Part shown: one piece after another, positions 1 to 29,797 of the stretch
How the letters are laid out: each line of letters starts with the position of its first letter
Numbering within the stretch: position 1 is the first letter of the stretch
IMG/VR virus record: IMGVR_UViG_2671180378_000015
Reading direction: 5' to 3' (one strand)
Source of the DNA: a virus
Lineage: Duplodnaviria; Heunggongvirae; Uroviricota; Caudoviricetes
Length of the DNA: 29,797 nucleotides
Notes under the pieces: model-generated
The model's input: only the letters and a program-made list of their open reading frames with translations
What the model was told of the DNA's origin: nothing
The model's database searches: none
Translations under genes and position numbers: made by a program

Positions 1-1
1 C

Positions 2-118
2 ATCTCAGTAATACGGGAATACAATGAGATTGTCTACAATCGACAGCGTCGTCACTCTCGTCTGGGGAATATCTCCCCGGCAGGCTACAGGGAAAAATAT
101 CATCAGATGGCTGCTTAA
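2..118 (+). mobile_element. C-terminal end of a transposase/integrase-core (rve-like) ORF, truncated by window start
   Basis: Frame 2 reads ...EIVYNRQRRHSRLGNISPAGYREKYHQMAA then stop at 116-118; the YN-x-R-x-HS-x-LG-x-SP motif is typical of the C-terminus of IS3-family/retroviral-integrase-like DDE enzymes. Confidence 0.4.
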
Positions 119-352
119 AAAAAGAACAAAGGGTAGTGTCCGCTGTTGCCAGTACACCGCAATAGTTGCAATTCATAATTGATCATGGGTTGTCAGTTAA
201 ACTCGTGGCGATTTAAATAGACTAATTGGGAGTGCGTCCATTACTTATATCTTGTAATGTTAACTATCAGAAATGATACAAAGATAATATGTCTTTAAAG
301 AAAAGGCTGATGGCGAAAAGTGGCCCGATGAGGGCCACAATACGGCTGTCAC

Positions 353-685
353 TTAGACGTAAATATCAATGGTGCCAGCGGTATTTGTATCGTCTTTTTT
401 CTCTTCTTTTTTATCAGGCTGAACTGTCGCGTCTTTATTCTTTTTCTCTGCCTGCTGCCTTAACAACTGCTCCAGTTGAGCCCTGAGGCTTTCAATTTGC
501 TTCTGTACCAATGCAGCCATTTCTTTTTTCTGCTGTGTCGTCATCCCCTCTTCCGATGAGATTTTCCCAAGCTTTTCAGTCAGCACCTGAATTTGTCTTG
601 TGATTTTGGCTATTTCTGATGTTCCTTCCGGGGCGGAGTTGTTTGAAATAACGGTTGAGGTATTTCCCTGAATTGTGACAGACAT
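353..685 (-). CDS. flxA: FlxA, FliA-regulated prophage protein (110 aa)
   Basis: ORF track 110 aa MSVTIQGNTSTVISNN...; recognised as Qin flxA; preceded by a sigma28-type promoter. Confidence 0.85.
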   Translation of the reverse strand: MSVTIQGNTSTVISNNSAPEGTSEIAKITRQIQVLTEKLGKISSEEGMTTQQKKEMAALVQKQIESLRAQLEQLLRQQAEKKNKDATVQPDKKEEKKDDTNTAGTIDIYV

Positions 686-708
686 AGATTTCTCCTTTTA
701 AAAAAGCA

Positions 709-735
709 CTATCGGCATGCACAAAAAAATCTTTA
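709..735 (-). promoter_or_regulatory. sigma28 (FliA) class-3 flagellar promoter for flxA
   Basis: Minus strand reads TAAAGATT-N11-GCCGATAG, near-perfect match to sigma28 consensus TAAAGTTT-N11-GCCGATAA, about 25 nt upstream of flxA start; RBS AGGAG (rc of 686-690) before ATG. Confidence 0.6.
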
Positions 736-887
736 ATCGTATTTCTTGTGTCATTAATTGTTTGATGTTCAGATTGTTTTCCTCGCGGGCTGGCGCGCCT
801 CAGAAAGTAAAGCTTGTTGACAGGGGTAAACGTTCGGCAATAATTTTCTGCCGCATGCGGGTGTTGCATAAAACGTGCTACGTTCCT

Positions 888-1193
888 TTATCGACAGGTC
901 AGGTCACCGCTCACCCGCCGACGAGAAAGCAACACTGACATGCTAAAGCAAAAAATAGATGAATAAGTTGAGTTGTGCATATGTAGCCTGACCGTCACAA
1001 AGTATATGGTGTCTGTACCAGTAAGATGATGGCCGGACTCTTTAAAAACGAGCTGACCTGCACAATACAGGATGGACTTAGCAATGGCTGCTCCTGGCAC
1101 AAAGCGGACAGTGATCACCGTTCTTACGACTACTTTCTGACTTCCTTCGTGACTTGCCCTAAGCATGTTGTAGTGCGATACTTGTAATGACAT
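888..1193 (-). CDS. ydfV: YdfV-like small prophage protein (101 aa)
   Basis: ORF track 101 aa; position between flxA and relB matches Qin ydfV. Confidence 0.55.
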   Translation of the reverse strand: MSLQVSHYNMLRASHEGSQKVVVRTVITVRFVPGAAIAKSILYCAGQLVFKESGHHLTGTDTIYFVTVRLHMHNSTYSSIFCFSMSVLLSRRRVSGDLTCR

Positions 1194-1206
1194 TTGTAAT
1201 TACAAG
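1181..1206 (+). promoter_or_regulatory. relBE operator (relO) inverted repeat in promoter region
   Basis: cttgtaat gacatttgt aattacaag palindrome (CTTGTAAT / ATTACAAG arms) 12 nt upstream of relB start. Confidence 0.6.
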
Positions 1207-1217
1207 AGGTGTAAGAC

Positions 1218-1457
1218 ATGGGTAGCATTAACCTGCGTATTGACGATGAACTTAAAGCGCGTTCTTACGCCGCGCTTGAAAAAATGGGTGTAACTCCTTC
1301 TGAAGCGCTTCGTCTCATGCTCGAGTATATCGCTGACAATGAACGCTTGCCGTTCAAACAGACACTCCTGAGTGATGAAGATGCTGAACTTGTGGAGATA
1401 GTGAAAGAACGGCTTCGTAATCCTAAGCCAGTACGTGTGACGCTGGATGAACTCTGA
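1218..1457 (+). CDS. relB: RelB antitoxin (79 aa)
   Basis: ORF track MGSINLRIDDELKARSYAALEKMGVTPSEALRLMLEYIADNERLPF...; ATGA overlap with relE. Confidence 0.9.
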   Translation: MGSINLRIDDELKARSYAALEKMGVTPSEALRLMLEYIADNERLPFKQTLLSDEDAELVEIVKERLRNPKPVRVTLDEL

Positions 1458-1744
1458 TGGCGTATTTTCTGGATTTTGACGAGCGGGCACTAAAGGAATG
1501 GCGAAAGCTGGGCTCGACGGTACGTGAACAGTTGAAAAAGAAGCTGGTTGAAGTACTTGAGTCACCCCGGATTGAAGCAAACAAGCTCCGTGGTATGCCT
1601 GATTGTTACAAGATTAAGCTCCGGTCTTCAGGCTATCGCCTTGTATACCAGGTTATAGACGAGAAAGTTGTCGTTTTCGTGATTTCTGTTGGGAAAAGAG
1701 AACGCTCGGAAGTATATAGCGAGGCGGTCAAACGCATTCTCTGA
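1457..1744 (+). CDS. relE: RelE mRNA-interferase toxin (95 aa)
   Basis: ORF track MAYFLDFDERALKEWRKLGSTVREQLKKKL...; start overlaps relB stop. Confidence 0.9.
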   Translation: MAYFLDFDERALKEWRKLGSTVREQLKKKLVEVLESPRIEANKLRGMPDCYKIKLRSSGYRLVYQVIDEKVVVFVISVGKRERSEVYSEAVKRIL

Positions 1745-1815
1745 ACCAAAGCATGACATCTCTGTTTCGCACCGAAGGTGACACTTCTGCTTTGCGTTGA
1801 CAGGAGAAGCAGGCT

Positions 1816-1971
1816 ATGAAGCAGCAAAAGGCGATGTTAATCGCCCTGATCGTCATCTGTTTAACCGTCATAGTGACGGCACTGGTAACGAGGAAAGACC
1901 TCTGCGAGGTACGAATCCGAACCGGCCAGACGGAGGTCGCTGTCTTCACAGCTTACGAACCTGAGGAGTAA
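1816..1971 (+). CDS. hokD: HokD (RelF) Hok-family membrane toxin, 51 aa; not in ORF track (below size cutoff)
   Basis: Hand translation from ATG 1816: MKQQKAMLIALIVICLTVIVTALVTRKDLCEVRIRTGQTEVAVFTAYEPEE, stop TAA 1969-1971; hydrophobic N-terminal TM segment typical of Hok family; RBS caGGAGaagcaggct ATG. Confidence 0.8.
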   Translation: MKQQKAMLIALIVICLTVIVTALVTRKDLCEVRIRTGQTEVAVFTAYEPEE

Positions 1972-2040
1972 GAGACCCGGCGGGGGAGAAATCCCTCGCC
2001 ACCTCTGATGTGGCAGGCATCCTCAACGCACCCGCACTTA

Positions 2041-2066
2041 ACCCGCTTCGGCGGGTTTTTGTTTTT
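2041..2066 (+). terminator. Rho-independent terminator after relBE-hokD
   Basis: acccgc ttcg gcgggt stem-loop followed by T-rich tract (tttttgttttt). Confidence 0.6.
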
Positions 2067-2187
2067 ATTTTCAACGCGTTTGAAGTTCTGGACGGTGCCG
2101 GAATAGAATCAAAAATACTTAAGTAGCGCGCAGGGATAAGAGGGATGGTCCCTTAAAGGGGAGAGCTAATTATCCGGAAGGATTCTG

Positions 2188-2439
2188 ATGATGAACATCG
2201 AAGAACTGCGTAAAATTTTTTGTGAAGATGGCCTCTATGCTGTGTGCGTTGAAAATGGAAATCTTGTTAGTCATTACCGCATTATGTGTTTGCGAAAGAA
2301 TGGGGCTGCGTTAATTAATTTTGTGGATGCTCGGGTCACGGACGGATTTATCTTGCGCGAAGGTGAGTTTGTCACTTCATTACAGGCATTGAAAGAGATC
2401 GGAATAAAAGCTGGCTTTTCTGCTTTTTCAGGAGAATAA
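2188..2439 (+). CDS. rem: Rem-like small prophage protein (83 aa), unknown function
   Basis: ORF track MMNIEELRKIFCEDGLYAVCVENG...; position between hokD and ydfU as in Qin. Confidence 0.65.
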   Translation: MMNIEELRKIFCEDGLYAVCVENGNLVSHYRIMCLRKNGAALINFVDARVTDGFILREGEFVTSLQALKEIGIKAGFSAFSGE

Positions 2440-2505
2440 ACTCATCTACAATCTTGCGCGGGGCTGAACTCCCGCTGAGTAACACCGTGCCACCGGAGAA
2501 AACCG

Positions 2506-2784
2506 ATGGCACGCAACGCAAAATATTACAATTCTGATAATTCGCCCGTTCTTGCCTGCACGCACGGGCGGTATTCTCACGCATTCAAGTCTGAATGGTT
2601 CCAGCACCCTCCATGCACTGCAGAACAGGCCGAATGGCTGATTCATTCTTACCGCAGGCGCGGGTTCGAGGTTAAGAAAGCTCTCAGTCTCGACTATCGG
2701 CACTGGATAATCTCTGTCAGGCTGCCTTATTCCGAACGCCCACCACGTGCGTCCCGCACTTTCCAGCAACGGATCTGGAGGTAA
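2506..2784 (+). CDS. Hypothetical protein (92 aa), translationally coupled to ydfU
   Basis: ATG 2506 preceded by GGAGaaaacc; its stop TAA 2782-2784 lies 1 nt before the GTG start of ydfU and its last codons contain the ydfU RBS (GGAGG 2777-2781). Confidence 0.5.
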   Translation: MARNAKYYNSDNSPVLACTHGRYSHAFKSEWFQHPPCTAEQAEWLIHSYRRRGFEVKKALSLDYRHWIISVRLPYSERPPRASRTFQQRIWR

Positions 2785-2785
2785 C

Positions 2786-3835
2786 GTGCGGGTATTACTT
2801 AGACCTGTTCTGGTGCCTGAGCTTGGGCTGGTGGTCCTTAAGCCGGGCCGTGAATCCATACAGATATTTCATAATCCTCGAGTGCTGGTGGAACCGGAAC
2901 CAAAAAGCATGCGTAATCTGCCATCCGGAGTCGTTCCTGCCGTTCGCCAGCCGCTGGCGGAAGACAAAACATTGCTGCCGTTTTTTAGTAACGAACGGGT
3001 GATTCGTGCTGCTGGCGGCGTTGGCGCATTGTCCGACTGGCTATTACGTCATGTTACATCCTGCCAGTGGCCTAATGGCGATTACCATCACACTGAAACA
3101 GTCATTCACCGTTATGGTACCGGCGCAATGGTGTTGTGCTGGCACTGCGACAACCAACTGCGTGACCAGACATCGGAATCACTGGAGCTGCTTGCTCAAC
3201 AAAATCTGACAGCATGGGTGATTGACGTCATCCGTCACGCAATAAGCGGTACGCAGGAGCGGGAATTATCTTTGGCTGAATTATCCTGGTGGGCGGTCTG
3301 CAATCAGGTGGTGGATGCACTACCTGAGGCTGTATCGCGTCGTTCGCTGGGATTACCAGCGGAAAAAATCTGCTCGGTGTACCGCGAAAGCGACATCGTA
3401 CCGGGAGAGCAGACCGCCACCAGCATATTGAAACAACGCACAAAAAATCTTGCACCGTTGCCTTACGCCCACCAGCAACAAAAATCACCACAGGAAAAGA
3501 CGGTGGTAAGCATCACCGTTGATCCAGAGTCTCCGGAATCTTTCATGAAGCTGCCTAAACGTCGCCGCTGGGTTAAGGAGAAATACACACGTTGGGTTAA
3601 GACACAGCCGTGTGCTTGCTGCGGTATGCCAGCCGACGATCCGCATCATCTGATTGGTCACGGGCAGGGCGGAATGGGAACAAAAGCACATGATCTCTTT
3701 GTGTTGCCTTTGTGCAGAAAGCATCACAACGAGCTGCATACGGATACAGTGGCATTTGAAGATAAGTATGGCTCCCAACTGGAGCTGATATTTCGTTTTA
3801 TCGATCGCGCGCTGGCAATTGGCGTACTGGCGTAA
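2786..3835 (+). CDS. ydfU: YdfU, DUF968-type protein with C-terminal Cys/His-rich HNH-like motif (349 aa from GTG)
   Basis: Open frame 2747-3835; preferred start GTG 2786 with GGAGG 5 nt upstream; C-terminus CACCGMPADDPHHLIGHGQGG...LPLCRKHHNELH resembles an HNH/His-Me finger. Confidence 0.7.
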   Translation: MRVLLRPVLVPELGLVVLKPGRESIQIFHNPRVLVEPEPKSMRNLPSGVVPAVRQPLAEDKTLLPFFSNERVIRAAGGVGALSDWLLRHVTSCQWPNGDYHHTETVIHRYGTGAMVLCWHCDNQLRDQTSESLELLAQQNLTAWVIDVIRHAISGTQERELSLAELSWWAVCNQVVDALPEAVSRRSLGLPAEKICSVYRESDIVPGEQTATSILKQRTKNLAPLPYAHQQQKSPQEKTVVSITVDPESPESFMKLPKRRRWVKEKYTRWVKTQPCACCGMPADDPHHLIGHGQGGMGTKAHDLFVLPLCRKHHNELHTDTVAFEDKYGSQLELIFRFIDRALAIGVLA

Positions 3836-3848
3836 GTGGAGAACGAGC

Positions 3849-4601
3849 ATGAACCTTGAAGCCTTACCAAAATATTACTCCCCAAAATCTCCAAAATTGA
3901 GCGATGACGCTCCAGCGACAGGCACCGGTTGTTTAACAATTACGGATGTAATGGCAGCGCAGGGGATGGTGCAGTCGAAAGCACCACTTGGGTTGGCCTT
4001 ATTTCTGGCAAAAGTTGGTGTTCAGGACCCTCAGTTTGCGATTGAAGGCCTGCTAAATTACGCGATGGCACTGGATAACCCGACATTGAACAAATTGAGT
4101 GAAGAAATCCGGTTACAGATTATTCCTTACCTCGTGAATTTTGCCTTTGCTGATTACTCCAGGTCTGCGGCAAGTAAGGCTCGCTGTGAGCATTGTTCAG
4201 GTACGGGATTTTATAATGTATTGCGCGAAGTGGTGAAACACTACCGACGCGGGGAATCTGTAATCAAGGAAGAATGGGTGAAGGAACTATGTCAGCATTG
4301 CCATGGTAAGGGTGAAGTCAGCACAGCGTGCAGAGGGTGTAAGGGTAAAGGGATTGTTCTGGATGAAAAAAGAACCCGGTTTCATGGCGTACCGGTATAT
4401 AAGATTTGTGGGCGTTGTAATGGAAACCGGTTTAGTCGTTTACCGACCACGCTGGCACGACGTCATGTCCAGAAGCTGGTACCAGACCTGACCGATTATC
4501 AGTGGTATAAGGGGTATGCGGACGTCATTGGTAAACTGGTAACAAAGTGCTGGCAGGAAGAAGCATACGCGGAAGCGCAATTGAGGAAGGTGACGAGATA
4601 A
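3849..4601 (+). CDS. quuQ: Late-gene antiterminator Q (phage-82/21-type, Cys-rich zinc-binding) (250 aa)
   Basis: ORF track; start taken at MNLEALPKYY (ATG 3849); CxxC...CxxC clusters (CEHCSGTG, CQHCHGKG, CRGCKGKG, CGRC); position immediately upstream of a promoter-terminator pair. Confidence 0.85.
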   Translation: MNLEALPKYYSPKSPKLSDDAPATGTGCLTITDVMAAQGMVQSKAPLGLALFLAKVGVQDPQFAIEGLLNYAMALDNPTLNKLSEEIRLQIIPYLVNFAFADYSRSAASKARCEHCSGTGFYNVLREVVKHYRRGESVIKEEWVKELCQHCHGKGEVSTACRGCKGKGIVLDEKRTRFHGVPVYKICGRCNGNRFSRLPTTLARRHVQKLVPDLTDYQWYKGYADVIGKLVTKCWQEEAYAEAQLRKVTR

Positions 4602-4632
4602 ATGATTTTTGCTGAAGATGGCGACATGATGT

Positions 4633-4661
4633 TTGCATTTTTCAAAAAATATGGATAAAAT
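4633..4661 (+). promoter_or_regulatory. Candidate late promoter pR' (Q-modified)
   Basis: TTGCAT (4633-4638) - 17 nt - TAAAAT (4656-4661), about 30 nt downstream of Q stop, followed within 60 nt by a terminator, as expected for a Q-utilisation unit. Confidence 0.45.
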
Positions 4662-4706
4662 TTTTTCAACGATGGGCTTTGTATACCCGACGTTAAGAAA
4701 AAGTAG

Positions 4707-4735
4707 AAAACCCGCTGATGAGCGGGTTTTGTGCT
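4707..4735 (+). terminator. Candidate tR' terminator downstream of late promoter
   Basis: aaaacccgct gatg agcgggtttt stem-loop plus U-tract. Confidence 0.6.
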
Positions 4736-5022
4736 TTAAATGGGGCAATGGTAATGTTGAATCTCATCCCGGGACTCATGTCTGTTAACTTATTATTTAG
4801 CTGGTGACTTGGTTATTTGCCTGATGTTTAAAATGTTTTCTTCCAGTACAATGTCCCTAAACACAATGAGTCTGCTTATTATATTATTAGCAGAGCTATT
4901 ACGGCCAAAGTACAGCATAAGCTTTTAAAGCCAATCAACCAGTCATCAAGACAGACGGGGTTATTCATAAAAACTCTCCATGTGTGATCCGATGGGGCCT
5001 GAAATTAAAGCTTTAATATAGC

Positions 5023-5235
5023 TCATGAAAGGTAAACATTGGCAGCTGAAGGGCCACGCAGACCATTTATCCGGCAAAATTCCACGCGTAATCCGGTGGT
5101 AATTTCTTCTGCATCGCGGAGATTGAGCGCTGAAACATGAAGCTGGACATCGATACGACCATCGGATGGGGTGATAAGACCCTTGCCGCTTTTGCCGTCA
5201 AAGGTTTTGACAATTCCTGTCATTTTACGGGACAA
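5023..5235 (-). CDS. cspF: CspF cold-shock-domain protein paralog (70 aa)
   Basis: ORF track [40 protein letters not shown]...; CSD fold signature. Confidence 0.85.
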
Positions 5236-5339
5236 AAAAATTCCTTAATACTGATAACTTGGCGCACTATACACACGTTCCTGAAGAAAGCTATAGTTTT
5301 TTGATGGGGTTGAAGATGGCTGGATGTCTAAAATAAACA

Positions 5340-5368
5340 TTGCTTCATATGTTCAACTATGCGTTAAT
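5340..5368 (+). promoter_or_regulatory. Candidate cspB promoter with long (about 165 nt) 5' UTR
   Basis: TTGCTT - 17 nt - GTTAAT; the same architecture and an identical ATGCGTTAATG core recur upstream of cspI. Confidence 0.4.
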
Positions 5369-5535
5369 GATTGCGTCGGTTTGAAGAACAGACGATATAC
5401 GAAGTAGTTTACTAAAGCAGTTCTCATTTCAGGTGTTATTCACTTATTCCTTCTTTGAGTCTCTCCAATTAAGTACGAAGTCGTTTCTGTTATGCAAACC
5501 ATTTATGCCGAAAGGCTCAAGTTAAGGAATGTAGA

Positions 5536-5751
5536 ATGTCAAATAAAATGACTGGTTTAGTAAAATGGTTTAACGCTGATAAAGGTTTCGGCTTTATTTC
5601 TCCTGTTGATGGTAGTAAAGATGTGTTTGTGCATTTTTCTGCGATTCAGAATGATAATTATCGAACCTTATTTGAAGGTCAAAAGGTTACCTTCTCTATA
5701 GAGAGAGGTGCTAAAGGTCCTGCAGCAGCAAATGTCATCATTACTGATTAA
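5536..5751 (+). CDS. cspB: CspB cold-shock protein (71 aa)
   Basis: ORF track [38 protein letters not shown]...; RNP1-like KGFGFI motif. Confidence 0.9.
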
Positions 5752-6032
5752 AATTCATCGCTCGTCTGTATACGATAACGAAGAAGGCTGATGCCTGAGT
5801 AGAGATACGGACAGAGTAGTGAATATTGGATCTCTTTAATAAAAAGTAAGGAGGTCCAATACATGAAACAATGGCTAGCATATTTGGCAAAATCTTAATC
5901 AGGAAAAGTATGCTAACCATTGTGGTGAAGTGCAGGTTTGCTGCATGAATAGTTTCACAGCAGAAGCTAACTGCTGGCATCGCAAAACAAAGTGCGTAAG
6001 TGGATGACTCCCACAAAAAGCACCACAATCTC

Positions 6033-6056
6033 AAACCCGCTCAGGCGGGTTTTTTA
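6033..6056 (+). terminator. Rho-independent terminator downstream of cspB (possibly bidirectional)
   Basis: aacccgc tcag gcgggtt followed by tttttt. Confidence 0.6.
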
Positions 6057-6114
6057 TTATCTGCTTTAAATATATTATTAAAATATAAAAAATACTTGTT
6101 ACTAATAAAATCAA

Positions 6115-6285
6115 TCAGGCTACAGCTTTAAGATTTGTCTGGAATACTTTGTTGCAATGAGGGCAGATCAAAAGGGCACCTTTTTGTACTCTTGAAAAAC
6201 TGTGTTCTGACTCTTGGGTGCAGTTTGGGCAGGAACATTTAACGAGATAATTACGGCGTGATTTTGAGTCTTTACGTTCTGACAT
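6115..6285 (-). CDS. Small Cys-rich (putative zinc-ribbon) protein, 56 aa; not in ORF track
   Basis: Hand translation of minus strand: MSERKDSKSRRNYLVKCSCPNCTQESEHSFSRVQKGALLICPHCNKVFQTNLKAVA; RBS AGGAAAAgcct before ATG; two Cys clusters CxCxxC ... CxxC. Confidence 0.45.
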   Translation of the reverse strand: MSERKDSKSRRNYLVKCSCPNCTQESEHSFSRVQKGALLICPHCNKVFQTNLKAVA

Positions 6286-6504
6286 AGGCTTTTCCTGTAT
6301 AATGGCCGTATACAGTACACTAAATATGAAAACATTTCTCGTATTATTATTTTATATATGACTTTCTTTCAAAATAATTACTCACATTTTTAATGTGTAT
6401 GTTTCTTTAGCGCCGTTGAGAACAACGTGTGCTGTCAAAACTACCCCGTAGACTCCGATCTTTTTCAAACATATTGCACCATCCGTGTACATCGGGGTGA
6501 GGAT

Positions 6505-6720
6505 ATGAAATCAATGGATAAGTTAACAACAGGTGTTGCCTATGGCACATCGGCGGGTAATGCTGGTTTCTGGGCATTACAGTTACTCGATAAAGTAACT
6601 CCGTCACAGTGGGCTGCAATCGGTGTGCTGGGTAGCCTGGTTTTTGGCCTGCTGACGTATCTGACAAATCTTTATTTCAAGATTAAAGAAGACAGGCGTA
6701 AGGCTGCGAGAGGAGAGTAA
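6505..6720 (+). CDS. essQ: Phage-21-type class II holin (pinholin) with dual-start MKSM motif (71 aa)
   Basis: [71 protein letters not shown]; two TM segments, charged C-terminus; RBS GGGGTGAGGA before ATG 6505. Confidence 0.85.
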
Positions 6721-6724
6721 TCCA

Positions 6725-7032
6725 ATGACTCAAGACTATGAACTGGTTGTGAAAGGAGTCCGTAATTTTGAGAATAAAGTTACGGTAACTGTAGCCTTAC
6801 AGGACAAGGAACGCTTTGACGGTGAAATTTTTGACCTGGATGTCGCCATGGACCGTGTTGAAGGAGCTGCGCTGGAGTTTTATGAGGCAGCAGCCAGAAG
6901 GAGCGTCCGGCAAGTCTTCCTGGAAGTAGCAGAAAAATTGTCAGAAAAAGTTGAGTCTTATCTGCAGCATCAGTACTCCTTTAAGATTGAAAATCCTGCC
7001 AATAAGCACGAGCGTCCTCATCATAAATATAT

Positions 7033-7036
<4 letters not shown>
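6725..7036 (+). CDS. ydfR: YdfR-like protein (DUF1327), 103 aa
   Basis: ORF track MTQDYELVVKGVRNFENKVTV...; position between holin and endolysin as in Qin. Confidence 0.7.
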
Positions 7037-8060
<1,024 letters not shown>

Positions 8061-8242
8061 GGTAATATTAAATCGGAACATTTACATCGCGGAATGTAAA
8101 ATTTAAATAAAAAGGACTCTTCCATGAGCCAAAATTCCTGAAATCTTAAGGGTAAGATAAAAGGTCTTAATCAGAATGACACGTTTTATTAATAAATAAA
8201 GCTATTCTTTCATTGCTGTGTTTTTCTTTACAAAAGTAATCC

Positions 8243-8271
8243 TTGCTATGGGTGGTTAATCATGCGTTAAT
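8243..8271 (+). promoter_or_regulatory. Candidate cspI promoter with long (about 150 nt) 5' UTR
   Basis: TTGCTA - 17 nt - GTTAAT, containing the same ATGCGTTAATG core as the cspB upstream region. Confidence 0.4.
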
Positions 8272-8422
8272 GGTGTTCTGGTTTGTTACAAATTTATCTG
8301 AAGCAGTCATTGTTATAATTTTATTATTTGTACCTCTTGAGATTTCCTTGTTGGTTTTTCTCTCTGATATTTTTTTTCGGACCATTCTGCCCAAGGGCTA
8401 ATTTCTTCAAAAGGTAATAATT

Positions 8423-8635
8423 ATGTCTAACAAAATGACTGGTTTAGTGAAATGGTTTAACCCTGAAAAAGGTTTTGGTTTCATCACGCCGAAAGATGGC
8501 AGCAAAGATGTGTTTGTCCATTTCTCAGCAATTCAGAGCAACGATTTCAAAACATTAACTGAGAATCAGGAAGTTGAATTTGGTATTGAGAACGGACCTA
8601 AAGGTCCTGCCGCTGTTCATGTAGTGGCGCTTTGA
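8423..8635 (+). CDS. cspI: CspI cold-shock protein (70 aa)
   Basis: ORF track [45 protein letters not shown]... Confidence 0.9.
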
Positions 8636-8834
8636 GGTAGACAATATTACAAACCATATTCACTTTAGATGCCCGTGTTGTCATGGTTCCCAGTATAGAA
8701 CATCATCTTTTGATGTTTCTGACATGAATCCTTTCGGGGCAAAATGTATCTTTTGTAAATCAATGATGATTACATTTGATAATATTTCACAATACTTAAA
8801 TGCCAGCCGTCTGTCGTTGGATTTAAAAAAGTGA
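8625..8834 (+). other. Open frame encoding a second Cys-rich zinc-ribbon-like peptide lacking a canonical start (possible non-canonical start or decayed paralog)
   Basis: Frame reads ...HFRCPCCHGSQYRTSSFDVSDMNPFGAKCIFCKSMMITFDNISQYLNASRLSLDLKK stop 8832-8834; first ATG (8724) lies after the first Cys cluster; strong terminator immediately downstream. Confidence 0.3.
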
Positions 8835-8840
8835 AAATGA

Positions 8841-8864
8841 AGGCTCCTTCGGGAGCTTTTTTGC
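8841..8864 (+). terminator. Rho-independent terminator
   Basis: aggctcc ttcg ggagct followed by tttttt. Confidence 0.65.
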
Positions 8865-8906
8865 TTGGTATCTATTCGATGGATACTCACATACTACGGT
8901 AACATC

Positions 8907-9137
8907 ATGAAAAAAATCATAGTTTTTTTTAACTCTGAACCAGCAGTGGTAGTGCCAGCGATGACTGGAGTTAACACCATCATGCGTGAATATCCAAATG
9001 GCGAAAAAACACACCTTACTGTAATGGCCGCAGGGTTTCCATCTCTGACCGGAGATCATAAAGTCATTTATGTAGCCGCGGATCGACATGTTACTTCAGA
9101 AGAAATTCTGGAAGCAGCAATAAGGCTCTTGAGTTGA
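8907..9137 (+). CDS. Hypothetical small prophage protein (76 aa)
   Basis: ORF track frame 8865-9137; likely start MKKIIVFFNSEPAVVVP at ATG 8907; no recognisable domain. Confidence 0.4.
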   Translation: MKKIIVFFNSEPAVVVPAMTGVNTIMREYPNGEKTHLTVMAAGFPSLTGDHKVIYVAADRHVTSEEILEAAIRLLS

Positions 9138-9305
9138 TTTGATGCTATTGTATTGATAATTCAGGAAAATTCTCTTTGTCTGTTTGTGTAAAATTTAGAC
9201 TATCGTATGTTGATTATTGCGATGTTTCATCTTATCTTTTACACGTTTGCACCATATAATCGACTTACTGTGTAACTGGAAAGTCATAACAGACTAAAAG
9301 AGGAA

Positions 9306-9482
9306 ATGATGAATATTGAAAACTTAAAAACAAAAGCAGAAGCAGATATTTCTGAATATATAACAAAAAAAATTATTGAACTTAAGAAAAAGACCGGGAA
9401 AGAAGTTACCAGTATTCAGTTTACCGCACGGGAAAAAATGACGGGTCTTGAAAGCTATGATGTCAAGATTAATTTAATCTGA
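9306..9482 (+). CDS. gnsB: GnsA/GnsB-family small protein (58 aa); not in ORF track
   Basis: Hand translation MMNIENLKTKAEADISEYITKKIIELKKKTGKEVTSIQFTAREKMTGLESYDVKINLI; RBS AAGAGGAA before ATG; upstream TATAAT box. Confidence 0.7.
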   Translation: MMNIENLKTKAEADISEYITKKIIELKKKTGKEVTSIQFTAREKMTGLESYDVKINLI

Positions 9483-9633
9483 TGTATTCAATAATAAAAT
9501 TTATCCATAAACCTCGTTTTTTCGGGGTTTTGTTATATTTGAATGGTTCCGAATATCTAAATCACAATTGTTGATGGTTTTTATTAAACCAATGCAGTCC
9601 GGCTCAGGAGTGAGAGAAGCCGGACGTTATGGT

Positions 9634-10044
9634 TTAGCGTGGTAAGATCTGTGTAGTTTTCTGGATGCTTTCAGTAAATAGTAATGAGTTATCAAAGGCA
9701 TAGTAATATCTTTGGTGTTCCTGGATATTTGTAACCCATCGGAAAACTCCTGCTTTAGCAAGATTTTCCCTGTATTGTTGAAATGTGATTTCTTTTGATT
9801 TCAACTTATTATAGGAGGTCTCTATAAGATGTTTGTTTCTGGAGAATTTAACATTTACAACCTTTTTGAGTCCTTTTACTAACACTATGTTGTCGTTTTC
9901 TAACACAATGTGAATATTATCTGTGGCTAAATAGTAAATATAAAGTGAGACATTGTGACGTTTTAGCTCAGAATAAAATAATTCACAGTTTAAATCTTTA
10001 CGCACTTGATCGAATATTTCTTTAAAAATGGCAGCCTGAGCCAT
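9634..10044 (-). CDS. ydfO: YdfO/YbcV-family protein (DUF1398), 136 aa
   Basis: ORF track; start taken at [19 protein letters not shown] (ATG at 10044) with GGAAGG RBS. Confidence 0.7.
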
Positions 10045-10344
10045 TGGTAAACCTTCCATGTGATACGATGGCGCGTAGTTAGCATTATCGTGTTTATTGT
10101 TTCAATCTGGTCTGACCTCTTTGTGTTTTGTTGATGATTTATGTCAAATATTAAGCCTGTTTTTAATGAATAGTGTTGATTGCGTAACAAAATTGAGCCT
10201 TGCTGGCATCCAGGAGGGATATGCAACCGACAGATGTATGTAAGGTCGATGTACTCAAACTTTCATACTTTTCCTCTTTTATGCAGTAAGATTTGAAGTA
10301 ATATTTTAACCGCTAGATGACGAGCAAACGCATGGAGCGACAAA

Positions 10345-10551
10345 ATGAATAAAGAACAATCTGCTGATGAAGTCTCGTTGGATCTGATTCGTGTAAAAAA
10401 TATGCTTAATAGCACCATTTCTATGAGTTACCCGGATGTTGTAATTGCATGTATAGAACATCAGGTGTCTCTGGAAGCATTCAGGGCAATTGAGGCAGCG
10501 TTGGTGAAGCACGATAAGAATTCGAAGGATTATTCCCTGGTGGTTGACTGA
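10345..10551 (+). CDS. Hypothetical small protein (68 aa)
   Basis: ORF track [21 protein letters not shown]...; GGAG 7 nt upstream of ATG. Confidence 0.45.
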
Positions 10552-10571
10552 GCACCATAACTGCTAATCAT

Positions 10572-10739
10572 TCAAACTATTTCACCTGTGACAGAGTCAA
10601 TATCGCATTCTGTCACTGTCAGGCTAATACAGAGCTGCAATTCAACTACTGCAATGTCCTCGTAATTAGGTGAATTTACAATATCGTCCTGTTCGGATGC
10701 CGGTTGCATTGCTGAAGATGAGGCATTTATGGTTCGCAT
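10572..10739 (-). CDS. Hypothetical small acidic protein (55 aa); not in ORF track
   Basis: Hand translation of minus strand MRTINASSSAMQPASEQDDIVNSPNYEDIAVVELQLCISLTVTECDIDSVTGEIV; GAGGGG RBS 6 nt before ATG. Confidence 0.25.
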   Translation of the reverse strand: MRTINASSSAMQPASEQDDIVNSPNYEDIAVVELQLCISLTVTECDIDSVTGEIV

Positions 10740-10876
10740 ATTTTCCCCTCATGCTCGTCAGTCCTGTGCGTAGGAAGAAACAGGACACTCACACTAATTT
10801 GTGTGGGCATGCTGTGATGTCCTTCTGAATTATTCCTATGCCATTATGTAAAGCGCTGTATCAGATGCTCATCACG

Positions 10877-10900
10877 GCTGTCAGGCTGTCAGGCTGTCGG
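10877..10900 (+). repeat. Tandem octamer repeat gctgtcag / gctgtcag / gctgtcgg
   Basis: Three consecutive 8-mers read directly from the sequence, about 30 nt upstream of the putative cosN. Confidence 0.7.
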
Positions 10901-10912
10901 GTCCTCCCGGTG

Positions 10913-10944
10913 GGGGCCCCTGCCACGGGGCGGGAGCGTCGCGG
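10913..10944 (+). other. Putative cos site (cosN core with 12-nt cohesive-end sequence)
   Basis: ACG GGGCGGGAGCGT CGCGG resembles remembered lambda cosN ACG GGGCGGCGACCT CGCGGG; preceded by GGGGCCCC palindrome; lies about 185 nt upstream of the small terminase gene, as in lambda. Confidence 0.45.
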
Positions 10945-11123
10945 AAAAAGGCTAGTTTTTGCATTTCCATGGCGGCGGCAGCATGTTTGGTAATTTATTG
11001 ATAATTAAAAGTTATTTCTCTTTTCACCTGTACAATATTTCTTTCTCCCTGTCATTAGACCAGTTTGCAATTAATTGAAATATATAAATAAACATGATTT
11101 TCACCTGCCAGATGGAGTTGCTT

Positions 11124-11651
11124 ATGTCAAATGTGAGCGGGATCGGTGATGCTTATTACTGGAGTGTTTTTAAAATCGCTGAGGCCTTTGGGCTTCACCG
11201 GGACACAGTAAAAAAACGGCTCCTCGCGGCTAACACTCCTGTGGCTGCGACTGTCAGGGGGAACCCCGTTTACGCCCTGCAGCATGTCGGGCCAGCCCTG
11301 TTTAGTGTGAAGCATGAGGCAGCAGACTCTGTTCATGATCCATCCCGTATGGAGCCGAAAGAGAGAAAGGACTGGTACCAATCTGAAAATGAAAGGATCA
11401 AGCTGGAAAAGGAGCAGCGAAAACTCATCCCCGTTGATGAAGTAGTCATCGTCTATTCGTCCATGAGAAAGGCTGTCGTCCAGGTTCTGGAGACAATTCC
11501 GGATGTTCTTGAACGCGATTGCGCCCTGACTCCTCAGGCCGTCGGCGTTGTACAGCAGGCCATTGATGACCTGCGATACACTCTTCAGGAAAAATCCTAC
11601 GAGGCTTGTGCTGCTGAATTAATTCCTGATGAGGAAGGAGAGAGTCTCTAG
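11124..11651 (+). CDS. Terminase small subunit (Nu1-like, winged-HTH DNA-binding N-terminus)
   Basis: ATG 11124 with GGAG RBS; N-terminal HTH-like IAEAFGLHRDTVKKRLLAANTPV similar to lambda Nu1; immediately upstream of large terminase. Confidence 0.7.
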   Translation: MSNVSGIGDAYYWSVFKIAEAFGLHRDTVKKRLLAANTPVAATVRGNPVYALQHVGPALFSVKHEAADSVHDPSRMEPKERKDWYQSENERIKLEKEQRKLIPVDEVVIVYSSMRKAVVQVLETIPDVLERDCALTPQAVGVVQQAIDDLRYTLQEKSYEACAAELIPDEEGESL

Positions 11652-11659
11652 GAGGAATA

Positions 11660-13759
11660 ATGGGTTTTTCATCAGCCCGAAATTTGGGAAGGGACATATC
11701 GGCAGGATTTTCCCCACCACGTCGCATGCCGATTTCGGAGGCTGTTAAAAAATTCATGCGTGTTCCCAAGGGGGCTGGTAACTCGGTGCCATGGGATCCT
11801 GAACTGACACCCTACATCATTGAGCCCATGAACTGCCTGGCATCGCGTGAATACGATGCGGTGATTTTTGTTGGTCCTGCGCGAACAGGGAAGACCATTG
11901 GTCTGATCGATGGATGGATTGTCTATACCATCGTTTGCGATCCTTCGGACATGCTCGTTGTGCAGATGACCGAAGATAAGGCCCGCGAGCATTCTAAAAA
12001 GCGCCTCGACAGAACGTTCAGAAGCAGTGCGGCGGTAAAGAAAAGAATGAGTCCACGTCGTAACGACAATAATGTCCATGATAAGACGTTCAGGGATGGC
12101 TCGTTCCTTAAAATTGGTTGGCCCTCGGTCAACATTATGTCGTCGTCGGATTACCGGTTTGTCGCCTTAACCGATTACGACCGTTTTCCGGAGAATATCG
12201 ACAGCGAGGGTGATGGTTTCTCCCTGGCCTCAAAACGTACCACCACATTTATGTCCGCTGGGATGACTCTGGTGGAGAGCTCGCCGGGACGTGACATCTG
12301 CGACAGCAAATGGCGACGTAAGTCGCCTCATGAAGCGCCACCGACGACTGGTATTCTTTCCCTTTACAATCGTGGTGACCGCCGCCGCTGGTACTGGTCA
12401 TGTCCGCACTGCGGTGAATATTTTCAGCCAGCCATGGATGCCATGACCGGCTACCGTAATGAACCGGATCCCTTTAAAGCCAGTGAGGCGGCGTATCTAC
12501 TTTGCCCGCACTGCAGCGGCATTATCACTGCGGAGAAAAAGCGTGAGCTCAATAGTGCAGGAGTCTGGTTGCGTGAAGGTCAGGTCATTGATCGTAACGG
12601 CAACGTTTCCGGTGAACCGCGCCGCTCCCGTATCGCCAGTTTCTGGATGGAAGGGCCAGCTGCTGCGTATCAGACCTGGGCGCAACTGGTTTACAAATTA
12701 CTGACTGCAGAACAGGAGTATGAAGCGACAGGAAGCGAAGAAACACTCAGGGCGGTTATCAACACCGACTGGGGATTGCCTTATCTTCCTCGTGCCAGCA
12801 TGGAGCAACGAAAAAGTGAACTGCTTGAGCAGCGGGCAGAGCCAGTTCCTTCCCGCAGTGTGCCGGATGGCGTTAATTTCCTTGTGGCGACAGTGGATGT
12901 GCAGGCGGGACGTCATCGCCGTTTTGTGGTTCAGGTAACGGGCTATGGCAGTCGTGGCGAACGCTGGATTATTGATCGTTACAACATCACGCAGTCATTG
13001 CGCAGTGACTGCGACGGGGAGAGCCAGCGAATTGATCCGGCCAGCTATCCGGAAGACTGGGATGTCCTGCTGACGGATGTTTTTCATAAAAGCTGGCCGC
13101 TGGCCTCCGATCCTTCTCAACAAATGCGACTGATGGCAATGGCGGTGGACTCCGGCGGTGAAGACGGGGTCACTGATAATGCCTATAAATTCTGGCGTCG
13201 TTGCCGTCGTGATGGCCTTGGTAAACGTATTTACCTGTTTAAGGGTGACAGCATCCGGCGCGCAAAACTGATCAGCCGTACATTCCCTGATAACACCGGA
13301 CGAACGGGCCGCCGGGCGCAGGCCGCAGGTGATGTGCCGCTCTGGCTTCTTCAGACGGATGCCCTGAAAGACCGGGTGAATAACGCGTTATGGCGTGACT
13401 CGCCAGGTCCAGGCTATGTGCATTTCCCTGACTGGCTGGGGAGCTGGTTTTACGACGAACTGACGTATGAAGAGCGGAGCAGTGACGGGAAATGGAGTAA
13501 GCCGGGTCGCGGTGCCAACGAAGCTTTTGACCTGATGGTGTATGCCGAGGCTCTGGTCATTCTGCATGGATACGAAAAGATCCGCTGGCCGGATGCACCG
13601 GAGTGGGCGAGCCGGGAGACCTGGCTGGAGTGTGTCCAGGACAGTACCGAACCGTCATCCTCACCGGAACCGGTATCCACGCCTGTTAAAAAACAAAAAC
13701 GGAAGAAAACAGTAACTGACGATGTTAACCCCTGGCTGACTTCCGGAGGATGGTTATGA
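11660..13759 (+). CDS. Terminase large subunit (lambda gpA-like), 699 aa
   Basis: ORF track 699 aa; size and position; RBS AGGAGGAATA before ATG. Confidence 0.85.
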   Translation: MGFSSARNLGRDISAGFSPPRRMPISEAVKKFMRVPKGAGNSVPWDPELTPYIIEPMNCLASREYDAVIFVGPARTGKTIGLIDGWIVYTIVCDPSDMLVVQMTEDKAREHSKKRLDRTFRSSAAVKKRMSPRRNDNNVHDKTFRDGSFLKIGWPSVNIMSSSDYRFVALTDYDRFPENIDSEGDGFSLASKRTTTFMSAGMTLVESSPGRDICDSKWRRKSPHEAPPTTGILSLYNRGDRRRWYWSCPHCGEYFQPAMDAMTGYRNEPDPFKASEAAYLLCPHCSGIITAEKKRELNSAGVWLREGQVIDRNGNVSGEPRRSRIASFWMEGPAAAYQTWAQLVYKLLTAEQEYEATGSEETLRAVINTDWGLPYLPRASMEQRKSELLEQRAEPVPSRSVPDGVNFLVATVDVQAGRHRRFVVQVTGYGSRGERWIIDRYNITQSLRSDCDGESQRIDPASYPEDWDVLLTDVFHKSWPLASDPSQQMRLMAMAVDSGGEDGVTDNAYKFWRRCRRDGLGKRIYLFKGDSIRRAKLISRTFPDNTGRTGRRAQAAGDVPLWLLQTDALKDRVNNALWRDSPGPGYVHFPDWLGSWFYDELTYEERSSDGKWSKPGRGANEAFDLMVYAEALVILHGYEKIRWPDAPEWASRETWLECVQDSTEPSSSPEPVSTPVKKQKRKKTVTDDVNPWLTSGGWL

Positions 13760-13968
13760 ACCAGAATGATATCGAAGCCATGATTCAGCGTTATACGGAA
13801 GCTGAAATGGCGGTGCTGGACGGAAAATCCGTCACCTTTAATGGTCAGCAGATGACCATGGAAAACTTATCTGAGATCCGGCAGGGACGGCAGGAGTGGG
13901 AGCGCCGCCTTGCGGCTCTGATTACACGACGACGGGGGCATCCCGGGTACCGGCTGGCGAGGTTCTGA
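13756..13968 (+). CDS. Head-tail joining protein (gpW-like), about 70 aa
   Basis: Small ORF between terminase and portal; start overlaps terminase stop and its stop overlaps the portal start (TGATG); RRRG motif near C-terminus as in lambda W. Confidence 0.55.
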   Translation: MNQNDIEAMIQRYTEAEMAVLDGKSVTFNGQQMTMENLSEIRQGRQEWERRLAALITRRRGHPGYRLARF

Positions 13969-15476
13969 TGGCAATTCTTGATGATGTGATTGGCGTTTTT
14001 TCACCAGGATGGAAAGCGGCAAGGCTGCGTTCCCGTGCGGTGATCCAGGCTTATGAGGCCGTAAAAACGACGCGGACACACAAAGCCCGACGGGAGAACC
14101 GAACTGCCGACCAGTTAAGCCAGTACGGGGCCGTGTCGTTACGTGAGCAGGCCCGTTACCTTGATAACAACCACGATCTGGTTATTGGTGTATTTGACAA
14201 GCTGGAAGAACGGGTGGTGGGGAAAAACGGGATTATTGTCGAGCCACATCCGGTATTACGCAATGGGGCCATTGCCCGTGACCTGGCTGCGGAGATTCGC
14301 ACCCGATGGAGTGAATGGTCTGTCAGCCCGGAAGTCACCGGGCAGTTTACCCGTCCGATGCTGGAACGTCTGATGCTTCGTACCTGGCTGCGCGATGGTG
14401 AGGTGTTTGCCCAGATGGTTTCCGGGCGCATAAACAGCCTGGCGCCTTCTGCCGGTGTTCATTTCTGGCTGGAGGCGCTCGAGCCGGACTTTATTCCCAT
14501 GACTAGTGATGAGAGCAACAGGCTGAATCAGGGCGTGTTTGTTGATGACTGGGGGCGTCCCGAAAAATATCTGGTGTATAAAAGCCGTCCCGTATCCGGA
14601 CGGCAGATGGAAACCAAAGAAGTGGATGCAGAGCGAATGCTGCATCTTAAATTTGTTCGCCGTCTGCACCAGATGCGCGGGACGTCTTTGTTGTCCGGTG
14701 TGCTGATCCGCCTCAGTGCCCTGAAAGAATATGAAGATTCTGAGCTGACTGCAGCAAGGATCGCCGCTGCTCTGGGGATGTACATCAGGAAAGGCGACGG
14801 GCAGAGCTATGAACCGGATGGTAATGGCAGAAAGGAGAATGAACGTGAGCTTACCATTCAGCCGGGCATTATTTACGACGATCTGAAACCCGGCGAAGAA
14901 ATCGGAATGGTGAAGTCGGATCGCCCCAATCCTAACCTTGAAACTTTTCGTAATGGTCAGTTGCGTGCCGTGGCGGCGGGCAGTCGTCTGAGTTTTTCCA
15001 GTACAGCGCGCAACTATAACGGCACTTACAGCGCCCAGCGTCAGGAGCTGGTTGAATCCACTGATGGCTACCTGATCCTGCAGGACTGGTTTATTGGTGC
15101 CGTCACCCGCCCGATGTATCGTGCATGGCTGAAACAGGCTGTGGCATCCGGTGTTATCAGGCTACCCCGCGATCTTGACCGTTCTTCACTGTATACCGCG
15201 GTGTATTCCGGACCAGTGATGCCGTGGATTGACCCTGTTAAGGAGGCTGAGGCCTGGAAAATCCAGATTCGTGGTGGAGCGGCGACAGAATCAGACTGGG
15301 TACGTGCTGGTGGTCGTAATCCGGATGATGTCAAACGTCGGCGCAAGGCCGAAATTGATGAAAACCGCAAGCTGGATCTGGTATTTGATACCGATCCGGC
15401 CAGTGATAAAGGAGGCAGTAGTGCCGCAACGAAACGACAGGAGCCGCAGCACACCGACGACCAGTCCGAAGAATAA
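13968..15476 (+). CDS. Portal protein (lambda gpB-like), about 502 aa
   Basis: ORF track frame 13896-15476; start taken at ATG 13968 (MAILDDVIGVFSPGW) overlapping W stop; size and position. Confidence 0.8.
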   Translation: MAILDDVIGVFSPGWKAARLRSRAVIQAYEAVKTTRTHKARRENRTADQLSQYGAVSLREQARYLDNNHDLVIGVFDKLEERVVGKNGIIVEPHPVLRNGAIARDLAAEIRTRWSEWSVSPEVTGQFTRPMLERLMLRTWLRDGEVFAQMVSGRINSLAPSAGVHFWLEALEPDFIPMTSDESNRLNQGVFVDDWGRPEKYLVYKSRPVSGRQMETKEVDAERMLHLKFVRRLHQMRGTSLLSGVLIRLSALKEYEDSELTAARIAAALGMYIRKGDGQSYEPDGNGRKENERELTIQPGIIYDDLKPGEEIGMVKSDRPNPNLETFRNGQLRAVAAGSRLSFSSTARNYNGTYSAQRQELVESTDGYLILQDWFIGAVTRPMYRAWLKQAVASGVIRLPRDLDRSSLYTAVYSGPVMPWIDPVKEAEAWKIQIRGGAATESDWVRAGGRNPDDVKRRRKAEIDENRKLDLVFDTDPASDKGGSSAATKRQEPQHTDDQSEE

Positions 15477-15489
15477 TTCCTGGTTCAGG

Positions 15490-17448
15490 ATGCAGGCTGG
15501 TCACCAGAGTGACGCGGATATTTATATTTATGACGAGATTGGTTTCTGGGGTGTTACAGCGAAGCAGTTTATCAGTGATCTGAATGCACTGGGCGATATC
15601 ACCCACATTAATCTCCATATTAATTCACCGGGTGGCGATGTCTTTGAAGGCATCGCCATTTTTAATGCGCTGAAAACACATGGTGCGTCCATTACCGTTT
15701 ATGTCGACGGTGTGGCGGCGTCAATGGCGTCGGTCATTGCGATGGTAGGAAACCCGGTCATTATGCCGGAAAACTCCTTCATGATGATTCATAAACCATT
15801 TGGCTTTACGGGCGGTGATGCGGAGGACATGCGCACCTATGCCGACCTGCTCGATAAAGTTGAGGCGGTTCTGTTACCCGCTTATGCACAGAAAACCGGG
15901 AAAACCACCGATGAAATTGCTGCCATGCTGGCGGATGAGACCTGGATGTCCGGTGCCGAATGTCTGGCACAGGGATTTGCTGATCAGGTGACACCAGCCG
16001 TTAAGGCAATGGCATGTATTCAGTCAAAACGTACAGAGGAATTTAAAAAGATGCCGGAATCCATTCGAAATATGATTACTCCGCCACGCAACAGTGCTCC
16101 ACGCGTACAGGATGATGGACCTGCAGCCTCCCGGACGCCAGTGCAGGCAGCAGCACCCGTGGTGGATGAAAACAGCATCCGTGCGCAGGTCCTGGCAGAG
16201 CAAAAAGCGCGTGTAAACGGTATTAATGATCTGTTTGCCATGTTTGGCGGGCGTTATCAGTCGTTGCAGGCTCAGTGTCTTGCCGATCCTGAATGTTCGC
16301 TGGAGCAGGCCCGCGAAAAGCTGTTGAACGAGATGGGGCGCGAGTCCACGCCATCCAATAAAAATACCCCGGCTCATATTTATGCCGGTAACGGTAATTT
16401 TGTGGGGGACGGGATCCGCCAGGCGCTGATGGCGCGCGCCGGGTTTGAAAAAACTGAACGTGATAATGTCTACAACGGGATGACCCTGCGTGAATATGCC
16501 CGTATGTCACTGACTGAACGTGGTATTGGTGTTTCCAGTTATAACCCGATGCAGATGGTCGGTGCGGCGTTCACACACAGTACGTCTGACTTCGGTAATA
16601 TTCTGCTGGATGTTGCGAACAAAGCCATTCTGCAGGGCTGGGAAGATGCCCCTGAAACCTATGAACAGTGGACGCGGAAAGGTCAGTTGTCTGATTTTAA
16701 AATTGCCCATCGTGTGGGTATGGGGGGCTTCAGTGCTCTGCGTCAGGTGCGTGAAGGGGCAGAATATAAATACGTCACCACCGGAGATAAACAGGCCACT
16801 ATTGCACTGGCGACCTATGGCGAGCTGTTCAGTATCACCCGTCAGGCCATTATCAATGATGATCTGAATATGCTGACCGATGTCCCGATGAAGCTGGGCC
16901 GTGCGGCGAAATCCACTATTGCCGATCTGGTTTATGCCATTCTGACGTCTAACCCGAAAATCTCCACAGATAATGTAAGTCTGTTCGATAAAGCGAAACA
17001 TGCAAACGTACTGGAGAGCGCGGCAATGGACGTGGCATCGCTGGATAAAGCCCGCCAGTTGATGCGCGTTCAGAAAGAGGGTGAGCGTCATCTGAATATT
17101 CGTCCTGCGTTCGTACTGGTACCGACGGCGATGGAGTCTGTTGCTAACCAGGTCATTCGCTCCTCAAGTGTCAAGGGGGCTGACATTAACGCCGGTATTA
17201 TTAACCCGGTGAAAGATTTTGCGACCGTTATTGCAGAGCCTCGTCTTGATGATAACAGCCAGACCACCTTCTACCTGGCTGCGTCCAAAGGCTCCGATAC
17301 GATTGAAGTGGCTTATCTCAACGGTGTGGATACGCCATATATTGATCAGATGGAGGGCTTCAGTGTGGATGGCGTGACAACGAAAGTGCGTATTGACGCT
17401 GGTGTTGCGCCAGTTGATCACCGCGGCCTGGTGAAATGTACGGCGTAA
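15490..17448 (+). CDS. Prohead protease (ClpP/S14-like) fused to scaffold-like linker and major capsid protein (about 652 aa)
   Basis: N-terminal ClpP-like motifs (INSPGGDVFEGIAIFNAL, VAASMASVIA with catalytic-type Ser); C-terminal 330 aa resembles major capsid proteins; start ATG 15490 just after portal stop. Confidence 0.75.
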   Translation: MQAGHQSDADIYIYDEIGFWGVTAKQFISDLNALGDITHINLHINSPGGDVFEGIAIFNALKTHGASITVYVDGVAASMASVIAMVGNPVIMPENSFMMIHKPFGFTGGDAEDMRTYADLLDKVEAVLLPAYAQKTGKTTDEIAAMLADETWMSGAECLAQGFADQVTPAVKAMACIQSKRTEEFKKMPESIRNMITPPRNSAPRVQDDGPAASRTPVQAAAPVVDENSIRAQVLAEQKARVNGINDLFAMFGGRYQSLQAQCLADPECSLEQAREKLLNEMGRESTPSNKNTPAHIYAGNGNFVGDGIRQALMARAGFEKTERDNVYNGMTLREYARMSLTERGIGVSSYNPMQMVGAAFTHSTSDFGNILLDVANKAILQGWEDAPETYEQWTRKGQLSDFKIAHRVGMGGFSALRQVREGAEYKYVTTGDKQATIALATYGELFSITRQAIINDDLNMLTDVPMKLGRAAKSTIADLVYAILTSNPKISTDNVSLFDKAKHANVLESAAMDVASLDKARQLMRVQKEGERHLNIRPAFVLVPTAMESVANQVIRSSSVKGADINAGIINPVKDFATVIAEPRLDDNSQTTFYLAASKGSDTIEVAYLNGVDTPYIDQMEGFSVDGVTTKVRIDAGVAPVDHRGLVKCTA

Positions 17449-17472
17449 ACGTCGCAGACAACAACTCTGATG

Positions 17473-17520
17473 GCCCGTAAGGGCTTTTTTTGTACCTGAA
17501 ATCAGCCCCTGAACGGGGCT
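17473..17520 (+). promoter_or_regulatory. Two consecutive stem-loops after the capsid gene (attenuator or mRNA-stabilising structure)
   Basis: gccc gtaa gggc plus T7 tract (17473-17491) and agcccc tgaac ggggct (17504-17520). Confidence 0.45.
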
Positions 17521-17534
17521 GTGCGGAGACAGTT

Positions 17535-17858
17535 ATGGCAAAGAATTTTGTAGAAGAAGGAAAAACGGTGGCGATTGTTGCCAGTGCAGCCATCAGCAGC
17601 GGAGATCTGGTGCAGGTGGGGGATGTTTTTGCGGTGGCGCTGACCGATATTCCACAGGGAGAAACAGGCGACGGCATAACCGAAGGTGTGTTTATGCTGC
17701 CTAAGCTGAAAACGGATGACATGAAAACGGGTAAGAAGGTTTATCTGAAGTCAGGAAAAGTTCAGCTGACTAACAGCGGCTCTGAGCCGCTGGTCGGGGT
17801 TGTCTGGGCAGATGCCGGAACCAGTGCAGAAGAAGTGCCGGTAAAACTCAATGTCTGA
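17535..17858 (+). CDS. Small head protein, possibly decoration/cement (DUF2190-like), 107 aa
   Basis: ATG 17535 with GGAG RBS; Gly/Val-rich small protein directly after capsid gene. Confidence 0.45.
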   Translation: MAKNFVEEGKTVAIVASAAISSGDLVQVGDVFAVALTDIPQGETGDGITEGVFMLPKLKTDDMKTGKKVYLKSGKVQLTNSGSEPLVGVVWADAGTSAEEVPVKLNV

Positions 17859-18126
17859 TCCCTTTTCCCGGCTGGCAGCGCGTATGGATGCGATCACGGT
17901 CAGAAAGATGGGAAAGACAGCCTCGATTAATGATGTCGATATGATTGTGATCCCGGGAGAAACACTGGCAGAGCTGAATGCTCTGTCCGGACCTGCGGTC
18001 TCTCTGGTGGTGTTTTCTTCGGGATACCGCCCACGGCGCGGGGATCGCGTTGTTTATGACGGACAACAATGGACGGTCACACGGCATGAACGTTTTAACG
18101 GTAAGCCAATGATCTTTATTGAGTAA
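17851..18126 (+). CDS. Putative head completion / head-tail adaptor protein (91 aa)
   Basis: ORF track; position between capsid module and tail gene Z. Confidence 0.4.
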   Translation: MSDPFSRLAARMDAITVRKMGKTASINDVDMIVIPGETLAELNALSGPAVSLVVFSSGYRPRRGDRVVYDGQQWTVTRHERFNGKPMIFIE

Positions 18127-18137
18127 AGAGGTGTGGG

Positions 18138-18716
18138 ATGAAGGGGCTTGAGAATGCCATCCGCAATCTGAACAGCCTTGATACCCGTATGGTGCCACAG
18201 GCCAGCGCATGGGCGATAAACCGTGTGGCACAGAAAGCGGTCTCGGTTGCCACCCGGCAGGTTGCCGGGAATACCGTTGCGGGAGATAACCAGGTGAAAG
18301 GGATCCCCCTGAAACTGGTACGTCAGCGTGTCCGGGTGTTTAAAGCCAGTCCGTCAGGAAAAATGACGGTCAGGATCCGCGTTAACCGGGGCAATCTGCC
18401 CGCCATTAAGCTGGGGACAGCCCGGGTCAGACTGGCCCGGCGTGGTGGAAAACTGCAGTACCGTGGCAGTGTGCTGAAGGTGGGTAAATATCTTTTCCGG
18501 GATGCGTTTATTCAGCAACTGGCGAATGGTCGCTGGCATGTGATGCGACGTATTGATGGCAAAAATCGTTACCCCATTGATGTGGTGAAAATCCCGCTGT
18601 CCGGATCGCTGACACAGGCATTTGAAGATGCCCGCGACCACATCATTGCTGCGGAAATGCCGAAACAGCTGGGGTATGCACTAAAACAACAACTGAGGTT
18701 ATGGCTGACCCGATGA
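18138..18716 (+). CDS. Tail completion protein (lambda gpZ-like), 192 aa
   Basis: 192 aa, same length and position as lambda Z; RBS AGAGGTGTGGG before ATG. Confidence 0.55.
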   Translation: MKGLENAIRNLNSLDTRMVPQASAWAINRVAQKAVSVATRQVAGNTVAGDNQVKGIPLKLVRQRVRVFKASPSGKMTVRIRVNRGNLPAIKLGTARVRLARRGGKLQYRGSVLKVGKYLFRDAFIQQLANGRWHVMRRIDGKNRYPIDVVKIPLSGSLTQAFEDARDHIIAAEMPKQLGYALKQQLRLWLTR

Positions 18717-19114
18717 ACCGACATACACAAATCCGCCAGGCCGTACTGGCACGCCTTCGGGAACAGTGTGGAGACAGCGCCACGTTTTTTGACGGGCTTC
18801 CGGCATTTATTGATGCGCAGGAACTGCCTGCCGTGGCGGTGTGGCTGAGTGATGCTCAGTACACCGGAAAAATGACGGATGAAGATGACTGGCAGGCTGT
18901 TCTGCATATTGCCGTCTTCATCCGGGCACAGGCACCGGATTCAGAGCTGGATATGTGGATGGAGAGCACCATTTTCCCTGCCCTGAATGATATACCGGCA
19001 CTTTCCGGACTCATCGACACCCTGATCCCACTCGGTTTTAACTATCAACGTGATAATGAGATGGCCACCTGGGCGATGGCGGAAATCACGTACCAGATCA
19101 CGTACACGAATTAA
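18713..19114 (+). CDS. Tail terminator protein (lambda gpU-like), 133 aa
   Basis: ATFFDGLPAFIDAQELPAVAVWLSDAQYTG...DSELDMWMES...IPALSGLI...ITYQITY closely matches remembered lambda gpU; ATGA overlap with Z. Confidence 0.8.
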   Translation: MNRHTQIRQAVLARLREQCGDSATFFDGLPAFIDAQELPAVAVWLSDAQYTGKMTDEDDWQAVLHIAVFIRAQAPDSELDMWMESTIFPALNDIPALSGLIDTLIPLGFNYQRDNEMATWAMAEITYQITYTN

Positions 19115-19124
19115 GGAGGTGGTA

Positions 19125-19868
19125 ATGACCACACCAAATCCACTGGCAAAGACGAAAGGTGCGGGGACGACGTTCTGGATGTATACCGGCAACGGCGATG
19201 CGTTTGCGAACCCTTTGTCGGACACTGACTGGCTGCGTCTTGCGATGGTGAAGGATCTGCAACCTGGCGAAATGACCGCTGATGCAGAAGATGACACTTA
19301 TCTCGATGATGAAGATGCAGACTGGAAAACGACAACCCAGGGGCAGAAATCCGTTGGTGATACTTCGGCGACGCTGGCCTGGCGTCCGGGTGACAGCGGG
19401 CAGAAAAAACTGGTTCAGTTGTTCGACTCCGGTGAAGTCTGCGCGTTTCGTATCAAATATCCCAACGGCACTGTTGATGTTTTCCGTGGCTGGCTGAGCT
19501 CACTGGGTAAAACCATTGCCTCAAAAGACGTGATGACCCGCACTGTGAAAATCAGCGGTGTGGGGCGTCCGTATCTGGCAGAGGAAGGCACTGAAACCGT
19601 GAGCGTTACCGGGCTGACAGTATCACCGGCGTCTGCCAGTGTAAAAGTGGGAGCAACCACCACGCTGACCTTTACAGTAAAACCTGACGGAGCCAGTGAC
19701 AAAGCGATCAGTGTGCATTCGTCAGATCCACAGACTGCCACGGTTACCCTGAACGGACTTGTGGCCACGGTAAAAGGCGTGAAGCAGGGCAGTGTCAGCA
19801 TTGTGGGCATGACCGCTGACGGGAATTTTGTGGCTGTGACTGCGGTGACTGTCAGCGCAGCAGGTTAA
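19125..19868 (+). CDS. Major tail tube protein (lambda gpV-like) with C-terminal Ig-like domain, 247 aa
   Basis: KGAGTTFWMYTGNGDAFANPLSDTDW...YLDDEDADW...PNGTVDVFRGW matches lambda gpV; RBS AAGGAGGTGG before ATG. Confidence 0.85.
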   Translation: MTTPNPLAKTKGAGTTFWMYTGNGDAFANPLSDTDWLRLAMVKDLQPGEMTADAEDDTYLDDEDADWKTTTQGQKSVGDTSATLAWRPGDSGQKKLVQLFDSGEVCAFRIKYPNGTVDVFRGWLSSLGKTIASKDVMTRTVKISGVGRPYLAEEGTETVSVTGLTVSPASASVKVGATTTLTFTVKPDGASDKAISVHSSDPQTATVTLNGLVATVKGVKQGSVSIVGMTADGNFVAVTAVTVSAAG

Positions 19869-19888
19869 CAGGACGATACTCATCATTT

Positions 19889-19912
19889 GCCCCGGTTATT
19901 CGGGGCTTTTTT
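19889..19912 (+). terminator. Stem-loop with U-tract after major tail gene (partial terminator)
   Basis: gccccg gttatt cggggc followed by tttttt. Confidence 0.55.
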
Positions 19913-19925
19913 GCAGGTGGAGAAC

Positions 19926-20315
19926 ATGATGTTTCTGAAACAGGACACGTTTAATTATGAAAAACAGTCCGTGGTGCTCAGTGAGCTGTCCGGGCTGCAG
20001 AGAATTGAATATCTGACGTTTGTTCAGCAGCGAACGGCAAAGTTTGATGCCGGGGAGGGAGAACTGCCGGAGGCTGAACGACAGATTGCTTTTCTGCGGA
20101 TGGGGATGGATATCAATGCCTGGCTGGTTTCCCGCTCACTGTGGAATGCGGATCAGTCTAAGGATGTAGAGACGCTTTGCGCATCCGTTATTACAACATG
20201 GTCGTATGATGCCCTGGGTGCGGGGGCGGAGATGGTTCTGTCGCTGAGCGGTATGGGGGCCATTGATAATGCCGTGGATGATGAGCATGAGGCGCTGACG
20301 CCGGAAAAGTCCTGA
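19926..20315 (+). CDS. Tail assembly chaperone G (lambda gpG-like)
   Basis: MMFLKQDTFNYEKQSVVLSELSGLQRIEYL resembles lambda gpG N-terminus; RBS GGTGGAG before ATG. Confidence 0.75.
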   Translation: MMFLKQDTFNYEKQSVVLSELSGLQRIEYLTFVQQRTAKFDAGEGELPEAERQIAFLRMGMDINAWLVSRSLWNADQSKDVETLCASVITTWSYDALGAGAEMVLSLSGMGAIDNAVDDEHEALTPEKS

Positions 20316-20653
20316 CGCGGGAAATGCAGTTTGTCATGCGGCTTGCCCGGGAGTTCCGGCGGGCAGACTGGCGGCGGATGCTGTCGGAAATGTCGGCCAC
20401 TGAGCTTGGTGAGTGGGGCGATTATTTCCGGATGCAGAGCTTCAGTGATGTGTGGATGGATGCGCAGTTTGCCTCGCTGAAGGCATTGATCGTGAGAATG
20501 GTGTCCGGCAGCAGTGATGCTGCGGTGGCTGATTTCAGCCTTTTACCGGAAGAGAACGGGATACCGGAGCGAACGGACGAAGAACTGATGCATCTTGGGG
20601 AAGGTATTTCCGGAGGTGTGCGTTATGGACCAGATAGCCAACCTGGTCATTGA
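20291..20653 (+). CDS. T segment of the G-T tail assembly chaperone, expressed by -1 programmed frameshift from G
   Basis: -1 frame open from 20291, overlapping the last 8 codons of G; candidate slip site G GAA AAG at 20303-20309. Confidence 0.6.
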   Translation, partial: GADAGKVLTREMQFVMRLAREFRRADWRRMLSEMSATELGEWGDYFRMQSFSDVWMDAQFASLKALIVRMVSGSSDAAVADFSLLPEENGIPERTDEELMHLGEGISGGVRYGPDSQPGH

Positions 20654-23600
20654 TTTGGGGATTGATGCGGCAGAGTTTAAAAATGAAATTCCCCGTATCA
20701 AAAACCTTCTGAATGGTGCAGCCAGCGATGCAGAACGGTCTTCTGCCCGTATGCAGCGTTTTATGGAGCGTCAGACTCAGGCCGCCCGGCAGACAACGCA
20801 GGCAGCTTCTTCGGCTGCAACAGCCGCATCCGTCCATGCGCAGACGGTGGAGAAGAACGCACAGGCTCATGAACGCATGGCCCGCGAGGTGGAGAAAACC
20901 CGCCAGCGCATGGAGGCACTGAGCCAGAAAATGCGCGAGGAACAGGCGCAGGCCATGGCTCTGGCGGAGGCTCAGGATAAAGCGGCTGCTGCGTTTTATC
21001 GTCAGATTGACAGTGTGAAACAGGCCAGTGCGGGGCTGCAGGAATTACAGCGTATTCAGCAGCAGATCCGACAGGCCAGAAACAGTGGCGGGATTGGTCA
21101 GCAGGATTATCTGGCGCTGATTTCTGAGGTTACTGCGAAAACCCGTGTTCTTACACAGGCTGAGGAAGAGGCTACCCGACAGAAAGTGGCGTTTATCCGT
21201 CAGCTTAAAGAGCAGGCAACCCGCCTGAATCTTTCATCTTCTGAGTTGCTTCGTGCTAAGGCAGCCCAGCTGGGGGTAAGCAGTGCTGCAGAAGTGTATA
21301 TCCGCAAAATGGAGCAGGCAGGAAAAGCCACGCATTCGCTGGGTCTGAAAAGTGCAGCAGCCCGCCAGGAGATAGGCGTTCTGATAGGTGAACTGGCCCG
21401 CGGCAATTTAGGGGCGCTGAGGGGATCCGGGATAACGCTGGCTAACCGTGCCGGATGGATAGACACACTGATGTCACCGAAAGGCATGATGCTTGGCGGG
21501 GTTATTGGCGGTATTGCCGCGGCCGTCTATGGTCTGGGTAAAGCCTGGTATGACGGTCAGAAGGAGGGGGAAGAATTTAACCGCCAGTTGTCGCTGACGG
21601 GGCATTATGCCGGAGTCACTGCCGGGCAGCTGTGGACGCTCAGTCGTGCTATTTCCGGGAATGGTATCACGCAACATGCTGCAGCCGGTGCGCTGGCTCA
21701 GGTGGTGGGGAGTGGTGCATTTCGTGGAAACGATATCGGTATGGTGGCGAGAGTTGCCGCACAGATGGAGCGATCGGTTGGCCAGTCGGTCAGCGATACC
21801 ATAAATCAGTTTAAGCGGCTGAAGGATGATCCTGTAAATGCCGCGAAGGCTCTGGACAATGAGCTGCATTTTCTTACTGCCACTCAGCTTGAGCAGATAC
21901 GCGTCCTTGGGGAGCAGGGGCGGTCCAGTGATGCTGCACGGATAGCCATGTCTGCACTGGCAGAGGAAACCGGTCGGCGTACTGCGGATATTGATAATAA
22001 CCTCAATGCGCTTGGCAGTACGCTGAAGTATCTGTCTGATTTGTGGAGTCGTTTCTGGGATGCGGCCATGAATATTGGTCGTGAAGACTCGCTGGATGAA
22101 CAGATTGCCGCTTTACAGGAGAAAGTGTCGCGGGCGAAAAGACTCCCCTGGACGGCATCATCTTCTCAGGTTGAATACGATCAGCAGCGTCTTAACGATC
22201 TTCAGGAGAAAAAACGCCAGAAGGATTTGCAGGATGCAAAAGAGCAGGCAGAGCGGAATTATCAGGAGCAACAGAAACGCCGTAATGCTGAAAATGCTGC
22301 ACTGAACCGGATGAATGAAACGGAAGCAGCACGACATCAGCGTGAAATTGCGCGTATTAATGCCATGCAGTACGCCGATCAGGCTGTCAGGGATGCGGCG
22401 ATACAACGTGAAAATGAACGTTACGAGAAAGCCCTGGCATCCGGTAAGAAAAAAACACGCGAAACCCGTAATGATGAGGCCACCCGGTTATTGCTGCAGT
22501 ACAGTCAGCAACAGGCACAGGTGGAAGGACAGATTGCTGCTGCCAGACAGTCAGCAGGCATTGCCACGGAAAGGATGACAGAAGCGCATAAACAGCTTCT
22601 GGCTCTGCAGCAGCGCATCAGCGACCTGGACGGGAAAAAACTGACGGCAGATGAAAAGAGTGTGCTGGCCCGTAAAGATGAACTGATTCAGGCACTGACG
22701 CTGCTGGATGTAAAACAGCAGGAGCTTCAGAAACAGACGGCACTCAACGAGCTGAAGAAAAAAACAATTCAGCTGACCAGTCAACTGGCTGAAGAAGAGC
22801 GCGCTCAGCGTCAGCAACATGACCTGGATATCGCCACGGTGGGTATGGGTGATCAGCAGCGACAGCGATATCAGGTACAACTGAGTCTTCGCCAGAAATA
22901 CCAGCAACAGCTGGAGCAGTTGAGGCGGGATAGTGAGCAGAAAGGGACATATAACACGGATGACTACAGAAAGGCCGAGCAGGCGCTGACGGAGAGCCTG
23001 AACCGACAACTGAATGAGAATCGCCGTTACTGGCAACAGCTTGAAGTTGTGCAGGGTAACTGGAAAAACGGAGTCCTGCGTGCATTTCAGGATTTTACCG
23101 TGGATGCAGATAATACGGCAGAAACAGCAGAACAGGTGTTCTCGTCAGCCTTCAGCAACATGGGAAATGGCCTGGCAACTTTTGTCACTACCGGCAAACT
23201 CAATTTCAAATCCTTCACCTCTTCTGTGCTGTCAGATATGGCGAAAATCCTGGCGCAGGCAACCATGATGAAATCGATAAAAGGGATTGGCAGTGTACTG
23301 GGATTTGATCTCAGCAGCCTTTCCCTGAATGCCAATGGGGGGATTTATCAGTCTGCTGATTTGAGTCGTTACAGTGGCACGGTGGTTAACCGTCCGACGT
23401 TTTTTGCTTTTGCAAAAGGCGCGGGTGTGATGGGGGAAGCGGGACCTGAAGCCATTCTGCCATTGCGTCGTGGTGCTGACGGTAAGCTGGGGGTTGTGGC
23501 GGATATTGGGGGGTCAGGTATGGCGATGTTTTCCCCGCAGTACAACATCGAGATCAATAACGATGGCACGAACGGGCAGATAGGTCCGGCTGCCCTGAAG

Positions 23601-23690
23601 GCGGTTTATGACCTCGGGAAAAAAGCGGCAGCGGACTTTATGCAACAGCAGGCCCGTGATGGTGGTCGGTTAAGTGGAGCATATCGGTAA
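20625..23690 (+). CDS. Tail tape measure protein (lambda gpH-like), about 1021 aa
   Basis: Long Ala/Gln-rich coiled-coil protein; C-terminus NNDGTNGQIGPAALKAVYD matches lambda H; start ATG 20625 with GGAGG RBS. Confidence 0.85.
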   Translation: MDQIANLVIDLGIDAAEFKNEIPRIKNLLNGAASDAERSSARMQRFMERQTQAARQTTQAASSAATAASVHAQTVEKNAQAHERMAREVEKTRQRMEALSQKMREEQAQAMALAEAQDKAAAAFYRQIDSVKQASAGLQELQRIQQQIRQARNSGGIGQQDYLALISEVTAKTRVLTQAEEEATRQKVAFIRQLKEQATRLNLSSSELLRAKAAQLGVSSAAEVYIRKMEQAGKATHSLGLKSAAARQEIGVLIGELARGNLGALRGSGITLANRAGWIDTLMSPKGMMLGGVIGGIAAAVYGLGKAWYDGQKEGEEFNRQLSLTGHYAGVTAGQLWTLSRAISGNGITQHAAAGALAQVVGSGAFRGNDIGMVARVAAQMERSVGQSVSDTINQFKRLKDDPVNAAKALDNELHFLTATQLEQIRVLGEQGRSSDAARIAMSALAEETGRRTADIDNNLNALGSTLKYLSDLWSRFWDAAMNIGREDSLDEQIAALQEKVSRAKRLPWTASSSQVEYDQQRLNDLQEKKRQKDLQDAKEQAERNYQEQQKRRNAENAALNRMNETEAARHQREIARINAMQYADQAVRDAAIQRENERYEKALASGKKKTRETRNDEATRLLLQYSQQQAQVEGQIAAARQSAGIATERMTEAHKQLLALQQRISDLDGKKLTADEKSVLARKDELIQALTLLDVKQQELQKQTALNELKKKTIQLTSQLAEEERAQRQQHDLDIATVGMGDQQRQRYQVQLSLRQKYQQQLEQLRRDSEQKGTYNTDDYRKAEQALTESLNRQLNENRRYWQQLEVVQGNWKNGVLRAFQDFTVDADNTAETAEQVFSSAFSNMGNGLATFVTTGKLNFKSFTSSVLSDMAKILAQATMMKSIKGIGSVLGFDLSSLSLNANGGIYQSADLSRYSGTVVNRPTFFAFAKGAGVMGEAGPEAILPLRRGADGKLGVVADIGGSGMAMFSPQYNIEINNDGTNGQIGPAALKAVYDLGKKAAADFMQQQARDGGRLSGAYR

Positions 23691-24019
23691 TGGAGACGTT
23701 TCACTGGAAAGTGCGCCCGGATATGAATGTGGTATCAGAGCCGAAAGTGGTGACAGTGAAGCTGGGCGATGGTTATGAACAGCGTCGTGCGGCGGGACTG
23801 AATAACCAGTTGTCGACTTACAGCGTGACGATACGTGTTCGTAAATGTGACCACCCATCTTTAAAAGCCTTTCTGGAACGGCACGGTGGCGTCCGTGCAT
23901 TTCAGTGGACGCCACCTTATGACTGGAAACCGATCAGGGTGGTTTGTCGTAAATGGTCGGCAAGCGTGGGGGCGCTGTGGGTAACCATAACGGCAGATTT
24001 TGAACAGGTCGTGGCATAG
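23690..24019 (+). CDS. Minor tail protein M (lambda gpM-like), 109 aa
   Basis: 109 aa as lambda M; TAATG overlap with tape measure stop. Confidence 0.8.
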   Translation: METFHWKVRPDMNVVSEPKVVTVKLGDGYEQRRAAGLNNQLSTYSVTIRVRKCDHPSLKAFLERHGGVRAFQWTPPYDWKPIRVVCRKWSASVGALWVTITADFEQVVA

Positions 24020-24028
24020 GAGGCTCTG

Positions 24029-24727
24029 ATGCAGGATATTCCACAGGAAACACATCATGAGACGACACGCCTCACTCAGTCAGCCCAGGTGGTGCTCTGG
24101 GAAATCGATCTGACAGAGGTCGGTGGTGAACGTTATTTTTTCTGTAATGAGCAGAACGAAAAAGGTGAGCCGGTTATCTGGCAGGGGCGGCAGTATCAGG
24201 TATACCCCATTCAGGGGACGGGATTTGAACTGAACGGCAAGGGCAGTGCTGCCCGTCCGACACTGACGGTTTCTAACCTGTACGGTATGGTCACCGGGAT
24301 GGCGGAAGATCTGCAGAGTCTGGTCGGCGGAACGGTGGTCCGGCGTAAGGTTTACGCCCGTTTTCTGGATGCGGTGAACTTCGTCAACGGAAACAGTGAC
24401 GCCGATCCGGAGCAGGAGGTGATCAGCCGCTGGCGCATTGAGCAGTGCAGCGAACTGAGCGCGGTGAGTGCCTCTTTTGTACTGTCCACGCCGACGGAAA
24501 CGGACGGCGCTGTTTTTCCGGGACGTATCATGCTGGCCAACACCTGCACCTGGACCTATCGCGGTGATGAGTGCGGTTATCACGGTCCGGCAGTCGCGGA
24601 TGAATATGACCAGCCGACGTCCGATATCACGAAGGATAAATGCAGCAAATGCCTGAGCGGCTGTAAGTTTCGCAATAACGTCGGCAACTTTGGCGGCTTC
24701 CTTTCCATTAACAAACTTTCGCAGTAA
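24029..24727 (+). CDS. Minor tail protein L (lambda gpL-like), 232 aa
   Basis: 232 aa as lambda L; C-terminal Cys cluster (CTWTYRGDECGY...CSKCLSGC). Confidence 0.8.
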   Translation: MQDIPQETHHETTRLTQSAQVVLWEIDLTEVGGERYFFCNEQNEKGEPVIWQGRQYQVYPIQGTGFELNGKGSAARPTLTVSNLYGMVTGMAEDLQSLVGGTVVRRKVYARFLDAVNFVNGNSDADPEQEVISRWRIEQCSELSAVSASFVLSTPTETDGAVFPGRIMLANTCTWTYRGDECGYHGPAVADEYDQPTSDITKDKCSKCLSGCKFRNNVGNFGGFLSINKLSQ

Positions 24728-24731
24728 TCCC

Positions 24732-25475
24732 ATGACAGAGACAGAATCAGCGATTCTGGCGCACGCCCGGCGATGTGCGCCAGCGGAGTCGTGCGGCTTC
24801 GTGGTGAGAGCGCCGGAGGGGGAAAGATATTTTCCCTGCGTGAATATTTCCGGTGAGCCGGAGGATTATTTCCGGATGGCTCCGGAGGACTGGCTGCAGG
24901 CAGAGATGCAGGGTGAGATTGTGGCACTGGTCCACAGTCATCCCGGTGGTCTGCCCTGGCTGAGTGAGGCTGACCGGCGGCTGCAGGTGCAGAGTGATTT
25001 GCCGTGGTGGCTGGTCTGCCGGGGGGCGATTCACAAGTTCCGCTGTGTGCCGCATCTCACCGGGCGGCGCTTTGAGCACGGGGTGACGGACTGTTACACG
25101 CTGTTCCGGGATGCTTATCATCTGGCGGGGATTGAGATGCCGGATTTTCATCGCGGGGATGACTGGTGGCGTAACGGTCAGAATCTCTATCTGGATAATC
25201 TGGAGGCCACAGGGCTGTATCAGGTGGCGTTGTCATCAGCACAACCGGGCGATGTGCTGCTGTGCTGTTTTGGTTCATCGGTGCCGAATCATGCCGCCAT
25301 TTACTGCGGCGACGGTGAGCTGCTGCACCATATTCCTGAACAACTGAGTAAACGAGAGAGGTATACCGACAAATGGCAGCGACGCACACACTCCCTCTGG
25401 CGTCACCGGGCATGGCACGCATCTGCCTTTACGGGGATTTACAACGATTTGGCCGCCGCATCGACCTTCGAGTGA
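24732..25475 (+). CDS. Tail assembly protein K (lambda gpK-like; JAB/MPN plus NlpC/P60-type domains)
   Basis: HSHP motif (IVALVHSHPGG) typical of JAB/MPN metalloenzymes; position after L. Confidence 0.75.
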   Translation: MTETESAILAHARRCAPAESCGFVVRAPEGERYFPCVNISGEPEDYFRMAPEDWLQAEMQGEIVALVHSHPGGLPWLSEADRRLQVQSDLPWWLVCRGAIHKFRCVPHLTGRRFEHGVTDCYTLFRDAYHLAGIEMPDFHRGDDWWRNGQNLYLDNLEATGLYQVALSSAQPGDVLLCCFGSSVPNHAAIYCGDGELLHHIPEQLSKRERYTDKWQRRTHSLWRHRAWHASAFTGIYNDLAAASTFE

Positions 25476-26020
25476 AAACGGGGTCTGAAGCCATCCGGGC
25501 GCTGGCCATGCAGATCCCGGCGTTTCGTCAGAAACTGAGCGACGGCTGGTACCAGGTACGCATTGCCGGGCGTGATGCAGGTGAAACCGAATTGTCTGCC
25601 CGTCTTAATGAGCCGCTGGCAAATGGTGCCGTGATCCACATCGTGCCGCGTCTGGCGGGAGCTAAAAGTGGCGGTGTGTTTCAGGTGGTGCTGGGGGCGG
25701 CGCTGATTGCGGTGGCATGGTGGAACCCTGTGGGCTGGCTGGGTGCCGCGGCTGTATCGGGCATGTATGCGGCAGGGGCCAGTATGATCCTGGGCGGAGT
25801 GGCGCAGATGCTGGCACCGAAAGCCAGGACGCCCACGGCAGCAAGTACAGATAACGGCAAACAGAACACCTATTTCTCCTCACTGGATAACATGGTTGCC
25901 CAGGGCAATGTTCTGCCCGTTCTGTACGGTGAAATGCGCGTGGGGTCGCGGGTGGTCTCTCAGGAGATCAGCACGGCAGACGAAGGGGATGGTGGTCAGG
26001 TTGTAGTGATTGGTCGCTGA
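25373..26020 (+). CDS. Tail assembly protein I (lambda gpI-like), 215 aa
   Basis: MAATHTLPLASPGMARICLYGDLQRFGRRIDLRVKTG... and C-terminus NGKQNTYFSSLDNMVAQGNVLPVLYGEMRVGSRVVSQEISTADEGDGGQVVVIGR match remembered lambda gpI. Confidence 0.8.
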   Translation: MAATHTLPLASPGMARICLYGDLQRFGRRIDLRVKTGSEAIRALAMQIPAFRQKLSDGWYQVRIAGRDAGETELSARLNEPLANGAVIHIVPRLAGAKSGGVFQVVLGAALIAVAWWNPVGWLGAAAVSGMYAAGASMILGGVAQMLAPKARTPTAASTDNGKQNTYFSSLDNMVAQGNVLPVLYGEMRVGSRVVSQEISTADEGDGGQVVVIGR

Positions 26021-26080
26021 TGAAAAACGTTTTATGTGAAACCGCCTCCGGGCGGTTTTGTCGTTTATGGAGCGTTAGGA

Positions 26081-29000
26081 ATGGGTAAAGGCAGCAGTAA
26101 GGGGCATACTCCGCGCGAAGCGAAGGACAACCTGAAGTCCACGCAGTTGCTGAGTGTGATCGATGCCATCAGCGAAGGGCCGATTGAAGGTCCGGTGGAT
26201 GGATTAAAAAGCGTGCTGCTGAACAGTACGCCAGTGCTGGACACTGAGGGGAATACCAACATCTCCGGCGTCACGGTGGTGTTCCGGGCCGGTGAGCAGG
26301 AGCAGACACCGCCGGAGGGATTTGAATCCTCCGGATCCGAGACGGTGCTGGGGACGGAAGTGAAATACGACACGCCGATCACCCGGACCATCACGTCGGC
26401 AAACATCGACCGTCTGCGCTTTACCTTCGGTGTGCAGGCACTGGTGGAAACCACCTCAAAGGGGGACAGGAATCCATCGGAAGTCCGCCTGCTGGTTCAG
26501 ATACAACGTAACGGTGGCTGGGTGACGGAAAAAGACATCACCATTAAAGGCAAAACCACCTCGCAGTACTTGGCCTCTGTGGTGGTGGATAACCTGCCGC
26601 CGCGCCCGTTCAGTATCCGGATGCGCAGGATGACGCCGGACAGCACCACAGACCAGCTGCAGAACAAAACGCTCTGGTCGTCATACACCGAAATCATCGA
26701 TGTGAAACAGTGCTACCCGAACACGGCACTGGTCGGCGTACAGGTGGATTCGGAGCAGTTCGGCAGCCAGCAGGTGAGCCGTAATTATCATCTGCGCGGG
26801 CGTATTCTGCAGGTGCCGTCGAATTATAACCCGCAGACGCGACAATACAGCGGTATCTGGGACGGAACGTTAAAACCGGCATACAGCAACAACATGGCCT
26901 GGTGTCTGTGGGATATGCTTACCCATCCGCGCTACGGCATGGGGAAACGTCTTGGTGCGGCGGATGTGGATAAATGGGCGCTGTATGTCATCGGCCAGAA
27001 TTGCGACCAGTCAGTGCCGGACGGCTTTGGCGGCACGGAGCCGCGCATCACCTGTAATGCGTACCTGACCACACAGCGCAAGGCGTGGGACGTTCTCAGT
27101 GATTTCTGCTCGGCGATGCGCTGTATGCCGGTATGGAACGGGCAGACGCTGACGTTCGTGCAGAACCGACCGTCGGATAAGGCGTGGACCTATAACCGCA
27201 GTAATGTGGTGATGCCGGATGATGGCGCGCCGTTCCGCTACAGCTTCAGCGCCCTGAAAGACCGCCATAATGCCGTTGAGGTGAACTGGATTGACCCGAA
27301 CAACGGCTGGGAGACGGCGACAGAGCTTGTTGAAGATACGCAGGCCATTGCCCGTTACGGTCGTAATGTTACGAAGATGGATGCCTTTGGCTGTACCAGC
27401 CGGGGGCAGGCACACCGCGCCGGGCTGTGGCTGATTAAAACGGAGCTGCTGGAGACGCAGACCGTGGATTTCAGCGTCGGCGCAGAAGGGCTTCGCCATG
27501 TACCGGGCGATGTTATTGAAATCTGCGATGATGACTATGCCGGTATCAGCACCGGTGGTCGTGTGCTGGCGGTGAACAGCCAGACCCGGACGCTGACGCT
27601 CGACCGTGAAATCACGCTGCCATCCTCCGGTACCACGCTGATAAGCCTGGTTGACGGAAGTGGCAATCCGGTCAGCGTGGAGGTTCAGTCCGTCACCGAC
27701 GGCGTGAAGGTAAAAGTGAGCCGTGTTCCTGAGGGTGTTGCTGAATACAGCGTATGGGGGCTGAAGCTGCCGACGCTGCGCCAGCGCCTGTTCCGCTGCG
27801 TGAGTATCCGTGAGAACGACGACGGCACGTATGCCATCACCGCCGTGCAGCATGTGCCGGAAAAAGAGGCCATCGTGGATAACGGGGCGCACTTTGACGG
27901 CGAACAGAGTGGCACGGTGAATGGTGTCACGCCGCCAGCGGTGCAGCACCTGACCGCAGAAGTCACTGCAGACAGCGGGGAATATCAGGTGCTGGCGCGA
28001 TGGGACACACCGAAGGTGGTGAAGGGCGTGAGCTTCCTGCTCCGTCTGACCGTAACAGCGGACGACGGCAGTGAGCGGCTGGTCAGCACGGCCCGGACGA
28101 CGGAAACCACATACCGCTTCACGCAACTGGCGCTGGGGAACTACAGGCTGACAGTCCGGGCGGTAAATGCGTGGGGGCAGCAGGGCGATGCGGCGTCGGT
28201 ATCGTTCCGGATTGCCGCACCGGCAGCACCGTCGAGGATTGAGCTGACGCCGGGCTATTTTCAGATAACCGCCACGCCGCATCTTGCCATTTATGACCCG
28301 ACGGTACAGTTTGAGTTCTGGTTCTCGGAAAAGCGGATTACCGATATCAGGCAGGTTGAAACCACAGCCCGCTATCTTGGCACGGCGCTGTACTGGATAG
28401 CCGCCAGTATCAATATCAAACCGGGCCATGATTATTACTTTTATATCCGCAGTGTGAACACTGTTGGCAAATCGGCATTTGTGGAGGCTGTCGGTCGGGC
28501 GAGCGATGATGCGGAAGGTTACCTGGATTTTTTCAAAGGCCAGATAACCGAATCCCATCTCGGCAAGGAGCTGCTGGAAAAAGTCGAGCTGACGGAGGAT
28601 AACGCCAGCAAACTGGAGGAGTTTTCGAAAGAGTGGAAAGACGCCAACGATAAATGGAATGCCATGTGGGGCGTCAAAATTGAGCAGACCAAAGACGGCA
28701 AACATTATGTCGCGGGTATTGGCCTCAGCATGGAGGACACGGAGGAAGGCAAGCTGAGCCAGTTTCTGGTTGCCGCTAACCGTATCGCGTTTATTGACCC
28801 GGCAAACGGGAATGAAACGCCGATGTTTGTGGCGCAGGGCAACCAGATATTCATGAACGACGTGTTCCTGAAGCGCCTGACGGCCCCCACCATTACCAGC
28901 GGTGGCAGTCCTCCGGTATTTTCCCTGACATCAGACGGAAAGCTGACCGCTAAAAATGCGGATATCAGTGGCAGTGTGAATGCGAACTCAGGAACGCTCA

Positions 29001-29494
29001 ACAATGTCACGATTAACCAGAACTGTACGATTAAGGGCATGCTGGAGGCGACCCAGGTCAGAGGGGATTTCGTTAAAGCTGTATCAAAAGCCTTCCCGAA
29101 AAAAGTCGGTACGTGGGGTAACACGGAAACACCAAACGGTACGGTTACAGTCACCATCAGCGATGATCATAACTTTGACCGCCAGATTATTATTCCGCCC
29201 ATTATTTTTAACGGTATAGCGTATGACGATCCGGGGAGCGGAAATAACCCAGGAGGCACGCGATACACGGGTTATGGTTTTGAAGTTCGCAAAAACGGCG
29301 TATTAATCGCATCCAGAGAAACTAAAGGGGCCATTCCCGGTAGTTACAGTGCAGTTATTGATATGCCTAGTGGTGGTGGTAGCGTCACTCTGGAGTTTAA
29401 GATTTTCCAGAAAGGCAATCAGGGGGCAGGCAATATCACCGATTGTACGGTGATTGTGACCAAAAAAGCTGCTTCCGGCATCAGTATTCGTTGA
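26081..29494 (+). CDS. Central tail fibre / host specificity protein J (lambda gpJ-like), about 1137 aa
   Basis: Start [21 protein letters not shown] as lambda J; length and position; fibronectin-like repeats in the middle. Confidence 0.9.
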
Positions 29495-29516
29495 AATATT
29501 TATAACCCCAATAAAG

Positions 29517-29540
29517 GGCGTCAGGAATGACGCCTTTTTT
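29517..29540 (+). terminator. Rho-independent terminator after J
   Basis: ggcgtca ggaa tgacgcc followed by tttttt. Confidence 0.65.
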
Positions 29541-29564
29541 ATTGCAGAAAAGCGAGAGGTAATT

Positions 29565-29797
29565 ATGCGTAAAGTTTGTGCAGCCATTTTGTCCGCAGCC
29601 ATCTGTCTGGCCGTATCCGGTGCGCCTGCATGGGCGTCTGAGCAGCAGGCCACGCAGAGCGCGGGGTATCTTCATGTCTCGACGAACGTTCCTGGCAGCG
29701 ATGAACTGAACGGGATTAACGTGAAATACCGTTATGAGTTTACGGACACACTGGGGATGGTGACGTCGTTCAGCTATGCAGGAGACAAGAATCGCCA
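29565..29797 (+). CDS. lom: Lom-like outer-membrane protein (Ail/Lom family), 5' part only (runs off window end)
   Basis: MRKVCAAILSAAICLAVSGAPAWASEQQATQSAGYLHVSTNVPGSDELNGINVKYRYEFTDTLGMVTSFSY: signal peptide plus beta-barrel start matching lambda Lom. Confidence 0.8.
   Translation, partial: MRKVCAAILSAAICLAVSGAPAWASEQQATQSAGYLHVSTNVPGSDELNGINVKYRYEFTDTLGMVTSFSYAGDKNR

Follow-up and report, generated by a model that had tools for sequence, protein, structure and literature searches.

The flxA gene of the Qin-type lambdoid prophage analysed here is preceded by what is very probably a functional class 3 flagellar promoter; promoter and gene would together form a cassette of the kind known as a moron, and their control by sigma-28 (FliA) would be ancestral to the FlxA family. 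The window, that is the whole stretch of 29,797 bases that was analysed (IMG/VR record IMGVR_UViG_2671180378_000015), had been described in a first-pass annotation as containing a host flagellar promoter wired to a prophage gene, and this coupling was offered as a lead. The coupling is not new: FliA dependence of flxA has been published since 1997, the gene owes its name to it, and three genome-wide studies have borne it out since then. The novel part is comparative, namely that the sigma-28 promoter would belong to the FlxA family as such, which is a core chromosomal gene in many Enterobacterales. The question thereby shifts from a prophage gene with a flagellar promoter to the role of a small conserved protein of the sigma-28 regulon, and to why phages carry a copy of it.

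The promoter lies on the minus strand of the window at 735..709, where its exact string is TAAAGATTTTTTTGTGCATGCCGATAG. It is composed of a -35 element TAAAGATT (728..735), which matches TAAAGTTT (core TAAA) at 7 of 8 positions, an 11-nt spacer TTTTTGTGCAT (717..727), which is the canonical length between two 8-mers, and a -10 element GCCGATAG (709..716), which matches GCCGATAA at 7 of 8 positions. The comparison with the FliA consensus TAAAGTTT-N11-GCCGATAA gives 14 matches out of 16 and 2 mismatches. The -10 element ends (709) 23 nt before the flxA ATG (685), and the orientation of the promoter matches that of the gene; both the near-consensus FliA site and its correct placement upstream of flxA had been noticed in the first-pass annotation and hold. 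Consensus scoring of sigma-28 sites, proposed there as a check, was run over the window, and the flxA promoter was the only site (n=1) with three or fewer mismatches. The chance expectation for sites with up to two mismatches is 0.016 per window when calculated analytically and 0.02 when estimated from 300 shuffles, and the exact pattern of the flxA promoter was found in none of 100 dinucleotide shuffles of the window. With about 0.02 sites expected per window, the resemblance to a sigma-28 promoter is beyond chance. A consensus scan of the minus strand upstream of flxA revealed no sigma-70-like promoter, and an Rfam search gave no RNA family near the flxA promoter.

Downstream of the -10 element, the predicted transcription start zone extends over 699..702 (minus), at the distance of 7-10 nt that is usual in sigma-28 geometry, and a Shine-Dalgarno sequence AAGGAG (692..697, minus) is located 6 nt before the flxA ATG. 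The coding sequence (353..685, minus) encodes a protein of 110 aa. A hairpin at 338..316 begins 14 nt past the stop codon and is the probable intrinsic terminator of flxA (316..338, minus): it has a 7-bp G+C-rich stem (GUGGCCC/GGGCCAC), a 5-nt loop and a UUUU tail, with an RNA fold of -18.1 kcal/mol and z = -2.9. A simple terminator scan made no call for this hairpin because its T run has just 4 T. The message would be a monocistronic flxA mRNA with a short leader of roughly 15-20 nt, counted from the predicted start, and a strong Shine-Dalgarno sequence, and it would end at the putative terminator just past the stop codon. A second ORF, of 97 aa (576-869, minus), extends in another frame across the flxA promoter and into the 5' part of flxA. 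In several database proteins of 141-171 aa named 'Qin prophage protein' (e.g. P0098, P0101, P0105 and P0117) this ORF is fused to the C-terminal part of FlxA, and these proteins probably come from frameshifted or miscalled copies.

The FlxA protein matches the Pfam family FlxA (PF14282) with 54.1 bits against a cutoff of 26.3, passing the gathering threshold; its residues 7-101 align to model positions 2-96 of 101. It is also assigned to PHROG 11044, and NCBIfam has no family for it. The AlphaFold2 model, made from a 25-sequence alignment, is a helical hairpin with helices at 20-42 and 50-86 (pLDDT of 80-92); pLDDT is below 50 at residues 1-21, residue 4 excepted, and at 84-110, and both tails are presumably disordered in view of the model. 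In the family, the N-terminus has a conserved M-(S/T)-(S/T)-I followed by a Ser/Gly/Thr-rich stretch, and the C-terminus reads GINRPTDxNxIDVYI in chromosomal members and ends in ...IDIYV in the E. coli type. A PDB profile search with FlxA returned designed coiled coils and similar noise only, and Foldseek against PDB with the model gave nothing better than E = 0.8, the helical hairpin being a generic fold. A CdsO/FliJ-like match obtained with Foldseek (E = 1.3) was not significant and was rejected.

Functional evidence comes from E. coli K-12. Fitzgerald et al. 2014 (PMC4183435) give, in their Table 2, the 28-mer TAAAGATTTTTTTGTGCATGCCGATAGT as the FliA motif of flxA, and the promoter 28-mer of the window is identical to it. 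According to the same study there is a FliA ChIP-seq peak at flxA (FAT score 16), and flxA RNA is 280 in motile MG1655 and 2 in a fliA deletion, a significant difference (PMC4183435); these values correspond to a FliA dependence of about 140-fold with a residual expression of about 1% in the deletion. Zhao et al. 2007 (PMC1935009) found a change of -28.4-fold in flxA RNA in a fliA deletion and of +8.2-fold five minutes after FliA induction, and the ydfV/flxA spacer was recovered by genomic SELEX with the RpoF holoenzyme (Shimada et al. 2017, PMC5493296). That flxA depends on FliA and is dispensable for motility goes back to Ide & Kutsukake (Gene 199:19, 1997; cited in PMC4183435). The comparison of fliA-plus and fliA-minus backgrounds that the first-pass annotation had suggested is, then, already published for K-12 (RNA 280 vs 2; -28.4-fold), its result was not the one that would have refuted the lead, and the host sigma-28 control of flxA in a Qin-type prophage, which it had proposed, agrees with the identical 28-mer, the ChIP-seq and SELEX results and the RNA levels of 280 vs 2. 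By analogy with K-12, where the promoter is identical, the same behaviour would be expected in the present prophage. One recent phage record annotates the gene as 'Protein FlxA (FliA regulated)'. Besides, flxA is mentioned without a specific function in work on an isobutanol-tolerance deletion, in an aminoglycoside Tn-seq study and in an oxidant ASKA screen. A link between flxA and a LysR regulator, considered in relation to the chromosomal gene abutting yfeR, was discarded: the LysR paper merely lists flxA moving with the flagellar regulon.

From these data a mechanism can be proposed in which the sigma-28 (FliA) RNA polymerase recognises TAAAGATT (-35) and GCCGATAG (-10) at 11-nt spacing. 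The timing of flxA would follow the flagellar hierarchy: FlhDC activates fliA, FlgM holds FliA, and the export of FlgM after completion of the hook-basal body frees FliA, which would then transcribe flxA. The cassette is oriented against the relBE-to-ydfT genes and has its own promoter, and therefore its expression should be uncoupled from the phage programme, as the definition of a moron implies; it would be independent of both the lysogenic and the lytic programme of the prophage. As to its origin, the most economical account is that a lambdoid phage or integrative element acquired a gene of the sigma-28 regulon along with the promoter of that gene, presumably in the direction from chromosome to phage.

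The window is a Qin-type lambdoid prophage of E. coli, with the gene order flxA, ydfV, relBE, hokD, rem, ydfU, ydfT (Q antiterminator), cspF/cspB, lysis, terminase, portal, and head and tail genes through gpJ. Over most of its length it closely matches, with near identity, the Qin-like prophage at ydfJ in the O26:H11 strain 11368, and like that prophage it keeps the full set of lysis, head and tail genes, whereas the Qin prophage of K-12 is a defective remnant. With the latter it shares the flxAp promoter (flxA is b1566 in K-12; same 28-mer), the neighbours ydfV, relBE, hokD, rem, ydfU and ydfT, and the flxA-ydfV stretch at 99.5% identity. In contrast to K-12 Qin, there is what looks like an IS end about 190 nt downstream of flxA: positions 1-160 of the window have no match in most Qin-like prophages, whose alignments begin at 161, and match only the strains 95_0274 and CE10, both with annotated IS3-family (IS600) transposases close by. 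The insertion would lie past the probable terminator of flxA.

Within the prophage, flxA sits between replication-region remnants and the Q antiterminator, in the delayed-early region, on the strand opposite to its relBE-to-ydfT neighbours. Of 5426 complete E. coli genomes, 1203 contain flxA, in nearly all cases with at least 99% identity, and it was found only on Qin-type prophages; 4959 of the 5426 match some part of window positions 1-3000. As the copies are at least 99% identical, conservation within E. coli carries little information and tells little about selection. The G+C content is 0.42-0.45 across flxA and 0.45-0.47 in the adjacent 1 kb, so that the two are not clearly distinct, and this comparison with the flanks gives no compositional sign of a foreign origin for the cassette.

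Copies closely related to that of E. coli are found on other mobile elements. In a neighbour-joining tree, E. coli FlxA groups with three sequences: that of Enterobacter sp. HG048 (87-88% identical), which adjoins icd and an integrase remnant; the metagenomic copy P0119 (65-67% identical), with an IS110 element about 0.9 kb downstream; and that of a P. ananatis island (54% identical), located beside an integrase and an IS element. The chromosomal clades, which branch broadly in line with taxonomy, stand apart from this mobile clade. The promoter is present in all four members of the mobile clade, with 16 of 16 consensus positions in the P. ananatis island, TAAAGATA-N11-GCCGATAG in Enterobacter sp. 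HG048 and TAAATTTA-N11-ACCGATAT in P0119. A local blastn comparison between the window and the integrase-associated element of Enterobacter sp. HG048 (L095/L096) detected a sole region of homology, a promoter-plus-ORF module of 483 bp (342..824, minus) with 88% DNA identity, which begins 139 nt ahead of the ATG and ends 11 nt beyond the flxA stop codon; the flanks are unrelated. In IMG/VR, at least 86 viral contigs carry an E. coli-type flxA. Both promoter elements are intact in 75 of the 79 IMG/VR copies examined, where substitutions are concentrated in the spacer; the remaining four comprise two with one change in the -10 element, one with a 12-nt spacer and one with foreign upstream sequence. 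No relatives of the chromosomal-type FlxA family were found in IMG/VR viral contigs.

The FlxA family as a whole is small, with 49 representatives among 1.84 billion representative proteins. Distant members (about 23-57% identity) were detected by profile search in Pantoea, where the flxA-like gene has a core chromosomal neighbourhood without phage genes. In the first Pantoea loci looked up, the P. ananatis island copy included, the sigma-28 motif is located 29-32 nt before the ATG, and a perfect TAAAGTTT-N11-GCCGATAA is found in P. ananatis. A wider scan applied a family alignment to GTDB representatives, one genome for each species, and the best 80 of 143 confirmed relatives were analysed; the 21-sequence FlxA alignment (A1) was too diverse for the pattern scan and a narrower one (A3) was used. 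These best 80 of 143 include Erwiniaceae (Pantoea, Erwinia, Mixta, Winslowiella and Kalamiella) and Enterobacteriaceae (Enterobacter, Leclercia, Lelliottia, Pseudescherichia, Siccibacter, Scandinavium, Buttiauxella, Cedecea, Pseudocitrobacter and one Citrobacter species). The gene occupies one and the same slot in 80 of the 80 loci, in the order gltX, gap, flxA-like, yfeR (convergent), yfeH, ypeB and ligA (tblastn with the Pantoea neighbours), and the gap between gltX and flxA corresponds to the tRNA genes valU-valX-valY-lysV in the six loci checked (6/6). Pantoea, Erwinia and Enterobacter have a single chromosomal orthologue each. Two loci from assemblies labelled 'Chryseobacterium sp. 18061' (L071) and 'uncultured Alphaproteobacteria bacterium' (L073) show the full gltX-flxA-yfeR-yfeH-ligA synteny with 82-88% protein identity to Pantoea; L071 clusters with Scandinavium/Citrobacter and L073 with Erwinia, and mislabelling or contamination of both assemblies is probable.

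The strict motif T[CA]AAG-N14-16-CCGATA was found between -80 and +30 of the start in 67 of the 79 loci scored from the best 80 of 143 relatives, and it was absent from the regions upstream of 764 other ORFs (100 aa or longer) and from 18,830 random 110-nt windows, all from the same loci. The chromosomal promoters are mostly of the TCAAG variant, which is also seen at flgKL, and in most loci about 26-32 nt separate the end of their -10 element from the ATG; a distance of '5 nt' in some of them reflects an over-extended start codon. Ten of the 12 loci without the strict motif have one-base variants, e.g. TCAAC, TTAAG, TGAAG, GTCGATAA and GACGATAA, which leaves two of the 79 without a recognisable promoter. 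In the symbiont Ca. Pantoea persica (L036, 3,880-4,240) the flxA-like gene is a pseudogene, with a frameshift after six codons, and keeps the -10 element alone; in Pantoea sp. C2G6 (L016, about 3,910-4,000) the -35 element was lost to an inserted G+C-rich hairpin. The corresponding slot of K-12 (NC_000913.3, 2,516,000-2,532,000) contains gltX, valUXY-lysV, xapR-xapB-xapA, yfeN and yfeR, and a search for a flxA-like remnant between gltX and yfeR found none. Judging from the genome sequences, K-12 is without a chromosomal flxA-like copy, and the flxA copies found in E. coli genomes are all of the phage-borne type.

The sigma-28 promoter is thus a family-wide feature of FlxA, and probably an ancestral one. 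The promoter likely travelled with the gene, because sigma-28 promoters precede the chromosomal orthologues among the best 80 of 143 relatives, and what the prophage carries is most likely a member of the sigma-28 regulon that brought its promoter along, not a phage gene to which a host promoter was added later. The idea of a host promoter wired to a prophage gene is right with respect to sigma-28 control, and its framing is probably backwards, since the promoter precedes FlxA-like genes family-wide. The opposite history, in which flxA is a phage accessory gene whose sigma-28 promoter arose or was recruited inside the prophage and was only secondarily captured by the host regulon, is improbable. 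It would fit with the confinement of flxA in E. coli to Qin-type prophages, with its presence on 86 or more viral contigs and with the existence of a PHROGs family; moreover, the tree of the family has no secure root, and a neighbour-joining tree of a low-complexity protein of 110 aa cannot fix the direction of transfer, so that a phage gene could in principle have seeded the chromosomal slot in an ancestor. However, among the best 80 of 143 relatives even distant members (24-40% identity), which occupy a fixed core slot away from any phage genes, have this type of promoter at the same distance, and a promoter of phage origin would need either repeated independent origin or a very old transfer from phage to chromosome. 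The broad agreement of the chromosomal gene tree with taxonomy also argues against it, as does the fact that the mobile copies share the promoter-plus-ORF module only.

Two other explanations concern the activity of the promoter. Motifs similar to sigma-28 sites can be inert, given that 14 of 52 FliA ChIP-seq sites had significant expression changes (PMC4183435), and the flxA motif could likewise be an inactive chance resemblance, with transcription coming from a sigma-70 promoter or from phage read-through. This has almost no probability when set against the 0.02 sites expected by chance per window, the FliA binding in vivo and 140-fold drop in RNA without FliA reported for the identical K-12 sequence (PMC4183435), the lack of a sigma-70-like site in the consensus scan of the minus strand upstream of flxA, and the opposite strand of the neighbouring relBE-to-ydfT (Q) genes. 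On the other hand, the promoter could be real and prophage induction or another regulator could dominate under natural conditions, which is very unlikely as well. The divergence of flxA protein and mRNA at 42 C (PMC6551532) points to some post-transcriptional layer, and flxA turns up in several unrelated stress transcriptome lists; in those lists, however, it moves together with the flagellar regulon, and its expression in a fliA deletion is about 1% (PMC4183435). The preferred reading remains that of an active class 3 promoter carried along with its gene.

The flxA promoter has the same -35, 11-nt spacer and -10 architecture as the class 3 flagellar promoters of fliC, tar, flgMN, flgKL and motAB; for instance, the flgMN promoter is TAAAGATT-N11-GCCGATAA and that of flgKL is TCAAGTCC-N11-GCCGATAA (PMC4183435, Table 2). 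Unlike the class 3 flagellar genes, flxA lies outside the flagellar clusters and is not needed for motility, according to the 1997 title as cited in PMC4183435. Among the other non-flagellar members of the E. coli FliA regulon, whose FliA-bound promoters precede genes with no known motility role, ykfB (CP4-6 prophage) is likewise prophage-borne; its promoter is located within yafY, the gene upstream, and is only weakly regulated (118 vs 42), whereas the flxA promoter is intergenic and canonical, with about 140-fold regulation (PMC4183435).

The cassette can also be compared with morons. Like these it has its own promoter, sits between phage gene blocks on the strand opposite to its relBE-to-Q neighbours, is expressed from the resident prophage (as published for K-12), and occurs in a subset of related prophages (flxA in 1203 of 5426 genomes, some part of positions 1-3000 in 4959); the hairpin at 316..338, with its four U, would be its terminator. 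Phage morons are additional genes of lambdoid prophages with independent transcription, bor and lom of lambda being examples. In contrast to typical morons, the flxA promoter depends on an alternative sigma factor of the host, the gene has core chromosomal relatives with the same promoter, and its base composition is not clearly distinct from that of the flanks.

As for the role of the protein, FlxA-like proteins may be an unrecognised conserved component of the flagellar programme, most plausibly a late substrate of flagellar type III export, a suggestion that is tentative and on balance doubtful. FlxA combines a class 3 (sigma-28) promoter with a low-pLDDT N-terminal segment (AlphaFold2), as in late export substrates, both features being non-specific. 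In the exoproteome of E. coli DH5alpha in co-culture, FlxA, which has no signal peptide and was identified by five peptides, increased along with FlgK, FliD, FliC, FlgL, FlgM and FlgE, a set that covers the known late substrates, but CheY and several metabolic enzymes are in the same list (PMC6391000). At 42 C flagellar export breaks down and transcription of class 3 genes drops to about 2%, FlgM protein stays constant despite lower mRNA, and flxA is singled out for opposite changes in protein and mRNA (PMC6551532), the direction of which is inferred. Both proteomics observations are compatible with flagellar export of FlxA, a reading that differs from the authors' own. If it were true, lambdoid phages would carry a FlxA copy that is made only while the host builds flagella. 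Pantoea, Erwinia and Enterobacter, with their single chromosomal orthologues, are better experimental systems for FlxA.

Finally, some observations relate to the surroundings of the cassette. A sigma-70-like promoter (817-844, plus; TTGACA-16 nt-AATAAT, 11/12) is located about 80 nt upstream of the flxA promoter and faces away from it; it is antisense to the annotated ydfV ORF (888..1193, minus) and directed towards relBE, which raises the question of whether ydfV is a real gene, or whether the site is a distal relBE promoter or an antisense promoter. Two adjacent toxin-antitoxin modules stand beside the cassette on the plus strand (1218-1971), namely relB/relE (1218-1744) and hokD (1816-1971), and the part of the prophage around flxA appears as a cluster of accessory genes outside the phage cycle. 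Further along the window, two full-length matches to the cspA thermoregulator 5' UTR (Rfam RF01766), at 5375-5767 and 8277-8662 on the plus strand with 161.6 and 112.8 bits, lie upstream of the prophage cold-shock genes cspB and cspI.

Follow-up and report, generated by a model that had tools for sequence, protein, structure and literature searches.

The window, by which we mean the whole 29,797-nucleotide stretch of viral DNA analyzed (IMG/VR record IMGVR_UViG_2671180378_000015), carries a relB-relE-hokD module made up of the following genes and signals.

1181-1206, no strand assigned: inverted repeat CTTGTAATGACA / TGTAATTACAAG, 92% complementary in a repeat search, immediately 5' of relB
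1218-1457, plus strand: relB, type II antitoxin and autorepressor (Pfam RelB PF04221, 112.3 bits; MG1655 annotation, 100% DNA identity)
1457-1744, plus strand: relE, mRNA-interferase toxin (Pfam ParE_toxin, 51 bits; annotated as relE in MG1655)
1802-1806, plus strand: Shine-Dalgarno (SD) sequence AGGAG of hokD, with a 9-nt spacer to the ATG
1816-1971, plus strand: hokD (relF) ORF, 51 codons plus a TAA stop, ATG start, product MKQQKAMLIALIVICLTVIVTALVTRKDLCEVRIRTGQTEVAVFTAYEPEE
2040-2066, plus strand: intrinsic terminator of the hok transcript, from a terminator scan, with an identical copy in the intact hok locus

The ORF at 1816-1971 had been described in an earlier note on this DNA as a Hok-family gene of 51 codons with a hydrophobic N-terminus and a good ribosome-binding site, and the proposal was made to depend on similarity to Hok/Gef proteins. 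That similarity was checked and found. The Pfam profile HOK_GEF (PF01848) matched the encoded peptide at 82.9 bits (E=1.2e-23, with a cut-off of 22) over model positions 1-42 of 42, i.e., over the whole domain, and because of this profile score the ORF is not a chance one. In addition, it was 100% identical to hokD of MG1655. The NCBIfam Hok subfamily model NF007279 scored 48.5 bits with HokD, which is under its strict cut-off of 73 bits. An alignment of HokD with HokC, Hok of plasmid R1 and four plasmid alleles showed the N-terminal helix to be present and all of the invariant residues to be kept (C15, T17, T25, R26, L29, C30, E31, E40, V41, Y47, and E48), and HokD fits the Hok/Gef plan of a protein of about 50 residues with an N-terminal hydrophobic helix and conserved C, T, TR, LCE, EV and YE. 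The AGGAG sequence, placed 9 nt before the ATG, agrees with the ribosome-binding site that had been described. The gene at 1816-1971 is hokD (old name relF), which encodes an inner-membrane toxin of the Hok/Gef family, and overexpression of its coding sequence has been reported to be toxic (bioRxiv 10.1101/2025.08.07.668861). The gene had also been called missing, which was correct insofar as it was hidden by the length cut-off of the ORF listing, where it appeared on the plus strand once the minimum was lowered to 20 aa, but not otherwise, as hokD is present in public annotation.

Knowledge of hokD/relF and of the relBEF operon dates back to the 1980s. The earlier reading of the locus as a three-gene relB-relE-hokD module is upheld by the Pfam matches, the MG1655 annotation and the published co-transcription. 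The relBE portion has the components of a type II toxin-antitoxin system, namely a RelB gene, a RelE gene, an overlap of the relB stop and the relE start in ATGA at 1457, and an upstream inverted repeat in the operator position. This repeat, at 1181-1206, sits where the relBE operator (relO) is expected, and given the known autoregulation of relBE it is the putative operator. The relE stop ends at 1744, leaving an intergenic region of 71 nt (1745-1815) before hokD; the 72 nt given earlier holds as the distance from stop to ATG, but not as the length of the intergenic DNA. The promoter scan returned no promoter-like site between relE and hokD. The terminator that had been proposed to follow the ORF was found as a hairpin at 2040-2057 and a T-run (TTTGTTTTT), and was the only terminator-like site in 1000-2300. 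As it ends the hok transcript, it therefore ends the relBEF operon. Just past it, at 2080-2109 and upstream of rem (2188-2439), is TTGAAG-18-TAGAAT, the only plus-strand promoter-like site in 1000-2300.

That relBEF is a three-gene operon is already known, as relB, relE and relF (= hokD) are co-transcribed on one mRNA (PMC3598666; PMC5120126) whose induction is abolished by deletion of the relB promoter (PMC3598666). When several toxins were induced, no fragment of the relBEF transcript was more abundant than its relF portion, which accumulated following toxin-induced cleavage (PMC3598666).

Positions 1150-2150 of the window were 100% identical to E. coli K-12 MG1655, where the RefSeq annotation under the match is relB, relE, hokD and ydfV, and to many other E. 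coli; at least 80% of this stretch was held by 1,162 of 5,426 complete E. coli genomes. Comparison with the Qin prophage of K-12 showed 99.84% identity over window 161-5150, with the gene order flxA-ydfV-relB-relE-hokD-rem common to both and with no differences in the relBEF locus itself. However, K-12 Qin is defective, whereas the window prophage has a full morphogenesis module and is nearest to prophages of E. coli O26:H11, the identity to these over the rest of the window being 99.9%. From the K-12 Qin identity over 161-5150 and the O26:H11 identity elsewhere, the source is a lambdoid prophage of the Qin type from a strain other than K-12, whose relBE-hokD locus is that of K-12. The lambdoid late region, within positions 5000-29797, is complete, with genes for the terminase, portal, tape measure and tail-tip protein J. 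Near the other end of the window, positions 2-118 are the final 38 codons of a gene for an IS transposase, which scores 27 bits with Pfam rve_2, and identity to K-12 Qin begins only at 161. Two cspA-type thermoregulator 5' UTRs (Rfam RF01766) were identified at 5375-5767 (162 bits) and 8277-8662 (113 bits), both of which mark cold-shock genes of the prophage.

The first base of the window that is homologous to intact hok loci is 1802, 14 nt 5' of the ATG, which places a breakpoint at 1801|1802 with the junction sequence ...GCGTTGAC|AGGAGAAGCAGGCTATG, as determined by alignment and by pairwise BLAST against UTI89 and E. coli B. A BLAST search with 1700-2080 against the 5,426 E. coli genomes gave two classes of match. 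In 1,161 genomes the whole query is covered, and in thousands more the match, of 98-99.6% identity, does not begin until query position 103 (= window 1802); in the latter, hokD is annotated and relE is absent. The hokD-type hok/sok loci of UTI89 (L002) and E. coli B (L003) are intact and lie in lambdoid prophages. Their identity to the window is 98-99.6% over the region that starts at -14 and takes in the ORF, 3' UTR, fbi and terminator, and the prophage genes downstream are also those of the window (DUF968 and an antiterminator, with rem in E. coli B only), but 5' of the breakpoint they have ~600 bp of unlike DNA. There the intact loci keep a leader of ~170 nt with the hok promoter, tac, a mok-like start and a sok-promoter-like site, whereas the window has a block of relBE DNA.

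1095-1801, plus strand: relBE block TGGCAC...GCGTTGAC, 707 bp, comprising the promoter/operator, relB, relE and a 57-nt trailer
1745-1801, plus strand: leader between relE and the SD, part of the relBE block and not of hok according to alignments to the intact loci

The loss of the leader was also evident in searches with Rfam RF01794, a family of 157 positions (cut-off 59) that, despite its name "sok", models the leader of the sense hok RNA, beginning at tac and finishing at the hok start. In UTI89 and E. coli B it scored 113-115 bits over the ~175 nt that lead up to the hok AUG, and in two intact plasmid loci (L005 and L006) 97-105 bits; window 1000-2600 gave zero matches at E<=1, and the other relBE-fused loci tested gave no match. 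The intact loci have a hok promoter, TGGAGA-16-TAGAAT, that ends 6 nt upstream of the G-run of tac. At 19 codons 5' of hok, an in-frame ATG provides what reads from the sequence as a mok-like extension, and on the minus strand TTGCCT-17-TAACCT is placed as expected for the sok promoter. Of this sok-promoter-like site a single nucleotide, belonging to the -35 hexamer, remains in the window. A TGA at 1798-1800 in the hokD frame closes the upstream extension, and a mok-like extension is therefore impossible. In the search for a mok frame, the sole overlapping ORF (1797-1964, TTG start) had neither an SD nor a family match. The trailer at 1745-1801 was also considered as a remnant of the hok promoter and tac, which was rejected because its local alignments to four intact loci were equalled or bettered by 600-1961 of 2000 shuffles.

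Together, these data show that hokD in the window is a hok locus truncated on its 5' side. From -14 to the terminator it is the DNA of the intact loci of other E. coli prophages. The hok promoter and ~155 nt of the hok leader have been lost, and with them tac, ucb, the start of mok, the target of Sok and both the promoter and the gene of sok; the 707-bp relBE block stands in their place. That hokD lacks sok and mok is already known. In PMC12214031, which cites Pedersen & Gerdes 1999, the absence of the canonical toxin-antitoxin components at hokD is attributed to genomic rearrangement, and the chromosomal hok genes other than hokB are stated to have been inactivated by IS elements or, for hokD, by rearrangement. 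Our analysis adds the exact breakpoint and the inventory of hok mRNA elements that were kept or lost. As hokD is a known gene whose lack of sok and mok is documented, the finding in itself matters little, and its useful outcome is a clean annotation.

It had been claimed that no sok-like RNA or mok overlap is obvious at hokD, and this was borne out by the RF01794 result, the in-frame TGA and the lack of any minus-strand promoter in the hokD region that passes the promoter scan. A sok-like RNA was also not detected by other Rfam models, as no family matched the hokD start region. Nevertheless, two weak sigma-70-like sites lie on the minus strand across the hokD start, TTAACA-18-TAGCCT (1840 to 1811) and TAAACA-18-TAACAT (1863 to 1834), each with 8 of 12 matches, and E. 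coli genomes contain several other hok loci, at a median of two places per genome. These observations would be compatible with hokD still being antisense-controlled, either by an unrecognized cis RNA or in trans by the Sok of other hok loci. We consider such control very improbable. The two minus-strand sites are below the scan threshold in a region without an Rfam match, and they are also found in intact hokD loci, and thus are not a substitute made by the fusion. In addition, the Sok target region and the mok start are located 5' of the breakpoint and are absent from the window, and because of their absence a trans Sok has no pairing partner. We infer that hokD has no antisense antitoxin.

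Besides the SD and the ORF, the retained elements comprise a helix closing the SD and AUG, a 3'-UTR hairpin, fbi, the terminator and a UACG editing codon. Those that lie within the ORF or between it and the terminator are the following.

1944-1963, plus strand: 3' arm of the closing helix, in which 1803-1805 pairs with 1960-1962 and 1811-1820 with 1945-1954
1954-1956, plus strand: Tyr47 codon TAC in TACG, with the TadA A-to-I site A1955 (Tyr to Cys)
1979-2000, plus strand: 3'-UTR stem-loop GGCGGGGGA-GAAA-UCCCUCGCC, in the MFE folds of a fused and an intact locus, from the hok mRNA
2021-2033, plus strand: fbi (fold-back inhibition) element CCUCAACGCACCC, assigned by homology to the tac partner in the intact locus

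The helix that closes the SD and start codon was conserved in an RNAalifold analysis of eight hok loci from three clades, in which it showed a compensatory CG/UA change (alignment columns 14/152), and it recurred in single-sequence MFE folds. The hokD RNA from 1780 to 2066 had a predicted folding energy of -111.5 kcal/mol (z=-3.84 relative to shuffles). In the MFE fold of the intact E. coli B locus, tac (2346-2357) pairs with 2720-2732, which corresponds to window 2021-2033, i.e., to fbi, and this natural partner of fbi is absent from the window. The MFE fold of the window included an 8-bp pairing of the leader with fbi (1793-1800 with 2023-2030). Among 3000 shuffles, 122 matched its duplex energy of -17.4 (p about 0.04). 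The pairing was not reproduced in the plasmid homologue L004, where 952 of 3000 shuffles were as good, and that the leader takes the place of tac as the partner of fbi would be a weak possibility.

In the mRNAs that TadA edits, a TAC Tyr codon inside UACG is presented in a loop like that of tRNA-Arg. The UACG motif is located at 1954-1957, where the predicted local hairpin is weak (-2.5 kcal/mol, 9-nt loop). Editing of the hokD mRNA by TadA has been reported at the Tyr codon that aligns with Cys46 of HokB (PMC5630033), at a level of ~6% (PMC12214031). The Rfam family isrK, a Salmonella prophage sRNA, matched 1980-2061 at 25 bits (cut-off 50, E=0.007) and the intact loci at 25-28 bits. Along with rsmX (20 bits, cut-off 56), this sub-threshold match in the hokD 3' UTR was rejected as a hairpin-plus-terminator resemblance.

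The paradigm of type I toxin-antitoxin systems is hok/sok/mok (parB) of plasmid R1. Its Hok has 41% amino acid identity to HokD, and the two agree at the Cys, Thr, Arg, Glu and Tyr positions that are invariant; at the RNA level both have fbi, the terminator and the helix in which the 3' end of the ORF closes off the SD and start. Unlike R1, hokD has no Sok RNA, mok, tac or ucb, and because these are absent the R1 regulatory cycle (summarized in PMC9841398) cannot operate at hokD. Of the canonical hok/sok/mok features, the 3' fbi and terminator were found, but not a Sok with its own promoter, a mok frame, or a 5' tac and ucb. The closest chromosomal paralogue of hokD is hokC/gef, with 80% amino acid identity and ~80% nucleotide identity over the ORF. 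The hokC gene keeps the mokC extension and a leader, neither of which is present at hokD.

Fusion of the relBE block to a hok gene is not confined to hokD. The block was compared in 18 loci from plasmids, prophages and draft-genome contigs (L004, L018, L022, L023 and others). Its length was exactly 707 bp and its identity 99-100% in all of them, and at least five unrelated sequences flanked it on the left. At one and the same nucleotide, -14 of the ATG, the block runs into a hok gene. On plasmids and contigs outside Escherichia/Shigella this gene is one of at least four alleles other than hokD, which brings the number of fused alleles to at least five. The fused alleles are 58-85% identical among themselves and have 31-41% amino acid identity to HokD. 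Besides Escherichia/Shigella, the hosts of the block were Klebsiella, Enterobacter, Pseudocitrobacter, Huaxiibacter, Superficieibacter and Candidatus Pantoea alvi; in a Citrobacter copy of relBE-hok, hok is disrupted. The fused loci tested are without the sok leader, whereas close intact relatives of the same hok allele (L005 and L006) have it.

Several of the relBE-hok loci of plasmids have been interrupted at the junction. In some, an insert of ~1.1 kb, presumably an IS, lies exactly at the SD with an 8-bp duplication, ACAGGAGA, and in other plasmid copies an IS21-like element lies directly against the end of the block. The copies with one or the other insertion are L008 (1600-2720), L012 and L009/L011 (at about 1600). 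These insertions are reminiscent, by analogy, of the inactivation of hokA, hokC and hokE by IS elements in K-12.

The control of hokD had been left as an open question. What stands of that question concerns the level at which HokD is translated; the missing toxin-antitoxin components had already been published. In the literature covered, no study was found that directly measured HokD made from the native operon, or the amount translated from the relBEF mRNA. Taken as a whole, we consider very probable the account of hokD as a truncated hok gene, the third cistron of relBEF, without an antisense antitoxin and with an output set by RelB(E)-repressed transcription and probably weak translation. 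For the control step itself, repression of transcription by RelB or RelBE together with a weak intrinsic translation is the most likely arrangement. Autorepression by RelB or RelB-RelE at the 1181-1206 repeat would set relBEF transcription and so exert the first control on hokD, and hokD expression would be expected to rise when RelB is degraded. Translation of hokD may then be kept low through the loss of mok coupling and the retention of the helix that would bury the SD and AUG. Because the coupling ORF is gone and the closing helix remains, hokD translation is probably inefficient. The potency of HokD may be limited further, as the change of Tyr47 to Cys depends on rare editing.

Modeling of RNA structure did not substantiate the second of these steps, the low translation of hokD. 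The partition function of the whole operon mRNA gave unpaired values for the ribosome-binding sites of 0.47 (hokD), 0.45 (relB) and 0.45 (relE), and with regard to occlusion of the SD and AUG in the operon mRNA the hokD site is thus predicted to be no less accessible than those of relB and relE. Local anti-SD hairpins in the leader were rejected as candidates since their z scores (-0.5 and -0.04) were at the level of shuffled sequences.

A different reading of the same inventory is that hokD is an inert relic, a passenger on the relBE transcript that is essentially never translated and has no function in the operon. The canonical activation elements (tac, mok coupling, and refolding after 3' processing) are all gone, the helix that closes the SD and AUG has been kept, and in PMC12214031 and PMC5630033 hokD is described as inactivated by rearrangement, all of which would be in keeping with a relic. 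However, the hokD ORF was unbroken in every complete copy among the 72 IMG/VR phage contigs that bear the junction, with only four single variants, the hokD allele being present in 72/72 of them, and it has ~100% identity in 1,162 E. coli genomes. Moreover, the same relBE block is fused to at least five hok alleles with intact ORFs, and the SD of hokD is a good AGGAG whose modeled accessibility is like that of the relB and relE sites. The presence of an IS exactly at the SD in several plasmids also suggests expression that is high enough for counter-selection. We consider it doubtful that hokD is such a relic, and prefer control through RelB(E)-repressed transcription and weak translation.

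The recurrence of the junction raises the further proposal that relBE-hok is a selected hybrid module, in which RelB-controlled transcription replaces Sok, rather than an accident of the K-12 lineage. A near-identical block in 18 loci, the same junction nucleotide, at least five hok alleles, about eight enterobacterial genera and the lack of the sok leader in the fused loci tested are all consistent with selection. The junction may, however, have had a passive origin, in which a single fusion was followed by recombination with resident hok paralogues up to the edge of homology. Such an edge would be provided by a block of ~19 nt, from the SD to the ATG, that is common to all of the hok alleles. 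The dinucleotide at -7/-6 varies with the hok allele, and the exchange point is therefore inside AGGAGAA. The IS insertions at the junction are a further point against selection, as they argue that expression can be costly. We put selection forward tentatively, as the less likely explanation of the recurrent junction.

If the fusion has been selected, or has arisen by site-directed capture, relBE-hok would be a hybrid type II/type I module in which transcriptional control by a protein antitoxin substitutes for an antisense RNA. The latest large survey of Hok considered coding sequences only and left regulatory elements aside, and the occurrence of the relBE block before several hok alleles without the Sok leader could merit a small comparative study.

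The ends of the relBE block have imperfect terminal inverted repeats, formed by 1087-1124 and the reverse complement of 1773-1811, with a local score of 38 relative to 14.8 +/- 3.1 for shuffles (0/2000 as good); the right arm extends into the SD of hokD. In most plasmid contexts, the left boundary of the block is inside a small hairpin, GTCCGCTT-CTGGCACA-AAGCGGAC. The last ~50 nt of the block (within 1753-1806) have two GACAYYTCTG repeats and end in GCGTTGACAGGAG. An empty site, whether as the left flank of relBE beside an intact hok leader or as the two arms of the terminal repeat side by side, was not found in any of the 5,426 E. coli genomes. As for an integron cassette with attC, the ends of the block, judged by eye, do not fit the R'/R'' consensus.

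Sequences related to the trailer of the block were observed away from relBE. In Escherichia sp. ESNIH1 (L019 2190-2270, minus strand), a trailer of ~50 nt with 85% identity is located before a hok gene without relBE, and a divergent tacAT-like pair lies upstream of this trailer-hok arrangement. Parts of the trailer (32-52 nt) were also identified in two non-enteric MAGs (L031 7848-7899 and L021 2495-2525), in the second of which the fragment adjoins toxin-antitoxin genes.

Follow-up and report, generated by a model that had tools for sequence, protein, structure and literature searches.

The nin region is the early-right operon that runs from the replication genes to the late-gene activator Q. 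In the stretch of phage DNA analysed here (the window; 29,797 nucleotides of IMG/VR record IMGVR_UViG_2671180378_000015) it contains the gene order orf92-ydfU-ydfT(Q), where orf92 is an intact reading frame of 92 codons on the plus strand (2506-2784, ATG start). This locus raises the question of whether orf92 is a gene at all and, if so, whether its product is a dedicated partner of YdfU. A first-pass annotation of this DNA had called orf92 unannotated and had proposed that it forms, together with the nuclease-like YdfU, a co-expressed module for recombination, anti-restriction or immunity. Unannotated is correct for the curated MG1655 record NC_000913.3, where nothing is found between ydfU and rem, but not for genomes annotated by PGAP, in which orf92 is listed as a hypothetical protein (WP_012304870.1; the O157:H7 form is WP_010917803.1).

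Our analysis established that orf92 is a genuine, conserved protein-coding phage gene. All 101 distinct nucleotide sequences of its homologues keep the ATG and are free of internal stop codons, the only length variation being a single in-frame 6-nt indel, and stops occur in the other sense frames and in two antisense frames of all 101. The dN/dS ratio in this set is about 0.2 overall, with 0.65 in codons 1-26, 0.17 in codons 27-66 and 0.08 in codons 67-92. Codons 27-92 show a strong third-position periodicity and a synonymous divergence of 0.28-0.49; nucleotide diversity at codon positions 1/2/3 is 0.09/0.09/0.29 in codons 27-66 and 0.025/0.025/0.198 in codons 67-92 (2706-2781). The protein is conserved across related prophages, the lack of which had been named at the outset as grounds for dropping orf92, and the ribosome-binding site claimed for it is present as a GGAG 7 nt upstream of the ATG. 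An antisense reading frame of 137 codons (2446-2859) was rejected, as just 21 of the 101 variants keep it open.

The possibility that orf92 is an artefact, i.e. a chance reading frame, the remnant of a pseudogene or the 5' end of ydfU reached by a start at 2747 or by a frameshift, can draw on its omission from the curated MG1655 annotation and on the ydfU frame, which in most loci extends without a stop for 75 nt before 2786. However, of 240 loci just 52 have the GTG at 2747, and in 166 the ydfU frame offers no upstream start codon at all, which is why we place the ydfU start at 2786, in agreement with RefSeq. No alternative start is conserved across the 240 loci, and the start at 2747, which according to the first-pass annotation would have reduced orf92 to an overlapping artefact, was rejected. 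A programmed frameshift from orf92 into ydfU was rejected as well, since no signal for it was evident and substitutions respect the reading frame of orf92 as far as the stop codon, as they do throughout 2706-2781; by eye, the junction shows no run of repeated bases of the kind seen at frameshift sites. With all 101 variants intact and with matches to the phrog_1212 family HMM, the artefact is refuted by the conservation tests and can hardly be correct.

The TAA of orf92 (2782-2784) is followed by C2785 and then by the GTG of ydfU at 2786, so that a single nucleotide separates stop and start, and the final two sense codons of orf92 (TGG AGG) contain the ydfU Shine-Dalgarno sequence GGAGG. This arrangement is exactly the one described in the first-pass annotation, and the junction TGGAGGTAAYGTG is unchanged in 231 of 236 loci. 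A stop and a start few bases apart, with the Shine-Dalgarno sequence within the upstream reading frame, are the geometry of a translationally coupled pair. Judged by its sequence, orf92 is placed for translational coupling to ydfU, and we infer that such coupling takes place in vivo. The spacing of 1 nt, the Shine-Dalgarno sequence within the end of orf92, the weak GTG and a predicted masking hairpin (Table 1) are all shared with classical translational coupling in phages and bacteria. The masking hairpin differs from the classical cases in lacking support from covariation: all 26 sequence variants of the junction are predicted to pair in this way (-10 to -21 kcal/mol), none of them carries a compensatory change, and in a context of 121 nt it folds no better than shuffled sequence (z = -0.04). 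The predicted hairpin is consistent with coupling by unfolding, short of proof. Because the spacing is 1 nt and the ydfU ribosome-binding site lies within orf92, where it is predicted to be paired, YdfU synthesis would most likely depend on ribosomes that finish orf92, by termination-reinitiation combined with unfolding of the hairpin.

Table 1. Positions of the features discussed, counted from the first nucleotide of the window.
Feature	Position	Strand	Description	Basis
Promoter-like site	2425-2452	+	TTTTCA, 16-nt spacer, TACAAT (-10 at 2447-2452)	Consensus scan
Leader hairpin 1	2458-2475	+	GCGGGG-CUGAAC-UCCCGC	Predicted minimum-free-energy fold
Leader hairpin 2	2486-2513	+	Predicted to enclose the orf92 Shine-Dalgarno sequence (GGAG, 2495-2498) and ATG (2506-2508)	RNA fold
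orf92 N-terminal extension	2506-2583	+	Codons 1-26; specific to the Escherichia lineage, missing from the ~66-residue relatives	
orf92 conserved core	2584-2784	+	Codons 27-92 and stop codon	PHROG 1212 family
Junction hairpin	2753-2792	+	orf92 codons 83-87 predicted to pair with ydfU GGAGG (2777-2781) and GTG (2786-2788)	RNA folds
ydfU	2786-3835	+	349 codons, GTG start; DUF968 / His-Me finger protein	
YdfU Cys/His motif	3608-3745	+	Residues 275-320: C276, C279, H287, H288, C310, H314, H318	

Coupling alone does not imply a functional pair, since tight overlaps of start and stop are the general style of these operons. The profile searches proposed in the first-pass annotation assigned YdfU to DUF968 and PHROG 96 and orf92 to PHROG 1212. 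The Pfam model of DUF968 (PF06147) covers YdfU residues 160-346 with 256.8 bits (cut-off 27.8; 1.4e-76), the related family HNHc_6 (PF16784) reaches 26.3 bits on the same stretch, just under its cut-off of 26.6, and phrog_96, 'HNH endonuclease', matches with 2.8e-171. The Cys/His residues, which conform to the metal- and zinc-binding motif of a beta-beta-alpha-metal finger, are invariant in 25 homologues, a shallow set of 77-100% identity, and residues 275-320 align with the nuclease motif of YbcO (residues 18-64; 33% identity over 46 columns). YdfU has been named in the DUF968 group (group 7) of the His-Me finger nucleases (PMC5714182). The initial reading of its Cys/His-rich C-terminus as an HNH/His-Me finger is borne out by DUF968, PHROG 96 and the published classification. 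In line with the latter, YdfU belongs by sequence to the DUF968 His-Me (HNH) finger proteins and is a putative nuclease.

YbcO (DUF1364, PDB 3g27) resembles YdfU not only in the aligned C-terminal motif but also in its neighbours, RusA and Q. In contrast to YbcO, YdfU comprises 349 residues, including an N-terminal region of ~160 residues for which no Pfam family was found. A duplication of the HNH motif within this region was considered and rejected: it aligns in register, but not significantly (E = 0.33) and without a Pfam match. The AlphaFold model of YdfU is too poor to be of use for recognising a beta-beta-alpha-metal fold (mean pLDDT 48.5; about 75-85 only at residues 310-349), its best Foldseek match, the HNH enzyme McrA (E = 0.044), is uninformative, and a sequence search of the PDB with YdfU returned a chance match only.

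The orf92 product is a small, basic protein with an alpha/beta core. Its residues 27-92 match phrog_1212 over the entire profile (positions 1-66 of 66; E = 1.7e-35). The close homologues (n = 129) have 90-92 residues, and an exhaustive profile search yielded 75 representatives, mostly of 66 residues, which align to residues 28-92. Family members are found in Gifsy-1, Gifsy-2, mEp237, PY54, phiES15 and in phages of Klebsiella, Edwardsiella and Erwinia, and the core is shared between genera and between differing gene contexts, with identities falling to about 30-40%. In an alignment of 34 sequences F6 and Y23 (66-residue numbering) are invariant and D37, L47, P48 and W65 occur in at least 90%; orf92 carries all six, as F32, Y49, D63, L73, P74 and W91. 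AlphaFold predicts a beta-alpha-beta-beta arrangement with a C-terminal helix (core pLDDT about 87). PHROG 1212 is a widespread family of uncharacterised, ~66-residue proteins of Enterobacterales temperate phages without a Pfam family. Scans of orf92 and 34 family members against Pfam, NCBIfam and PADLOC found no family, searching PDB sequences with the profile of the family gave nothing, and neither did literature searches on the orf92 protein accessions, PHROG 1212 or 'orf QD1'.

The relatives Gifsy-2 STM1021.1n, mEp237_051, phiES15 gp17 and PY54 ORF47 share with orf92 not only the family and the conserved F, Y, D, LP and W but also the position in the early-right operon upstream of Q, the orientation and a stop codon that overlaps or abuts the next start. 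They differ in the following gene, which is DUF968 for the Qin-type member and RusA, NinG or YbcO for the others; in addition, the N-terminal extension of 26 residues, the structured leader and the promoter-like site are features of Qin-type orf92. The extension is predicted to be disordered (pLDDT <50) and shows no third-position periodicity; every sequence nevertheless retains its frame and ATG, and codon 27 is not preceded by any further start codon in frame. The only notable match in the structure library is Orf QD1 of N15 (Foldseek E = 1.7e-3, 30% identity over 77 columns), and some phage records name orf92 homologues 'putative orf QD1'; the match is weak, however, and the N15 protein is uncharacterised and has 142 residues. 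NinE of lambda and of DLP12 (ybcN-ninE-ybcO-rusA) is likewise encoded by a small gene in the same slot between NinB/YbcN-type and nuclease genes, with overlapping stop and start. Homology to NinE was rejected: hhalign against DLP12 NinE gave a probability of 0.07%, and the Pfam NinE model (PF05322) matched neither orf92 nor the 34 family members.

A dedicated module, in which the small protein would act as a cofactor, inhibitor, immunity or antitoxin-like partner of YdfU and would be kept in a fixed ratio to it by coupling, has several observations in its favour. Within Qin-type elements the adjacency of orf92 and ydfU is nearly obligate (231 of 236 loci) and the junction is all but invariant; a small 5' gene and a larger 3' gene are the layout of many toxin-antitoxin pairs; and one natural in-frame orf92::ydfU fusion is known (P0189), which originated from a 13-nt deletion. 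Most distant family members also lie directly upstream of a DNA nuclease gene. We analysed 83 distant loci of the small gene, 82 of them with a classifiable downstream reading frame: RusA in 58, NinG in 8, C5 DNA methylase in 4, NinX in 4, YbcO in 2, DUF968 in 2 and others in 4. A nuclease gene (RusA, NinG, YbcO or DUF968) thus directly follows in 70 of these 82, 58 of the 70 being one closely related group, and this could point to a functional link with nucleases beyond the order of the genes alone.

The same survey argues against a partner specific to YdfU. The downstream nucleases have unrelated folds (RusA as opposed to the His-Me finger) and some neighbours are no nucleases (NinX, C5 methylase); the genes that follow across the family fall into nine groups, of which six have a Pfam family, and the upstream genes are diverse. 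In distant PHROG 1212 members the overlap with the following gene is mostly GTGA or ATGA, and Gifsy-2, mEp237, phiES15 and an Erwinia locus show the same layout of the nin operon with the small gene upstream of Q. Conversely, of 174 records in the phage collection with a full-length YdfU-like DUF968 gene only the 20 closest also have a match to orf92, the other 154 yielding none at E <= 1e-3, and in SfV and mEp460, the two loci inspected, the YdfU homologue is preceded by a KilA-N gene and not by the small gene. The alleles of orf92 and ydfU reassort freely, the two genes being 99% and 91% identical to the window in locus L023 and 92% and 99% in L034. In PADLOC no defence-system model matched orf92, and the sole match of ydfU, to PglZ, was not significant (E 0.078); NCBIfam had nothing for either protein. 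RusA and lambda Rap/NinG are known to function without a small partner of this kind, and in DLP12 the slot is held by ninE.

The conserved co-occurrence expected of a toxin-antitoxin or immunity pair is therefore absent across relatives: the adjacency proposed for checking holds in the Qin-type loci but neither in distant loci, with their other downstream genes, nor in most YdfU-like phage records. What stands of the initial proposal is the coupling-ready layout, the coding status of orf92 and the HNH finger; the specific recombination, anti-restriction or immunity module with a small partner does not, and we regard it as unlikely. orf92 is an ordinary nin-region gene, already known to automatic annotation, and not a dedicated partner of ydfU. 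As a whole, the account that we favour, and consider probable, is that of a real nin-region gene which is coupled to ydfU without encoding an obligate subunit, inhibitor or immunity protein of YdfU. It does not overturn the current understanding of lambdoid nin regions. Its practical value is a correction, as the curated MG1655 record misses a conserved gene that PGAP calls in thousands of E. coli genomes.

Under this account, an accessory cassette (relBE-hokD-rem, or no more than an intrinsic terminator) would have been inserted in the Qin-type lineage and orf92 would have become the first cistron downstream of it. There it would have gained the promoter-like sequence, the structured leader and a new ATG, which lies 26 codons ahead of the ancestral start; the extension is probably translated, while its sequence is almost unconstrained. 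The promoter-like site matches the consensus at 9 of 12 positions, a weak match that is as frequent in shuffled sequence and not significant alone. Even so, a few bases ahead of hairpin 1 a -10-like hexamer (TACAAT, GACAAT or TATACT) is retained despite changes further upstream, where at least four unrelated contexts occur, suggesting that the site may serve as a promoter. Hairpin 1 presents a conserved CTGAAC loop on at least five different pairing stems (GCGGGG/TCCCGC, GCCAG/CTGGC, GTCAG/CTGAC, GCAGGG/CCCTGY and AAAATGG/CCATTTT), and no Rfam family matched the leader. Located just downstream of the promoter-like -10, this covarying hairpin could be a new cis-acting RNA signal, which if true might govern how far transcription in Qin-type prophages continues into the late-gene activator Q.

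As for the protein, our best guess is that it may be an accessory factor that binds nucleic acids and belongs with the recombination and DNA-processing genes of the phage. If the ~66-residue family did assist nucleases, its members would be made in a fixed ratio with the resident RusA, NinG/Rap, YbcO or DUF968 protein and would modulate its targeting or activity. That the family has this role and that hairpin 1 is, separately, a new RNA signal is doubtful when both are taken together. Since PHROG 1212 genes directly precede genes for Holliday-junction or branch nucleases in most loci, they are nonetheless a reasonable candidate for cheap follow-up.

A further explanation is that Escherichia orf92 matters mainly as a leader whose translation gates ydfU and Q, by coupling and Rho polarity, with the peptide itself being dispensable. 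Several features of the RNA point in this direction. The region 2456-2530 folds with -26.5 kcal/mol (z = -3.2), and the conserved hairpin 2 would occlude the start region of orf92. All 24 distinct sequences can form its outer stem of six pairs, one pair varying between C-G, U-G and U-A, which is modest covariation in a hairpin whose 3' arm doubles as coding sequence. The start region of ydfU is in turn predicted to be occluded by orf92 codons, and the first 26 codons of orf92 are almost unconstrained. A C-rich, G-poor RNA and the Rho-dependent termination zone reported for this interval (PMC9160355) fit the leader reading as well. However, codons 27-92 are under strong purifying selection at the amino-acid level (dN/dS 0.08-0.17) with ample synonymous change, the core of 66 residues is retained across genera and contexts, and it is confidently predicted to form a small domain. 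As such selection, wide conservation and a confident fold are not expected of a pure leader, this explanation seems quite unlikely, and a protein-coding nin-region gene remains the preferred one.

The RNA composition may still matter for that gene. The orf92 RNA has a GC skew of -0.12 to -0.30, i.e. it is C-rich and G-poor, and ydfU is among the genes with the strongest upstream zones of Rho-dependent termination (PMC9160355). The RT-qPCR amplicon for ydfU of that study maps to 3160-3316 of the window, and the RNA length of 1200 nt stated there would put the transcription start near 2117. Translation of orf92 would cover this RNA and could limit Rho-dependent termination upstream of ydfU, which in turn could affect read-through to ydfU and the Q gene ydfT; termination by Rho in this interval would fit a poor translation of orf92 in K-12 under laboratory conditions. 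This alters the reading of the published result: the zone upstream of ydfU has so far been taken as intergenic or untranslated, and the interval holds a reading frame whose start is predicted to be masked by structure.

The sequence studied here is Qin, a cryptic prophage of E. coli K-12, in which relB-relE-hokD-rem are followed by the orf92 region, ydfU, ydfT (encoding a Q-type antiterminator), cspF and cspB. The Rfam cspA thermoregulator matches twice, at 5375-5767 (161.6 bits), overlapping the annotated cspB, and at 8277-8662 (112.8 bits). All elements that the first-pass annotation had described at the orf92/ydfU junction, namely the reading frame, its own ribosome binding site, the one-base gap to the ydfU GTG and the embedded Shine-Dalgarno sequence, are present. 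Its statement that orf92 is unannotated holds for the curated MG1655 record, which has no annotated feature in the ydfU-rem interval, but not for PGAP-annotated genomes, where a 279-nt 'hypothetical protein' is called at this position (WP_012304870.1 in K-12 derivatives, WP_010917803.1 in O157:H7) and ydfU starts at the same GTG.

Features of the orf92-ydfU region
Feature	Position	Strand	Remark
-10-like hexamer TACAAT	2447-2452	+	a -10-like hexamer is kept across loci with quite different preceding DNA
Leader hairpin 1	2458-2475	+	5-10 nt past the -10-like hexamer
Leader hairpin 2	2486-2513	+	encloses orf92 Shine-Dalgarno and ATG
orf92 Shine-Dalgarno GGAG	2495-2498	+	7 nt 5' of ATG
orf92	2506-2784	+	ATG start, 92 codons
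ydfU Shine-Dalgarno GGAGG	2777-2781	+	made by TGG AGG, the final two orf92 sense codons
orf92 stop TAA	2782-2784	+	followed by one base, then ydfU GTG at 2786
ydfU	2786-3835	+	GTG start, 349 codons

The coding status of orf92 was assessed in about 240 loci drawn from genomes of IMG/VR and GTDB. These contain 101 distinct nucleotide versions, all of which have the ATG and none an internal stop, the sole length variation being an in-frame 6-nt indel. The other two sense frames and two antisense frames are interrupted by stops in all variants; an antisense ORF of 137 codons (2446-2859) was rejected, being open in just 21 of the 101. The protein is conserved across related prophages with a median pairwise dN/dS near 0.2, which falls from 0.65 in codons 1-26 (nucleotide diversity 0.198/0.197/0.226 at codon positions 1/2/3) to 0.17 in codons 27-66 (0.088/0.091/0.291) and 0.08 in codons 67-92 (0.025/0.025/0.198). 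Since synonymous sites still vary in the C-terminal 26 residues, their very high conservation reflects amino-acid selection and not nucleotide selection alone. An alternative ydfU start at GTG 2747, which would have made orf92 an overlapping artefact, is limited to 52 of 240 loci, while as many as 166 are without any in-frame upstream start, leaving 2786 as the start of ydfU. We conclude that orf92 is a real, conserved small phage gene, represented in PHROGs and PGAP calls but without an entry in the curated K-12 annotation.

Pfam, NCBIfam and PADLOC scans of orf92 found no family, and residues 27-92 match the 66-position profile of PHROG 1212 (function unknown in PHROGs). A word-indexed search yielded 129 close homologues of 90-92 residues, all from Escherichia or Shigella, and an exhaustive profile search 75 cluster representatives, mostly of 66 residues and aligning to orf92 residues 28-92. 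In a combined alignment of 34 sequences F6 and Y23 never vary, and D37, L47, P48 and W65 occur in at least 90%, corresponding to F32, Y49, D63, L73, P74 and W91 of orf92. Members are found in Gifsy-1, Gifsy-2, SPN3UB, mEp237, PY54 and phiES15 as well as in phages of Klebsiella, Edwardsiella, Hafnia, Erwinia and Pantoea. As codons 2 to 27 of orf92 contain no in-frame ATG, GTG or TTG, the Escherichia form, having lost the ancestral start, uses an ATG 26 codons upstream instead. In the AlphaFold model this N-terminal 26-residue extension is disordered and the core (pLDDT about 87) is beta-alpha-beta-beta with a short C-terminal helix. The gene occupies the same operon slot as NinE of DLP12, but homology to that protein is absent and orf92 was rejected as a NinE homologue. 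One GTDB contig (JAGZPX010000007.1), assigned to a metagenome-assembled genome of Veillonella parvula, carries the Escherichia prophage module (orf92 91%, ydfU 98.6% identical) and is most likely mis-binned.

The HNH-type finger proposed for the C-terminus of YdfU was confirmed by sequence: DUF968 matches residues 160-346 with 256.8 bits, PHROG 96 is annotated 'HNH endonuclease', and 25 homologues all retain C276, C279, H287, H288, C310, H314 and H318. HNHc_6, with 26.3 bits, stays slightly below its cut-off of 26.6, and RecA_dep_nuc is a weak Pfam match. The Cys/His motif aligns with YbcO. The crystal structure of that protein (3g27) is the anchor for DUF968 and DUF1364, which make up group 7 in the His-Me finger superfamily, and YdfU is named there as belonging to the group (PMC5714182); DUF968 proteins of Gram-positive phages had earlier been described as fusions of an Orf-like and an HNH domain (PMC4118853). 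The HNH assignment is thus already in the literature. The N-terminal ~160 residues have no Pfam family, and the structure model of YdfU is of poor quality. A second Cys/His cluster (CQWPNGDYHH...LCWHCDNQL; 3062-3154, residues 93-123) aligns in register with the C-terminal motif, hinting at a duplicated finger that has degenerated; at E = 0.33 the similarity falls short of significance, and Pfam gives no match.

By its position, orf92 is placed for translational coupling to ydfU. The GTG lies 4 nt past the GGAGG inside orf92, and RNA folding predicts two pairings in 26 of 26 junction variants, one between 2753-2759 and 2786-2792, which spans the GTG plus the four bases after it, and one between 2760-2766 and 2775-2781, where the Shine-Dalgarno sequence lies. 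No compensatory changes were seen among the variants, and shuffled sequence folds just as well as the wider context. Geometry and predicted hairpin are consistent with classical coupling, in which ribosomes completing orf92 would open the ydfU start site.

Is the pair also a dedicated nuclease-partner module, as had been suggested? In the Qin-type lineage the two genes do co-occur: DUF968 lies one base past the orf92 stop in 231 of the 236 loci with sufficient downstream DNA, with an invariant junction (TGGAGGTAAYGTG). This does not extend to wider phages, where only 20 of 174 records with a YdfU-like gene (173 with query coverage of 80% or more) contain an orf92 match (E <= 1e-3), these being the most similar (at least 75% identity). 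In SfV and mEp460 a KilA-N-type gene precedes the YdfU homologue (58% identical). Among 83 more distant loci, 82 have a downstream ORF long enough for classification; directly downstream lies RusA in 58, NinG in 8, C5 cytosine methylase and NinX in 4 each, YbcO and DUF968 in 2 each and other genes in 4, mostly with a 4-nt overlap (GTGA or ATGA), and upstream neighbours are equally varied. Such varied neighbours, YdfU without the small gene and the reassortment of orf92 and ydfU alleles between loci show the pairing to be a lineage-specific linkage in a mosaic operon rather than a conserved two-component system. As a general rule, a dedicated nuclease-partner module is not supported. In 70 of the 82 loci the gene directly downstream does encode a nuclease of DNA-branch or HNH type; as 58 of the 70 belong to one closely related group, this neighbourhood is treated as a lead and not yet as a result.

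Similarity between the window and many E. coli genomes forms a block that runs from ~2489, just 5' of orf92, to 3835 or 3536, all three being recurrent block ends; as some genomes share it only to about 3536, the HNH-bearing C-terminus of YdfU is exchanged separately. In Erwinia tracheiphila a 66-residue homologue (4004-4204 of that locus, 42% identical) again lies 1 nt before the next gene, an apparently frameshifted C5 cytosine methylase gene, after which come NinG and Q. Among database homologues of the products of 2506-4601, a 13-nt loss at the junction has joined orf92 and ydfU in frame in P0189 (438 residues), and P0190, P0191 and P0193 (607 residues), with DUF968 and antiterminator-Q Pfam domains, look like ydfU-Q gene fusions; these may be true mutants or artefacts of assembly.

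It has been reported that ydfU is among the genes with the strongest upstream Rho-dependent termination zones (PMC9160355). The primers used map to 3160-3316 and the stated 1200-nt RNA length implies that transcription was assumed to begin near 2117, at the rem promoter, which places the zone within 2117-3160, an interval including orf92. The orf92 RNA is C-rich and G-poor (GC skew -0.12 to -0.30 over 2480-2790). We infer that K-12 may translate orf92 poorly in laboratory culture, and the extent of this translation could determine the amount of transcription reaching ydfU and the Q gene.

The rem gene (2188-2439) matches PHROG 340, of unknown function there. It is missing in many loci, where the hokD terminator directly adjoins the orf92 leader, and thus behaves as a separate insertable cassette. 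Depending on the locus, the DNA before the -10-like hexamer holds a rem-like gene, holds an intrinsic terminator or is unrelated. The stem of hairpin 1 varies by lineage and always pairs (at least 5 covarying stem types), while its loop CTGAAC is kept; hairpin 2 is paired in 24 of 24 distinct sequences, one pair being C-G, U-G or U-A. No Rfam family matches the leader, and its elements are a small new observation.

Follow-up and report, generated by a model that had tools for sequence, protein, structure and literature searches.

The window, by which we mean the whole 29,797-nt stretch of DNA analysed here (IMG/VR record IMGVR_UViG_2671180378_000015), is the cryptic prophage Qin of E. coli K-12 according to the RefSeq annotation and to 100% sequence identity. 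Over the 241 bases around the promoter and terminator described below (pR'/tR'), identity to E. coli K-12 MG1655 was 100%, and 1629 of 5426 complete E. coli genomes contained a match to this segment. RefSeq gives the Qin gene order as ydfU, ydfT (= quuQ), ynfS, cspF, cspB, ynfU, essQ, ydfR, rrrQ, and rzpQ. The holin-lysozyme-spanin genes lie downstream of pR' on the same strand and gave Pfam matches to Phage_holin_2_1, DUF1327, Phage_lysozyme, and DUF2514. In one record the holin essQ carries the label essD. The coordinates of all features are collected in Table 1.

Table 1. Features of the Qin late promoter region and its surroundings; positions are those of the window.
Feature	Position	Strand	Basis
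quuQ/ydfT, 250-aa Q antiterminator, lambda-Q family	3849..4601	+	Pfam PF03589; RefSeq ydfT, antitermination protein
pR' -35 hexamer TTGCAT	4633-4638	+	Aligns gap-free with lambda TTGACT
17-nt spacer TTTTCAAAAAATATGGA, candidate Q-binding element (QBE)	4639-4655	+	11/17 identical to the lambda spacer, which holds the lambda QBE
pR' -10 hexamer TAAAAT	4656-4661	+	Lambda TAAATT in the same register
Start A4668 and pause element AACGATGGG (AACGAT and GGG discriminator-like triplet)	4668-4676	+	Identical to lambda pR' +1..+9
67-nt terminated pR' RNA, counterpart of lambda 6S RNA	4668..4734	+	dRNA-seq start and Term-seq 3' end
Promoter-proximal pauses, RNA 14-19 nt; peak 4684/4685 (17-18 nt)	4681..4686	+	RNET-seq 1640428-1640433(-), entries of PMC7876045 used here
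tR' intrinsic terminator: stem 4707-4730, GC core 4711-4726, RNA 3' end C4734	4707..4734	+	Fold; Term-seq
Cargo slot between tR' and lysis genes (1.76 kb)	4731..6492	.	Phage homology breakpoints
ynfS, inside cargo slot	4879-4968	-	RefSeq annotation
cspF, inside cargo slot	5023-5235	-	RefSeq annotation; Pfam CSD matches among csp genes
cspB, inside cargo slot, with own leader and terminator (6033-6060)	5536-5751	+	RefSeq; Pfam CSD matches
ynfU, inside cargo slot, start codon at 6285	6115-6285	-	RefSeq annotation
Lysis genes essQ (holin), ydfR, rrrQ (lysozyme), rzpQ	6505..8060	+	Pfam, RefSeq; control by pR' predicted

The QuuQ protein matched Pfam family PF03589 (E = 2.9e-54), and BLASTP aligned it with lambda Q over its full length at 33% identity (E = 3e-40). 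The Q proteins of phages SfV, Ayreon, and the Stx2c phage were 94-95% identical to QuuQ (Stx2c 95%). Three Q families are distinguished, PF03589 (lambda), PF06530 (phage 21), and PF06323 (phage 82) (PMC9388147). Pfam gave PF03589 and PF00684 only for QuuQ, without PF06323 or PF06530. A PDB sequence search of QuuQ returned Q-lambda entries only (7UBM/7UBN, 4MO1, and 7UBJ-L). The structure of QuuQ was predicted from an alignment built without lambda Q; a fold search with this AlphaFold model (pLDDT 77.7) returned the same Q-lambda entries, and neither the sequence nor the fold search of the PDB gave a match to Q21 or Q82. The quuQ gene is an intact, full-length Q gene of the lambda family and not of the phage 82 or 21 type. 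Phages 82 and 21 had been proposed as comparators in the initial annotation; because QuuQ belongs to PF03589 and its PDB matches are Q-lambda entries only, lambda is the correct comparator in their place, and the site itself carries the lambda pause element AACGATGGG. Relative to lambda Q, QuuQ has a 48-aa insertion, a DnaJ-like zinc insertion that lies within the zinc-ribbon arm. In lambda Q, this arm makes contact with positions 11-13 of the QBE and with sigma region 4 after its repositioning (PMC9388147).

The quuQ stop codon ends at 4601, and 31 nt separate it from TTGCAT. A promoter of the form TTGCAT-17-TAAAAT had been read here 30 nt after the stop codon; both hexamers and the spacer were as described, and the distance is corrected to 31 nt. 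The pause element AACGATGGG begins 6 nt past TAAAAT, which leaves a 6-nt discriminator. The initial annotation did not mention this element. In lambda pR', AACGAT at +1..+6 is a -10-like element that is rebound by sigma70 and thereby causes a promoter-proximal pause, and the GGG that follows it acts discriminator-like (PMC4005639). Qin and lambda pR' aligned from -35 to +9 without gaps and were identical at 32 of 44 positions (hand count from the alignment). The identity was distributed as 4/6 in the -35 hexamer, 11/17 in the spacer, 5/6 in the -10 hexamer, 3/6 in the discriminator, and 9/9 in the pause element. In the spacer part TTCAAAAA..TGG, Qin has TTCAA...TGG, compared with TTGAA...TGG in lambda; GGCAAAAA is a designed substitute for the spacer part TTCAAAAA. 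From its sequence, the spacer is a candidate QBE for QuuQ.

The hexamer pairs alone were not above chance, as 10 promoter-like sites were counted in 3500-8000 compared with 8.3 ± 2.9 in shuffles. TTGCAT matches TTGACA at only 3/6 positions, and a consensus scan therefore chooses the register TTTGCA-18. The composite motif TTGC..-(16-18)-TA...T-6-AAYGATRGG had one occurrence in the window and none in 100 shuffles. It is the composite motif, together with conservation and experimental support, that raises the pR' feature above chance.

The tR' hairpin, AAAACCCGCT-GATG-AGCGGGTTTT, starts 45 nt past the -10 hexamer and is followed by GTGCTTT. It folded at −23.6 kcal/mol with z = −9.6 against shuffles, and the whole putative pR' transcript folded at −30.4 kcal/mol (z = −6.1). 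The strong intrinsic terminator that had been placed about 45 nt past the -10 hexamer is thus present, with its stem beginning at 4707. A terminator scan called tR' on the minus strand only, because the T-run was absorbed into the stem.

The promoter was then compared with public K-12 data. In NC_000913.3, ydfT occupies 1642489..1643241(-), and the A of AACGAT is at 1,642,422. We take the offset from NC_000913.3 to NC_000913.2 at Qin pR' to be 1976 bp, which puts this A at 1,640,446 in the older version; the value is consistent with the length of the NC_000913.3 record, given the length of NC_000913.2. A dRNA-seq start site (Thomason et al. 2015), in the part of the PMC7876045 table used here, is at NC_000913.2 1640446(-), which corresponds to window position 4668, 7 nt past TAAAAT. 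This start site is the value of the published table and not of a reanalysis of raw data. The 1976-bp offset is supported because the start site lands exactly on the A of AACGAT. Initiation near 4668 had been predicted, and the dRNA-seq start falls exactly there.

Supplementary Data 1 of Sun et al. 2021 (PMC7876045) gives sigma70-affinity RNET-seq pauses in NC_000913.2 coordinates and pairs every pause with the closest dRNA-seq start from Thomason et al. 2015. Among its entries used here, the pause at 1640429(-) had a score of 6881 at a distance of 17 from the start site 1640446(-), and the pause at 1640430(-) had a score of 5783 at a distance of 16, both in delta-greAB cells. These two scores rank approximately 12th and 24th among the delta-greAB sigma70 entries listed. 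Weaker RNET-seq pauses were recorded in the same entries at 1640428 and 1640431-33 (PMC7876045). The pauses sit 13-18 nt 3' of the start site and are those of sigma70-containing polymerase in vivo. These data show that sigma70 polymerase initiates at A4668 and pauses at an RNA length of 14-19 nt in K-12. The Cappable-seq supplementary tables had no entry at the 4668 start site among the rows listed. Later sheets of the PMC7876045 table contain additional entries for the Qin pR' pause.

The 3' end of the RNA was located in Supplementary file 1 of Adams et al. 2021 (PMC7815308), where a Term-seq 3' end at U00096.3 1642356(-) corresponds to window position 4734. It had 103,591 and 55,368 reads in two growth-condition sheets and was assigned to the class 'orphan' (PMC7815308). 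The sequence flanking it is ...AGCGGGTTTTGTG-C-TTTAAATGGG. The start site at 4668 and the 3' end at 4734 therefore give a 67-nt RNA, which lies within the 50-70 nt expected for a short terminated transcript. The data show that transcription terminates at 4734 and gives a constitutive 67-nt RNA in K-12.

In a permissive Rfam scan covering 4300-6600, the 67-nt RNA was assigned to no family; only the cspA thermoregulator, in the cspB leader, and chance-level matches were obtained. Over 4629-4797, Rfam matches were at chance level only, with 16 bits compared with thresholds of 68 and 124. The RNAalifold consensus paired the conserved GC core of the terminator only and contained no compensatory double changes; the pairs of the terminator core and of the 5' hairpin showed conservation and one-sided changes. 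By folding energy, the 5' hairpin of the pR' RNA did not reach significance (z = −1.5, compared with −2.0 in lambda). In relatives, conservation extended beyond the pause element over +10..+27, and an invariant CGUU in the RNA can pair with the 5' AACG. The linker at +28..+40 varied in sequence and length among relatives. K-12 pR' has A at +18.

The string of promoter, pause element, and terminator was found after the Q gene at 13 loci, in phages SfV, Sal3, and F1055 and in Enterobacter, Mangrovibacter, Kosakonia, Phytobacter, Atlantibacter, Scandinavium, and Buttiauxella genomes. The Q proteins of these loci were 63-94% identical to QuuQ, and those of the divergent genera (Enterobacter to Buttiauxella) 63-73%. 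The divergent loci came from an alignment-based scan with one genome per species; a single-protein query of viral contigs returned only relatives that were 95-100% identical. The same string was also observed after two Q genes of 40% identity, in E. coli and E. albertii. All divergent loci shared TTG...-(16/17)-TA...T-6-AA(C/T)GAT(G/A)GG, followed by a GC hairpin and a T-run, in the same position relative to Q. The string was absent at two loci, L102 and L109, of which L109 has a truncated Q; both look decayed.

Mean identity to Qin was 76% in the core from -35 to +27, 70% in the Q gene, and 60% in the 31-nt stretch from the stop codon to -36. The -35 hexamer TTGCA(T/A) was kept where Q was 63-95% identical to QuuQ, and the -10 hexamer of relatives was TAAGAT or TAGGAT. 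In all relatives the pause element was either invariant or AATGAT/AGG, and the spacer pattern TTC(A/G)(A/G)AAA...TGG was conserved across genera. In the close phages (SfV, Ayreon, mEp460, the Stx2c-converting phages, Salmonella phages 118970_sal3 and F1055, and 2H10), the -35 hexamer, nearly the whole spacer, and AACGATGGGCTTT(G/A)TAT were near-invariant. Relatives retained the terminator hairpin with different stems and loops, and the promoter and pause element were conserved in relatives without cspF. The sigma-dependent pause signal is given as G(-10)/Y(-1)/G(+1) in PMC5001585, and most relatives have a G at +8 and T-G at +17/+18, conserved positions that appear to match it.

In a BLAST comparison of 3849-7100, homology to SfV, Ayreon, and mEp460 began at the Q start and extended up to 4730, where the terminator stem ends. 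In Ayreon and mEp460 the homology restarts at 6493, 12 nt 5' of the essQ start codon. Because homology ends at 4730 and resumes at 6493, the ynfS-cspF-cspB-ynfU segment is regarded as replaceable cargo. The slot contains other genes in Ayreon and mEp460, including a DNA methylase gene, and the holin gene of mEp460 starts 5 nt after the upstream methylase gene. The distance from tR' to the holin was 1.6-2.4 kb in SfV, Ayreon, and mEp460, and further terminators are annotated before the holin in the Ayreon record (two) and the SfV record (one). From Q across the csp cassette and on to the holin, phage 2H10 and Qin were colinear at 94%. Stx2c-converting phages made up 15 of the 35 matched phage records; in the one checked in detail, a methylase gene, two tRNA genes, and stx2c A/B about 2.6 kb away were observed downstream of a Qin-type pR'.

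Since SfV, Ayreon, mEp460, the Stx2c phage, and 2H10 share this layout, long-range read-through would be normal for the Qin-type module, and the layout in related phages supports the earlier proposal of read-through in Qin. Read-through of the csp cassette to the lysis genes, as the initial annotation had it, gains its support from 2H10, which has the same Q - pR' - csp - holin order at 94%. The number of terminators to be passed had been given as at least two more, which is not established. The cspB terminator on the plus strand (6033-6060; −14.2 kcal/mol, z = −3.9) was the sole clear further plus-strand terminator before essQ, and a Term-seq 3' end at window position 4902 lies at a weak hairpin (z = −1.2).

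We conclude, with a probability of roughly 0.88, that the unit is the Qin late promoter pR' with its qut site and first terminator tR', built and working like that of lambda. The start site, the 3' end, and the 2H10 layout support the earlier core reading, in which a Q-dependent late promoter and its first terminator directly follow Q. In K-12, sigma70 RNA polymerase starts at A4668, sigma70 re-binds the -10-like AACGAT(GGG) at +1..+9, and the complex pauses at an RNA length of 14-19 nt. Transcription ends at the hairpin and U-tract at 4734, with the constitutive 67-nt RNA as the product. In the proposed next step, QuuQ, when made, would bind the spacer element of pR' and load onto the paused polymerase. 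The modified polymerase would then pass tR', the ~1.8-kb csp cargo, and the cspB terminator and enter essQ-ydfR-rrrQ-rzpQ. From lambda homology and gene order, we infer that this read-through into the lysis genes is Q-dependent.

A different view of the 67-nt RNA is that it is itself the functional product of a free-standing small-RNA gene, to which the link with Q is historical or secondary. The RNA is constitutive and abundant (103,591 Term-seq reads in one condition), and the conservation over +10..+27 extends past the pause element. There is also a precedent in StxS, which originates from the terminated transcript of the pR' promoter in Stx phages (Sy et al. 2020, PMC7547250); it binds Hfq, is 74 nt long, and is processed out of a transcript of 258 nt. 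Lambda 6S RNA is without an assigned function (PMC7547250). However, the conserved positions +8, +17, and +18 agree with the known pause signal G(-10)/Y(-1)/G(+1), the linker over +28..+40 is variable, and no Rfam family matched the RNA. The K-12 3' tail UUUUGUGC would be a poor Hfq-type tail. A small-RNA gene would, moreover, be compatible with the role as pR'. We consider a free-standing small-RNA gene unlikely. It is equally doubtful that the 67-nt RNA is a functional regulator of the StxS type, either trans-acting or stabilised by its 5' hairpin, with +10..+27 serving beyond pausing. If this were true, K-12 would carry an unrecognised prophage-derived small RNA, which is listed in datasets as an 'orphan' 3' end.

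The decay of Qin as a prophage gives some room for the idea that the post-Q unit is a relic and that the working late promoter lies just upstream of essQ, where a perfect TATAAT is present at 6298-6303, 200 nt before the gene. The initial annotation had named this element as the alternative. In the promoter scan, TATAAT had no acceptable -35 partner, and it lies in the segment 4731-6492, which is replaced wholesale in Ayreon and mEp460; in mEp460 the interval between methylase gene and holin start is just 5 nt. The only start site found near 6300 in the part of the PMC7876045 table used here, which covers only starts close to pause sites, is on the minus strand at NC_000913.2 1638809(+), window position 6305, and fits ynfU. 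A late promoter at this place is accordingly very unlikely. Still less probable, to the point of being nearly negligible, is that the hexamers are a chance match and the hairpin only terminates the Q (early) operon and the convergent cspF-ynfS transcript. The hairpin has an upstream A-tract and a downstream T-tract and was called on the minus strand, and hexamer pairs in this AT-rich region are no commoner than in shuffles. A chance promoter is nevertheless contradicted by the mapped start exactly 7 nt past the -10 hexamer and by the sigma70-associated pauses at 14-19 nt, and the composite motif was found in 0/100 shuffles. Relatives without cspF keep the promoter and pause element, and a bidirectional role of the hairpin would be compatible with the pR'/tR' explanation.

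Taken as pR'-qut-tR', the Qin unit shares with lambda its position after a PF03589 Q gene, the 17-nt spacer, the 6-nt discriminator, and AACGATGGG at +1..+9. In both, an intrinsic terminator gives a short constitutive RNA, and the lysis genes are downstream. The lambda pR' pause is at +16/+17, so that the length of the paused RNA is similar to that of Qin (17-18 nt). The terminated RNA of lambda pR' (6S) is 194 nt long, compared with 67 nt in Qin. The -35-like TTGACT that lambda has just 5' of its pause element is absent in Qin, which has TTTTTT instead, and the presumed QBE spacer of Qin differs from that of lambda at 6/17 positions. Unlike lambda Q, QuuQ has the 48-aa DnaJ-like zinc insertion in the arm that contacts DNA and sigma. 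Because TTGACT is absent and the arm carries this insertion, the loading geometry of QuuQ may differ from that of lambda Q. The interval before the holin is also larger, with about 1.8 kb of cargo including a convergent gene in Qin and about 0.4 kb in lambda.

The late promoters of phages 82 and 21 share the logic of Q gene, promoter, sigma-dependent pause, and terminator (PMC9388147). Their Q proteins, Q82 (PF06323) and Q21 (PF06530), nevertheless belong to families unrelated to that of QuuQ and have QBE layouts of their own (PMC9388147). The post-Q element of SfV and Ayreon is homologous to that of Qin, with 82-85% nucleotide identity through the terminator stem; the records of these phages mark a 'putative rho-independent terminator' only, and the promoter, pause element, and RNA are unmarked. 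Shiga-toxin phages resemble Qin in that pR' is always on and, in the lysogen, yields a short RNA because transcription stops just past the promoter, and in that tR' and the lysis genes are separated by inserted cargo (stx, tRNAs). The parent transcript of StxS differs in sequence from the Qin 67-nt RNA.

Our searches of the literature on quuQ, on ydfT/Qin antitermination, and on the SfV late promoter found nothing that describes Qin pR', and we found no paper or annotation that identifies the promoter, pause site, or RNA in Qin. In the main texts of PMC7876045 and PMC7815308, as far as they were searched, the corresponding entries were not tied to a prophage late promoter. The Qin pR' promoter, pause site, and RNA, unannotated until now, are a straightforward instance of a textbook system, and the understanding of Q antitermination is unchanged by them. 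Qin pR' gives a name and a mechanism to two unexplained entries of K-12 datasets, a high-ranking sigma70 pause (Sun et al.) and an abundant 'orphan' 3' end, and it is a native chromosomal pause and antitermination site of the lambda type in the standard laboratory strain, E. coli K-12. Because the same module stands upstream of stx2c in Stx2c phages, its properties are relevant to toxin expression. Downstream of tR' lies a defined swap slot of lambdoid phages, in which cold-shock genes, a methylase, tRNAs, and toxin genes are found.

The region between tR' and the holin gene essQ is a cargo slot, which in Qin and 2H10 contains the cold-shock genes. In Ayreon and mEp460 the same slot contains a methylase, and in the Stx2c phages (one examined in detail) it contains a methylase, tRNA-Met, tRNA-Arg and stx2c. 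Escherichia sp. E1V33 lacks 4746-5313, a stretch that includes ynfS and cspF. The coordinates of the slot and of the neighboring features are collected in the table.

Features at and downstream of the Qin late promoter pR' (window positions; strand in brackets)
Feature	Position	Description
ORF over pR' and tR'	4633-4788 (+)	51 codons, TTG start; covers promoter, RNA and terminator
tR' hairpin, opposite strand	4697-4730 (-)	looks bidirectional
Cargo slot	4731-6492	sharp mosaic joints at the tR' stem end (4730) and at 6493, 12 nt 5' of the holin start
Term-seq 3' end	4902 (+)	U00096.3 1642188(-); 87,904 reads in one condition
cspA thermoregulator (Rfam)	5375-5767 (+)	cspB leader and gene; 161.6 bits
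Term-seq 3' end	5456 (+)	within the cspB leader
Term-seq 3' ends	5864, 5866 (+)	604,404 and 1,233,565 reads; about 115 nt past the cspB stop
Start site	6305 (-)	NC_000913.2 1638809(+); 20 nt 5' of the ynfU start codon

At the upstream border of the slot, the A-tract GAAAAAGTAGAAAA upstream of the tR' hairpin reads as a T-run on the minus strand, which would end the convergent cspF-ynfS transcript. Among the relatives compared, this A-tract was found only in those with the csp segment (Qin, 2H10, and E1V33) and was absent from the SfV-type phages. Inside the slot, the 3' end at 4902 is antisense to ynfS and lies 168 nt downstream of tR'. The AT-rich hairpin at this position was not significant (z −1.2), and the end could reflect pR' read-through or a processing site. 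The two very abundant 3' ends past cspB are not accompanied by a hairpin. On the minus strand, a sigma70 pause was present 10 nt downstream of the start site at 6305, which is likely the ynfU promoter.

The pR' RNA itself carries a near-invariant CGTT at +24 to +27 (within 4668-4694) among the relatives, and pairing of this motif with AACG at +1 to +4 is possible. A similar 5'-terminal hairpin, AACGA with UCGUU, is possible in the lambda pR' RNA (788-812 of the lambda locus compared). No compensatory changes in the hairpin pairs were observed among the aligned relatives, and the folding energies were not significant for Qin (z −1.5) or lambda (z −2.0). The ORF over the promoter and terminator is almost certainly not a gene; its counterpart in the phage PhiR42_1 record is labelled a hypothetical protein, and it is comparable to lambda orf-64, which lies over the 6S region.

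Compared with lambda Q, the antiterminator QuuQ, encoded at 3849-4601, has an extra 48 aa (residues about 121-168) within the zinc-ribbon arm. With this insertion, QuuQ has four CxxCxGxG repeats (C113, C148, C161, and C187), of which just the outer pair occurs in lambda Q. Four such repeats are also present in the DnaJ cysteine-rich domain, and QuuQ matches Pfam PF00684. In the AlphaFold model, residues 121-147 of the insertion form a long beta-hairpin with pLDDT 70-83. The 48-aa insertion is kept in Q proteins of 250-269 aa across many Enterobacteriaceae.

The promoter-pause unit was absent after two Q homologues, those of Mangrovibacter plantisponsor (L102) and Klebsiella michiganensis (L109). 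The Q of K. michiganensis is truncated, and in M. plantisponsor a terminator-like hairpin directly follows the Q stop codon (locus position 1884 onward); both loci are likely decayed prophages. The Q encoded by contig JAGZPX010000007.1 (L093; 22.9 kb) matches E. coli QuuQ at 100% identity. This contig was assigned to 'MAG: Veillonella parvula'; it probably comes from an E. coli prophage and was mis-binned in the metagenome assembly.

Follow-up and report, generated by a model that had tools for sequence, protein, structure and literature searches.

The ynfU locus and its signals

The window, by which we mean the whole stretch of 29,797 nucleotides that was analysed, carries on its minus strand an ATG-start ORF of 56 codons plus stop, whose product, by sequence reading and ORF listing, is exactly MSERKDSKSRRNYLVKCSCPNCTQESEHSFSRVQKGALLICPHCNKVFQTNLKAVA (Table 1). 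A cysteine-rich ORF of this size and strand had been predicted from the raw letters and is present exactly as described. As the prediction also stated, it is convergent with the cold-shock gene cspB; on its other side it is divergent from the holin gene essD. It had been called unlisted, which is true of the ORF track with its 60-aa limit but not of RefSeq, where the gene is annotated as ynfU. Megablast of positions 5500..6800 gave 100% DNA identity in many chromosomes of O26:H11 and other Shiga-toxin-type E. coli, in which the ORF is labelled ynfU, "putative zinc-binding protein YnfU"; in the locus table of strain 11368 the protein is WP_001405948.1. The counterpart in K-12 MG1655 is b4776, inside the cryptic (defective) prophage Qin, between essQ and cspB. 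The guess that the ORF might match a recently annotated K-12 small protein was thus correct, and the protein is already known, having been published and annotated since 2019-2020.

Table 1. Position of ynfU, of its candidate signals and of neighbouring features in the window
Feature	Position	Strand	Basis or remark
Q-type antiterminator gene	3819..4601		
cspA thermoregulator match (RF01766) over cspB leader and CDS	5375..5767	+	Rfam scan, 161.6 bits, E = 1.7e-43
cspB	5536..5751	+	
Mini-ORF of 11 codons, MKQWLAYLAKS and stop	5849..5897	+	Perfect Shine-Dalgarno TAAGGAGGT 7 nt before ATG
GC-rich hairpin AAACCCGC / GCGGGTTT between cspB and ynfU	6033..6052		Terminator scan, + strand only
ynfU CDS, putative C4 zinc-ribbon small protein	6115..6285	-	ORF; annotation in identical genomes and K-12; PF23499/NF038384; dN/dS 0.12
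55-aa ORF overlapping ynfU in another frame	6168..6335	-	ORF listing
Shine-Dalgarno AGGAA	6292..6296	-	7 nt (from AGGA) upstream of ATG; CAGGA(A/G) kept in ~70 orthologous loci
Candidate -10 region, GTG then TACTGT	6312..6320	-	ATG-anchored upstream alignment
Alternative sigma-70-like promoter, TTGAAA / 18 nt spacer / AATAAT	6343..6372	-	Consensus scan, 10/12 matches
Holin gene essD	6505..6720	+	
ynfQ (YmcF-like, CPCC...CIFC)	8646..8834	+	Second csp-linked putative zinc-binding small protein in the prophage
Run of large late-gene-sized ORFs (699, 526, 739, 1031, 1152 aa)	11094..29494	+	

Family assignment agrees with the annotation. The product scores 107.7 bits (cut-off 27) against the Pfam profile PF23499, "YnfU", covering profile residues 1-49 of 49, and 79.8 bits (cut-off 36) against NCBIfam NF038384, "YnfU family zinc-binding protein". 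Besides exceeding both profile cut-offs, it has the two CPxC knuckles and the SEHSF-RVQKG block of the family and is orthologous to b4776. The small zinc-ribbon-like protein that had been proposed is therefore YnfU, for which a pair of zinc knuckles was described by Weaver et al. 2019.

The ribosome-binding site of ynfU, claimed to be a good one, has AGGA at 6296..6293, 7 nt from the ATG, and is kept across genera. The upstream order in different genera is GTGTA(T/A)GGT, ~20 nt, CAGGA(A/G), 6-8 nt and ATG. The first block, ~35 nt before the ATG, reads GTG-TACTGT in the window and resembles an extended -10 promoter followed by a short leader, which would give a 5' UTR of ~20 nt. Another conserved element, (A/G)AGC(A/T)A, lies ~17 nt upstream of GTGTA(T/A)GGT and is a poor fit to the sigma-70 -35 consensus; taken together, the two elements may be an activator site or an extended -10 promoter. 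The alternative sigma-70-like promoter of Table 1 is found in Escherichia-type sequence only, and such sites are no commoner in the region than in shuffles. A hairpin in the 5' UTR (TGTATAC...TATACA), immediately ahead of the Shine-Dalgarno sequence, was discarded, as its stability does not exceed that of shuffles (z = -0.7) and it lacks conservation outside Escherichia.

A terminator shared by cspB and ynfU had been proposed as bidirectional, and half of that proposal stands. On the plus (cspB) strand the hairpin, located ~60 nt beyond the end of ynfU, is followed by a T6 tail and gives an RNA fold z of -5.2, whereas on the ynfU strand the stem is followed only by UUUGAGAUU. Judged from these features, cspB has in it a strong intrinsic terminator, ynfU a weak one at best. 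A permissive Rfam scan of positions 4000..8000 found nothing overlapping ynfU, and its Trp_leader and P9 matches at the terminator hairpin were below threshold. The sole significant match in that scan was the cspA thermoregulator at cspB, as expected for a cold-inducible csp gene. The spacer of 363 nt between the cspB and ynfU stops also holds, upstream of the cspB terminator, the mini-ORF of Table 1, which is without annotation in K-12. It is seen only in Qin-type loci of Escherichia/Shigella, with the non-synonymous variants MKQWPAYLAIT and MKQWPAYLAKS, and could lie in a long cspB 3' UTR or have arisen by chance.

Conservation, translation and predicted fold

Chance ORFs of 25-100 aa abound in this AT-rich part of the window; one of them is the 55-aa ORF that overlaps ynfU. 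Since length is no evidence here, conservation had to be the test. A word-indexed search of 5.8 billion proteins recovered 50 YnfU relatives, all small and, where named, from Enterobacteriaceae. A scan of one genome per species located ynfU at 80 loci, in Escherichia, Shigella, Citrobacter, Klebsiella, Raoultella, Kosakonia, Enterobacter, Salmonella and others, including Atlantibacter, Yokenella, Phytobacter, Kluyvera and Leclercia. Within E. coli, a 201-nt probe detected the gene in 1649 of 5426 complete genomes; in nearly all of these the match is at least 99% identical and carries the label ynfU. When 1.84 billion cluster representatives were searched exhaustively with HMMER, only 44 proteins came up at E <= 0.001, which means that the family is small and taxonomically narrow. 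Judged from these searches, it is confined to Enterobacteriaceae and close relatives. Four loci (L004, L026, L040 and L042) come from assemblies labelled Veillonella parvula MAG, Vagococcus sp., Kocuria sabuli and Bacillota MAG. Their ynfU neighbours are typical of Enterobacteriaceae, and they are most likely contaminating enterobacterial contigs.

Selection was assessed on 73 coding sequences from the 80 loci (68 unique DNA sequences). The frame is intact in the 73 extracted orthologues. The median pairwise dN/dS is 0.12, and mean pS reaches 0.74, that is, saturation, compared with a mean pN of 0.21. Among the 68 sequences, 1-2 lack stops in the two other sense frames and 0-3 in the antisense frames. 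By these measures, ynfU is under strong purifying selection across genera. The original prediction had named conservation of the frame and of the cysteines as a check; the frame is kept and four of the five cysteines are conserved.

The evidence that YnfU is made comes from K-12 and, in its entirety, from the literature. The protein was found by ribosome profiling with initiation complexes stalled by retapamulin, and its chromosomally SPA-tagged form reached the top level among the newly found small proteins on western blot (Weaver et al. 2019, bioRxiv 10.1101/511675). [quoted passage not shown] RiboReport lists ynfU with complete Ribo-seq coverage and an initiation-site peak (bioRxiv 10.1101/2021.06.08.447495), and the PIRT-Seq transposon-reporter screen recovered it independently (PMC12350097). 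Ribosome density, whose absence would have spoken against the original prediction, is thus published for the K-12 gene. Other mentions are slighter, as list entries or in passing: SProtFP names ynfU, and a pangenome co-occurrence cluster places it with other Qin and Rac genes. Our literature search for the function, metal content or partners of YnfU found none, the mentions being of discovery, benchmarking, lists or incidental kind; nor did it find cold-shock expression data on ynfU.

It could be argued that ynfU is a chance ORF, or a decaying and non-functional remnant in a cryptic prophage, given how many ORFs of similar length arise by chance in AT-rich DNA and given that Qin of K-12 is a defective prophage. 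We attach practically no probability to this reading, which is excluded by the conservation and expression data: across many genera the frame is intact while synonymous sites are saturated and the other frames are closed, four cysteines and the SEHSF-RVQKG block are conserved, and YnfU is detected in K-12. We are therefore confident that the ORF is ynfU, that this gene is real and translated and stands alone, and that a Qin-type lambdoid prophage carries it as cargo (a "moron").

YnfU is a basic protein, with 10 Lys/Arg versus 4 Asp/Glu among its 56 residues. Of its five cysteines, four form the knuckles C19-P-N-C22 and C41-P-H-C44, ~18 residues apart. The two cysteine clusters that had been pointed out, CxCxxC and CxxC, are both there, but Cys17 of the first is replaced in distant relatives and the conserved set is CPxC...CPxC. 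With distant members included, P20, C22, L39 and C44 are invariant, and C19, C41, P42, S26, H28, S29, K35 and F48 are conserved in at least 90%. As Cys17 is replaced and the CPxC cysteines are kept, the metal ligands would be the two CPxC knuckles and not CxCxxC as such, and the zinc ligands are likely Cys19, Cys22, Cys41 and Cys44. The SEHSF-RVQKG block is invariant or nearly so within Enterobacteriaceae, as it is over 30-39 aligned members, and is the best candidate for an interaction surface.

AlphaFold models YnfU as a zinc ribbon of generic type, preceded by a basic N-terminal tail that is disordered; the pLDDT is 63.6 with 30 sequences and 74.3 after adding distant homologues. The two beta-hairpin knuckles with two Cys ligands each that define a C4 zinc-ribbon fold are present in the predicted structure of YnfU. 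According to the model, residues 1-13 would be a disordered Arg/Lys-rich tail before a core, at ~residues 14-49, that is predicted to be a C4 zinc ribbon. The knuckles Cys19/Cys22 and Cys41/Cys44 would together hold one zinc ion, predicted to be structural, and S26-E-H-S-F-x-R-V-Q-K-G36 would form the second strand and a short helix.

Genomic context and proposed function

The Q-type antiterminator gene and the lysis cassette flank the part of the window in which ynfU is found, and ynfU runs against the direction of late transcription. In lambdoid phages, cargo such as the stx genes is classically inserted in this interval, between Q and the lysis genes. Homologues of YnfU are found beside lysis genes in three different phage backgrounds: in Qin-type prophages and in Klebsiella phage ST13-OXA48phi12.4 ynfU is divergent from the holin gene, and in another lambdoid contig it lies between Rz and Nu1. 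The isolated phages HannyBb, Tritos and 2H10 also carry it. Outside the prophages of Escherichia and Citrobacter, most copies of ynfU are in the chromosome, as in Klebsiella/Raoultella, where the bud (acetoin) genes are neighbours, and distant members sit in unrelated metabolic neighbourhoods, such as next to lactate or oxidoreductase genes. Grouping the loci by the genes flanking ynfU, other than csp, gave 30 context classes, and no operon partner is constant.

What recurs is a cold-shock gene. A csp paralogue lies within ~1.5 kb of ynfU at 54 of the 80 loci and in 23 of the 30 context classes. In the usual arrangement ynfU converges with a cspB-like gene, beyond which comes a cspF-like gene in divergent orientation. 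In phage PHB10 the trio of ynfU, cold-shock gene and cspF-like gene adjoins the integrase. The linkage is gone in distant family members and at several Kosakonia, Atlantibacter and Klebsiella loci, and it could reflect co-transfer rather than shared function. Overall, ynfU looks like a small autonomous mobile cargo gene, often moving with csp genes, and not like a phage-core gene.

Two other groups of short ORFs were seen near ynfU. A conserved ORF of ~76 aa (MTSKVLVFFNSQPVKAVDRNASDKTVDCEYPNGEKATL...), without a Pfam or NCBIfam match, is divergent from ynfU and ~640 nt upstream of it at 26 of the 80 loci (3837..4067, minus strand, in locus L046, for example). In phage HannyBb (PP925841.1; locus L083, 3585..6168), ~17 "hypothetical protein" calls of 30-55 aa follow one another on one strand. 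With ynfU between them and the lysis genes, they take the position that cspB and cspF occupy in the window, and look like over-annotation or an unrecognised non-coding array.

We tentatively propose that YnfU acts alone, as a small adaptor binding a conserved host macromolecule in a cold-shock setting. RNA or the ribosome would be the most likely partner, with the basic tail and the invariant hairpin-helix surface making the contact; the net positive charge of the protein is weak evidence for RNA binding, and it is the csp linkage that suggests such a setting. YnfU would work under the same physiological conditions as the cold-shock RNA chaperones, the products of the cspB-like and cspF-like genes with which it travels, and would be neither an enzyme nor a structural or lysis component of the phage. 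A stronger version, which we think rather unlikely, takes the ynfU, cspB-like and cspF-like genes as a conserved mobile three-gene module of Enterobacteriaceae, captured whole by lambdoid phages as lysogenic-conversion cargo. YnfU would then be functionally coupled to the Csp chaperones and would bind RNA, ribosomes or Csp itself to modulate translation or mRNA structure in the cold.

The position of the gene also invites a reading in which it serves the phage, with YnfU or its antisense transcription tuning late-gene or lysis expression, or prophage maintenance. The placements next to the holin gene, in Qin-type prophages and in phage ST13-OXA48phi12.4, and between Rz and Nu1, together with the carriage by isolated phages, are consistent with it. 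However, most family members reside in the chromosome, more than 5 kb from any phage gene, the interval between Q and the lysis genes takes up cargo in general, and PHROG gave no convincing match to YnfU, the best (E 0.0026) being to a family of unknown function. We consider this explanation improbable. Less probable again is that YnfU mimics a zinc domain of the host, either the PyrI domain, docking on the catalytic trimers of ATCase, or an Hsp70 escort finger of the DNL type (Tim15/Hep1-like). The top Foldseek matches of the first model were PyrI chains, with 30-35% identity over 40-50 columns, PyrI_C weakly matches 10 of 30 family members, and JGI names two YnfU homologues "aspartate carbamoyltransferase regulatory subunit". 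Nevertheless, the best Pfam E-value for PyrI_C is 0.016, Foldseek E-values are at least 0.4, and hhalign gave the PyrI zinc domain (PF02748) a probability of 9.6% in a comparison with an E. coli PyrI sequence; on these values we set the PyrI version aside. As for the DNL finger, Tim15 (2e2z) is the best PDB sequence match of YnfU (E = 0.013) and has C..C...S.H..S...KG..L..CPHC in common with it. This match covers the knuckle region only, the DNL profile (PF05180; Tim15/Zim17/Hep1) scores 13.4 bits where 27 are required, and YnfU stops 12 residues past Cys44 and lacks a DNL motif.

Five cysteines in 56 residues could also suggest metal handling, with YnfU buffering or chaperoning zinc, or acting as a thiol redox switch, instead of forming a structural zinc ribbon. 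Two reports bring the gene near metals: one evolved silver-nanoparticle line has a polymorphism in the ynfU/cspB intergenic region (PMC13306010), and a preprint transcriptome list groups ynfU with up-regulated metal-related genes. The silver-line mutation is, however, intergenic, of low frequency and present in that one line only, and a single C4 site has no buffering capacity. Moreover, the most conserved residues other than cysteine form the non-ligand surface SEHSF-RVQKG, which points to the binding of a partner. We hold a metal-handling role to be very improbable.

What is added here, namely purifying selection across genera, a ligand set refined to CPxC...CPxC and a recurrent linkage of ynfU with csp genes, is modest. 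It does confirm that a genuine small gene missed by length-filtered ORF tracks can be picked out by reading raw sequence without tools. Finding a partner or a phenotype for YnfU would provide one more characterised bacterial small protein, possibly a new cold-shock accessory factor, and would itself be a modest advance.

Comparison with known systems

No specific functional relative of YnfU emerged from comparison with characterised zinc-ribbon families, all similarities being below threshold and generic, so the fold says nothing specific on function. One of them is the N-terminal zinc ribbon of PhnA/YjdM (PF08274; P. aeruginosa PA0128, PDB 2akl), a small C4 ribbon with a knuckle spacing like that of YnfU. 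PA0128 is second in the Foldseek ranking, and PF08274 matches YnfU with E = 1.3e-4. At 22.4 bits this falls short of the gathering cut-off of 30.8, the matches in 23 of 30 YnfU members are likewise sub-threshold, and we rejected membership of this family. The C-terminal PhnA domain is absent from YnfU. As PA0128 itself is without known function, the resemblance is uninformative on the function of YnfU.

Small zinc ribbons associated with the ribosome are also basic, of ~50-90 aa, with C4 knuckles. One, the archaeal/eukaryotic eL42 (L44e), has the local motif CPxC....EHS.S..KG in common with YnfU (E = 0.032). Another, a zinc-finger protein in the 70S structure of M. acetivorans (PDB 9o17_AZ), is 33% identical to YnfU over 39 aligned residues. 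The eL42 resemblance is restricted to the knuckle region and sub-threshold, and it was set aside. The ATPase domain of the lambda gpA terminase (PF05876) was matched by 24 of 30 YnfU members (best E = 2.4e-5); the match is below the gathering score and limited to the embedded zinc-finger stretch, and we take it as generic. None of the PADLOC anti-phage defence families was matched.

Within the same prophage, YnfU can be compared with YmcF/YnfQ (PF23641), which is also cysteine-rich, with a CPxC...CxxC pattern, and linked to csp, since ynfQ adjoins the cold-shock gene cspI. The arrangement differs: the YmcF/YnfQ gene is on the same strand as its csp gene and directly downstream of it, whereas ynfU is convergent with its own. 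Homology between the two proteins was rejected, hhalign giving a probability of 1.8% and PF23641 not being among the YnfU matches. YmcF-like ORFs were also seen ~680 nt upstream of ynfU at 9 loci of other genera.

The closest known system is YnfU of K-12 itself. It is identical in 55 of 56 residues, the sole change being D6 here and N6 there; both proteins have the same two CPxC knuckles, and the loci differ in 5 columns over the shared 522 nt of an aligned stretch of ~530 nt. The gene order cspF-cspB-ynfU-ess-ydfR-rrrQ-rzpQ is common to both. The late region is not: the plus-strand run of large ORFs listed in Table 1 is unlike K-12 Qin, and in the O26:H11 record that matches, its 699-aa ORF bears the annotation of a phage terminase large subunit. 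The original prediction spoke of a cryptic prophage, a label that suits Qin of K-12. In the prophage of the window the set of large late-gene ORFs is complete, the annotated terminase large subunit included; this prophage is not obviously cryptic and may be less degraded than that label suggests.

Follow-up and report, generated by a model that had tools for sequence, protein, structure and literature searches.

The window, by which we mean the whole 29,797-nucleotide stretch of Caudoviricetes DNA analyzed here (IMGVR_UViG_2671180378_000015), contains two ORFs of 70-71 amino acids with a cold-shock domain, cspB and cspI, which lie on either side of a group of lysis genes. Window bases 4800-9000 are 100% identical to many Escherichia coli genomes, including that of O26:H11 strain 11368. 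The gene order in O26:H11 is ydfT (antiterminator Q), cspF (divergent), cspB, ynfU, the lysis genes essD-ydfR-rrrQ-rzpQ, and cspI, after which come ynfQ, ynfR, ynfN, gnsB, and then the terminase. The locus represents the late region of a lambdoid prophage of the Qin type. Its coding regions are as follows.

5023..5235, minus strand: cspF, divergent from cspB (from the ORF list and the RefSeq annotation of the identical O26:H11 region)
5536..5751, plus strand: cspB coding region, a cold-shock-domain ORF, S57R relative to K-12
6115..8060: ynfU (minus strand), then the lysis cassette essD-ydfR-rrrQ-rzpQ (plus strand), between cspB and cspI
8423..8635, plus strand: cspI coding region, identical to K-12, followed by ynfQ, ynfR, ynfN, and gnsB

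The region is 99.65% identical to that of K-12 MG1655. The S57R substitution, an AGT to AGA change at position 5706, is the single difference between the window CspB and K-12 CspB, and cspI and cspF are both identical to their K-12 counterparts. The two stretches that hold the promoters and leaders (5300-5545 and 8200-8432) are 100% identical to K-12 MG1655, so that published experiments on K-12 apply to them directly.

An unannotated 11-codon ORF, MKQWLAYLAKS, was also observed at 5848-5898 on the plus strand, with a strong Shine-Dalgarno sequence, AAGGAGG, 8 nt upstream. It sits in a stretch of about 300 nt that runs from the cspB stop codon to a strong terminator-like hairpin at 6033-6052, and it is identical in K-12.

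The 11-mer and promoter geometry

An earlier note on this DNA, made from the sequence alone, had singled out an identical 11-mer upstream of cspB and cspI as a shared promoter or leader core. The 11-mer, ATGCGTTAATG, indeed occurs on the plus strand exactly twice in the whole window, at 5359-5369 and 8262-8272. The promoter-like arrangement in which the note had placed it, TTGCT(T/A)-17-GTTAAT, is likewise present at both sites: TTGCTT (5340-5345) is separated by a 17-nt spacer from GTTAAT (5363-5368) at cspB, and TTGCTA (8243-8248) by a 17-nt spacer from GTTAAT (8266-8271) at cspI. The note had put this arrangement about 150-175 nt upstream of the start codon. Counted from the first base of the 11-mer, the ATG is 177 nt away in cspB (start at 5536) and 161 nt away in cspI (start at 8423); counted from where the -10 box ends, the distances are 168 nt and 152 nt, respectively. 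The promoter elements are listed below.

5330..5339, plus strand: AT-rich UP-element-like tract AAAATAAACA, adjoining the cspB -35 box and aligned with the cspA, cspG, and cspI tracts
5340..5345, plus strand: cspB -35 hexamer, TTGCTT
5359..5369, plus strand: cspB 11-mer, composed of A, TGc (5360-5362, extended -10), GTTAAT (5363-5368, -10), and G
8230..8240, plus strand: AT-rich UP-element-like tract ACAAAAGTAAT, upstream of the cspI -35 box
8243..8248, plus strand: cspI -35 hexamer, TTGCTA
8262..8272, plus strand: cspI 11-mer, composed of A, TGc (8263-8265), GTTAAT (8266-8271), and G

In a 30-kb window that holds hundreds of repeated 11-mers (289 identical pairs, as compared with about 118 in shuffles), a shared 11-mer by itself means little, and the repeat could be read as a functionless coincidence. 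We find such a coincidence scarcely credible, since both copies occupy the same position relative to the -35 box and to a conserved GGTTTG, both precede paralogous genes, and the arrangement is conserved throughout the order in linkage with csp ORFs, as described below. The pattern TTGCT-N14-ATGCGTTAAT-N7-10-GGTTTG has two matches in the window, which are the cspB and cspI sites, and shuffles give an expectation of 0.00. The full promoter arrangement at the two sites is not due to chance. Two copies that differ from the 11-mer by one base (2272-2282 and 20868-20878 on the minus strand) are without the -35 and GGTTTG context and were set aside as chance matches.

Neither csp promoter was listed by a simple consensus promoter scan of the window. 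The scan missed both sites because TTGCTT matches only three of the six bases of TTGACA and GTTAAT is without A at position 2; this shows a limit of the scan and does not count against the promoters. Without the usual A at its second position, a -10 hexamer would need a TGn contact.

The promoter flanks of cspB and cspI align as homologous with those of the cspA and cspG promoters. The four-way alignment of cspB, cspI, K-12 cspA, and K-12 cspG has in common a TTGC-type -35 with an AT-rich tract directly before it, TGn, nTTAAT, and, a few bases on, GGTTTG at the RNA start. The extended -10 is TGc+GTTAAT in cspB, cspI, and cspG and TGg+CTTAAT in cspA, which leaves TG and TTAAT as the invariant letters of the four cores. 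A TGn motif beside the -35 and -10 elements has been reported for the cspA, cspB, cspG, and cspI promoters (bioRxiv 10.1101/2021.03.08.434349, citing Phadtare and Severinov 2005). Phadtare and Severinov (2005) reportedly found TGn to be critical for cspA promoter activity, without its accounting for low-temperature transcription. Experimental tests of TGn dependence are known for cspA only, and so is a requirement for the UP element (Mitta et al. 1997). By analogy with their homologue cspA, cspB and cspI would likewise depend on TGn and the UP tract for function.

Transcription starts and leaders

The 5' UTRs in cspA, cspB, cspG, and cspI have been given as 159, 160, 155, and 145 nt, respectively (review, PMC6719143). 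Applied to a sequence identical to K-12, these lengths place the starts at 5375/5376 for cspB and 8278 for cspI, 7-8 nt after GTTAAT. The Rfam model of the cspA thermoregulator, RF01766 (gathering threshold, 78 bits), matches both transcripts over its full length, at 5375-5767 with 161.6 bits for cspB and at 8277-8662 with 112.8 bits for cspI. Position 1 of the model falls 6-7 nt past the 11-mer, in independent agreement with the starts derived from the literature. The long structured 5' UTRs predicted in the earlier note are thus borne out by the Rfam scores and the published lengths, which contradict the note's own refuting case of 5' ends close to the start codons. The description of the 11-mer as a leader core has to be withdrawn: the 11-mer lies upstream of the transcription start, at positions -16 to -6, and is a promoter core only. 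The leader features are as follows.

5375..5535, plus strand: cspB 5' UTR, 160-161 nt (start of the RF01766 match; published 160 nt; identical to K-12)
5378-5393, plus strand: cspB cold-box hairpin GGTTTGAAGAACAGAC, in the cspB 5' UTR
5507-5516, plus strand: cspB hairpin GCCGAAAGGC, GCC-loop-GGC (upstream box), before the Shine-Dalgarno sequence
5524-5528, plus strand: cspB Shine-Dalgarno sequence, AAGGA
8278..8422, plus strand: cspI 5' UTR, 145 nt (RF01766 match from 8277; published 145 nt; identical to K-12)
8280-8293, plus strand: cspI shortened 5' hairpin GGTTTGTTACAAAT
8389-8398, plus strand: cspI hairpin GCCCAAGGGC, GCC-loop-GGC (upstream box), before the Shine-Dalgarno sequence
8411-8414, plus strand: cspI Shine-Dalgarno sequence, AAGG

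Alignment with the cspA leader and its cold box (GGUUUG ... ACAGACC), a check the earlier note had proposed, gave a different outcome for each gene. The cspB leader has the cold-box hairpin, with GGTTTGAAGAACAGACG, and the cspI leader has only the shortened hairpin, which is without ACAGAC. An early coding stretch, the downstream box AATGACTGGTTTAGT(A/G)AAATGGTTTAAC, is conserved in cspB and cspI with one difference between them.

The 11-mer might instead serve mainly as the site of a trans-acting regulator that binds over the -10 box, such as a cold-specific factor or a nucleoid protein, and not simply as an RNA polymerase element. Four of its bases that sigma-70 does not strictly require, A-16, C-13, G-12, and G-6, are identical in cspB and cspI, and the first three of these are identical in cspG too, which has A at -6. 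We nevertheless judge a regulator site to be very unlikely, because cspA, which is under the same regulation, differs at A-16, C-13, and G-12 (GTGGCTTAAT), and because the csp genes in fetched loci that are without the exact core carry ATGAGTTAAT, GTGGCTTAAT, or TGTGATTAAT, with only TG and TTAAT invariant.

Leader folding and the temperature switch

At 37 °C, one long stem-loop is predicted in both transcripts, by the minimum free energy (MFE) and the centroid fold alike, with MFE z-scores of -2.2 and -2.0. In the cspB prediction, UTR bases at about 5401-5420 pair with codons 6-13 (about 5552-5572), and the Shine-Dalgarno region is unpaired with a probability of 0.23 and the AUG with one of 0.10. 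In the cspI prediction, the corresponding values are 0.19 and 0.65, the AUG being mostly unpaired. The predicted MFE shape agrees with that reported from DMS-MaPseq in 2025, in which the cspB, cspG, and cspI leaders form a large stem-loop at 37 °C that sequesters the ribosome-binding site and, at 10 °C, a register-shifted, shorter, UTR-only stem-loop that frees the initiation region (PMC13271884). These published structures support the earlier note in calling the leaders RNA thermosensors, as they document a switch between 37 °C and 10 °C in both cspB and cspI.

The comparison of warm and cold folds that the note had suggested came out only in part. The predicted 37 °C fold hides the Shine-Dalgarno sequence in both leaders, and the AUG in cspB only; equilibrium folding at 25, 15, and 10 °C gave no opening of the Shine-Dalgarno sequence or AUG in either leader. 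The lack of predicted opening in the cold is consistent with a switch that lies beyond simple thermodynamic prediction.

In 23 of 29 homologues, the initiation region is better hidden by the native leader than by shuffled leaders of matched composition, the window's own sequestration z-scores being modest (-1.4 for cspB, -0.4 for cspI). When the cspB fold was mapped onto the 29 homologues, 66% of its positions paired, as compared with 34-42% in slid controls, and the helix between UTR and coding region was 81.5% paired across the alignment. Because the leaders align poorly in their middle part, RNAalifold found just 9 pairs in a MAFFT alignment of the 29 sequences. High conservation of both arms of the long-range helix leaves covariation support weak.

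Within the cspB leader, the 5' GGUUUG (5378-5383) was observed to have two mutually exclusive partners, the local cold-box CAGAC(C/G) at 5389-5394 and a distal CA(G/A)ACC at 5498-5503, some 35 nt ahead of the AUG. Across the 29 Enterobacterales leaders, RNAalifold keeps a single long-range helix, this distal one; five of its six pairs are standard in at least 28 of the 29 sequences and the sixth in 25. This pairing may be part of the structural switch.

Distribution across Enterobacterales and viruses

A search with the pattern that recovers the two window sites gave 93 stretches from species-representative genomes and at least 120 viral contigs. Genera that carry it include Escherichia, Citrobacter, Klebsiella, Yokenella, Pectobacterium, Dickeya, Lonsdalea, Pantoea, Yersinia, and Xenorhabdus. 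A csp ORF follows the -10 box at 142-190 nt in 86 of 94 genome matches and in 144 of the 147 viral matches listed, and several of the exceptions lie at locus edges. Conservation extends to positions outside the search pattern, both in the UP-like aAAatAa, which is kept in 86 unique Enterobacterales promoters, and in the cold-box consensus GGTTTGaa..acAGacc. The promoter-leader module is an old, order-wide csp expression cassette.

Among the 120 viral loci listed, 27 have both promoter types on the same strand at 2.9-3.5 kb from each other, and the commonest spacing in these loci, 2,903 nt, is that of the window. Lambdoid prophages carry the csp module in two copies that flank lysis genes. The finding that the module is conserved across Enterobacterales and common in lambdoid prophages is modestly useful.

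Two further observations were made among the loci collected. A locus of Yokenella regensburgei (4607-7187) holds a divergent cspF-like gene, a cspB-type gene, a lysozyme gene, and then a cspI-type gene with ynfQ and ynfN, from which it follows that the layout of the prophage cassette is not specific to E. coli. Contigs labelled as a Veillonella parvula MAG, a Chryseobacterium sp., and a Mucilaginibacter MAG (L042, L064, and L068) carry Escherichia- or Scandinavium-type csp loci, and the proteins of L042 are 100% identical to the E. coli rrrQ-rzpQ-cspI-ynfQ-ynfN-gnsB products; the three are probably contaminating enterobacterial contigs in their assemblies.

Possible sequence exchange between cspB and cspI

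The identity of the two 11-mers could also have been kept by gene conversion between cspB and cspI and not by selection on promoter function, the two genes being direct repeats 2.9 kb apart whose 5' coding parts are 82% identical. However, the flanks of the 11-mer have diverged (5 of 14 spacer bases are common to both sites, and the leaders are about 42% identical), so that a conversion tract would have to be only 11 nt long, and the same core stands upstream of csp genes in the distant Yersinia, Xenorhabdus, and Pectobacterium. Conversion is extremely unlikely on these grounds.

Over the first 115 coding nt, 94 of 115 positions (81.7%) are identical in cspB and cspI, which agrees with the figure of about 80% in the earlier note, and the remainder is about 54% identical. 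The note had regarded this stretch as a substrate for recombination, a claim that holds only in part, the identity itself being real. Efficient RecA-dependent exchange in E. coli usually needs roughly 23-27 bp of identity; the longest perfect runs in the stretch are 17, 14, 13, and 12 nt. A synthetic query spanning a junction of the cspB 5' part with the cspI 3' part found the chimera in none of 5,426 complete E. coli genomes, so recent cspB::cspI deletions are absent or very rare. The 5' coding region encodes RNA-binding motifs, holds the downstream box, and pairs with the leader, all obvious functional causes of its conservation.

The chromosomal cspG locus of K-12, which consists of cspH (divergent), cspG, ymcF, ymcE, and gnsA, was compared with window bases 5023-5650 and 8419-9483. 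From cspH to nt 115 of cspG, it aligns with the window from cspF to nt 115 of cspB at 76% identity; from the cspG start codon to ymcF, it aligns with the window from the cspI start codon to ynfQ at 74%, and gnsA matches gnsB further on. Sites at which cspG agrees with only one of the two genes favor cspB on the left by 73:19 and cspI on the right by 35:13. The best break in affinity lies at coding nt 70-71, and the observed statistic was reached in 0 of 2,000 permutations. With cspA as the outgroup, parsimony-informative sites join cspG to cspB over cspI by 12:1 in the promoter and leader, and cspG to cspI over cspB by 12:3 in coding nt 71-216. In neighbor-joining trees, which rest on short segments, the cspI-type leaders form a 100% clade that excludes cspG, and cspG stands beside the cspB-type leaders in a grouping with bootstrap below 50%; trees of the 3' coding part place cspG within the cspI-type clade (64%), apart from a clade of the cspB-type genes (83%).

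From these comparisons, cspG appears to be a mosaic whose affinity switches within the coding region, cspB-type on the left and cspI-type on the right. The mosaic would fit, as its simplest reading, an ancient crossover in a Qin-like prophage that joined a cspB-type to a cspI-type gene and removed the lysis cassette. The full proposal is that the first 70-115 or so coding nt served as a crossover at least once and that cspH-cspG-ymcF-ymcE-gnsA is the relic of a Qin-like prophage, in which ynfU and the lysis cassette were deleted and a cspB-type promoter and leader were fused to a cspI-type 3' part and its downstream genes; we consider the chances for and against it to be evenly balanced. No description of a mosaic origin of cspG was found in the searchable literature, whose coverage is incomplete. 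If the proposal is true, E. coli owes one of its major cold-shock genes, cspG, to the domestication of a chimera formed in a prophage. The mosaic would link the way a core cold-shock locus arose to the decay of a prophage, and it is the only mildly new element of the analysis.

A probable promoter and thermosensor cassette

The 11-mer, with TGn at -15/-14 and the non-consensus hexamer GTTAAT, very probably serves as the extended -10 element in a pair of paralogous sigma-70 promoters, cspBp and cspIp, that give rise to long thermoregulator leaders. RNA polymerase would be aided at these promoters by the AT-rich UP-like tract, the TTGCTT or TTGCTA -35 box, and the TGn contact, which would make up for a -10 hexamer that is without the usual A at -11. 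Transcription would then start 7-8 nt past GTTAAT, at 5375/5376 for cspB and 8278 for cspI, and produce leaders of 160-161 nt and 145 nt that belong to the cspA thermoregulator family. A single long stem-loop, formed at 37 °C by the leader and the first codons, would conceal the Shine-Dalgarno sequence and the start codon. In the cold it would give way to a shorter one made of leader bases only, and with both sites exposed the mRNA would be translated. In this proposal cspB and cspI act as self-contained cold-shock cassettes that flank the lysis genes of a Qin-type lambdoid prophage.

The sequence geometry, homology, Rfam membership, K-12 identity, order-wide linkage of promoter and csp gene, and predicted 37 °C fold were computed here, and the mapped leader lengths, TGn motif, and temperature switch are taken from the literature. 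The promoters, TGn motif, long leaders, and temperature switch of cspB and cspI are all already published; on these points nothing is added to cold-shock biology, and the reading made from the raw sequence was sound. The value of the analysis for annotation is that the promoters, starts, and thermosensor leaders of cspB and cspI are placed in the prophage at base-level precision.

Comparison with known systems

One of the closest known systems is E. coli cspA (RF01766). Like cspA, the two prophage genes have an AT-rich UP tract, a TTGC-type -35, a 17-nt spacer, and TGn with nTTAAT; an RNA that begins just before GGTTTG; a leader of 145-161 nt with a GCC-loop-GGC hairpin before the Shine-Dalgarno sequence; an early coding region that is conserved; and, at 37 °C, folding in which the Shine-Dalgarno sequence and AUG are hidden. 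They differ from cspA in the core (GTGGCTTAAT in cspA and ATGCGTTAAT in cspB and cspI) and in the -35 box (TTGCAT versus TTGCTT or TTGCTA). The cspA leader is 51% identical to that of cspB and 40% identical to that of cspI, which, unlike cspA, is without the ACAGAC part of the cold box. Moreover, cspA is a core gene of the chromosome, whereas cspB and cspI are borne by a prophage.

E. coli cspG shares the ATGCGTTAAT core, and its leader is 70% identical to the cspB leader. Its neighbors are paralogues of those in the window as well, the divergent cspH of cspF, and ymcF and gnsA of the ynfQ and gnsB found near cspI. In contrast to the prophage pair, cspG is a single chromosomal gene and has no lysis cassette. 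The major cold-shock csp genes of Yersinia, Pectobacterium, Xenorhabdus, Klebsiella, and Citrobacter have the exact pattern 142-190 nt upstream of the csp ORF, but these loci are mostly solitary chromosomal genes that do not have cspF, lysis genes, or ynfQ as neighbors. A register-shifted stem-loop that frees the ribosome-binding site in the cold is also the device of the E. coli lpxP and cpxP RNA thermometers (PMC13271884), although their sequences and genes are unrelated to those of the csp leaders and lpxP depends in addition on the chaperone CspE (PMC13271884).

Follow-up and report, generated by a model that had tools for sequence, protein, structure and literature searches.

An annotated gene behind cspI

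An open frame directly behind the cold-shock gene cspI encodes two cysteine knuckles and has no canonical start codon ahead of the first of them, which raises the question of whether it is a gene and, if so, where its translation begins and what ties it to cspI. It lies in a segment of an E. coli Qin-type lambdoid prophage (the window, i.e., the whole stretch of 29,797 nucleotides that was analysed) that carries cspF, cspB, and ynfU; the lysis genes essQ (essD), ydfR, rrrQ, and rzpQ; and cspI, ynfQ, ynfR, ynfN, and gnsB. The frame is open from 8625 to 8834, preceded by TAG at 8622–8624 and closed by TGA at 8832–8834. The translation quoted in a previous, sequence-only reading of this DNA is an exact match, and the list of open reading frames bears out two further points made there: no in-frame ATG, GTG, or TTG stands before the first Cys cluster, and the first canonical in-frame start, the ATG at 8724, yields an ORF of 36 aa. 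In-frame ATT codons are found at 8646 and 8658. The features of the locus are compiled in Table 1.

Table 1. Positions of the features at the cspI-ynfQ locus within the window
Feature	Position	Strand	Remarks
cspA-type thermoregulator (5' UTR and cspI coding region)	8277–8662	+	Rfam RF01766, 112.8 bits (gathering 78), E 2.1e-28
cspI CDS	8423–8635	+	70 aa; TGA at 8633–8635; ORF list, RefSeq
Shine-Dalgarno GAGGT of ynfQ	8634–8638	+	overlaps the cspI stop; ends 7 nt before ATT (GAGG: 8 nt)
ynfQ CDS	8646–8834	+	62 aa, YmcF-like, Cys4 zinc-ribbon-like; PF23641, PGAP/RefSeq
ATT initiation codon of ynfQ	8646–8648	+	RefSeq/PGAP start; 80-locus alignment; Pfam profile begins here
First knuckle C9-P-C11-C12 (CPxC)	8670–8681	+	C9, P10, and C12 invariant
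Internal ATG (Met27) of ynfQ	8724–8726	+	very probably not the start; knuckle 1 and the rest of the conserved N-terminal half are encoded upstream of it
Second knuckle C34-I-F-C37 (CxxC)	8745–8756	+	in conserved GAKCIFCK motif; alignments
ynfR	8837–8902	+	21-aa ORF, 2 nt past the ynfQ stop, reads through the hairpin; RefSeq
Intrinsic terminator	8839–8862	+	9-bp stem, UUCG loop, U6 run; fold
ynfN	8907–9137	+	next gene, same orientation
gnsB	9306–9482		after ynfN

We consider it very probable that the frame represents ynfQ, a known protein-coding gene and the copy of chromosomal ymcF found in Qin-type prophages, and that it starts at the AUU at 8646. The gene is not new: it is already annotated with an ATT start in the K-12 reference, and its family has a Pfam entry of its own. 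In K-12 MG1655 (NC_000913.3), ynfQ is b4724 (YP_009518790.1), 189 nt long and located 10 nt past cspI, and a PGAP CDS of strain W2-5 corresponds to window positions 8646–8834. A 501-nt query around the frame matched 2146 complete E. coli records, 1574 of them at ≥99% identity, and all frame-spanning E. coli records among the matches listed annotate a CDS as ynfQ or ymcF, with its product given as "cold shock small protein YmcF" (the PGAP name) or as "cold-shock protein". The protein matches PF23641 (YmcF-like) over its entire length (109.9 bits against a cut-off of 27, E 6.9e-32, residues 1–62 on profile positions 1–62 of 62) and has the YmcF-like motifs FRCPxCHGSQYR and NPxGAKCIFCK with their four cysteines, which are kept in distant members. 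The single NCBIfam match, ECs_2282_CxxC, is sub-threshold (17.8 bits, cut-off 37) and does not amount to membership. We found 132 YnfQ homologues. The family is small and largely enterobacterial, with only 42 clusters (50% identity) at E ≤ 0.001 among 1.84 billion representatives.

YnfQ has been listed among the uncharacterised K-12 genes (PMC11551758). A clash of names can mislead literature searches: Table 1 of VanOrsdel 2018 (PMC6001520) uses "ynfQ" for a different sORF of 37 aa located between ydfJ and ydfK, which is probably the gene later listed at the same coordinate as ynfT.

The K-12 paralogue ymcF (b4723) encodes a protein that is 66% identical to YnfQ. The two genes are organised alike: both encode 62 aa, follow a CspA-family gene by 10 nt (cspG in the case of ymcF), start at ATT, and have a terminator just after the stop codon. 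They differ in setting, as ymcF is chromosomal and followed by ymcE-gnsA, whereas ynfQ is prophage-borne and followed by ynfR-ynfN-gnsB. Within Qin-type prophages ynfQ belongs to the region of the lysis module. It also occurs in active lambdoid phages such as Tritos and 2H10; in Tritos and other active phages, the block cspI-ynfQ-ynfN-gnsB likewise follows the lysis genes.

Comparative evidence for an AUU start

A scan of one genome per species yielded 277 relatives, and 80 loci were kept for comparison. The codon aligned with 8646 is ATT in 60 of these, ATG in 16, and ATC in 4. A RAGG Shine-Dalgarno core lies 7–8 nt upstream of it at 79 of the 80 loci and, where a csp gene adjoins, overlaps the csp stop codon. 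In a DNA alignment of 14 genera, the AGG core and the first two bases of the start codon (AT) are invariant. Klebsiella, Raoultella, Citrobacter sedlakii, and Silvania have ATG in place of ATT at precisely this position, which on comparative grounds is the signature of the true start. The ATT at 8646 had been put forward as one of two possible non-canonical starts; it coincides with the annotated ynfQ start, and an ATG, as looked for in orthologous loci, is present at this codon in 16 of them. The assignment of the ATT start is based on RefSeq annotation and comparative sequence. Our search of the literature on ymcF and ynfQ returned transcriptome lists and small-protein screens and no primary paper that maps the ATT start, and the TetRP paper does not mention the ynfQ locus.

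Translation could alternatively begin at the ATT at 8658 (codon 5) or at the internal ATG and give a shorter product. Both codons are in frame, and some database entries start at or near the internal Met (e.g., P0190 and P0194). Codon 5, however, is ATT at 54 loci, ATC at 14, CTC at 9, and ATA at three; with CTC in Escherichia ymcF, it lacks conservation as a start, and the other ATT suggested earlier thus drops out. The conserved Shine-Dalgarno, 7–8 nt before codon 1, would stand 19–20 nt before codon 5. A start at 8724 would lose the half of the protein with the invariant FRCPxCHGSQYR motif: residues 5–8 (IHFR) and the whole first knuckle, all encoded upstream of the ATG, are invariant or nearly so, and residue 27 is not conserved as Met but is R, K, Q, S, or G in other genera. 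We judge a shorter product very improbable and retain the AUU at 8646 as the predicted start.

RNA structure that hides the Shine-Dalgarno or the start codon was considered and rejected. The predicted fold of 8600–8700 is no more stable than that of shuffled sequences (z −0.42), and a structural switch at the ynfQ start is not supported by it.

Purifying selection on the encoded protein

A frame of 70 codons is by itself not beyond chance, and it is the conservation, as read from the aligned loci, that makes ynfQ real. None of the 80 loci has a stop within the first 44 codons. Variation falls on third positions: among the 80 loci, 19 columns are variable at codon position 1, 17 at position 2, and 42 at position 3 (of 43 each). 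Relative to the window copy, pN is 0.05–0.16 and pS is 0.63–1.0 (saturated), and dN/dS is about 0.04–0.05 where dS can be corrected. We take the frame to be real because it is open at all 80 loci and varies at third positions. Few small proteins of the enterobacterial cold-shock regulon are as constrained as YnfQ and YmcF.

These values bear on the earlier suggestion that the frame is a decaying paralogue, a pseudogene that lost its start codon and is untranslated. The Cys cluster without a canonical start ahead of it would fit such a history, as would the phage records, seven of nine of which leave the YnfQ homologue unannotated or call it hypothetical (including H72–H75, H77, and H79); these omissions are probably due to gene callers that disallow ATT as a start. 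Decay is refuted by the strong purifying selection and by the open frame at all 80 loci across many genera, where frameshifts or stops, named earlier as what would refute the reported frame, were not seen; pN stays low at saturated synonymous sites, position 3 varies in 42 of 43 columns, ATG occurs at the same codon in 16 loci, and RefSeq annotates an intact CDS. We regard a pseudogene as barely conceivable.

Equally implausible is that the region acts mainly as RNA, either as a 3' UTR or terminator element of cspI or as a translated spacer that controls read-through into ynfR-ynfN-gnsB and whose peptide is unimportant. The terminator directly behind ynfQ, the reading of ynfR across it, and the extension of the Rfam cspA model to 8662 agree with a role of this kind; strongly constrained amino acids at saturated synonymous sites are instead the signature of a functional protein, and the start region shows no significant RNA fold.

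A probable second cistron on the cold-shock mRNA

The proposed link with cold-shock genes holds for ynfQ. An intact CspA-family gene lies directly upstream of the ynfQ/ymcF homologue at 52 of the 80 loci, and the distance from the end of csp to the start is 10 nt at 42 loci and 9 nt at seven, with 9–10 nt at all but two of the 52 csp-adjacent loci. The arrangement extends to Dickeya lacustris, in which a csp gene is followed after an 11-nt gap by a YmcF-like gene with an ATT start. As the Rfam cspA match spans 8277–8662, ynfQ is expected to be carried on the cold-regulated cspI mRNA. Published transcriptomes are in line with this arrangement: ynfQ RNA changes in step with cspI and ynfN in RNA-seq (PMC11228462), and ymcF and ynfQ RNA change together with cspG, cspH, and cspI (PMC11728337). 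The SPA-tagged product of the neighbouring ynfR is induced by cold shock (PMC6001520).

We propose that ynfQ is the second cistron of a cold-shock mRNA that would be transcribed from the cspI promoter, carry the thermosensing leader, and in most cases end at the terminator right after ynfQ. Translation would begin at the AUU at 8646, served by the GAGG Shine-Dalgarno that overlaps the UGA of cspI 7–8 nt upstream. Most likely, this cold-induced cspI-ynfQ transcript yields YnfQ, a Cys4 zinc-ribbon-like protein, in small amounts relative to CspI.

The proximity of the two genes also allows for a CspI-YnfQ fusion, produced by +1 frameshifting at the end of cspI (CUU UGA G, 8630–8636). CTT TGA G combines the slippery codon and stop of prfB, a +1 slip there enters the ynfQ frame, which is open from 8625, and at the 42 loci with a 10-nt gap, ynfQ is shifted by +1 against the csp frame. 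The likeness to prfB-type frameshifting is confined to the shared CUU UGA (8630–8635): there is no Shine-Dalgarno-like stimulator 3 nt upstream of the CUU, where the sequence is GTAGTGGCG, and the last codon, the stop, and the gap vary among loci. The corresponding sequence is CTC TAA in ymcF and GTA TAA or CGC TAA in other genera, and the 9-nt gap of Kosakonia alters the frame relation. Independent initiation is favoured by the conserved Shine-Dalgarno and by the 16 loci that have ATG as the start codon. A conserved fusion was rejected, as neither the shift site nor the frame relation is conserved, and we give next to no credence to fusion at the locus in the window.

Start codon choice and csp adjacency

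The start codon follows the presence of the upstream gene. All 52 csp-adjacent loci use ATT or ATC, and all 16 ATG-start loci are without an intact adjacent csp, which is decayed or absent (the ATG group comprises L030, L033–L036, L038, L041, L043, L047, L048, L051, L052, L062, L066, and L083 from Klebsiella/Raoultella, together with L013 and L082). Traces of a csp 3' end, now degenerate, can still be recognised upstream of the ATG in Klebsiella and Raoultella, and in C. sedlakii the upstream csp is truncated. ATT is kept without an adjacent csp in three lineages (Pseudescherichia, Atlantibacter, and one Citrobacter), and the ATG loci behind the association of start codon with csp adjacency amount to about three independent lineages.

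The use of AUU after an intact csp and of AUG after its loss suggests that YmcF/YnfQ synthesis depends on ribosomes delivered by the Csp cistron. Re-initiation or coupling is plausible at ynfQ because its AUU lies 10 nt after a highly translated ORF. Ribosomes that finish the heavily translated cspI would feed the weak AUU, YnfQ synthesis would thereby be tied to CspI at a low ratio, and a strong start codon would be selected once the upstream csp cistron is lost. The pattern is a cheap and testable hypothesis on translational coupling and weak starts.

AUU, a codon at which IF3 discriminates, is also the initiation codon of infC and pcnB in E. coli. Like ynfQ, these genes combine an AUU start with a normal Shine-Dalgarno. 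The weak start is kept across genera in the ynfQ family; at ynfQ it lies 10 nt behind a highly translated ORF, unlike in infC and pcnB, and in lineages without the upstream csp it is replaced by ATG. As at the infC and pcnB starts, YnfQ synthesis may be sensitive to IF3, and YmcF/YnfQ synthesis possibly depends on the level of IF3, which changes in cold shock. Tentatively, and with more doubt than conviction, we raise the idea that the AUU/AUC start could be a conserved regulatory device instead of a tolerated oddity, in which case infC and pcnB would be joined in E. coli by a third class of regulatory AUU starts, one that depends on coupling.

A predicted Cys4 zinc-ribbon-like protein

YnfQ has two knuckles that supply four cysteines, as is characteristic of Cys4 zinc-ribbon and rubredoxin-like proteins, examples of which are the TFIIE-alpha zinc finger and the zinc modules of UvrA. 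Invariant columns of the family include F7, C9, P10, C12, G14, Q16, R18, P29, G31, F36, C37, and K38. The x position of CPxC is occupied by C, A, K, T, H, R, S, Q, or N in distant members, and because this position (C11 here) varies, C9, C12, C34, and C37 probably act as the metal ligands. In the most likely arrangement, C9-P-x-C12 and C34-x-x-C37 jointly bind a single metal ion, zinc, within a compact ribbon- or rubredoxin-like core that would be followed by a C-terminal helix. The AlphaFold2 model (pLDDT 74) has short hairpins and a helix at residues 44–58, and a 2026 review modelled YnfQ with a rubredoxin-like topology (PMC13348028).

A profile search of the PDB with YnfQ gave matches at the level of motifs only (E about 0.06), namely to the zinc fingers of UvrA (CPxCHG) and to Rieske box II (CPCHGSQY). 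FRCPCCHGSQY of YnfQ (residues 7–17, 8664–8696) resembles FKCP-CHGSQY of the cytochrome b6f Rieske subunit; unlike Rieske proteins, YnfQ is without box I (CxHxGC), and the cysteine aligned with the Rieske disulfide Cys varies in distant members. Judged by these alignments, the likeness is a motif resemblance only. The predicted metal site may hold Fe-S or Fe instead of Zn. Our best guess for the function of YnfQ and YmcF is that they assist the cold-shock response as accessory proteins that bind nucleic acids or other proteins.

YnfQ and YnfU share no detectable homology

The frame at 6115–6285 (minus strand) had been described as having the same Cys architecture and as forming a csp-linked pair with ynfQ. 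It is ynfU, which encodes a protein of 56 aa (PF23499, NF038384) with the knuckles CPNC and CPHC. YnfU was found by initiation-site ribosome profiling and is reported to have two CPxC zinc knuckles (Weaver et al., preprint 10.1101/511675); of the proteins considered here, this preprint deals with YnfU only. The architectural likeness stands insofar as each protein has one CPxC and one CxxC knuckle, and both are small, come from the same prophage, and have a csp gene nearby (cspB for ynfU). Homology between them was rejected by BLASTP and profile-profile comparison: BLASTP gave no alignment at E ≤ 100, hhalign of the two family alignments returned a probability of 4.6% over eight columns (the knuckle only), and YnfQ matched neither PF23499 nor NF038384. 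In contrast to ynfQ, ynfU has a canonical ATG and lies on the opposite strand, convergent with cspB, outside a csp operon and not as a downstream cistron of csp. On sequence comparison, the two are not a paralogous pair and have in common only a generic mini-zinc-knuckle architecture, and the postulated pairing falls with it.

Two observations concern the other csp genes of the window. A second Rfam cspA-thermoregulator match (5375–5767, 161.6 bits) covers the leader and coding region of cspB, and cspF (5023–5235, minus strand) seems to use a TTG start codon preceded by an AAGGA Shine-Dalgarno.

Terminator and downstream genes

The frame was said to end 6 nt before a strong terminator, which roughly fits the distance measured from the end of the ynfQ stop at 8834, a gap of 4 nt if the extended stem is counted and of 7 nt if only the G+C core is. 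The hairpin GAAGGCUCC-UUCG-GGAGCUUUU (8839–8860, with the U-run at 8857–8862) has a dG of −14.9 kcal/mol and a z of −2.8. K-12 ymcF has an equivalent hairpin, with the terminator 6 nt after its stop, and a strict search detected a hairpin and T-run after the stop at at least 48 of the 80 loci (45 at 0–9 nt and three at about 30 nt). Stem sequences vary from genus to genus, an indication that csp and ymcF form a conserved bicistronic unit.

The genes follow closely upon one another, with 10 nt between cspI and ynfQ, 2 nt between ynfQ and ynfR, and 4 nt between ynfR and ynfN. K-12 ymcE is, like ynfR, annotated across the terminator, in this case the one after ymcF. More speculatively, translation of ynfQ-ynfR across the hairpin, or antitermination by Csp, could gate read-through into ynfN-gnsB.

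Annotation of ynfQ and its neighbours

Gene callers that accept canonical starts only miss or truncate ynfQ. Several database entries of YnfQ homologues are mis-started, with a length of 70–71 aa (extended into csp) or 39 aa (starting at the internal Met). Assemblies assigned to Veillonella parvula, Mucilaginibacter, and Chryseobacterium contain enterobacterial contigs with ynfQ/ymcF (L005, L055, and L079; identity to E. coli of up to 100%), probably as a result of contamination or mis-binning. The downstream gene ynfN is annotated by PGAP with 76 aa here and in many strains and with 51 aa (156 nt) in the K-12 reference; at a K-12-like locus (L004), tblastn matches only ynfN residues 7–76, which suggests a difference at the 5' end of the gene in K-12.

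Follow-up and report, generated by a model that had tools for sequence, protein, structure and literature searches.

Does the GC-rich segment at positions 10,913–10,944 of the Caudoviricetes record IMGVR_UViG_2671180378_000015 constitute a site at which phage DNA would be cut for packaging, and if so, which cohesive ends would it yield, which terminase would use it, and could the prophage carrying it still be packaged? Here, the whole 29,797-nt stretch of DNA that was analysed is referred to as the window, and all positions refer to it. We conclude with high confidence that window 10899–11123 represents the cos of a lambdoid prophage of the Tritos/cdtI type, residing at the Qin (ydfJ) locus of an E. 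coli strain of the O26:H11 lineage. The site had been correctly recognised in the original prediction, but it is already known and very common in E. coli.

The cosN core and its composite motif

The segment initially marked includes 12 nt of upstream spacer (GGGGCCCCTGCC), followed by cosN itself, which reads ACGGGGCGGGAGCGTCGCGG. The elements of the GC-rich part of the site and of the block adjoining it are as follows.

10899–10905, plus strand: cosQ, GGGTCCT, assigned by its match to lambda and by the onset of conservation
10925–10944, plus strand: cosN, ACG/GGGCGGGAGCGT/CGCGG, assigned by its flanks, the composite motif and the ends of the cdtI and Tritos records
10928–10939, plus strand: predicted 12-nt 5' cohesive-end sequence, GGGCGGGAGCGT, from comparison with lambda and Gifsy-1
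10945–10966, plus strand: conserved A5...T5 block, AAAAAGGCTAGTTTTTGCATTT, between cosN and cosB, assigned by conservation

The lambda cosN given in the original prediction agrees with NC_001416, whose ends read ...GGGTCCTTTCCGGTGATCCGACAGGTTACG / GGGCGGCGACCT CGCGGG, that is, ...GGTTACG/GGGCGGCGACCT/CGCGGG. Specifically, the 12-mer of the window is identical to that of lambda at 8 of 12 positions, with positions 1–6 (GGGCGG) all the same, and the four substitutions that had been counted inside it, C>G at position 7, G>A at 8, A>G at 9 and C>G at 11, are all confined to positions 7–12. As in lambda, CG dinucleotides flank both predicted nick sites, which would fall at 10927/10928 on the top strand and at 10939/10940 on the bottom strand, and such CG flanks are highly conserved (PMC4669245). 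The match to Gifsy-1, whose cosN GGGCGGCAGCGT is cited in PMC4669245, is closer still, with cosQ and 11 of 12 overhang positions the same and only position 7 different (C in Gifsy-1, G in the window). Additionally, the site shares with lambda the cosQ GGGTCCT, the frame ACG/GGGCGG...T/CGCGG, the overall layout, the strand of the IHF site and a distance of about 190–196 bp to terS. The cosQ–cosN part has a GC content of 77%, and cosB, the 190 bp before terS, one of 27–30%, as in lambda. The placement upstream of the small terminase gene, which had been put at about 185 nt, is likewise borne out: counted from 10928, the first base of the 12-mer, 196 nt separate it from the ATG at 11124 and 184 nt from the ATG at 11112, and the Nu1 start of lambda is at bp 191.

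A bare resemblance of this kind could be a chance product of GC-rich sequence with no packaging role, inasmuch as 20-mers with at most 4 mismatches to lambda turn up in 7 of 300 Markov-1 random windows (about 2%). Because a simple local alignment against the lambda cos core scores 14, barely above the best reverse-strand score of 12, it is the composite motif, the context and the conservation that give the similarity its significance. The composite motif, GGGTCCT-N(18–26)-ACGGGGCGG-N5-TCGCGG, has a single occurrence in the window and was absent from all 100 shuffles. The site stands directly upstream of terS and terL, GGGCGGGAGCGT is kept in 78 of 80 related IMG/VR loci that carry the same TerS, and the termini of two phage records fall here. 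Together with the onset of conservation at cosQ, these observations effectively refute a chance resemblance, to which we assign a virtually negligible probability.

cosQ forms the left edge of the packaging module

The 7-bp cosQ lies in the range of about 20–30 bp upstream of cosN, with 22 nt between it and the predicted top-strand nick, compared with 23 nt in lambda and Gifsy-1. The 80 IMG/VR loci with 99–100% identical TerS yield 60 distinct upstream sequences, in which the region of window 10794–10898 is a mosaic and near-invariance sets in at GGGTCC (10899). Because conservation begins so sharply at 10899, cosQ delimits the packaging module on its left side. At the other side, the A5...T5 block accompanies cosN across differing cosB/TerS cassettes, and a similar A5...T5-type block occupies the same place in the Cylindrospermopsis phage Cr-LKS3.

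Natural variation of cosQ has been described as not apparent (PMC4669245). At the cosQ position, Gifsy-2, Fels-1, PSTCR8lys and the Trabulsiella prophage carry AAAAGGTACTCC and not GGGTCCT, which looks like a natural cosQ variant.

Several minor features are found upstream. Three tandem copies of GGCTGTC(A/G) at 10876–10899 adjoin cosQ; their copy number varies in relatives, and the counterpart in PhiR40_1 is GGCTGTCAGGCTGAC. Between the lysis genes and cos lie two small conserved phage ORFs, 10345–10551 (plus strand) and 10572–10739 (minus strand), of the families phrog_657 (YbcW-like) and phrog_4035. A single promoter-like match at 10544–10571 does not rise above shuffle level, and a reading of cos itself as an RNA element or terminator was rejected, the Rfam and terminator scan at cos having returned no match.

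Two phage genome records begin at the predicted end

In line with the predicted cleavage position, a megablast search of window 10700–11700 against GenBank phages shows that the records of cdtI (AB285204 / NC_009514) and Tritos (OV696610) have their first base at query position 229, corresponding to window 10928. Both records begin with GGGCGGGAGCGTCGCGGAAAAAGG and end at the base corresponding to window 10927, ...CCACG, Tritos with ...CTGCCACG and cdtI with ...GGCCTGCCACG. Tritos is prophage 3 of E. coli LF82, a siphovirus that is released spontaneously and forms plaques on MG1655 hsdR- (PMC9928086). Both phages share the 12-mer, its flanks and cosQ with the window without any difference; the cos–terS interval is 98.7–99% identical, TerS 100% and TerL 99.0–99.4% (99.4% in Tritos). 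Moreover, 98–99% of window 10928–29797 is collinear with the two genomes at 97–97.5% identity, the late and structural regions at 97–98%. By contrast, the spacer and cosB show a few substitutions, and the early regions and cargo genes are not the same; the window prophage is located at the Qin locus and, in the nearest genome, its int and xis are disrupted by insertion sequences. The site is very probably a functional-type cos of the Tritos/cdtI phage group.

How coordinate 1 was chosen bears on the weight of this coincidence. In the literature searched, to which the original cdtI paper (Asakura et al. 2007) and Vahanian et al. 2017 do not belong, no statement on experimental end mapping of cdtI or Tritos was found, and the Tritos paper (PMC9928086) contains no description of it. 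Coordinate 1 of the two records may have been set by homology to lambda; since no text on its choice was found, we regard the record ends as strong but not experimental evidence for the termini. At least 120 IMG/VR loci contain the 12-mer, and none of the 80 matches listed has it at locus position 1; these are locus and not contig coordinates, most of the UViG identifiers look isolate-derived, and the positions have no bearing on physical ends.

Taken together, the claim of a lambda-like cosN with a distinct 12-nt sequence is borne out by cosQ, the IHF site, the gpA-type TerL and the ends of the cdtI and Tritos records. It adds little new knowledge, as the start of GGGCGGGAGCGT is already base 1 of these two records. 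A literature search with the exact 12-mer and its reverse complement returned an unrelated mammalian promoter paper as its sole match.

Length of the cohesive end

The terminase might cut at this site and yet produce an overhang of another length or offset, for example of 9–11 nt. Cr-LKS3 belongs to the same TerS/TerL clade (DUF1441-like TerS 38% and gpA TerL 43% identical), and it is reported to have 5' cohesive ends of 9 nt (PMC9303873). In its record these ends fall at the homologous site, ...CG/GGGCTCGCG/CGCGGAAGTCGGCAGTTTTT (CG/GGGC.../CGCGGAA), with GGGTCC upstream; it differs from the window in its 9-nt overhang GGGCTCGCG, its cyanobacterial host and a terS gene 94 nt from the end. Given this reported 9-nt overhang, overhang length varies within this terminase clade. 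The interval between ACG and CGCGG is 11 nt (GGGCGGGCGGG) in VT1-Sakai, and that between ACG and CGCGGG is 14 nt (GGTGGCTTCGGGCT) in Gifsy-2, from which it also follows that the length may vary in the clade. In the window, however, the spacing and both CG steps are exactly those of lambda and Gifsy-1, and two deposited genomes use precisely these ends. We thus consider a different overhang quite improbable, and GGGCGGGAGCGT is probably the exact 12-nt cohesive end.

DUF1441-TerS phages with the same layout have other right halves of the 12-mer, namely GGGCGGCGCGCT in mEp043, GGGCGGCGTGCT in PSTCR8lys and GGGCGGCAGCGG in Fels-1. The cos of LLS and mEp213 has been inferred as GGGCGGCGCGCT, citing Vahanian et al. 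(PMC12315714).

cosB contains a candidate IHF site and candidate TerS-binding elements

Downstream of the A5...T5 block, the AT-rich cosB region (about 10967–11123) contains four recognisable elements.

10970–10986, plus strand: element GGCGGCGGCAGCATGTT at the R3 position, bp 43–59 from the left end, putative first TerS-binding site, assigned by inference only
10991–11003, minus strand: match to the IHF consensus TATCAATAAATTA, bp 64–76 from the left end, candidate I1 site
11021–11030, plus strand: TTTTCACCTG, first copy of a direct repeat, candidate R-type TerS-binding site
11098–11107, plus strand: TTTTCACCTG, second copy of the repeat, 17 nt upstream of the start codon of terS

Perfect matches to WATCAANNNNTTR in the 29.8-kb window are limited to 10991–11003. 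The Providencia phage PSTCR8lys has an IHF consensus at bp 64, at the same position and on the same strand, and I1 of lambda, at bp 79–91, is on the same strand as the IHF site of the window. We propose that IHF may act here as at I1.

The window has just two copies of the 10-mer TTTTCACCTG, both of them within cosB and in the same orientation. Relatives carry triplet-repeat elements at the R3 position (CATCATC, CACCACCACCTG and CAGCAGCAGGTG). In PSTCR8lys and the Trabulsiella prophage, the two closest TerS relatives (PSTCR8lys TerS is 56% identical), CACCT[GC] appears five and four times in cosB, respectively, the background rate being 0.3 per 200 bp. cosB of the window lacks CGTTTCC, the core of the lambda R sequences, and a search of cosB for an inverted R2 in the style of lambda found none. 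Accordingly, a clear three-fold R3/R2/R1 set like that of lambda was not found; two direct TTTTCACCTG copies and a divergent R3-position element are present, and these are candidate TerS-binding sites.

A gpA-type TerL is paired with a DUF1441 TerS

The genes following cos are arranged as follows.

11124–11651, plus strand: terS, terminase small subunit, 175 aa, DUF1441 / phrog_141, assigned by Pfam and PHROG
11660–13759, plus strand: terL, terminase large subunit (699 aa) carrying a gpA ATPase and a gpA endonuclease domain, assigned by Pfam, PHROG and BLASTP
13756–15476, plus strand: gpW-like head–tail adaptor (13756–13968) and lambda-family portal (13968–15476), assigned by Pfam and PHROG

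As in lambda, a gpA-family TerL is followed by a gpW-like adaptor and a lambda-family portal. TerL matches PF05876 with 269 bits (E 4e-80) and PF20454 with 290 bits (E 2e-86), and BLASTP aligns it to lambda gpA at 24% identity (E 3e-22). Unlike lambda, the window has a TerS of the DUF1441 and not the Phage_Nu1 family, a Gifsy-2-like head module, in which a fused ClpP-protease/capsid gene lies beyond the portal, differences at overhang positions 7, 8, 9 and 11, a spacer of 22 instead of 23 nt, and no CGTTTCC. Gifsy-1 likewise differs in possessing a Nu1/phage-21-type TerS and lambda/21-type head genes.

For TerS, only DUF1441 (PF07278) is matched, Phage_Nu1 (PF07471) giving no match even at E values up to 10, and BLASTP against Nu1 gives no significant similarity. 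On the other hand, reciprocal PHROG cross-matches connect the two families (window TerS to the Nu1 family phrog_57, E 1e-9; Nu1 to phrog_141, E 6e-8), and the N-terminal helix-turn-helix of TerS aligns with Nu1. Remote homology between the DUF1441 TerS and lambda Nu1 is thereby supported. A search of PDB sequences with TerS gave no meaningful match.

The terS gene has three in-frame ATGs, 11094, 11112 and 11124, only the last of which has a GGAG Shine-Dalgarno sequence (6 nt upstream). The cdtI annotation starts the gene at 11112; those of Tritos and RefSeq start it at 11124.

Packaging specificity is assigned to cosB and TerS rather than to the overhang

By analogy with lambda, TerS dimers, assisted by an IHF-induced bend, would bind the AT-rich cosB and bring the gpA-type TerL to the GC-rich cosN, where TerL would nick both strands at the predicted positions, leaving 12-nt 5' overhangs GGGCGGGAGCGT, and packaging would proceed rightward, terminase genes first, until the next cosQ–cosN.

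The original prediction also held that the different overhang would limit cross-packaging with lambda, and this part does not stand. A 2017 paper by Vahanian et al. (Virology 509:140) is said to describe natural variation at positions 7–12 of lambda-like cohesive ends. The lambda-like phages are defined by 12-base 5' extensions similar to those of lambda (PMC4669245), and cohesive-end differences at bp 7–12 are common among them, N15 differing at 9 and 12 and Gifsy-1 at 8, 9 and 11 (PMC4669245). According to work of the Feiss laboratory, changes at bp 7–12 do not measurably affect cos cleavage, the lambda and N15 terminases have no cosN specificity, and a two-base mismatch between cohesive ends lowers the yield only about four-fold; it is the TerS–cosB interaction that determines packaging specificity (PMC4669245). 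With specificity lying there, no lambda R core in cosB of the window and a TerS from a different Pfam family, it is the divergent cosB together with the DUF1441 TerS, not the overhang, that forms the barrier to lambda. The overhang would come into play only when mixed ends anneal.

One cosQ–cosN block is joined to different cosB/TerS cassettes

The 70-bp cosQ–cosN block is found in 2,088 of 5,426 complete E. coli genomes (about 38%), with up to 7 copies per genome, and the TerS scan of genome contigs returned at least 2 loci. In E. coli prophages, one and the same block, reaching to about bp 39, is combined with no fewer than three distinct cosB/TerS cassettes. Of 77 IMG/VR loci, 22 belong to the Tritos type and 9 to the mEp460 type, and the other 46 fit neither pattern; three of the 46 were inspected, and all three have a TerS of the MDRELKNL type and R3-position sequences of a related family.

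The phages PhiR40_1 and mEp460 illustrate a second cassette. Their cosQ–cosN is the same as that of the window, GGGCGGGAGCGT included, and together with mEp213, LLS and mEp043 they share its TerL family (78–87% identity) and a DUF1441 TerS. What distinguishes these phages is a TerS only 41–42% identical, a HRQTVAARL helix and CATCATC-type cosB repeats. Along the alignment with PhiR40_1, identity is 75–92% up to 10955 and mostly 65–90% from 11751 on, whereas in 11035–11750 it is mostly about 35–50%, with short stretches of up to about 80% inside terS. The divergent interval thus takes in the larger part of cosB together with terS and roughly the first 30 codons of terL (window 10967–11750, in comparison with PhiR40_1 and the loci L100–L179). 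Between the cassettes, TerS is about 42% identical, and the recognition helix reads HRDTVKKRL in the window versus HRQTVAARL. A modular swap of packaging specificity is known for lambda and phage 21, and the exchange of cosB and TerS observed here is a swap of this style.

In lambda-type termination, cosQ–cosN suffices and cosB is not needed. Termination requiring only the shared block, a terminase that starts at the cos of its own prophage could end packaging at the cos of another prophage resident in the same cell, which we regard as unlikely. If true, hybrid DNA or the chromosomal DNA between two prophages would be packaged, and defective prophages with disrupted int and xis would be mobilised through cos.

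The practical use of the site lies in annotation, as RefSeq lists no feature under the cosQ–cosN block. Marking cos together with the type of cosB/TerS cassette would help predict which terminase packages which prophage of pathogenic E. coli.

The host prophage and its capacity to be packaged

Window 161–29779 aligns to the chromosome of E. coli O26:H11 strain 11368 (NC_013361) at 99.94% identity, with a single mismatch over 161–29653; 16 of the 17 differences fall in the last roughly 140 nt (29654–29797), in a lom-like gene. Window 1–160 has no match to strain 11368. In other O26-lineage genomes, an IS600 or ISEsa1 transposase lies under the window match, possibly at the 1–160 junction.

An intact cos plus an intact terminase had been taken to mean that the prophage may still be packageable, and this is upheld in part. 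The cos site, the terminase genes and the structural genes are intact, with head and tail genes collinear. In strain 11368, however, IS600 interrupts int, and an IS66-family element, ISCro1, interrupts xis (NC_013361 2164671–2170211); both genes lie outside the window, and their disruption is read from 11368 as the nearest complete genome. Since int and xis are split, self-excision of the 11368 prophage is unlikely, and so is autonomous cos-to-cos packaging.

The site could accordingly be a true cos that is nonetheless a silent relic, the prophage failing to excise and its single chromosomal cos being unproductive unless another prophage helps. In lambda, a DNA molecule must carry two cos sites of like orientation to be packaged through cos. 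Consistent with a relic are this need for a second cos, the two split genes and an insertion-sequence fragment in the early region, an ISEsa1 transposase fragment at 6877–7947 of the comparison locus L005. Against it, the disruption of int and xis is known from 11368 only, and defective lambdoid prophages of O157 Sakai were reportedly mobilised through prophage–prophage interactions (Asadulghani et al. 2009). We hold the chances of a silent and of a usable cos to be evenly balanced.

The Qin-locus prophage carries relBE, hokD, cspB, cspF, cspI, dicB and pinQ. Its Qin-type cargo in the late region (relBE, hokD, cspB, cspF, cspI, ynfN and gnsB) occupies roughly window 1218–9137, and in L005 cargo genes are located at 9519–10272 and 13324–17438. 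In Tritos, the prophage expresses its homologues of hokD, cspI and cspB at high levels (PMC9928086).

What the first reader, a model, noticed from the sequence alone, without database searches (positions are those of the whole stretch)
15490..17448. Single-gene fusion of ClpP-type prohead protease, linker and major capsid protein in an otherwise lambda-like module
Terminase, W, portal and all tail genes look lambda-like, but the lambda C-Nu3-D-E head genes are replaced by one 652-codon ORF with an N-terminal ClpP/S14-like protease domain and a C-terminal capsid-protein-like domain. This is modular mosaicism and implies self-processing of a protease-capsid polyprotein. The small proteins after it (17535-18126) may be decoration and head-completion proteins.
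Basis: partly seen in the sequence, partly recalled or inferred. Interest (0 to 1): 0.45.

Follow-up and report, generated by a model that had tools for sequence, protein, structure and literature searches.

The report
Known protease–scaffold–capsid fusion gene
This is the well-known "tripartite" head gene of Gifsy-2-type lambdoid prophages, found in over a third of complete E. coli genomes; one reading frame encodes the head protease, a scaffold segment and the capsid protein, and a strictly conserved internal start signal suggests it also makes a shorter scaffold–capsid protein.

Summary
The ORF is real. It is one uninterrupted frame ending at 17448, with an N-terminal ClpP-like protease domain and a C-terminal HK97-type (Mu gpT-like) capsid domain. 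It matches NCBIfam NF045540, [quoted passage not shown], end to end (984 bits, cutoff 475). It is 100% identical in protein to phage mEp460_ev081 and 70% identical to the Gifsy-2 tripartite capsid gene studied by cryo-EM. It covers at least 80% of the query in 1988 of 5426 complete E. coli genomes. The finding is therefore already known.

There are two corrections. The start is most likely GTG 15421 (675 codons, strong AGGAGG upstream, used by RefSeq), not ATG 15490. The whole packaging/head module, not only C-Nu3-D-E, is Gifsy-2-type: TerL and portal are only 23–24% identical to lambda, and the lambda-like part begins at gene Z.

There is one addition. An in-frame ATG at 16051 with an AGGA motif 10 nt upstream is invariant in all 83 homologues examined. 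The G completing that motif is the most conserved third-codon position in the gene, although the amino acid varies (E/Q/K). This points to a nested scaffold–capsid product, as in lambda C/Nu3. That product is predicted, not shown.

The parts
15421..17448 (+). Residue numbers below use the 652-aa numbering.
   Evidence: Open frame. AGGAGG at 15410-15415, 5 nt before GTG. PGAP CDS in O26:H11 11368 maps to 15421-17448. NF045540 984 bits. PHROG 133 end to end.
15514..15999 (+). ClpP-like (S14) prohead protease domain, aa ~9-170. Predicted catalytic Ser78 (15721-15723) and His101 (15790-15792). Invariant Glu150 (15937-15939) sits where ClpP has its catalytic Asp.
   Evidence: Pfam CLP_protease 4.6e-36. 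NF045542 'head maturation protease, ClpP-related' 1.3e-64. PDB ClpP hits with AASM and IH(K/Q)P motifs aligned. S78, H101 and E150 invariant in 37 homologues. AF2 pLDDT 70-90 for this domain.
16024..16056 (+). Conserved motif SKRxEEFxxMP at the end of the protease region. F-x-x-X-P is shared by the whole ClpP-like prohead protease family; only this clade has Met at X.
16036..16041 (+). Predicted internal Shine-Dalgarno (GAGGAA; AGGA core at 16037-16040), 10 nt before the internal ATG.
   Evidence: The codon is xAG in 61 of 61 dereplicated homologues with E/Q/K at the site. The single exception keeps AGGAG by a different codon pair. It is the most conserved third-codon position of 591 columns. 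P ~1e-26 under own-gene codon usage, treating the related genes as independent.
16051..17448 (+). Predicted nested gene: an in-frame internal start (ATG 16051, Met188) giving a 465-aa linker-scaffold-capsid protein.
   Evidence: ATG then CCN invariant in 83 of 83 homologues at 53-100% aa identity. Local mRNA is less structured than the gene average in 61 of 62 genes. Analogous SD-ATG in U35-protease-type fusions and in the chimera L115. Not shown experimentally.
16075..16164 (+). Hypervariable Pro/Ala-rich linker, aa ~196-225, with indels between homologues.
   Evidence: Alignment A1. AF2 pLDDT below 50, no secondary structure.
16165..16341 (+). Conserved helical segment, aa ~226-284; the candidate scaffolding (delta-like) domain.
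   Evidence: Conserved in A1. AF2 helices 227-250, 257-265 and 271-283 at pLDDT 72-87. MD8 paper assigns the equivalent region as scaffold.
16384..17445 (+). Major capsid protein region, aa ~299-652. The Pfam capsid core is aa 354-649 (16549-17436). The maturation cleavage site was not determined.
   Evidence: Pfam PF25209 6e-55 and Mu-like_gpT 3.7e-8. Profile hit to solved capsid proteins 8rkc/8rkx 'Mu GpT domain-containing protein' at 3.5e-10 and 9jod at 3.8e-6. 70% identity to Gifsy-2 over the whole protein, visibly higher across the capsid region.
17535..17858 (+). Head decoration (cement) protein, 107 aa.
   Evidence: Pfam Phage_cement_2 4.2e-20. PHROG 122 'head decoration' 1.1e-46. 62% identical to Gifsy-2 STM1034. 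No sequence similarity to lambda D.
17851..18126 (+). 91-aa head completion / head-tail joining protein (FII position).
   Evidence: Pfam 'Gifsy-2' family 4.9e-18 and weak Phage_attach 2e-3. PDB 2PP6 1.8e-20. Annotated 'Hc1 head closure protein' in mEp460_ev081.
11124..15476 (+). Rest of the Gifsy-2-type packaging/head block: DUF1441 small terminase (11124-11651), gpA-family large terminase (11660-13759), 70-aa head-tail adaptor (13756-13968), lambda-family portal (13968-15476).
   Evidence: Pfam, PHROGs, PGAP coordinates mapped. Same gene order in Gifsy-2 and MD8. Identities to lambda.

Best explanation
This is the orthologue, in an E. coli lambdoid prophage of the mEp460/cdtI type, of the Gifsy-2 'tripartite capsid gene'.

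One reading frame (most likely GTG 15421 to 17448) encodes four parts in order. These are a ClpP-like serine protease, a variable Pro/Ala linker, a helical scaffolding segment and an HK97-fold (Mu gpT-like) major capsid protein.

The capsid domains assemble a procapsid with the scaffold and protease parts inside. The protease then removes itself and the scaffold. The downstream 107-aa decoration protein binds the expanded shell.

I further infer that the ORF is a nested gene pair. Ribosomes also start at the conserved internal SD + ATG (16036-16053) and make a 465-aa scaffold-capsid protein, analogous to HK97 gp5 with its delta domain. The full-length protease-bearing form would then be a minority subunit. 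That would set the protease dose and target the protease to the procapsid by covalent linkage, as lambda does with C and Nu3.

Shown here: the ORF, the domains, the orthology, and the sequence-level constraint on the internal SD/ATG. Taken from literature on homologues: the tripartite reading of the gene and the trimeric decoration protein at three-fold axes. From my own recollection of the Gifsy-2 abstract, which I could not read: T=7 capsid geometry. Inferred: the internal initiation, the product ratio and the cleavage sites.
For: Identity. NF045540 matches end to end at 984 bits against a cutoff of 475. Both Pfam domains are strong. PHROG 133 matches end to end. The protein is 100% identical to the mEp460_ev081 'Major head protein'. 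It is 70% identical over its full length to the Gifsy-2 protein, with identical gene order around it. It is 57% identical to MD8 'protease and major capsid protein'. PGAP uses the fusion name in E. coli; 1988 of 5426 complete genomes carry at least 80% of the gene.

Protease. Ser78 and His101 are invariant and align with the ClpP catalytic residues.

Capsid. A profile of the C-terminal domain hits solved Mu-gpT-type capsid proteins at 3.5e-10.

Literature. [quoted passage not shown] PMC8538268 lists Gifsy-2 among phages with a trimeric decoration protein at three-fold axes.

Nested start.
- ATG-CCN is invariant in 83 of 83 genes across Enterobacterales, Pasteurellaceae, Shewanella, Psychromonas and Pseudomonas.
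- The upstream codon is always GAG, CAG or AAG. In 18 control columns with conserved E/Q/K, the fraction ending in G is 0.22-0.76.
- That position is the most conserved third-codon position of 591 columns.
- Across the wider protease family the same position is mostly Ala, Val, Leu, Pro, Ile or Thr, and Met in only 10 of 131.
- A second fusion family with an unrelated U35 protease has an SD-ATG in its otherwise unconserved linker in 23 of 26 genes.
- In chimera L115 the SD-ATG follows the scaffold-capsid module.
- Local mRNA structure is low at the internal ATG.
Against: No experimental data on this gene or on any product starting at Met188 were available. The primary Gifsy-2 paper could not be read, so I do not know the mature N-terminus or whether an internal start was already considered or excluded.

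The AF2 model of the capsid domain failed (pLDDT below 50), so the HK97 fold rests on sequence-profile evidence and on published modelling of homologues.

SD-like strings can arise from amino-acid constraints alone. Met114, inside the protease domain, also has a strong anti-SD score because of Gly-Gly-Asp codons.

The homologues are phylogenetically related, so the 1e-26 figure overstates independence.

The third catalytic residue is Glu, not the Asp of ClpP.
Confidence: 0.85

Rival explanations
1. Pure polyprotein. Every capsid subunit is made as the full-length protease-scaffold-capsid protein, so about 415 protease domains sit in each T=7 procapsid, and all processing is post-translational. 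The conserved ATG and AGGA serve something other than initiation, such as a protein-level motif plus a translational pause or an RNA element.
For: This is the simplest reading of a single ORF, and it is how the MD8 paper describes gp5. F-x-x-X-P is a protein-level motif of the whole protease family. Amino-acid-driven SD-like strings exist elsewhere in the gene, at Met114.
Against: It does not explain why a synonymous third position is the most conserved in the gene while the encoded residue varies E/Q/K. It does not explain why Met is invariant only in this fused clade and is Ala or Val in stand-alone proteases. It does not explain why an unrelated-protease fusion family and the chimera L115 carry an SD-ATG at the start of the scaffold module.
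Confidence: 0.3
2. The fusion is an artefact or a decayed gene: a sequencing or assembly frameshift, or a mutation in a cryptic prophage, joined a separate protease gene to a separate capsid gene.
For: The window lies in a prophage whose left arm resembles the cryptic prophage Qin.
Against: The same uninterrupted ORF occurs in 16 isolated, plaque-forming or induced phage records at 98-100% nt identity. It occurs in about 2000 complete E. coli genomes and in 80 loci from many genera at 53-75% aa identity. It is a curated NCBIfam family.
Confidence: 0.01
3. The C-terminal half is not the shell protein but another head component, and the true major capsid protein is encoded elsewhere.
For: The AF2 model of this half was uninformative. 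A single-sequence PDB search found nothing for it.
Against: Pfam capsid family at 6e-55. Profile hit to solved Mu-gpT-type capsid proteins. HHpred and Phyre2 results for MD8 gp5. No other capsid-like ORF lies between the portal and the tail genes.
Confidence: 0.02

Closest known systems
Salmonella phage Gifsy-2 tripartite capsid gene (STM1034.3n in NC_010393; Effantin et al. 2010, Virology 402:355)
   Same: 70% aa identity over the full length. Same three parts in the same order. Same neighbours: small and large terminase, small adaptor, portal, fusion gene, 107-aa decoration protein (62% id), small head-completion protein, then Z, U, V, G, T, H.
   Different: The host differs. The Pro/Ala linker differs in sequence and length. 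Nothing functionally distinct was detected.
E. coli phages mEp460, mEp460_ev081, cdtI, Ayreon, Tritos, HannyBb, phi458
   Same: 98.4-99.8% nt identity. The protein is identical to that of mEp460_ev081. The whole right part of the window is 95-97% identical to these phages.
   Different: Annotations differ (major head protein, protease/scaffold, head maturation protease, 'Nu3'). Most records start the gene at the ATG equivalent to 15490.
Pseudomonas phage MD8 gp5 (PMC8508860)
   Same: 57% identity and the same tripartite architecture, followed by decoration and head-tail joining genes. The same internal ATG and AGGAG are present.
   Different: Longer N-terminal extension. High-GC host.
Lambda C / Nu3 / D / E
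   Same: The same functions in the same genomic slot. The protease belongs to the same peptidase clan, a point from general knowledge; the PGAP record only names lambda C as an S49 peptidase. HHpred links the MD8 homologue to the gpC protease region. Nu3 is translated from an internal in-frame start of C, which is the logic proposed here.
   Different: No BLAST-level similarity. In lambda the capsid protein E is a separate gene and D lies before it. Here the capsid protein is fused and the decoration gene follows. FI is absent.
HK97 gp4 protease + gp5 (delta domain + capsid protein)
   Same: The predicted internal product (scaffold segment fused to the capsid protein, removed by a prohead protease) is organised like gp5.
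   Different: The HK97 protease is a separate gene of the U35/S78 type, and HK97 has no decoration protein. The capsid domain here is closer to Mu gpT than to gp5.
NF045541-type fusions (U35 protease + scaffold + capsid), e.g. Ralstonia phage YO194_2
   Same: The scaffold-capsid part is homologous (35% id; NF045541 aligns to aa 197-649). An internal SD-ATG sits at the protease/scaffold boundary.
   Different: A different, unrelated protease domain. The score is below that family's cutoff (399 against 525), so this gene is not a member.
Phage Mu gpI/gpZ + gpT, and herpesvirus UL26/UL26.5
   Same: Nested protease/scaffold genes. The Mu gpT-type capsid protein is the closest solved relative of the capsid domain. 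The nested scheme is reviewed in the bioRxiv paper 10.64898/2026.09.13.751334.
   Different: The capsid protein is a separate gene in those systems.

Membership tests
NCBIfam NF045540, ClpP-like prohead protease/major capsid protein fusion protein | Whole-protein HMM score above the curated cutoff, matched end to end | tested here: met
   984 bits against a cutoff of 475; aa 9-651 match profile positions 2-651 of 652. PGAP gives this name to the identical gene.
ClpP-like (S14) prohead protease | Pfam/NCBIfam domain score above cutoff | tested here: met
   CLP_protease 124.8 bits (cutoff 20.2). NF045542 217 bits (cutoff 120).
ClpP-like (S14) prohead protease | Catalytic Ser and His present | tested here: met
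   Ser78 in AASM and His101 in MIHKP align with the ClpP catalytic residues and are invariant in 37 homologues.
ClpP-like (S14) prohead protease | Catalytic Asp of the triad | tested here: inconclusive
   The aligned residue is an invariant Glu150, with a variable Asp149 next to it. Whether Glu completes the triad cannot be told from sequence.
ClpP-like (S14) prohead protease | Proteolytic activity and self-removal from the procapsid | not testable with these tools
   Needs biochemistry or virion mass spectrometry.
HK97-fold major capsid protein (Mu gpT-like, Pfam PF25209) | Family HMM above cutoff and homology to a solved capsid protein | tested here: met
   PF25209 187.8 bits (cutoff 27) and Mu-like_gpT 33.5 bits (cutoff 20.1). 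Profile hits to 8rkc/8rkx at 3.5e-10 and 9jod at 3.8e-6.
HK97-fold major capsid protein | Three-dimensional HK97 fold | tested here: inconclusive
   AF2 with 37 sequences gave pLDDT below 50 for aa 285-652. Published Phyre2 and HHpred modelling of the MD8 homologue supports the fold.
Gifsy-2-type head module | Orthologous fusion gene plus conserved neighbours | tested here: met
   70% identity for the fusion protein and 62% for the decoration protein, with identical gene order.
Lambda head module (C, Nu3, D, E) | Detectable sequence similarity to lambda C, Nu3, D or E | tested here: not met
   Best BLASTP E-value 0.11 against C; nothing against D or E.
Nested protease/scaffold genes (lambda C/Nu3 type) | Conserved in-frame internal start codon with a ribosome-binding site at the protease/scaffold boundary | tested here: met
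   ATG invariant in 83 of 83 genes. The SD core is under synonymous constraint. Analogous sites occur in the U35-type family and in L115.
Nested protease/scaffold genes (lambda C/Nu3 type) | A separate shorter polypeptide is actually made | not testable with these tools
   Needs initiation-site profiling, N-terminomics or Western blots.

The most novel reading that the evidence does not exclude
The 'fusion gene' is really a nested gene pair. A conserved internal Shine-Dalgarno + ATG (16036-16053) yields an abundant 465-aa scaffold-capsid protein, built like HK97 gp5. The full-length 675-aa protein would then be a minor subunit that carries the protease into the procapsid by covalent attachment to a shell subunit. 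This extends the lambda C/Nu3 and herpes UL26/UL26.5 scheme to a three-part gene. It appears to hold for at least two fusion families with unrelated proteases. I found no mention of it in the literature I could read, but I could not read the primary Gifsy-2 paper.
Probability: 0.6. Interest if true: 0.45.

Novelty: already known. Interest (0 to 1): 0.22.

Why it matters
The fusion itself adds nothing new. It is a curated protein family, was studied by cryo-EM in Gifsy-2 in 2010, and is among the commonest head genes in E. coli prophages.

It has practical value for annotation. Public records name this gene variously as protease, scaffold, Nu3 or major head protein, and they disagree on its start codon.

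The conserved internal start would matter modestly to phage-assembly specialists if confirmed. It would explain how a single ORF delivers a few protease copies and hundreds of scaffold-capsid subunits. It is cheap to test by synonymous mutation or initiation-site profiling.

Tried and rejected
- AF2 of the full 652-aa protein with a 37-sequence alignment. Only the ClpP domain and the helices at 227-283 were confident. The capsid domain had pLDDT below 50, so no fold search was run.
- A single-sequence PDB search found only ClpP for the N-terminus. A profile of the capsid domain was needed to reach solved Mu-gpT-type capsids.
- The decoration protein has no PDB relative by sequence.
- The primary Gifsy-2 paper and a lambda review were not held in the library. 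Searches for an already described internal start found only the general nested protease-scaffold literature and the MD8 paper, which does not mention one.
- A CBASS paper that ranked first in one search was irrelevant.
- I considered whether Met188 is simply a protease-family residue. This was rejected: the position is mostly Ala, Val or Leu in 131 representative relatives.
- I considered that SD-likeness alone is diagnostic. This was rejected: Met114 scores nearly as well for amino-acid reasons. The argument therefore rests on the synonymous-site test.
- I looked for the lambda G/GT slippery heptamer GGGAAAG near the G/T junction and for tandem repeats in the tape-measure gene. Neither was found.
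- The third homologue search and the second structure job were not used. The Pfam, PDB-profile and orthology evidence already answered the capsid question.
Full report
**The observation.** The frame containing the finding is open from 15229 to the stop at 17446-17448.
- Pfam places a CLP_protease domain at aa 23-168 (E 4.6e-36) and a Phage_capsid_4 domain at aa 354-649 (E 6e-55), with a weaker Mu-like_gpT hit.
- NCBIfam NF045540, [quoted passage not shown], matches aa 9-651 at 984 bits against a curated cutoff of 475.
- PHROG 133 matches end to end.

**The start codon.** The start is probably not 15490.
- GTG 15421 is in frame and has AGGAGG 5 nt upstream (anti-SD dG -11.6). ATG 15490 has no usable ribosome-binding site.
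- RefSeq annotates the 675-aa form in E. coli O26:H11 11368.
- A conserved SW[FY] motif lies upstream of 15490. In the Pseudomonas homologues it lies outside the portal overlap, and residue 1 of the 652-aa form is Ile there and in Gifsy-2.
- Relatives have SD-preceded starts 14-42 codons upstream of the conserved Trp, in most cases 19-36.

**What the window is.** The window is colinear with, and 99.5% identical position by position to, E. coli O26:H11 str. 11368 chromosome 2126367-2156163.
- The gene is 99.8% identical in DNA and 100% identical in protein to the "Major head protein" of phage mEp460_ev081.
- It is 98.4-99.5% identical to mEp460, cdtI, Ayreon, Tritos, HannyBb and phi458, and about 77% identical to genes in Stx2-converting phages.
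- It covers at least 80% of the query in 1988 of 5426 complete E. coli genomes, where PGAP gives it the fusion name.
- It is 70% identical over its full length to the Gifsy-2 protein annotated "Clp protease involved in capsid processing".
- The Gifsy-2 record has the same gene order from small terminase to tape measure and cites phage cdtI as its relative throughout.
[quoted passage not shown] - PMC8508860 describes the 57%-identical gp5 of Pseudomonas phage MD8 as protease + scaffold + capsid in one gene, with Phyre2 and HHpred support for ClpP, HK97 and Mu capsid folds.

The finding is therefore already known.

**Anatomy.** This comes from an alignment of 37 homologues at 56-96% identity and an AF2 model.
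- aa 1-170 form the ClpP fold (pLDDT 70-90). Ser78 (AASM) and His101 (MIHKP) are invariant and align with the ClpP catalytic residues. An invariant Glu150 sits where ClpP has Asp.
- aa 179-189 carry the conserved motif SKRxEEFxxMP.
- aa 196-225 are a hypervariable Pro/Ala linker with indels.
- aa 226-284 are three conserved helices (pLDDT 72-87), the likely scaffolding segment.
- aa 285-298 are a second variable linker.
- aa 299-652 are the capsid region.

AF2 failed on the capsid region (pLDDT below 50). A profile of that region does hit solved capsid proteins: 8rkc/8rkx ("Bacteriophage Mu GpT domain-containing protein") at 3.5e-10 and 9jod at 3.8e-6. I could not determine the maturation cleavage site.

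**The neighbours.**
- 17535-17858 is a decoration protein: Phage_cement_2 at 4e-20, PHROG 122 "head decoration" at 1e-46, and 62% identity to the Gifsy-2 homologue.
- 17851-18126 belongs to the 2PP6 "Gifsy-2" family (1.8e-20). It has a weak lambda FII (Phage_attach) signal and is called head closure protein in mEp460_ev081.

**Comparison with lambda.**
- Tail proteins are clearly related. By tblastn the best-segment identities are: Z 47%, U 54%, V 55%, G 33%, T 38%, M 55%, L 93%, K 96%, I 78%, J 89%. H is 22-25% over most of its length and 53% at its C-terminal 72 aa.
- TerL and portal are only 24% and 23% identical to lambda A and B.
- The small terminase (DUF1441), the adaptor, the decoration protein and the 91-aa protein show no BLAST similarity to lambda.

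The whole packaging/head block is thus Gifsy-2-type. It is joined to lambda-like tail genes at about 18130, and a second jump in identity falls between M and L at about 24020.

**A conserved internal start.** An in-frame ATG at 16051 (Met188) is preceded by GAG GAA at 16036-16041, giving AGGA 10 nt upstream. I fetched 80 homologous loci from one-genome-per-species bacterial assemblies. They span Enterobacterales, Morganellaceae, Pasteurellaceae, Shewanella, Psychromonas, Photobacterium and Pseudomonas, at 53-100% aa identity.
- In all 83 genes the ATG is present and is followed by a Pro codon.
- In 62 genes dereplicated at below 90% nt identity, the codon five positions upstream encodes E, Q or K in 61. 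It is always GAG, CAG or AAG, never GAA, CAA or AAA.
- The one exception (L088) has GGA GAC, which changes the amino acid but keeps AGGAG.
- Eighteen control columns with conserved E/Q/K have G at the third position in 22-76% of genes.
- Under each gene's own codon usage, and assuming independence, the probability is about 1e-26. The homologues are related, so this overstates independence.
- Of 591 columns with degenerate codons, this is the single most conserved third position, at 98.4%.
- The 40-nt window around the ATG is less structured than the gene average in 61 of 62 genes.

**Met188 is not needed by the protease.** In two stand-alone ClpP-like prohead proteases the motif is F..AP or F..VP. 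Among 131 representative relatives of the protease domain the residue is mostly Ala, Val, Leu, Pro, Ile or Thr, and Met in only 10, while the following Pro is nearly invariant.

**A second fusion family shows the same feature.** The NF045541-like family has an unrelated U35 protease. It carries a Met, usually Met-Pro, preceded by AAGGA, GAGGA or AGGAG at the protease/scaffold boundary in 23 of 26 genes, although that linker is otherwise unconserved. One viral contig, L115, joins a ClpP-type protease to that family's scaffold-capsid part. It has Ala at the Met188 position, and a GAGGT + ATG lies 21 codons downstream, where the U35-type internal Met sits.

**One caution.** Met114 also has a strong anti-SD score because of Gly-Gly-Asp codons. 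SD-likeness alone is therefore not evidence; the synonymous constraint is.

**How it most likely works.**
- The long form carries the protease. It is made from GTG 15421, whose start region overlaps the end of the portal gene.
- A shorter 465-aa scaffold-capsid protein is made from ATG 16051.
- Both co-assemble through their capsid domains, with scaffold and protease inside the procapsid.
- The protease then removes the internal parts. The shell expands on packaging, and the decoration protein binds.

The identity and the general pathway are well supported (about 0.95). The internal initiation is an inference from sequence constraint (about 0.6). The ratio of the two products and the cleavage sites are unknown. 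The nested logic itself is established for lambda C/Nu3, herpesvirus UL26/UL26.5 and an archaeal virus.

**Distribution of architectures.** Among the 131 representative relatives of the protease domain, 97 are 300-599 aa (the size of a protease + scaffold protein, as in lambda C), 18 are 600 aa or longer (the size of the tripartite form) and 16 are shorter than 300 aa. By size, the tripartite form is a minority within a large family.

**Verdict.** The feature is already known. The conserved internal start is a modest, testable addition.

Noticed in passing
window 15410-15476: The likely true start of the fusion gene (GTG 15421, AGGAGG at 15410-15415) lies inside the 3' end of the portal gene, a 56-nt overlap. 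Phage GenBank records mostly annotate the later ATG, while RefSeq uses the GTG.
   Followed up: yes
L089-L113 and L117 (IMG/VR contigs); L004:3329-5422: A second family of protease-scaffold-capsid fusions has a U35/HK97-type protease. It also carries a conserved internal Met, usually Met-Pro, with an SD-like motif 6-8 nt upstream at the protease/scaffold boundary (23 of 26 genes).
   Followed up: partly
L115:835-2811 (IMGVR_UViG_3300028388_000623): A chimeric fusion gene: ClpP-type protease joined to the scaffold-capsid part typical of the U35-type family. It has Ala at the Met188 position and an SD + ATG 21 codons downstream. This suggests protease domains are exchanged at the internal start.
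   Followed up: partly
window 1-10900: The left arm matches E. coli O26:H11 11368 and carries genes typical of the cryptic prophage Qin: flxA, relBE (1218-1744), hokD (1816-1971), rem, ydfU, the antiterminator ydfT (3849-4601), cspB/cspF, and the lysis genes essD/rrrQ/rzpQ (6505-8060). The window therefore looks like a Qin-like early/lysis region joined to a complete Gifsy-2/lambda-type virion module.
   Followed up: partly
window 8001-10100: A low-GC stretch (33-35% against about 52% elsewhere) lies between the lysis genes and the terminase. It holds cspI, ynfQ, ynfR, ynfN, gnsB and a DUF1398 gene on the opposite strand. It looks like a moron cluster next to cos; the phage cdtI record starts at about window 10928.
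   Followed up: no
window 23690-24724: There is a second mosaic joint inside the tail module. Z to M are 22-55% identical to lambda proteins, whereas L, K, I and J are 78-96% identical. The jump falls between M and L.
   Followed up: partly
window 22001-23000: AT skew rises to 0.285 inside the tape-measure gene, against at most 0.125 elsewhere. No tandem repeat was found there.
   Followed up: partly
window 17851-18126: Database names for this 91-aa protein are probably misnomers: 'ATP-binding sugar transporter-like' (PDB 2PP6 and Pfam) and 'DNA breaking-rejoining protein' (PGAP). Its position and weak FII similarity point to a head-completion role.
   Followed up: partly
proteins P0006, P0033, P0061, P0079: Several database proteins join this gene to terminase, portal or tail-protein domains (796-1135 aa). 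These are most likely gene-calling or assembly artefacts in draft genomes rather than real larger fusions.
   Followed up: no
window 15829-15831 (Met114): An SD-like string upstream of Met114, inside the protease domain, scores almost as well as the internal start. It is produced by conserved Gly-Gly-Asp codons and serves as a warning against using SD scores alone.
   Followed up: yes

What the first reader, a model, noticed from the sequence alone, without database searches (positions are those of the whole stretch)
20291..20313. G-T programmed -1 frameshift with a variant slippery site
The T frame is open from 20291 and overlaps the last codons of G, as required for the conserved G/G-T tail assembly chaperone frameshift. 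The only candidate slip heptamer is G GAA AAG (20303-20309) rather than the canonical lambda G GGA AAG. The P-site codon would re-pair imperfectly, so frameshift efficiency or mechanism may differ.
Basis: partly seen in the sequence, partly recalled or inferred. Interest (0 to 1): 0.4.

Follow-up and report, generated by a model that had tools for sequence, protein, structure and literature searches.

The report
Known G-T tail chaperone frameshift site
This is the ordinary lambda-type G/G-T tail-assembly-chaperone -1 frameshift of an mEp460/cdtI-like E. coli prophage, and its "variant" slip sequence G GAA AAG is real but widespread and already annotated as the slippery sequence in phage N15.

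Summary
Gene G (19929-20315, PF06894) ends ...ACG CCG GAA AAG TCC TGA. The -1 (T) frame (PF06223) is open from 20291. G GAA AAG (20303-20309) is the only place in the 25-nt overlap where tRNAs could re-pair in the -1 frame. Lambda has GCG GGA AAG at the same point.

The heptamer is not peculiar to this window:
- It is invariant in 171/171 loci of the window's own G clade (E. coli, Salmonella Gifsy-2, Citrobacter; 56-100% aa identity).
- It is present in 79/80 phi80/mEp043-like loci and in 6 Providencia-like loci.
- The N15 GenBank record marks exactly GGAAAAG as "slippery sequence for -1 translational frameshift".
- The codon before GAA always ends in G although it encodes P, A, V or L, which argues for a true heptamer.

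The T frame shows coding-type substitutions directly after the heptamer and has no conserved start codon, so T is read as a 241-aa G-T fusion.

My additions:
- An SD-like GAGG lies 10 nt upstream and recurs in this clade, but statistical support is weak.
- There is no conserved downstream structure.
- Every record of this G clade that I inspected, including RefSeq E. coli genomes, annotates T as a separate gene.

Verdict: real, correctly interpreted, already known, low interest.

The parts
19125..19868 (+). Major tail (tube) protein V homologue with a C-terminal Big_2 domain; upstream neighbour of G.
   Evidence: Pfam PF16461 at 5e-67 plus PF02368. Annotated as major tail protein in mEp460 and RefSeq.
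19889..19916 (+). Terminator-like GC hairpin plus T-run between V and G.
   Evidence: Consensus scan. The same position is annotated as a rho-independent terminator in mEp460 and Ayreon and in N15.
19929..20315 (+). Gene G, tail assembly chaperone, 128 aa. An alternative ATG lies at 19926.
   Evidence: PF06894 at 3.8e-40. PGAP calls it gpG from the second ATG.
20289..20292 (+). SD-like GAGG, 10 nt 5' of the heptamer. It is a candidate frameshift stimulator (inferred).
   Evidence: An SD-like 4-mer lies 9-13 nt upstream in 11/11 first-set lineages and in 2 of 5 test lineages, with a third at 14 nt. The known effective spacing for -1 shifts is 9-14 nt (PMC5009743). Significance is weak.
20291..20315 (+). 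G/T overlap: the stretch where the 0 and -1 frames are both open.
20303..20309 (+). Shift heptamer G GAA AAG. tRNA-Glu would move GAA->GGA and tRNA-Lys AAG->AAA.
   Evidence: Invariant in relatives. The identical 7-mer is annotated as the slippery sequence in N15.
20309..20653 (+). T-frame part of the G-T fusion (114 codons plus stop). The predicted junction is ...ALTPEK|VLTREMQFVMRL...
   Evidence: PF06223 at 5e-15. Fusion of 241 aa. Coding-type substitution pattern in the T frame from the heptamer onward.
20324..20326 (+). ATG used as the 'T' start in several database annotations (mEp460, RefSeq E. coli, Sakai). Probably not a real start.
   Evidence: This codon is Met in only 7 of 16 lineages and Q/R/L/I in the others.
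20625..23690 (+). Tape measure protein H homologue; downstream neighbour that overlaps the end of T.
   Evidence: PF06791, PF09718 and PF24622.

Best explanation
A small fraction of ribosomes translating gene G slip back one nucleotide on G GAA AAG (20303-20309). They continue in the T frame and make a 241-aa G-T fusion (G residues 1-127 plus 114 T-frame residues; junction ...TPEK-VLTRE...). Most ribosomes terminate two codons later and make the 128-aa G. As in lambda, G and G-T would together chaperone the tape measure protein and recruit the tube protein.

The likely slip is a tandem shift. A-site tRNA-Lys moves from AAG to the better-matched AAA. P-site tRNA-Glu moves from GAA to GGA, keeping first- and third-position pairs with a U.G at the second position.

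Status of each step:
- Shown here: gene identities, frame arrangement, uniqueness and conservation of the heptamer, coding constraint in the T frame, and absence of a conserved T start.
- Inferred: the tandem (rather than single-tRNA) slip, stimulation by the GAGG 10 nt upstream pairing with 16S rRNA, and the efficiency.
For: - Pfam assigns G, T, V and H.
- The frames and heptamer are read directly from the sequence.
- CCG GAA AAG YCN TGA is invariant in 171/171 fetched loci of this G clade, although the codons just upstream differ. The same holds in Gifsy-2 and Citrobacter and in five further lineages.
- G GAA AAG is also fixed in 79/80 phi80/mEp043-like loci and in 6 Providencia-like loci.
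- The preceding codon is CCG, GCG, GTG, CTG or TTG. It always ends in G while the amino acid changes.
- The N15 record annotates GGAAAAG as the slippery sequence. Gifsy-2 T is annotated as part of a 'G+G' frameshift hybrid'.
- In the 45 nt after the G stop, the synonymous share of codon differences is 0.45 in the T frame against 0.05 and 0.14 in the other frames. Neither nearby Met codon is conserved.
- Isolated phages (mEp460, Ayreon, Tritos, cdtI, PhiR55_1) carry the G-T region at 97.7-99.9% identity. The junction sequence itself was read only in mEp460 and Ayreon, where the heptamer is intact.
- The SD-like element sits at 10-12 nt, within the 9-14 nt range effective for -1 shifts (PMC5009743).
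Against: - No protein or reporter data exist for this locus.
- In a reconstituted E. coli system, AUG GAA AAG gave mainly 0-frame product and was used as the 'less slippery' control against G GGA AAG (PMC6924986).
- Tetramer motifs without stimulators are at background level, about 0.15% (PMC4066793).
- No conserved downstream structure was found: z = -1.06 and an unfavourable covariation term.
- The SD-like element is weakly supported. The synonymous-resampling null averages 0.37 per lineage, the GAG share in these genes is 0.52, and only 3 of 5 unseen lineages have a 4-mer within 9-14 nt.
- The SD-like element is absent from the phi80/N15, Providencia and lambda sites.
Confidence: 0.85

Rival explanations
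1. T is a separate protein initiated at ATG 20324, possibly by termination-reinitiation after the G stop 8 nt upstream. This is how several of the inspected records, including RefSeq E. coli, annotate it. No frameshift would be needed.
For: An ATG lies 8 nt after the G stop. mEp460, RefSeq E. coli and Sakai annotate a 109-aa T from it.
Against: That codon is Met in only 7 of 16 lineages, and the next Met is missing in Gifsy-2 and L177. The T frame shows coding-type substitutions upstream of both Met codons, starting at the heptamer. The -1 frame stays open across the heptamer in every lineage. In lambda the T segment is made only as G-T (Levin 1993 and Xu 2013, as cited in PMC5009743).
Confidence: 0.06
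2. The shift is a single-tRNA slip of tRNA-Lys on A_AAG, the NNA_AAG hexamer type seen in IS1222 and B. subtilis cdd. tRNA-Glu would not re-pair. The product is identical.
For: A_AAG is the shiftiest tetramer in E. coli (PMC4066793). Natural CGA_AAG sites are known (PMC5009743). tRNA-Glu on GGA is a second-position mismatch (PMC6924986).
Against: Heptamer position 1 is G in every lineage across five different preceding codons and four amino acids. A tetramer or hexamer model does not require this. Tetramers without a strong stimulator are at background, and no downstream stimulator is conserved. From my own knowledge of Licznar 2003 (not checked here), GAA is read by a restricted-wobble mnm5s2U34 tRNA, the class reported to limit hexamer shifting.
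Confidence: 0.25
3. The site is a decayed remnant. A G-to-A mutation of a lambda-like G GGA AAG in a defective prophage means G-T is no longer made.
For: It differs by one nucleotide from the canonical heptamer. The sequence is mostly found in prophages.
Against: The heptamer is fixed in hundreds of loci across three clades, and no PEK-clade member carries GGGAAAG. Isolated phages carry the G-T region at 97.7-99.9% identity, and the heptamer is intact in the two whose junction was read, mEp460 and Ayreon. The T frame is under coding constraint.
Confidence: 0.02
4. RNA polymerase slippage on the A run yields an mRNA lacking one A, which encodes G-T directly.
For: A short A run (AAAA) lies at the junction.
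Against: The run is only 4 nt. From established knowledge, productive transcriptional slippage in bacteria needs runs of about 7-9 or more. The conserved flanking G and the GAA phase have no role in this model.
Confidence: 0.01

Closest known systems
Phage N15 genes 14/15 (and the phi80 G/T region): G-T -1 frameshift on GGAAAAG
   Same: Same Pfam G family, same gene order, same -1 relation, and the identical heptamer G GAA AAG. The N15 record marks 10027-10033 as 'slippery sequence for -1 translational frameshift'. phi80, mEp043 and Eeyore carry the same heptamer.
   Different: G is only about 33-35% identical to phi80-type G proteins. In N15 and phi80 the 0-frame stop is 15 nt after the heptamer and the preceding codon is GCG, and no SD-like element lies within 9-14 nt. 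In the window the stop is 3 nt after the heptamer, the preceding codon is CCG, and GAGG lies 10 nt upstream.
Phage lambda G/G-T frameshift (G GGA AAG)
   Same: Homologous G and T domains, between V and H. A short overlap at the 3' end of G. A -1 shift on a Gly/Glu-Lys dipeptide site that ends in A AAG. The function of G and G-T as tape-measure chaperones is taken from PMC5009743.
   Different: Heptamer position 3 is A rather than G, so the P-site tRNA is tRNA-Glu re-pairing near-cognately instead of tRNA-Gly re-pairing cognately. G is about 32% identical.
Salmonella phage Gifsy-2 STM1039/STM1041.1n and E. coli phages mEp460 and cdtI
   Same: Same G clade (56% to more than 97% identity) with the identical ACG CCG GAA AAG TCC TGA junction. 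Gifsy-2 T is annotated as part of a frameshift hybrid protein.
   Different: Essentially nothing differs for mEp460 and cdtI. No record of this clade that I inspected annotates a joined CDS or marks the heptamer.
E. coli dnaX -1 frameshift (A AAA AAG with an SD-like element 10 nt upstream and a downstream hairpin)
   Same: tRNA-Lys AAG->AAA in the A site. An SD-like element lies 10 nt upstream of the heptamer (spacing rule in PMC5009743).
   Different: No conserved downstream hairpin. The P-site re-pairing is near-cognate. The SD-like element is only 4 nt long (aSD duplex about -5.6 kcal/mol in the window) and its role is untested.

Membership tests
Lambda-type G/G-T tail assembly chaperone programmed -1 frameshift | The upstream ORF is a gpG-family tail assembly chaperone. 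| tested here: met
   PF06894 Phage_TAC_2, E = 3.8e-40, full-length match.
Lambda-type G/G-T tail assembly chaperone programmed -1 frameshift | The downstream segment is a gpT domain in the -1 frame, overlapping the 3' end of G. | tested here: met
   PF06223 at 5e-15 in the frame open 20291-20653, which is -1 relative to G.
Lambda-type G/G-T tail assembly chaperone programmed -1 frameshift | The pair lies between the major tail protein gene and the tape measure gene. | tested here: met
   V homologue upstream and TMP_2/Tape_meas_lam_C protein downstream.
Lambda-type G/G-T tail assembly chaperone programmed -1 frameshift | A canonical X XXY YYZ slippery heptamer lies in the overlap. | tested here: not met
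   The heptamer is G GAA AAG, so the P-site triplet GGA in the -1 frame is near-cognate for tRNA-Glu. It is nevertheless identical to the heptamer annotated as slippery in N15 and is conserved in three clades.
Lambda-type G/G-T tail assembly chaperone programmed -1 frameshift | The T segment has no independent conserved start and is under coding constraint from the shift site. | tested here: met
   Synonymous share 0.45 in the T frame against 0.05 and 0.14 in the other frames. Met codons are not conserved.
Lambda-type G/G-T tail assembly chaperone programmed -1 frameshift | A G-T fusion protein is produced at a few percent of G and is required for tail assembly. | not testable with these tools
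   Needs a western blot, mass spectrometry or reporter assays.
SD-stimulated bacterial -1 frameshift (dnaX / IS type) | An SD-like sequence lies 9-14 nt 5' of the shift site. | tested here: inconclusive
   GAGG sits at 10 nt in the window. An SD-like 4-mer is present in 11/11 first-set lineages and in 3/5 held-out lineages within 9-14 nt. The synonymous-codon null averages 0.37 per lineage and the GAG share is 0.52, so the pattern could follow from a conserved Glu/Gln-Ala/Val dipeptide.
SD-stimulated bacterial -1 frameshift (dnaX / IS type) | A downstream stem-loop or pseudoknot lies 5-9 nt after the heptamer. | tested here: not met
   No common fold among lineages. Alifold gives -8.4 kcal/mol with a covariation term of +0.52. 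The window z-score is -1.06. There are no Rfam hits.
Hexanucleotide NNA_AAG single-tRNA -1 shift (IS1222, B. subtilis cdd) | A_AAG is preceded by a codon read by an extended-wobble tRNA, with no constraint on the nucleotide 5' of that codon. | tested here: not met
   The preceding codon is GAA. That its tRNA has restricted wobble (mnm5s2U34) comes from my own knowledge, not from a test here. The nucleotide 5' of GAA is invariably G across CCG, GCG, GTG, CTG and TTG.

The most novel reading that the evidence does not exclude
G GAA AAG is a naturally selected near-cognate shift heptamer. On its own it is too weak, as in vitro it behaves as 'less slippery'. Each clade would then have found its own compensation. 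In the window's clade this would be an SD-like GAGG/GGAG 10-12 nt upstream plus a 0-frame stop one codon after the site. The phi80/N15 clade would rely on something not yet identified. If so, these G-T junctions would be a ready-made natural series for measuring how second-position U.G re-pairing of tRNA-Glu and rRNA-mRNA pairing trade off in setting a fixed G:G-T ratio.
Probability: 0.25. Interest if true: 0.4.

Novelty: already known. Interest (0 to 1): 0.15.

Why it matters
There is little new biology. The G-T frameshift is a textbook recoding event, and this heptamer has been marked as slippery in the public N15 record.

Two practical points remain:

1. Every record of this G clade that I inspected annotates T as a free-standing gene and omits the G-T join. 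This holds for the three phage records (mEp460, Ayreon, Gifsy-2) and the two E. coli genome records I opened. The hit table shows G and T as separate features in all listed genomes, and the sequence is present in 1845 of 5426 complete E. coli genomes. Proteome and pangenome analyses therefore carry a wrong protein model.

2. A heptamer used as the non-slippery control in a ribosome kinetics paper is in fact a conserved natural shift site in several phage clades. This is worth knowing when interpreting in-vitro slipperiness scales.

Tried and rejected
- **Downstream stimulatory structure.** Single-sequence folds of 11 lineages share no helix. The helix predicted in the window starts at the nucleotide right after the heptamer, too close to act. 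Alifold shows no covariation support.
- **Upstream mini-hairpin GGCG-CTGA-CGCC (20291-20302).** It abuts the heptamer and would lie inside the ribosome when the site is decoded. It is not conserved as a pairing in the Salmonella lineages. I rejected it as a stimulator on inference.
- **Rfam scan of 19800-20800.** Only two chance-level hits.
- **Natural G-T fusion proteins in the protein database (P0025, P0039).** These are internal deletions, not slips at the heptamer, so they say nothing about the site.
- **Literature search for G GAA AAG as a phage shift site.** The open-access library held only Peng 2019, which uses it as a weak control, and an unrelated plant virus with UGAAAAG. Xu, Hendrix and Duda 2004 is not held.
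- **Genome-contig scan with an alignment.** It returned only 10 loci. Diversity had to come from viral contigs, phage records and exact-protein look-ups.
- **SD-like element as a universal partner of G GAA AAG.** Rejected, because the phi80/N15 and Providencia clades lack it.

Full report
**What the window is.** The 821 bases around the finding are 97.6-99.9% identical to Escherichia phages PhiR55_1, mEp460, Tritos, cdtI, Ayreon and others. The same G-T stretch occurs in 1845 of 5426 complete E. coli genomes, almost always on the chromosome, including prophage Sp3 of O157:H7 Sakai. It is therefore a common lambdoid (pro)phage tail module.

**Checking the observation.** Reading the sequence directly and listing ORFs gives these features:
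- Gene G runs from ATG 19929 (or 19926) to the TGA at 20313-20315.
- Its last codons are GAG GCG CTG ACG CCG GAA AAG TCC TGA.
- The frame one base back has a TGA at 20288-20290 and is then open to 20653.
- GGAAAAG occupies 20303-20309, phased G GAA AAG.

Pfam assigns the products as follows:

| Product | Pfam family | E-value |
|---|---|---|
| G | PF06894 (lambda gpG chaperone) | 3.8e-40 |
| -1 frame product | PF06223 (minor tail protein T) | 5e-15 |
| Upstream gene | lambda tube protein family plus Big_2 | 5e-67 (PF16461) |
| Downstream gene | lambda-type tape measure protein | 3.4e-49 (PF06791) |

Lambda reads TCT GCG GGA AAG TGT at the corresponding place. None of the other codons in the 25-nt overlap can re-pair in the -1 frame. 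The 7-mer alone is common, with 12 copies in the window against 4.7 expected. The argument therefore rests on phase, position and conservation.

**How widespread the heptamer is.** I collected G-T junctions from IMG/VR contigs, GTDB genomes, GenBank phages and exact-protein look-ups.

| G clade | Junction sequence | Count |
|---|---|---|
| Window's clade (G ends (T/S/L)PEK(S/P); E. coli, Shigella, Salmonella incl. Gifsy-2, Citrobacter; 56-100% aa identity) | CCG GAA AAG YCN TGA | 171/171 fetched loci, plus five further lineages |
| Lambda / 434 / some Stx2a phages | GCG GGA AAG | 80/80 |
| phi80 / mEp043 / Eeyore | (GCG or GTG) GAA AAG CCC TTG CCA GCG AGC TGA | 79/80 |
| Providencia-like | (CTG or TTG) GAA AAG TAG | 6 |
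| Providencia-like sister lineage | ATG GGA AAA TAG | 3 |
| Stx2_95 | TCA AAA AAG | 1 |
| Ewingella-like | CTG GCA AAA TAG | see calls |

Some contigs in the window's clade were fetched twice. The codons just upstream of the heptamer vary within that clade. G GAA AAG is thus one of the two major shift heptamers of this protein family. It differs from lambda's by a single transition. Each clade is fixed for its own version.

**Why it is already known.** The GenBank record of phage N15 (NC_001901) carries a misc_feature at 10027-10033 labelled "slippery sequence for -1 translational frameshift". The bases there are GGAAAAG, phased GCG GAA AAG. The Gifsy-2 record, from the window's own clade with the identical ACG CCG GAA AAG TCC TGA junction, labels T as "part of G+G' frameshift hybrid protein". 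PRFect also lists a "twofour" pattern, which by its name would be XXYYYY (my reading; its definition is in a supplementary figure I did not open), among motifs recurring in annotated tail-chaperone frameshifts (PMC10885494). I could not read Xu, Hendrix and Duda 2004.

**Evidence that T is read by frameshifting.** I aligned 16 lineages of the window's clade from the heptamer onward.
- In the 45 nt after the G stop, 45% of pairwise codon differences are synonymous in the T frame. The other two frames give 5% and 14%.
- Examples are GAA/GAG at a conserved Glu and TTT/TTC at a conserved Phe.
- The ATG at 20324, which mEp460, RefSeq E. coli and Sakai use as the T start, is Met in only 7 of 16 lineages.
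- The next Met is absent in Gifsy-2 and one other lineage.

The T frame is therefore translated from upstream of any conserved start codon. The only entry is the heptamer. The predicted product is 241 aa with junction ...HEALTPEK-VLTREMQFVMRL....

The base before GAA is G in every lineage. Yet the codon it belongs to is CCG, GCG, GTG, CTG or TTG, encoding P, A, V or L. A pure A_AAG or NNA_AAG mechanism places no demand on that base. A tandem slip does, because tRNA-Glu then keeps a G-C pair at position 1, has U.G at position 2 and keeps position 3.

This is indirect evidence for heptamer-level function with near-cognate P-site re-pairing. The literature bears on it as follows:
- Bock et al. 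2019 (PMC6787027) estimated +5.1 kJ/mol for A.U->G.U at a first position and -2.9 kJ/mol for G.S->A.S at the A-site wobble. Second-position changes were not measured, so any energy estimate for this site is an extrapolation.
- Peng et al. 2019 found AUG GAA AAG to give mainly 0-frame product with wild-type EF-G and called it less slippery than G GGA AAG (PMC6924986).
- Sharma et al. 2014 found tetramers without stimulators at background level (PMC4066793).

How this site reaches a useful level is therefore not explained by the heptamer alone.

**Candidate stimulators.**
- *Downstream.* Nothing is conserved. Folds differ between lineages. The consensus fold is weak, with an unfavourable covariation term. 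The window's own fold is no better than shuffles, at z = -1.06. Rfam finds nothing.
- *Upstream, observation.* The window has GAGG at 20289-20292, exactly 10 nt before the heptamer. The effective range for -1 shifts is 9-14 nt (PMC5009743). An SD-like 4-mer (GAGG, GGAG, AGGA or AGGT) lies 9-13 nt upstream in all 11 lineages first examined. The positional null is 0.07 per lineage.
- *Upstream, caveats.* The synonymous-codon null averages 0.37, and GAG makes up 52% of Glu codons in these genes. Of five lineages fetched afterwards as a test, two have a 4-mer at 10-13 nt and one at 14 nt, which is three within the 9-14 nt range; two have only AGG. The phi80/N15, Providencia and lambda sites lack such an element.

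I rate an SD-like stimulator in this clade as possible but unproven, at about 0.35.

**Comparison and verdict.** This is a member of the lambda G/G-T frameshift system. It meets every defining feature I could test except the strictly canonical X XXY YYZ pattern. Its non-canonical heptamer is the same one annotated in N15 and shared by phi80, Gifsy-2, mEp460 and cdtI.

The residual points of interest are modest:
- T is annotated as a separate gene in every record of this clade that I inspected.
- There is a contrast between this heptamer's in-vitro reputation and its natural conservation.
- There is a weak hint of an upstream SD-like helper.

Noticed in passing
window 19889-19916: A GC-rich hairpin plus T-run lies between the major tail gene V and gene G. 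The same position is annotated as a rho-independent terminator in mEp460, Ayreon and N15. A conserved terminator or attenuator there could set the V:G expression ratio.
   Followed up: partly
window 20324-20653 and homologues in databases: mEp460, RefSeq E. coli and Sakai annotate T as a separate 109-aa gene starting at a non-conserved ATG. Ayreon starts it further downstream, and Gifsy-2 starts it inside the overlap. No join or ribosomal_slippage was seen in any record of this clade that I opened, and the sequence is present in 1845/5426 complete E. coli genomes. Only the phage 434 record among those inspected has a joined G-T CDS.
   Followed up: partly
L274, L365-L373, L178-L181, L270 (G-T junctions of distant G clades): In several distant clades the slip site abuts the 0-frame stop directly: G GAA AAG TAG, G GGA AAA TAG, and GCA AAA TAG. 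The last has no canonical heptamer at all. This suggests a stop-codon-assisted P-site slip of tRNA-Lys.
   Followed up: no
L275 (Stx2a-converting phage Stx2_95): This G-T junction uses the dnaX-type heptamer A AAA AAG. At least four different shift sequences therefore occur within one G protein family.
   Followed up: no
window, whole: GGAAAAG occurs 12 times on both strands against 4.7 expected from dinucleotide shuffles, and 0 of 100 shuffles reach 12. This is probably a composition or codon effect. I did not check which copies are in phase within genes.
   Followed up: no
window 15229-17448: A very long ORF (739 aa by the mechanical ORF list) lies upstream of the tail genes, in the position of the head protease and major capsid genes. 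It may be a fused protease-capsid gene. It was not scanned against any family library.
   Followed up: no
proteins P0001, P0004, P0025, P0039: The protein database holds aberrant relatives of this G: an internal duplication, a read-through into the +1 frame, and two G-T fusions created by internal deletions. They are likely assembly or sequencing artefacts or decayed prophages. None is a slip-site fusion.
   Followed up: partly
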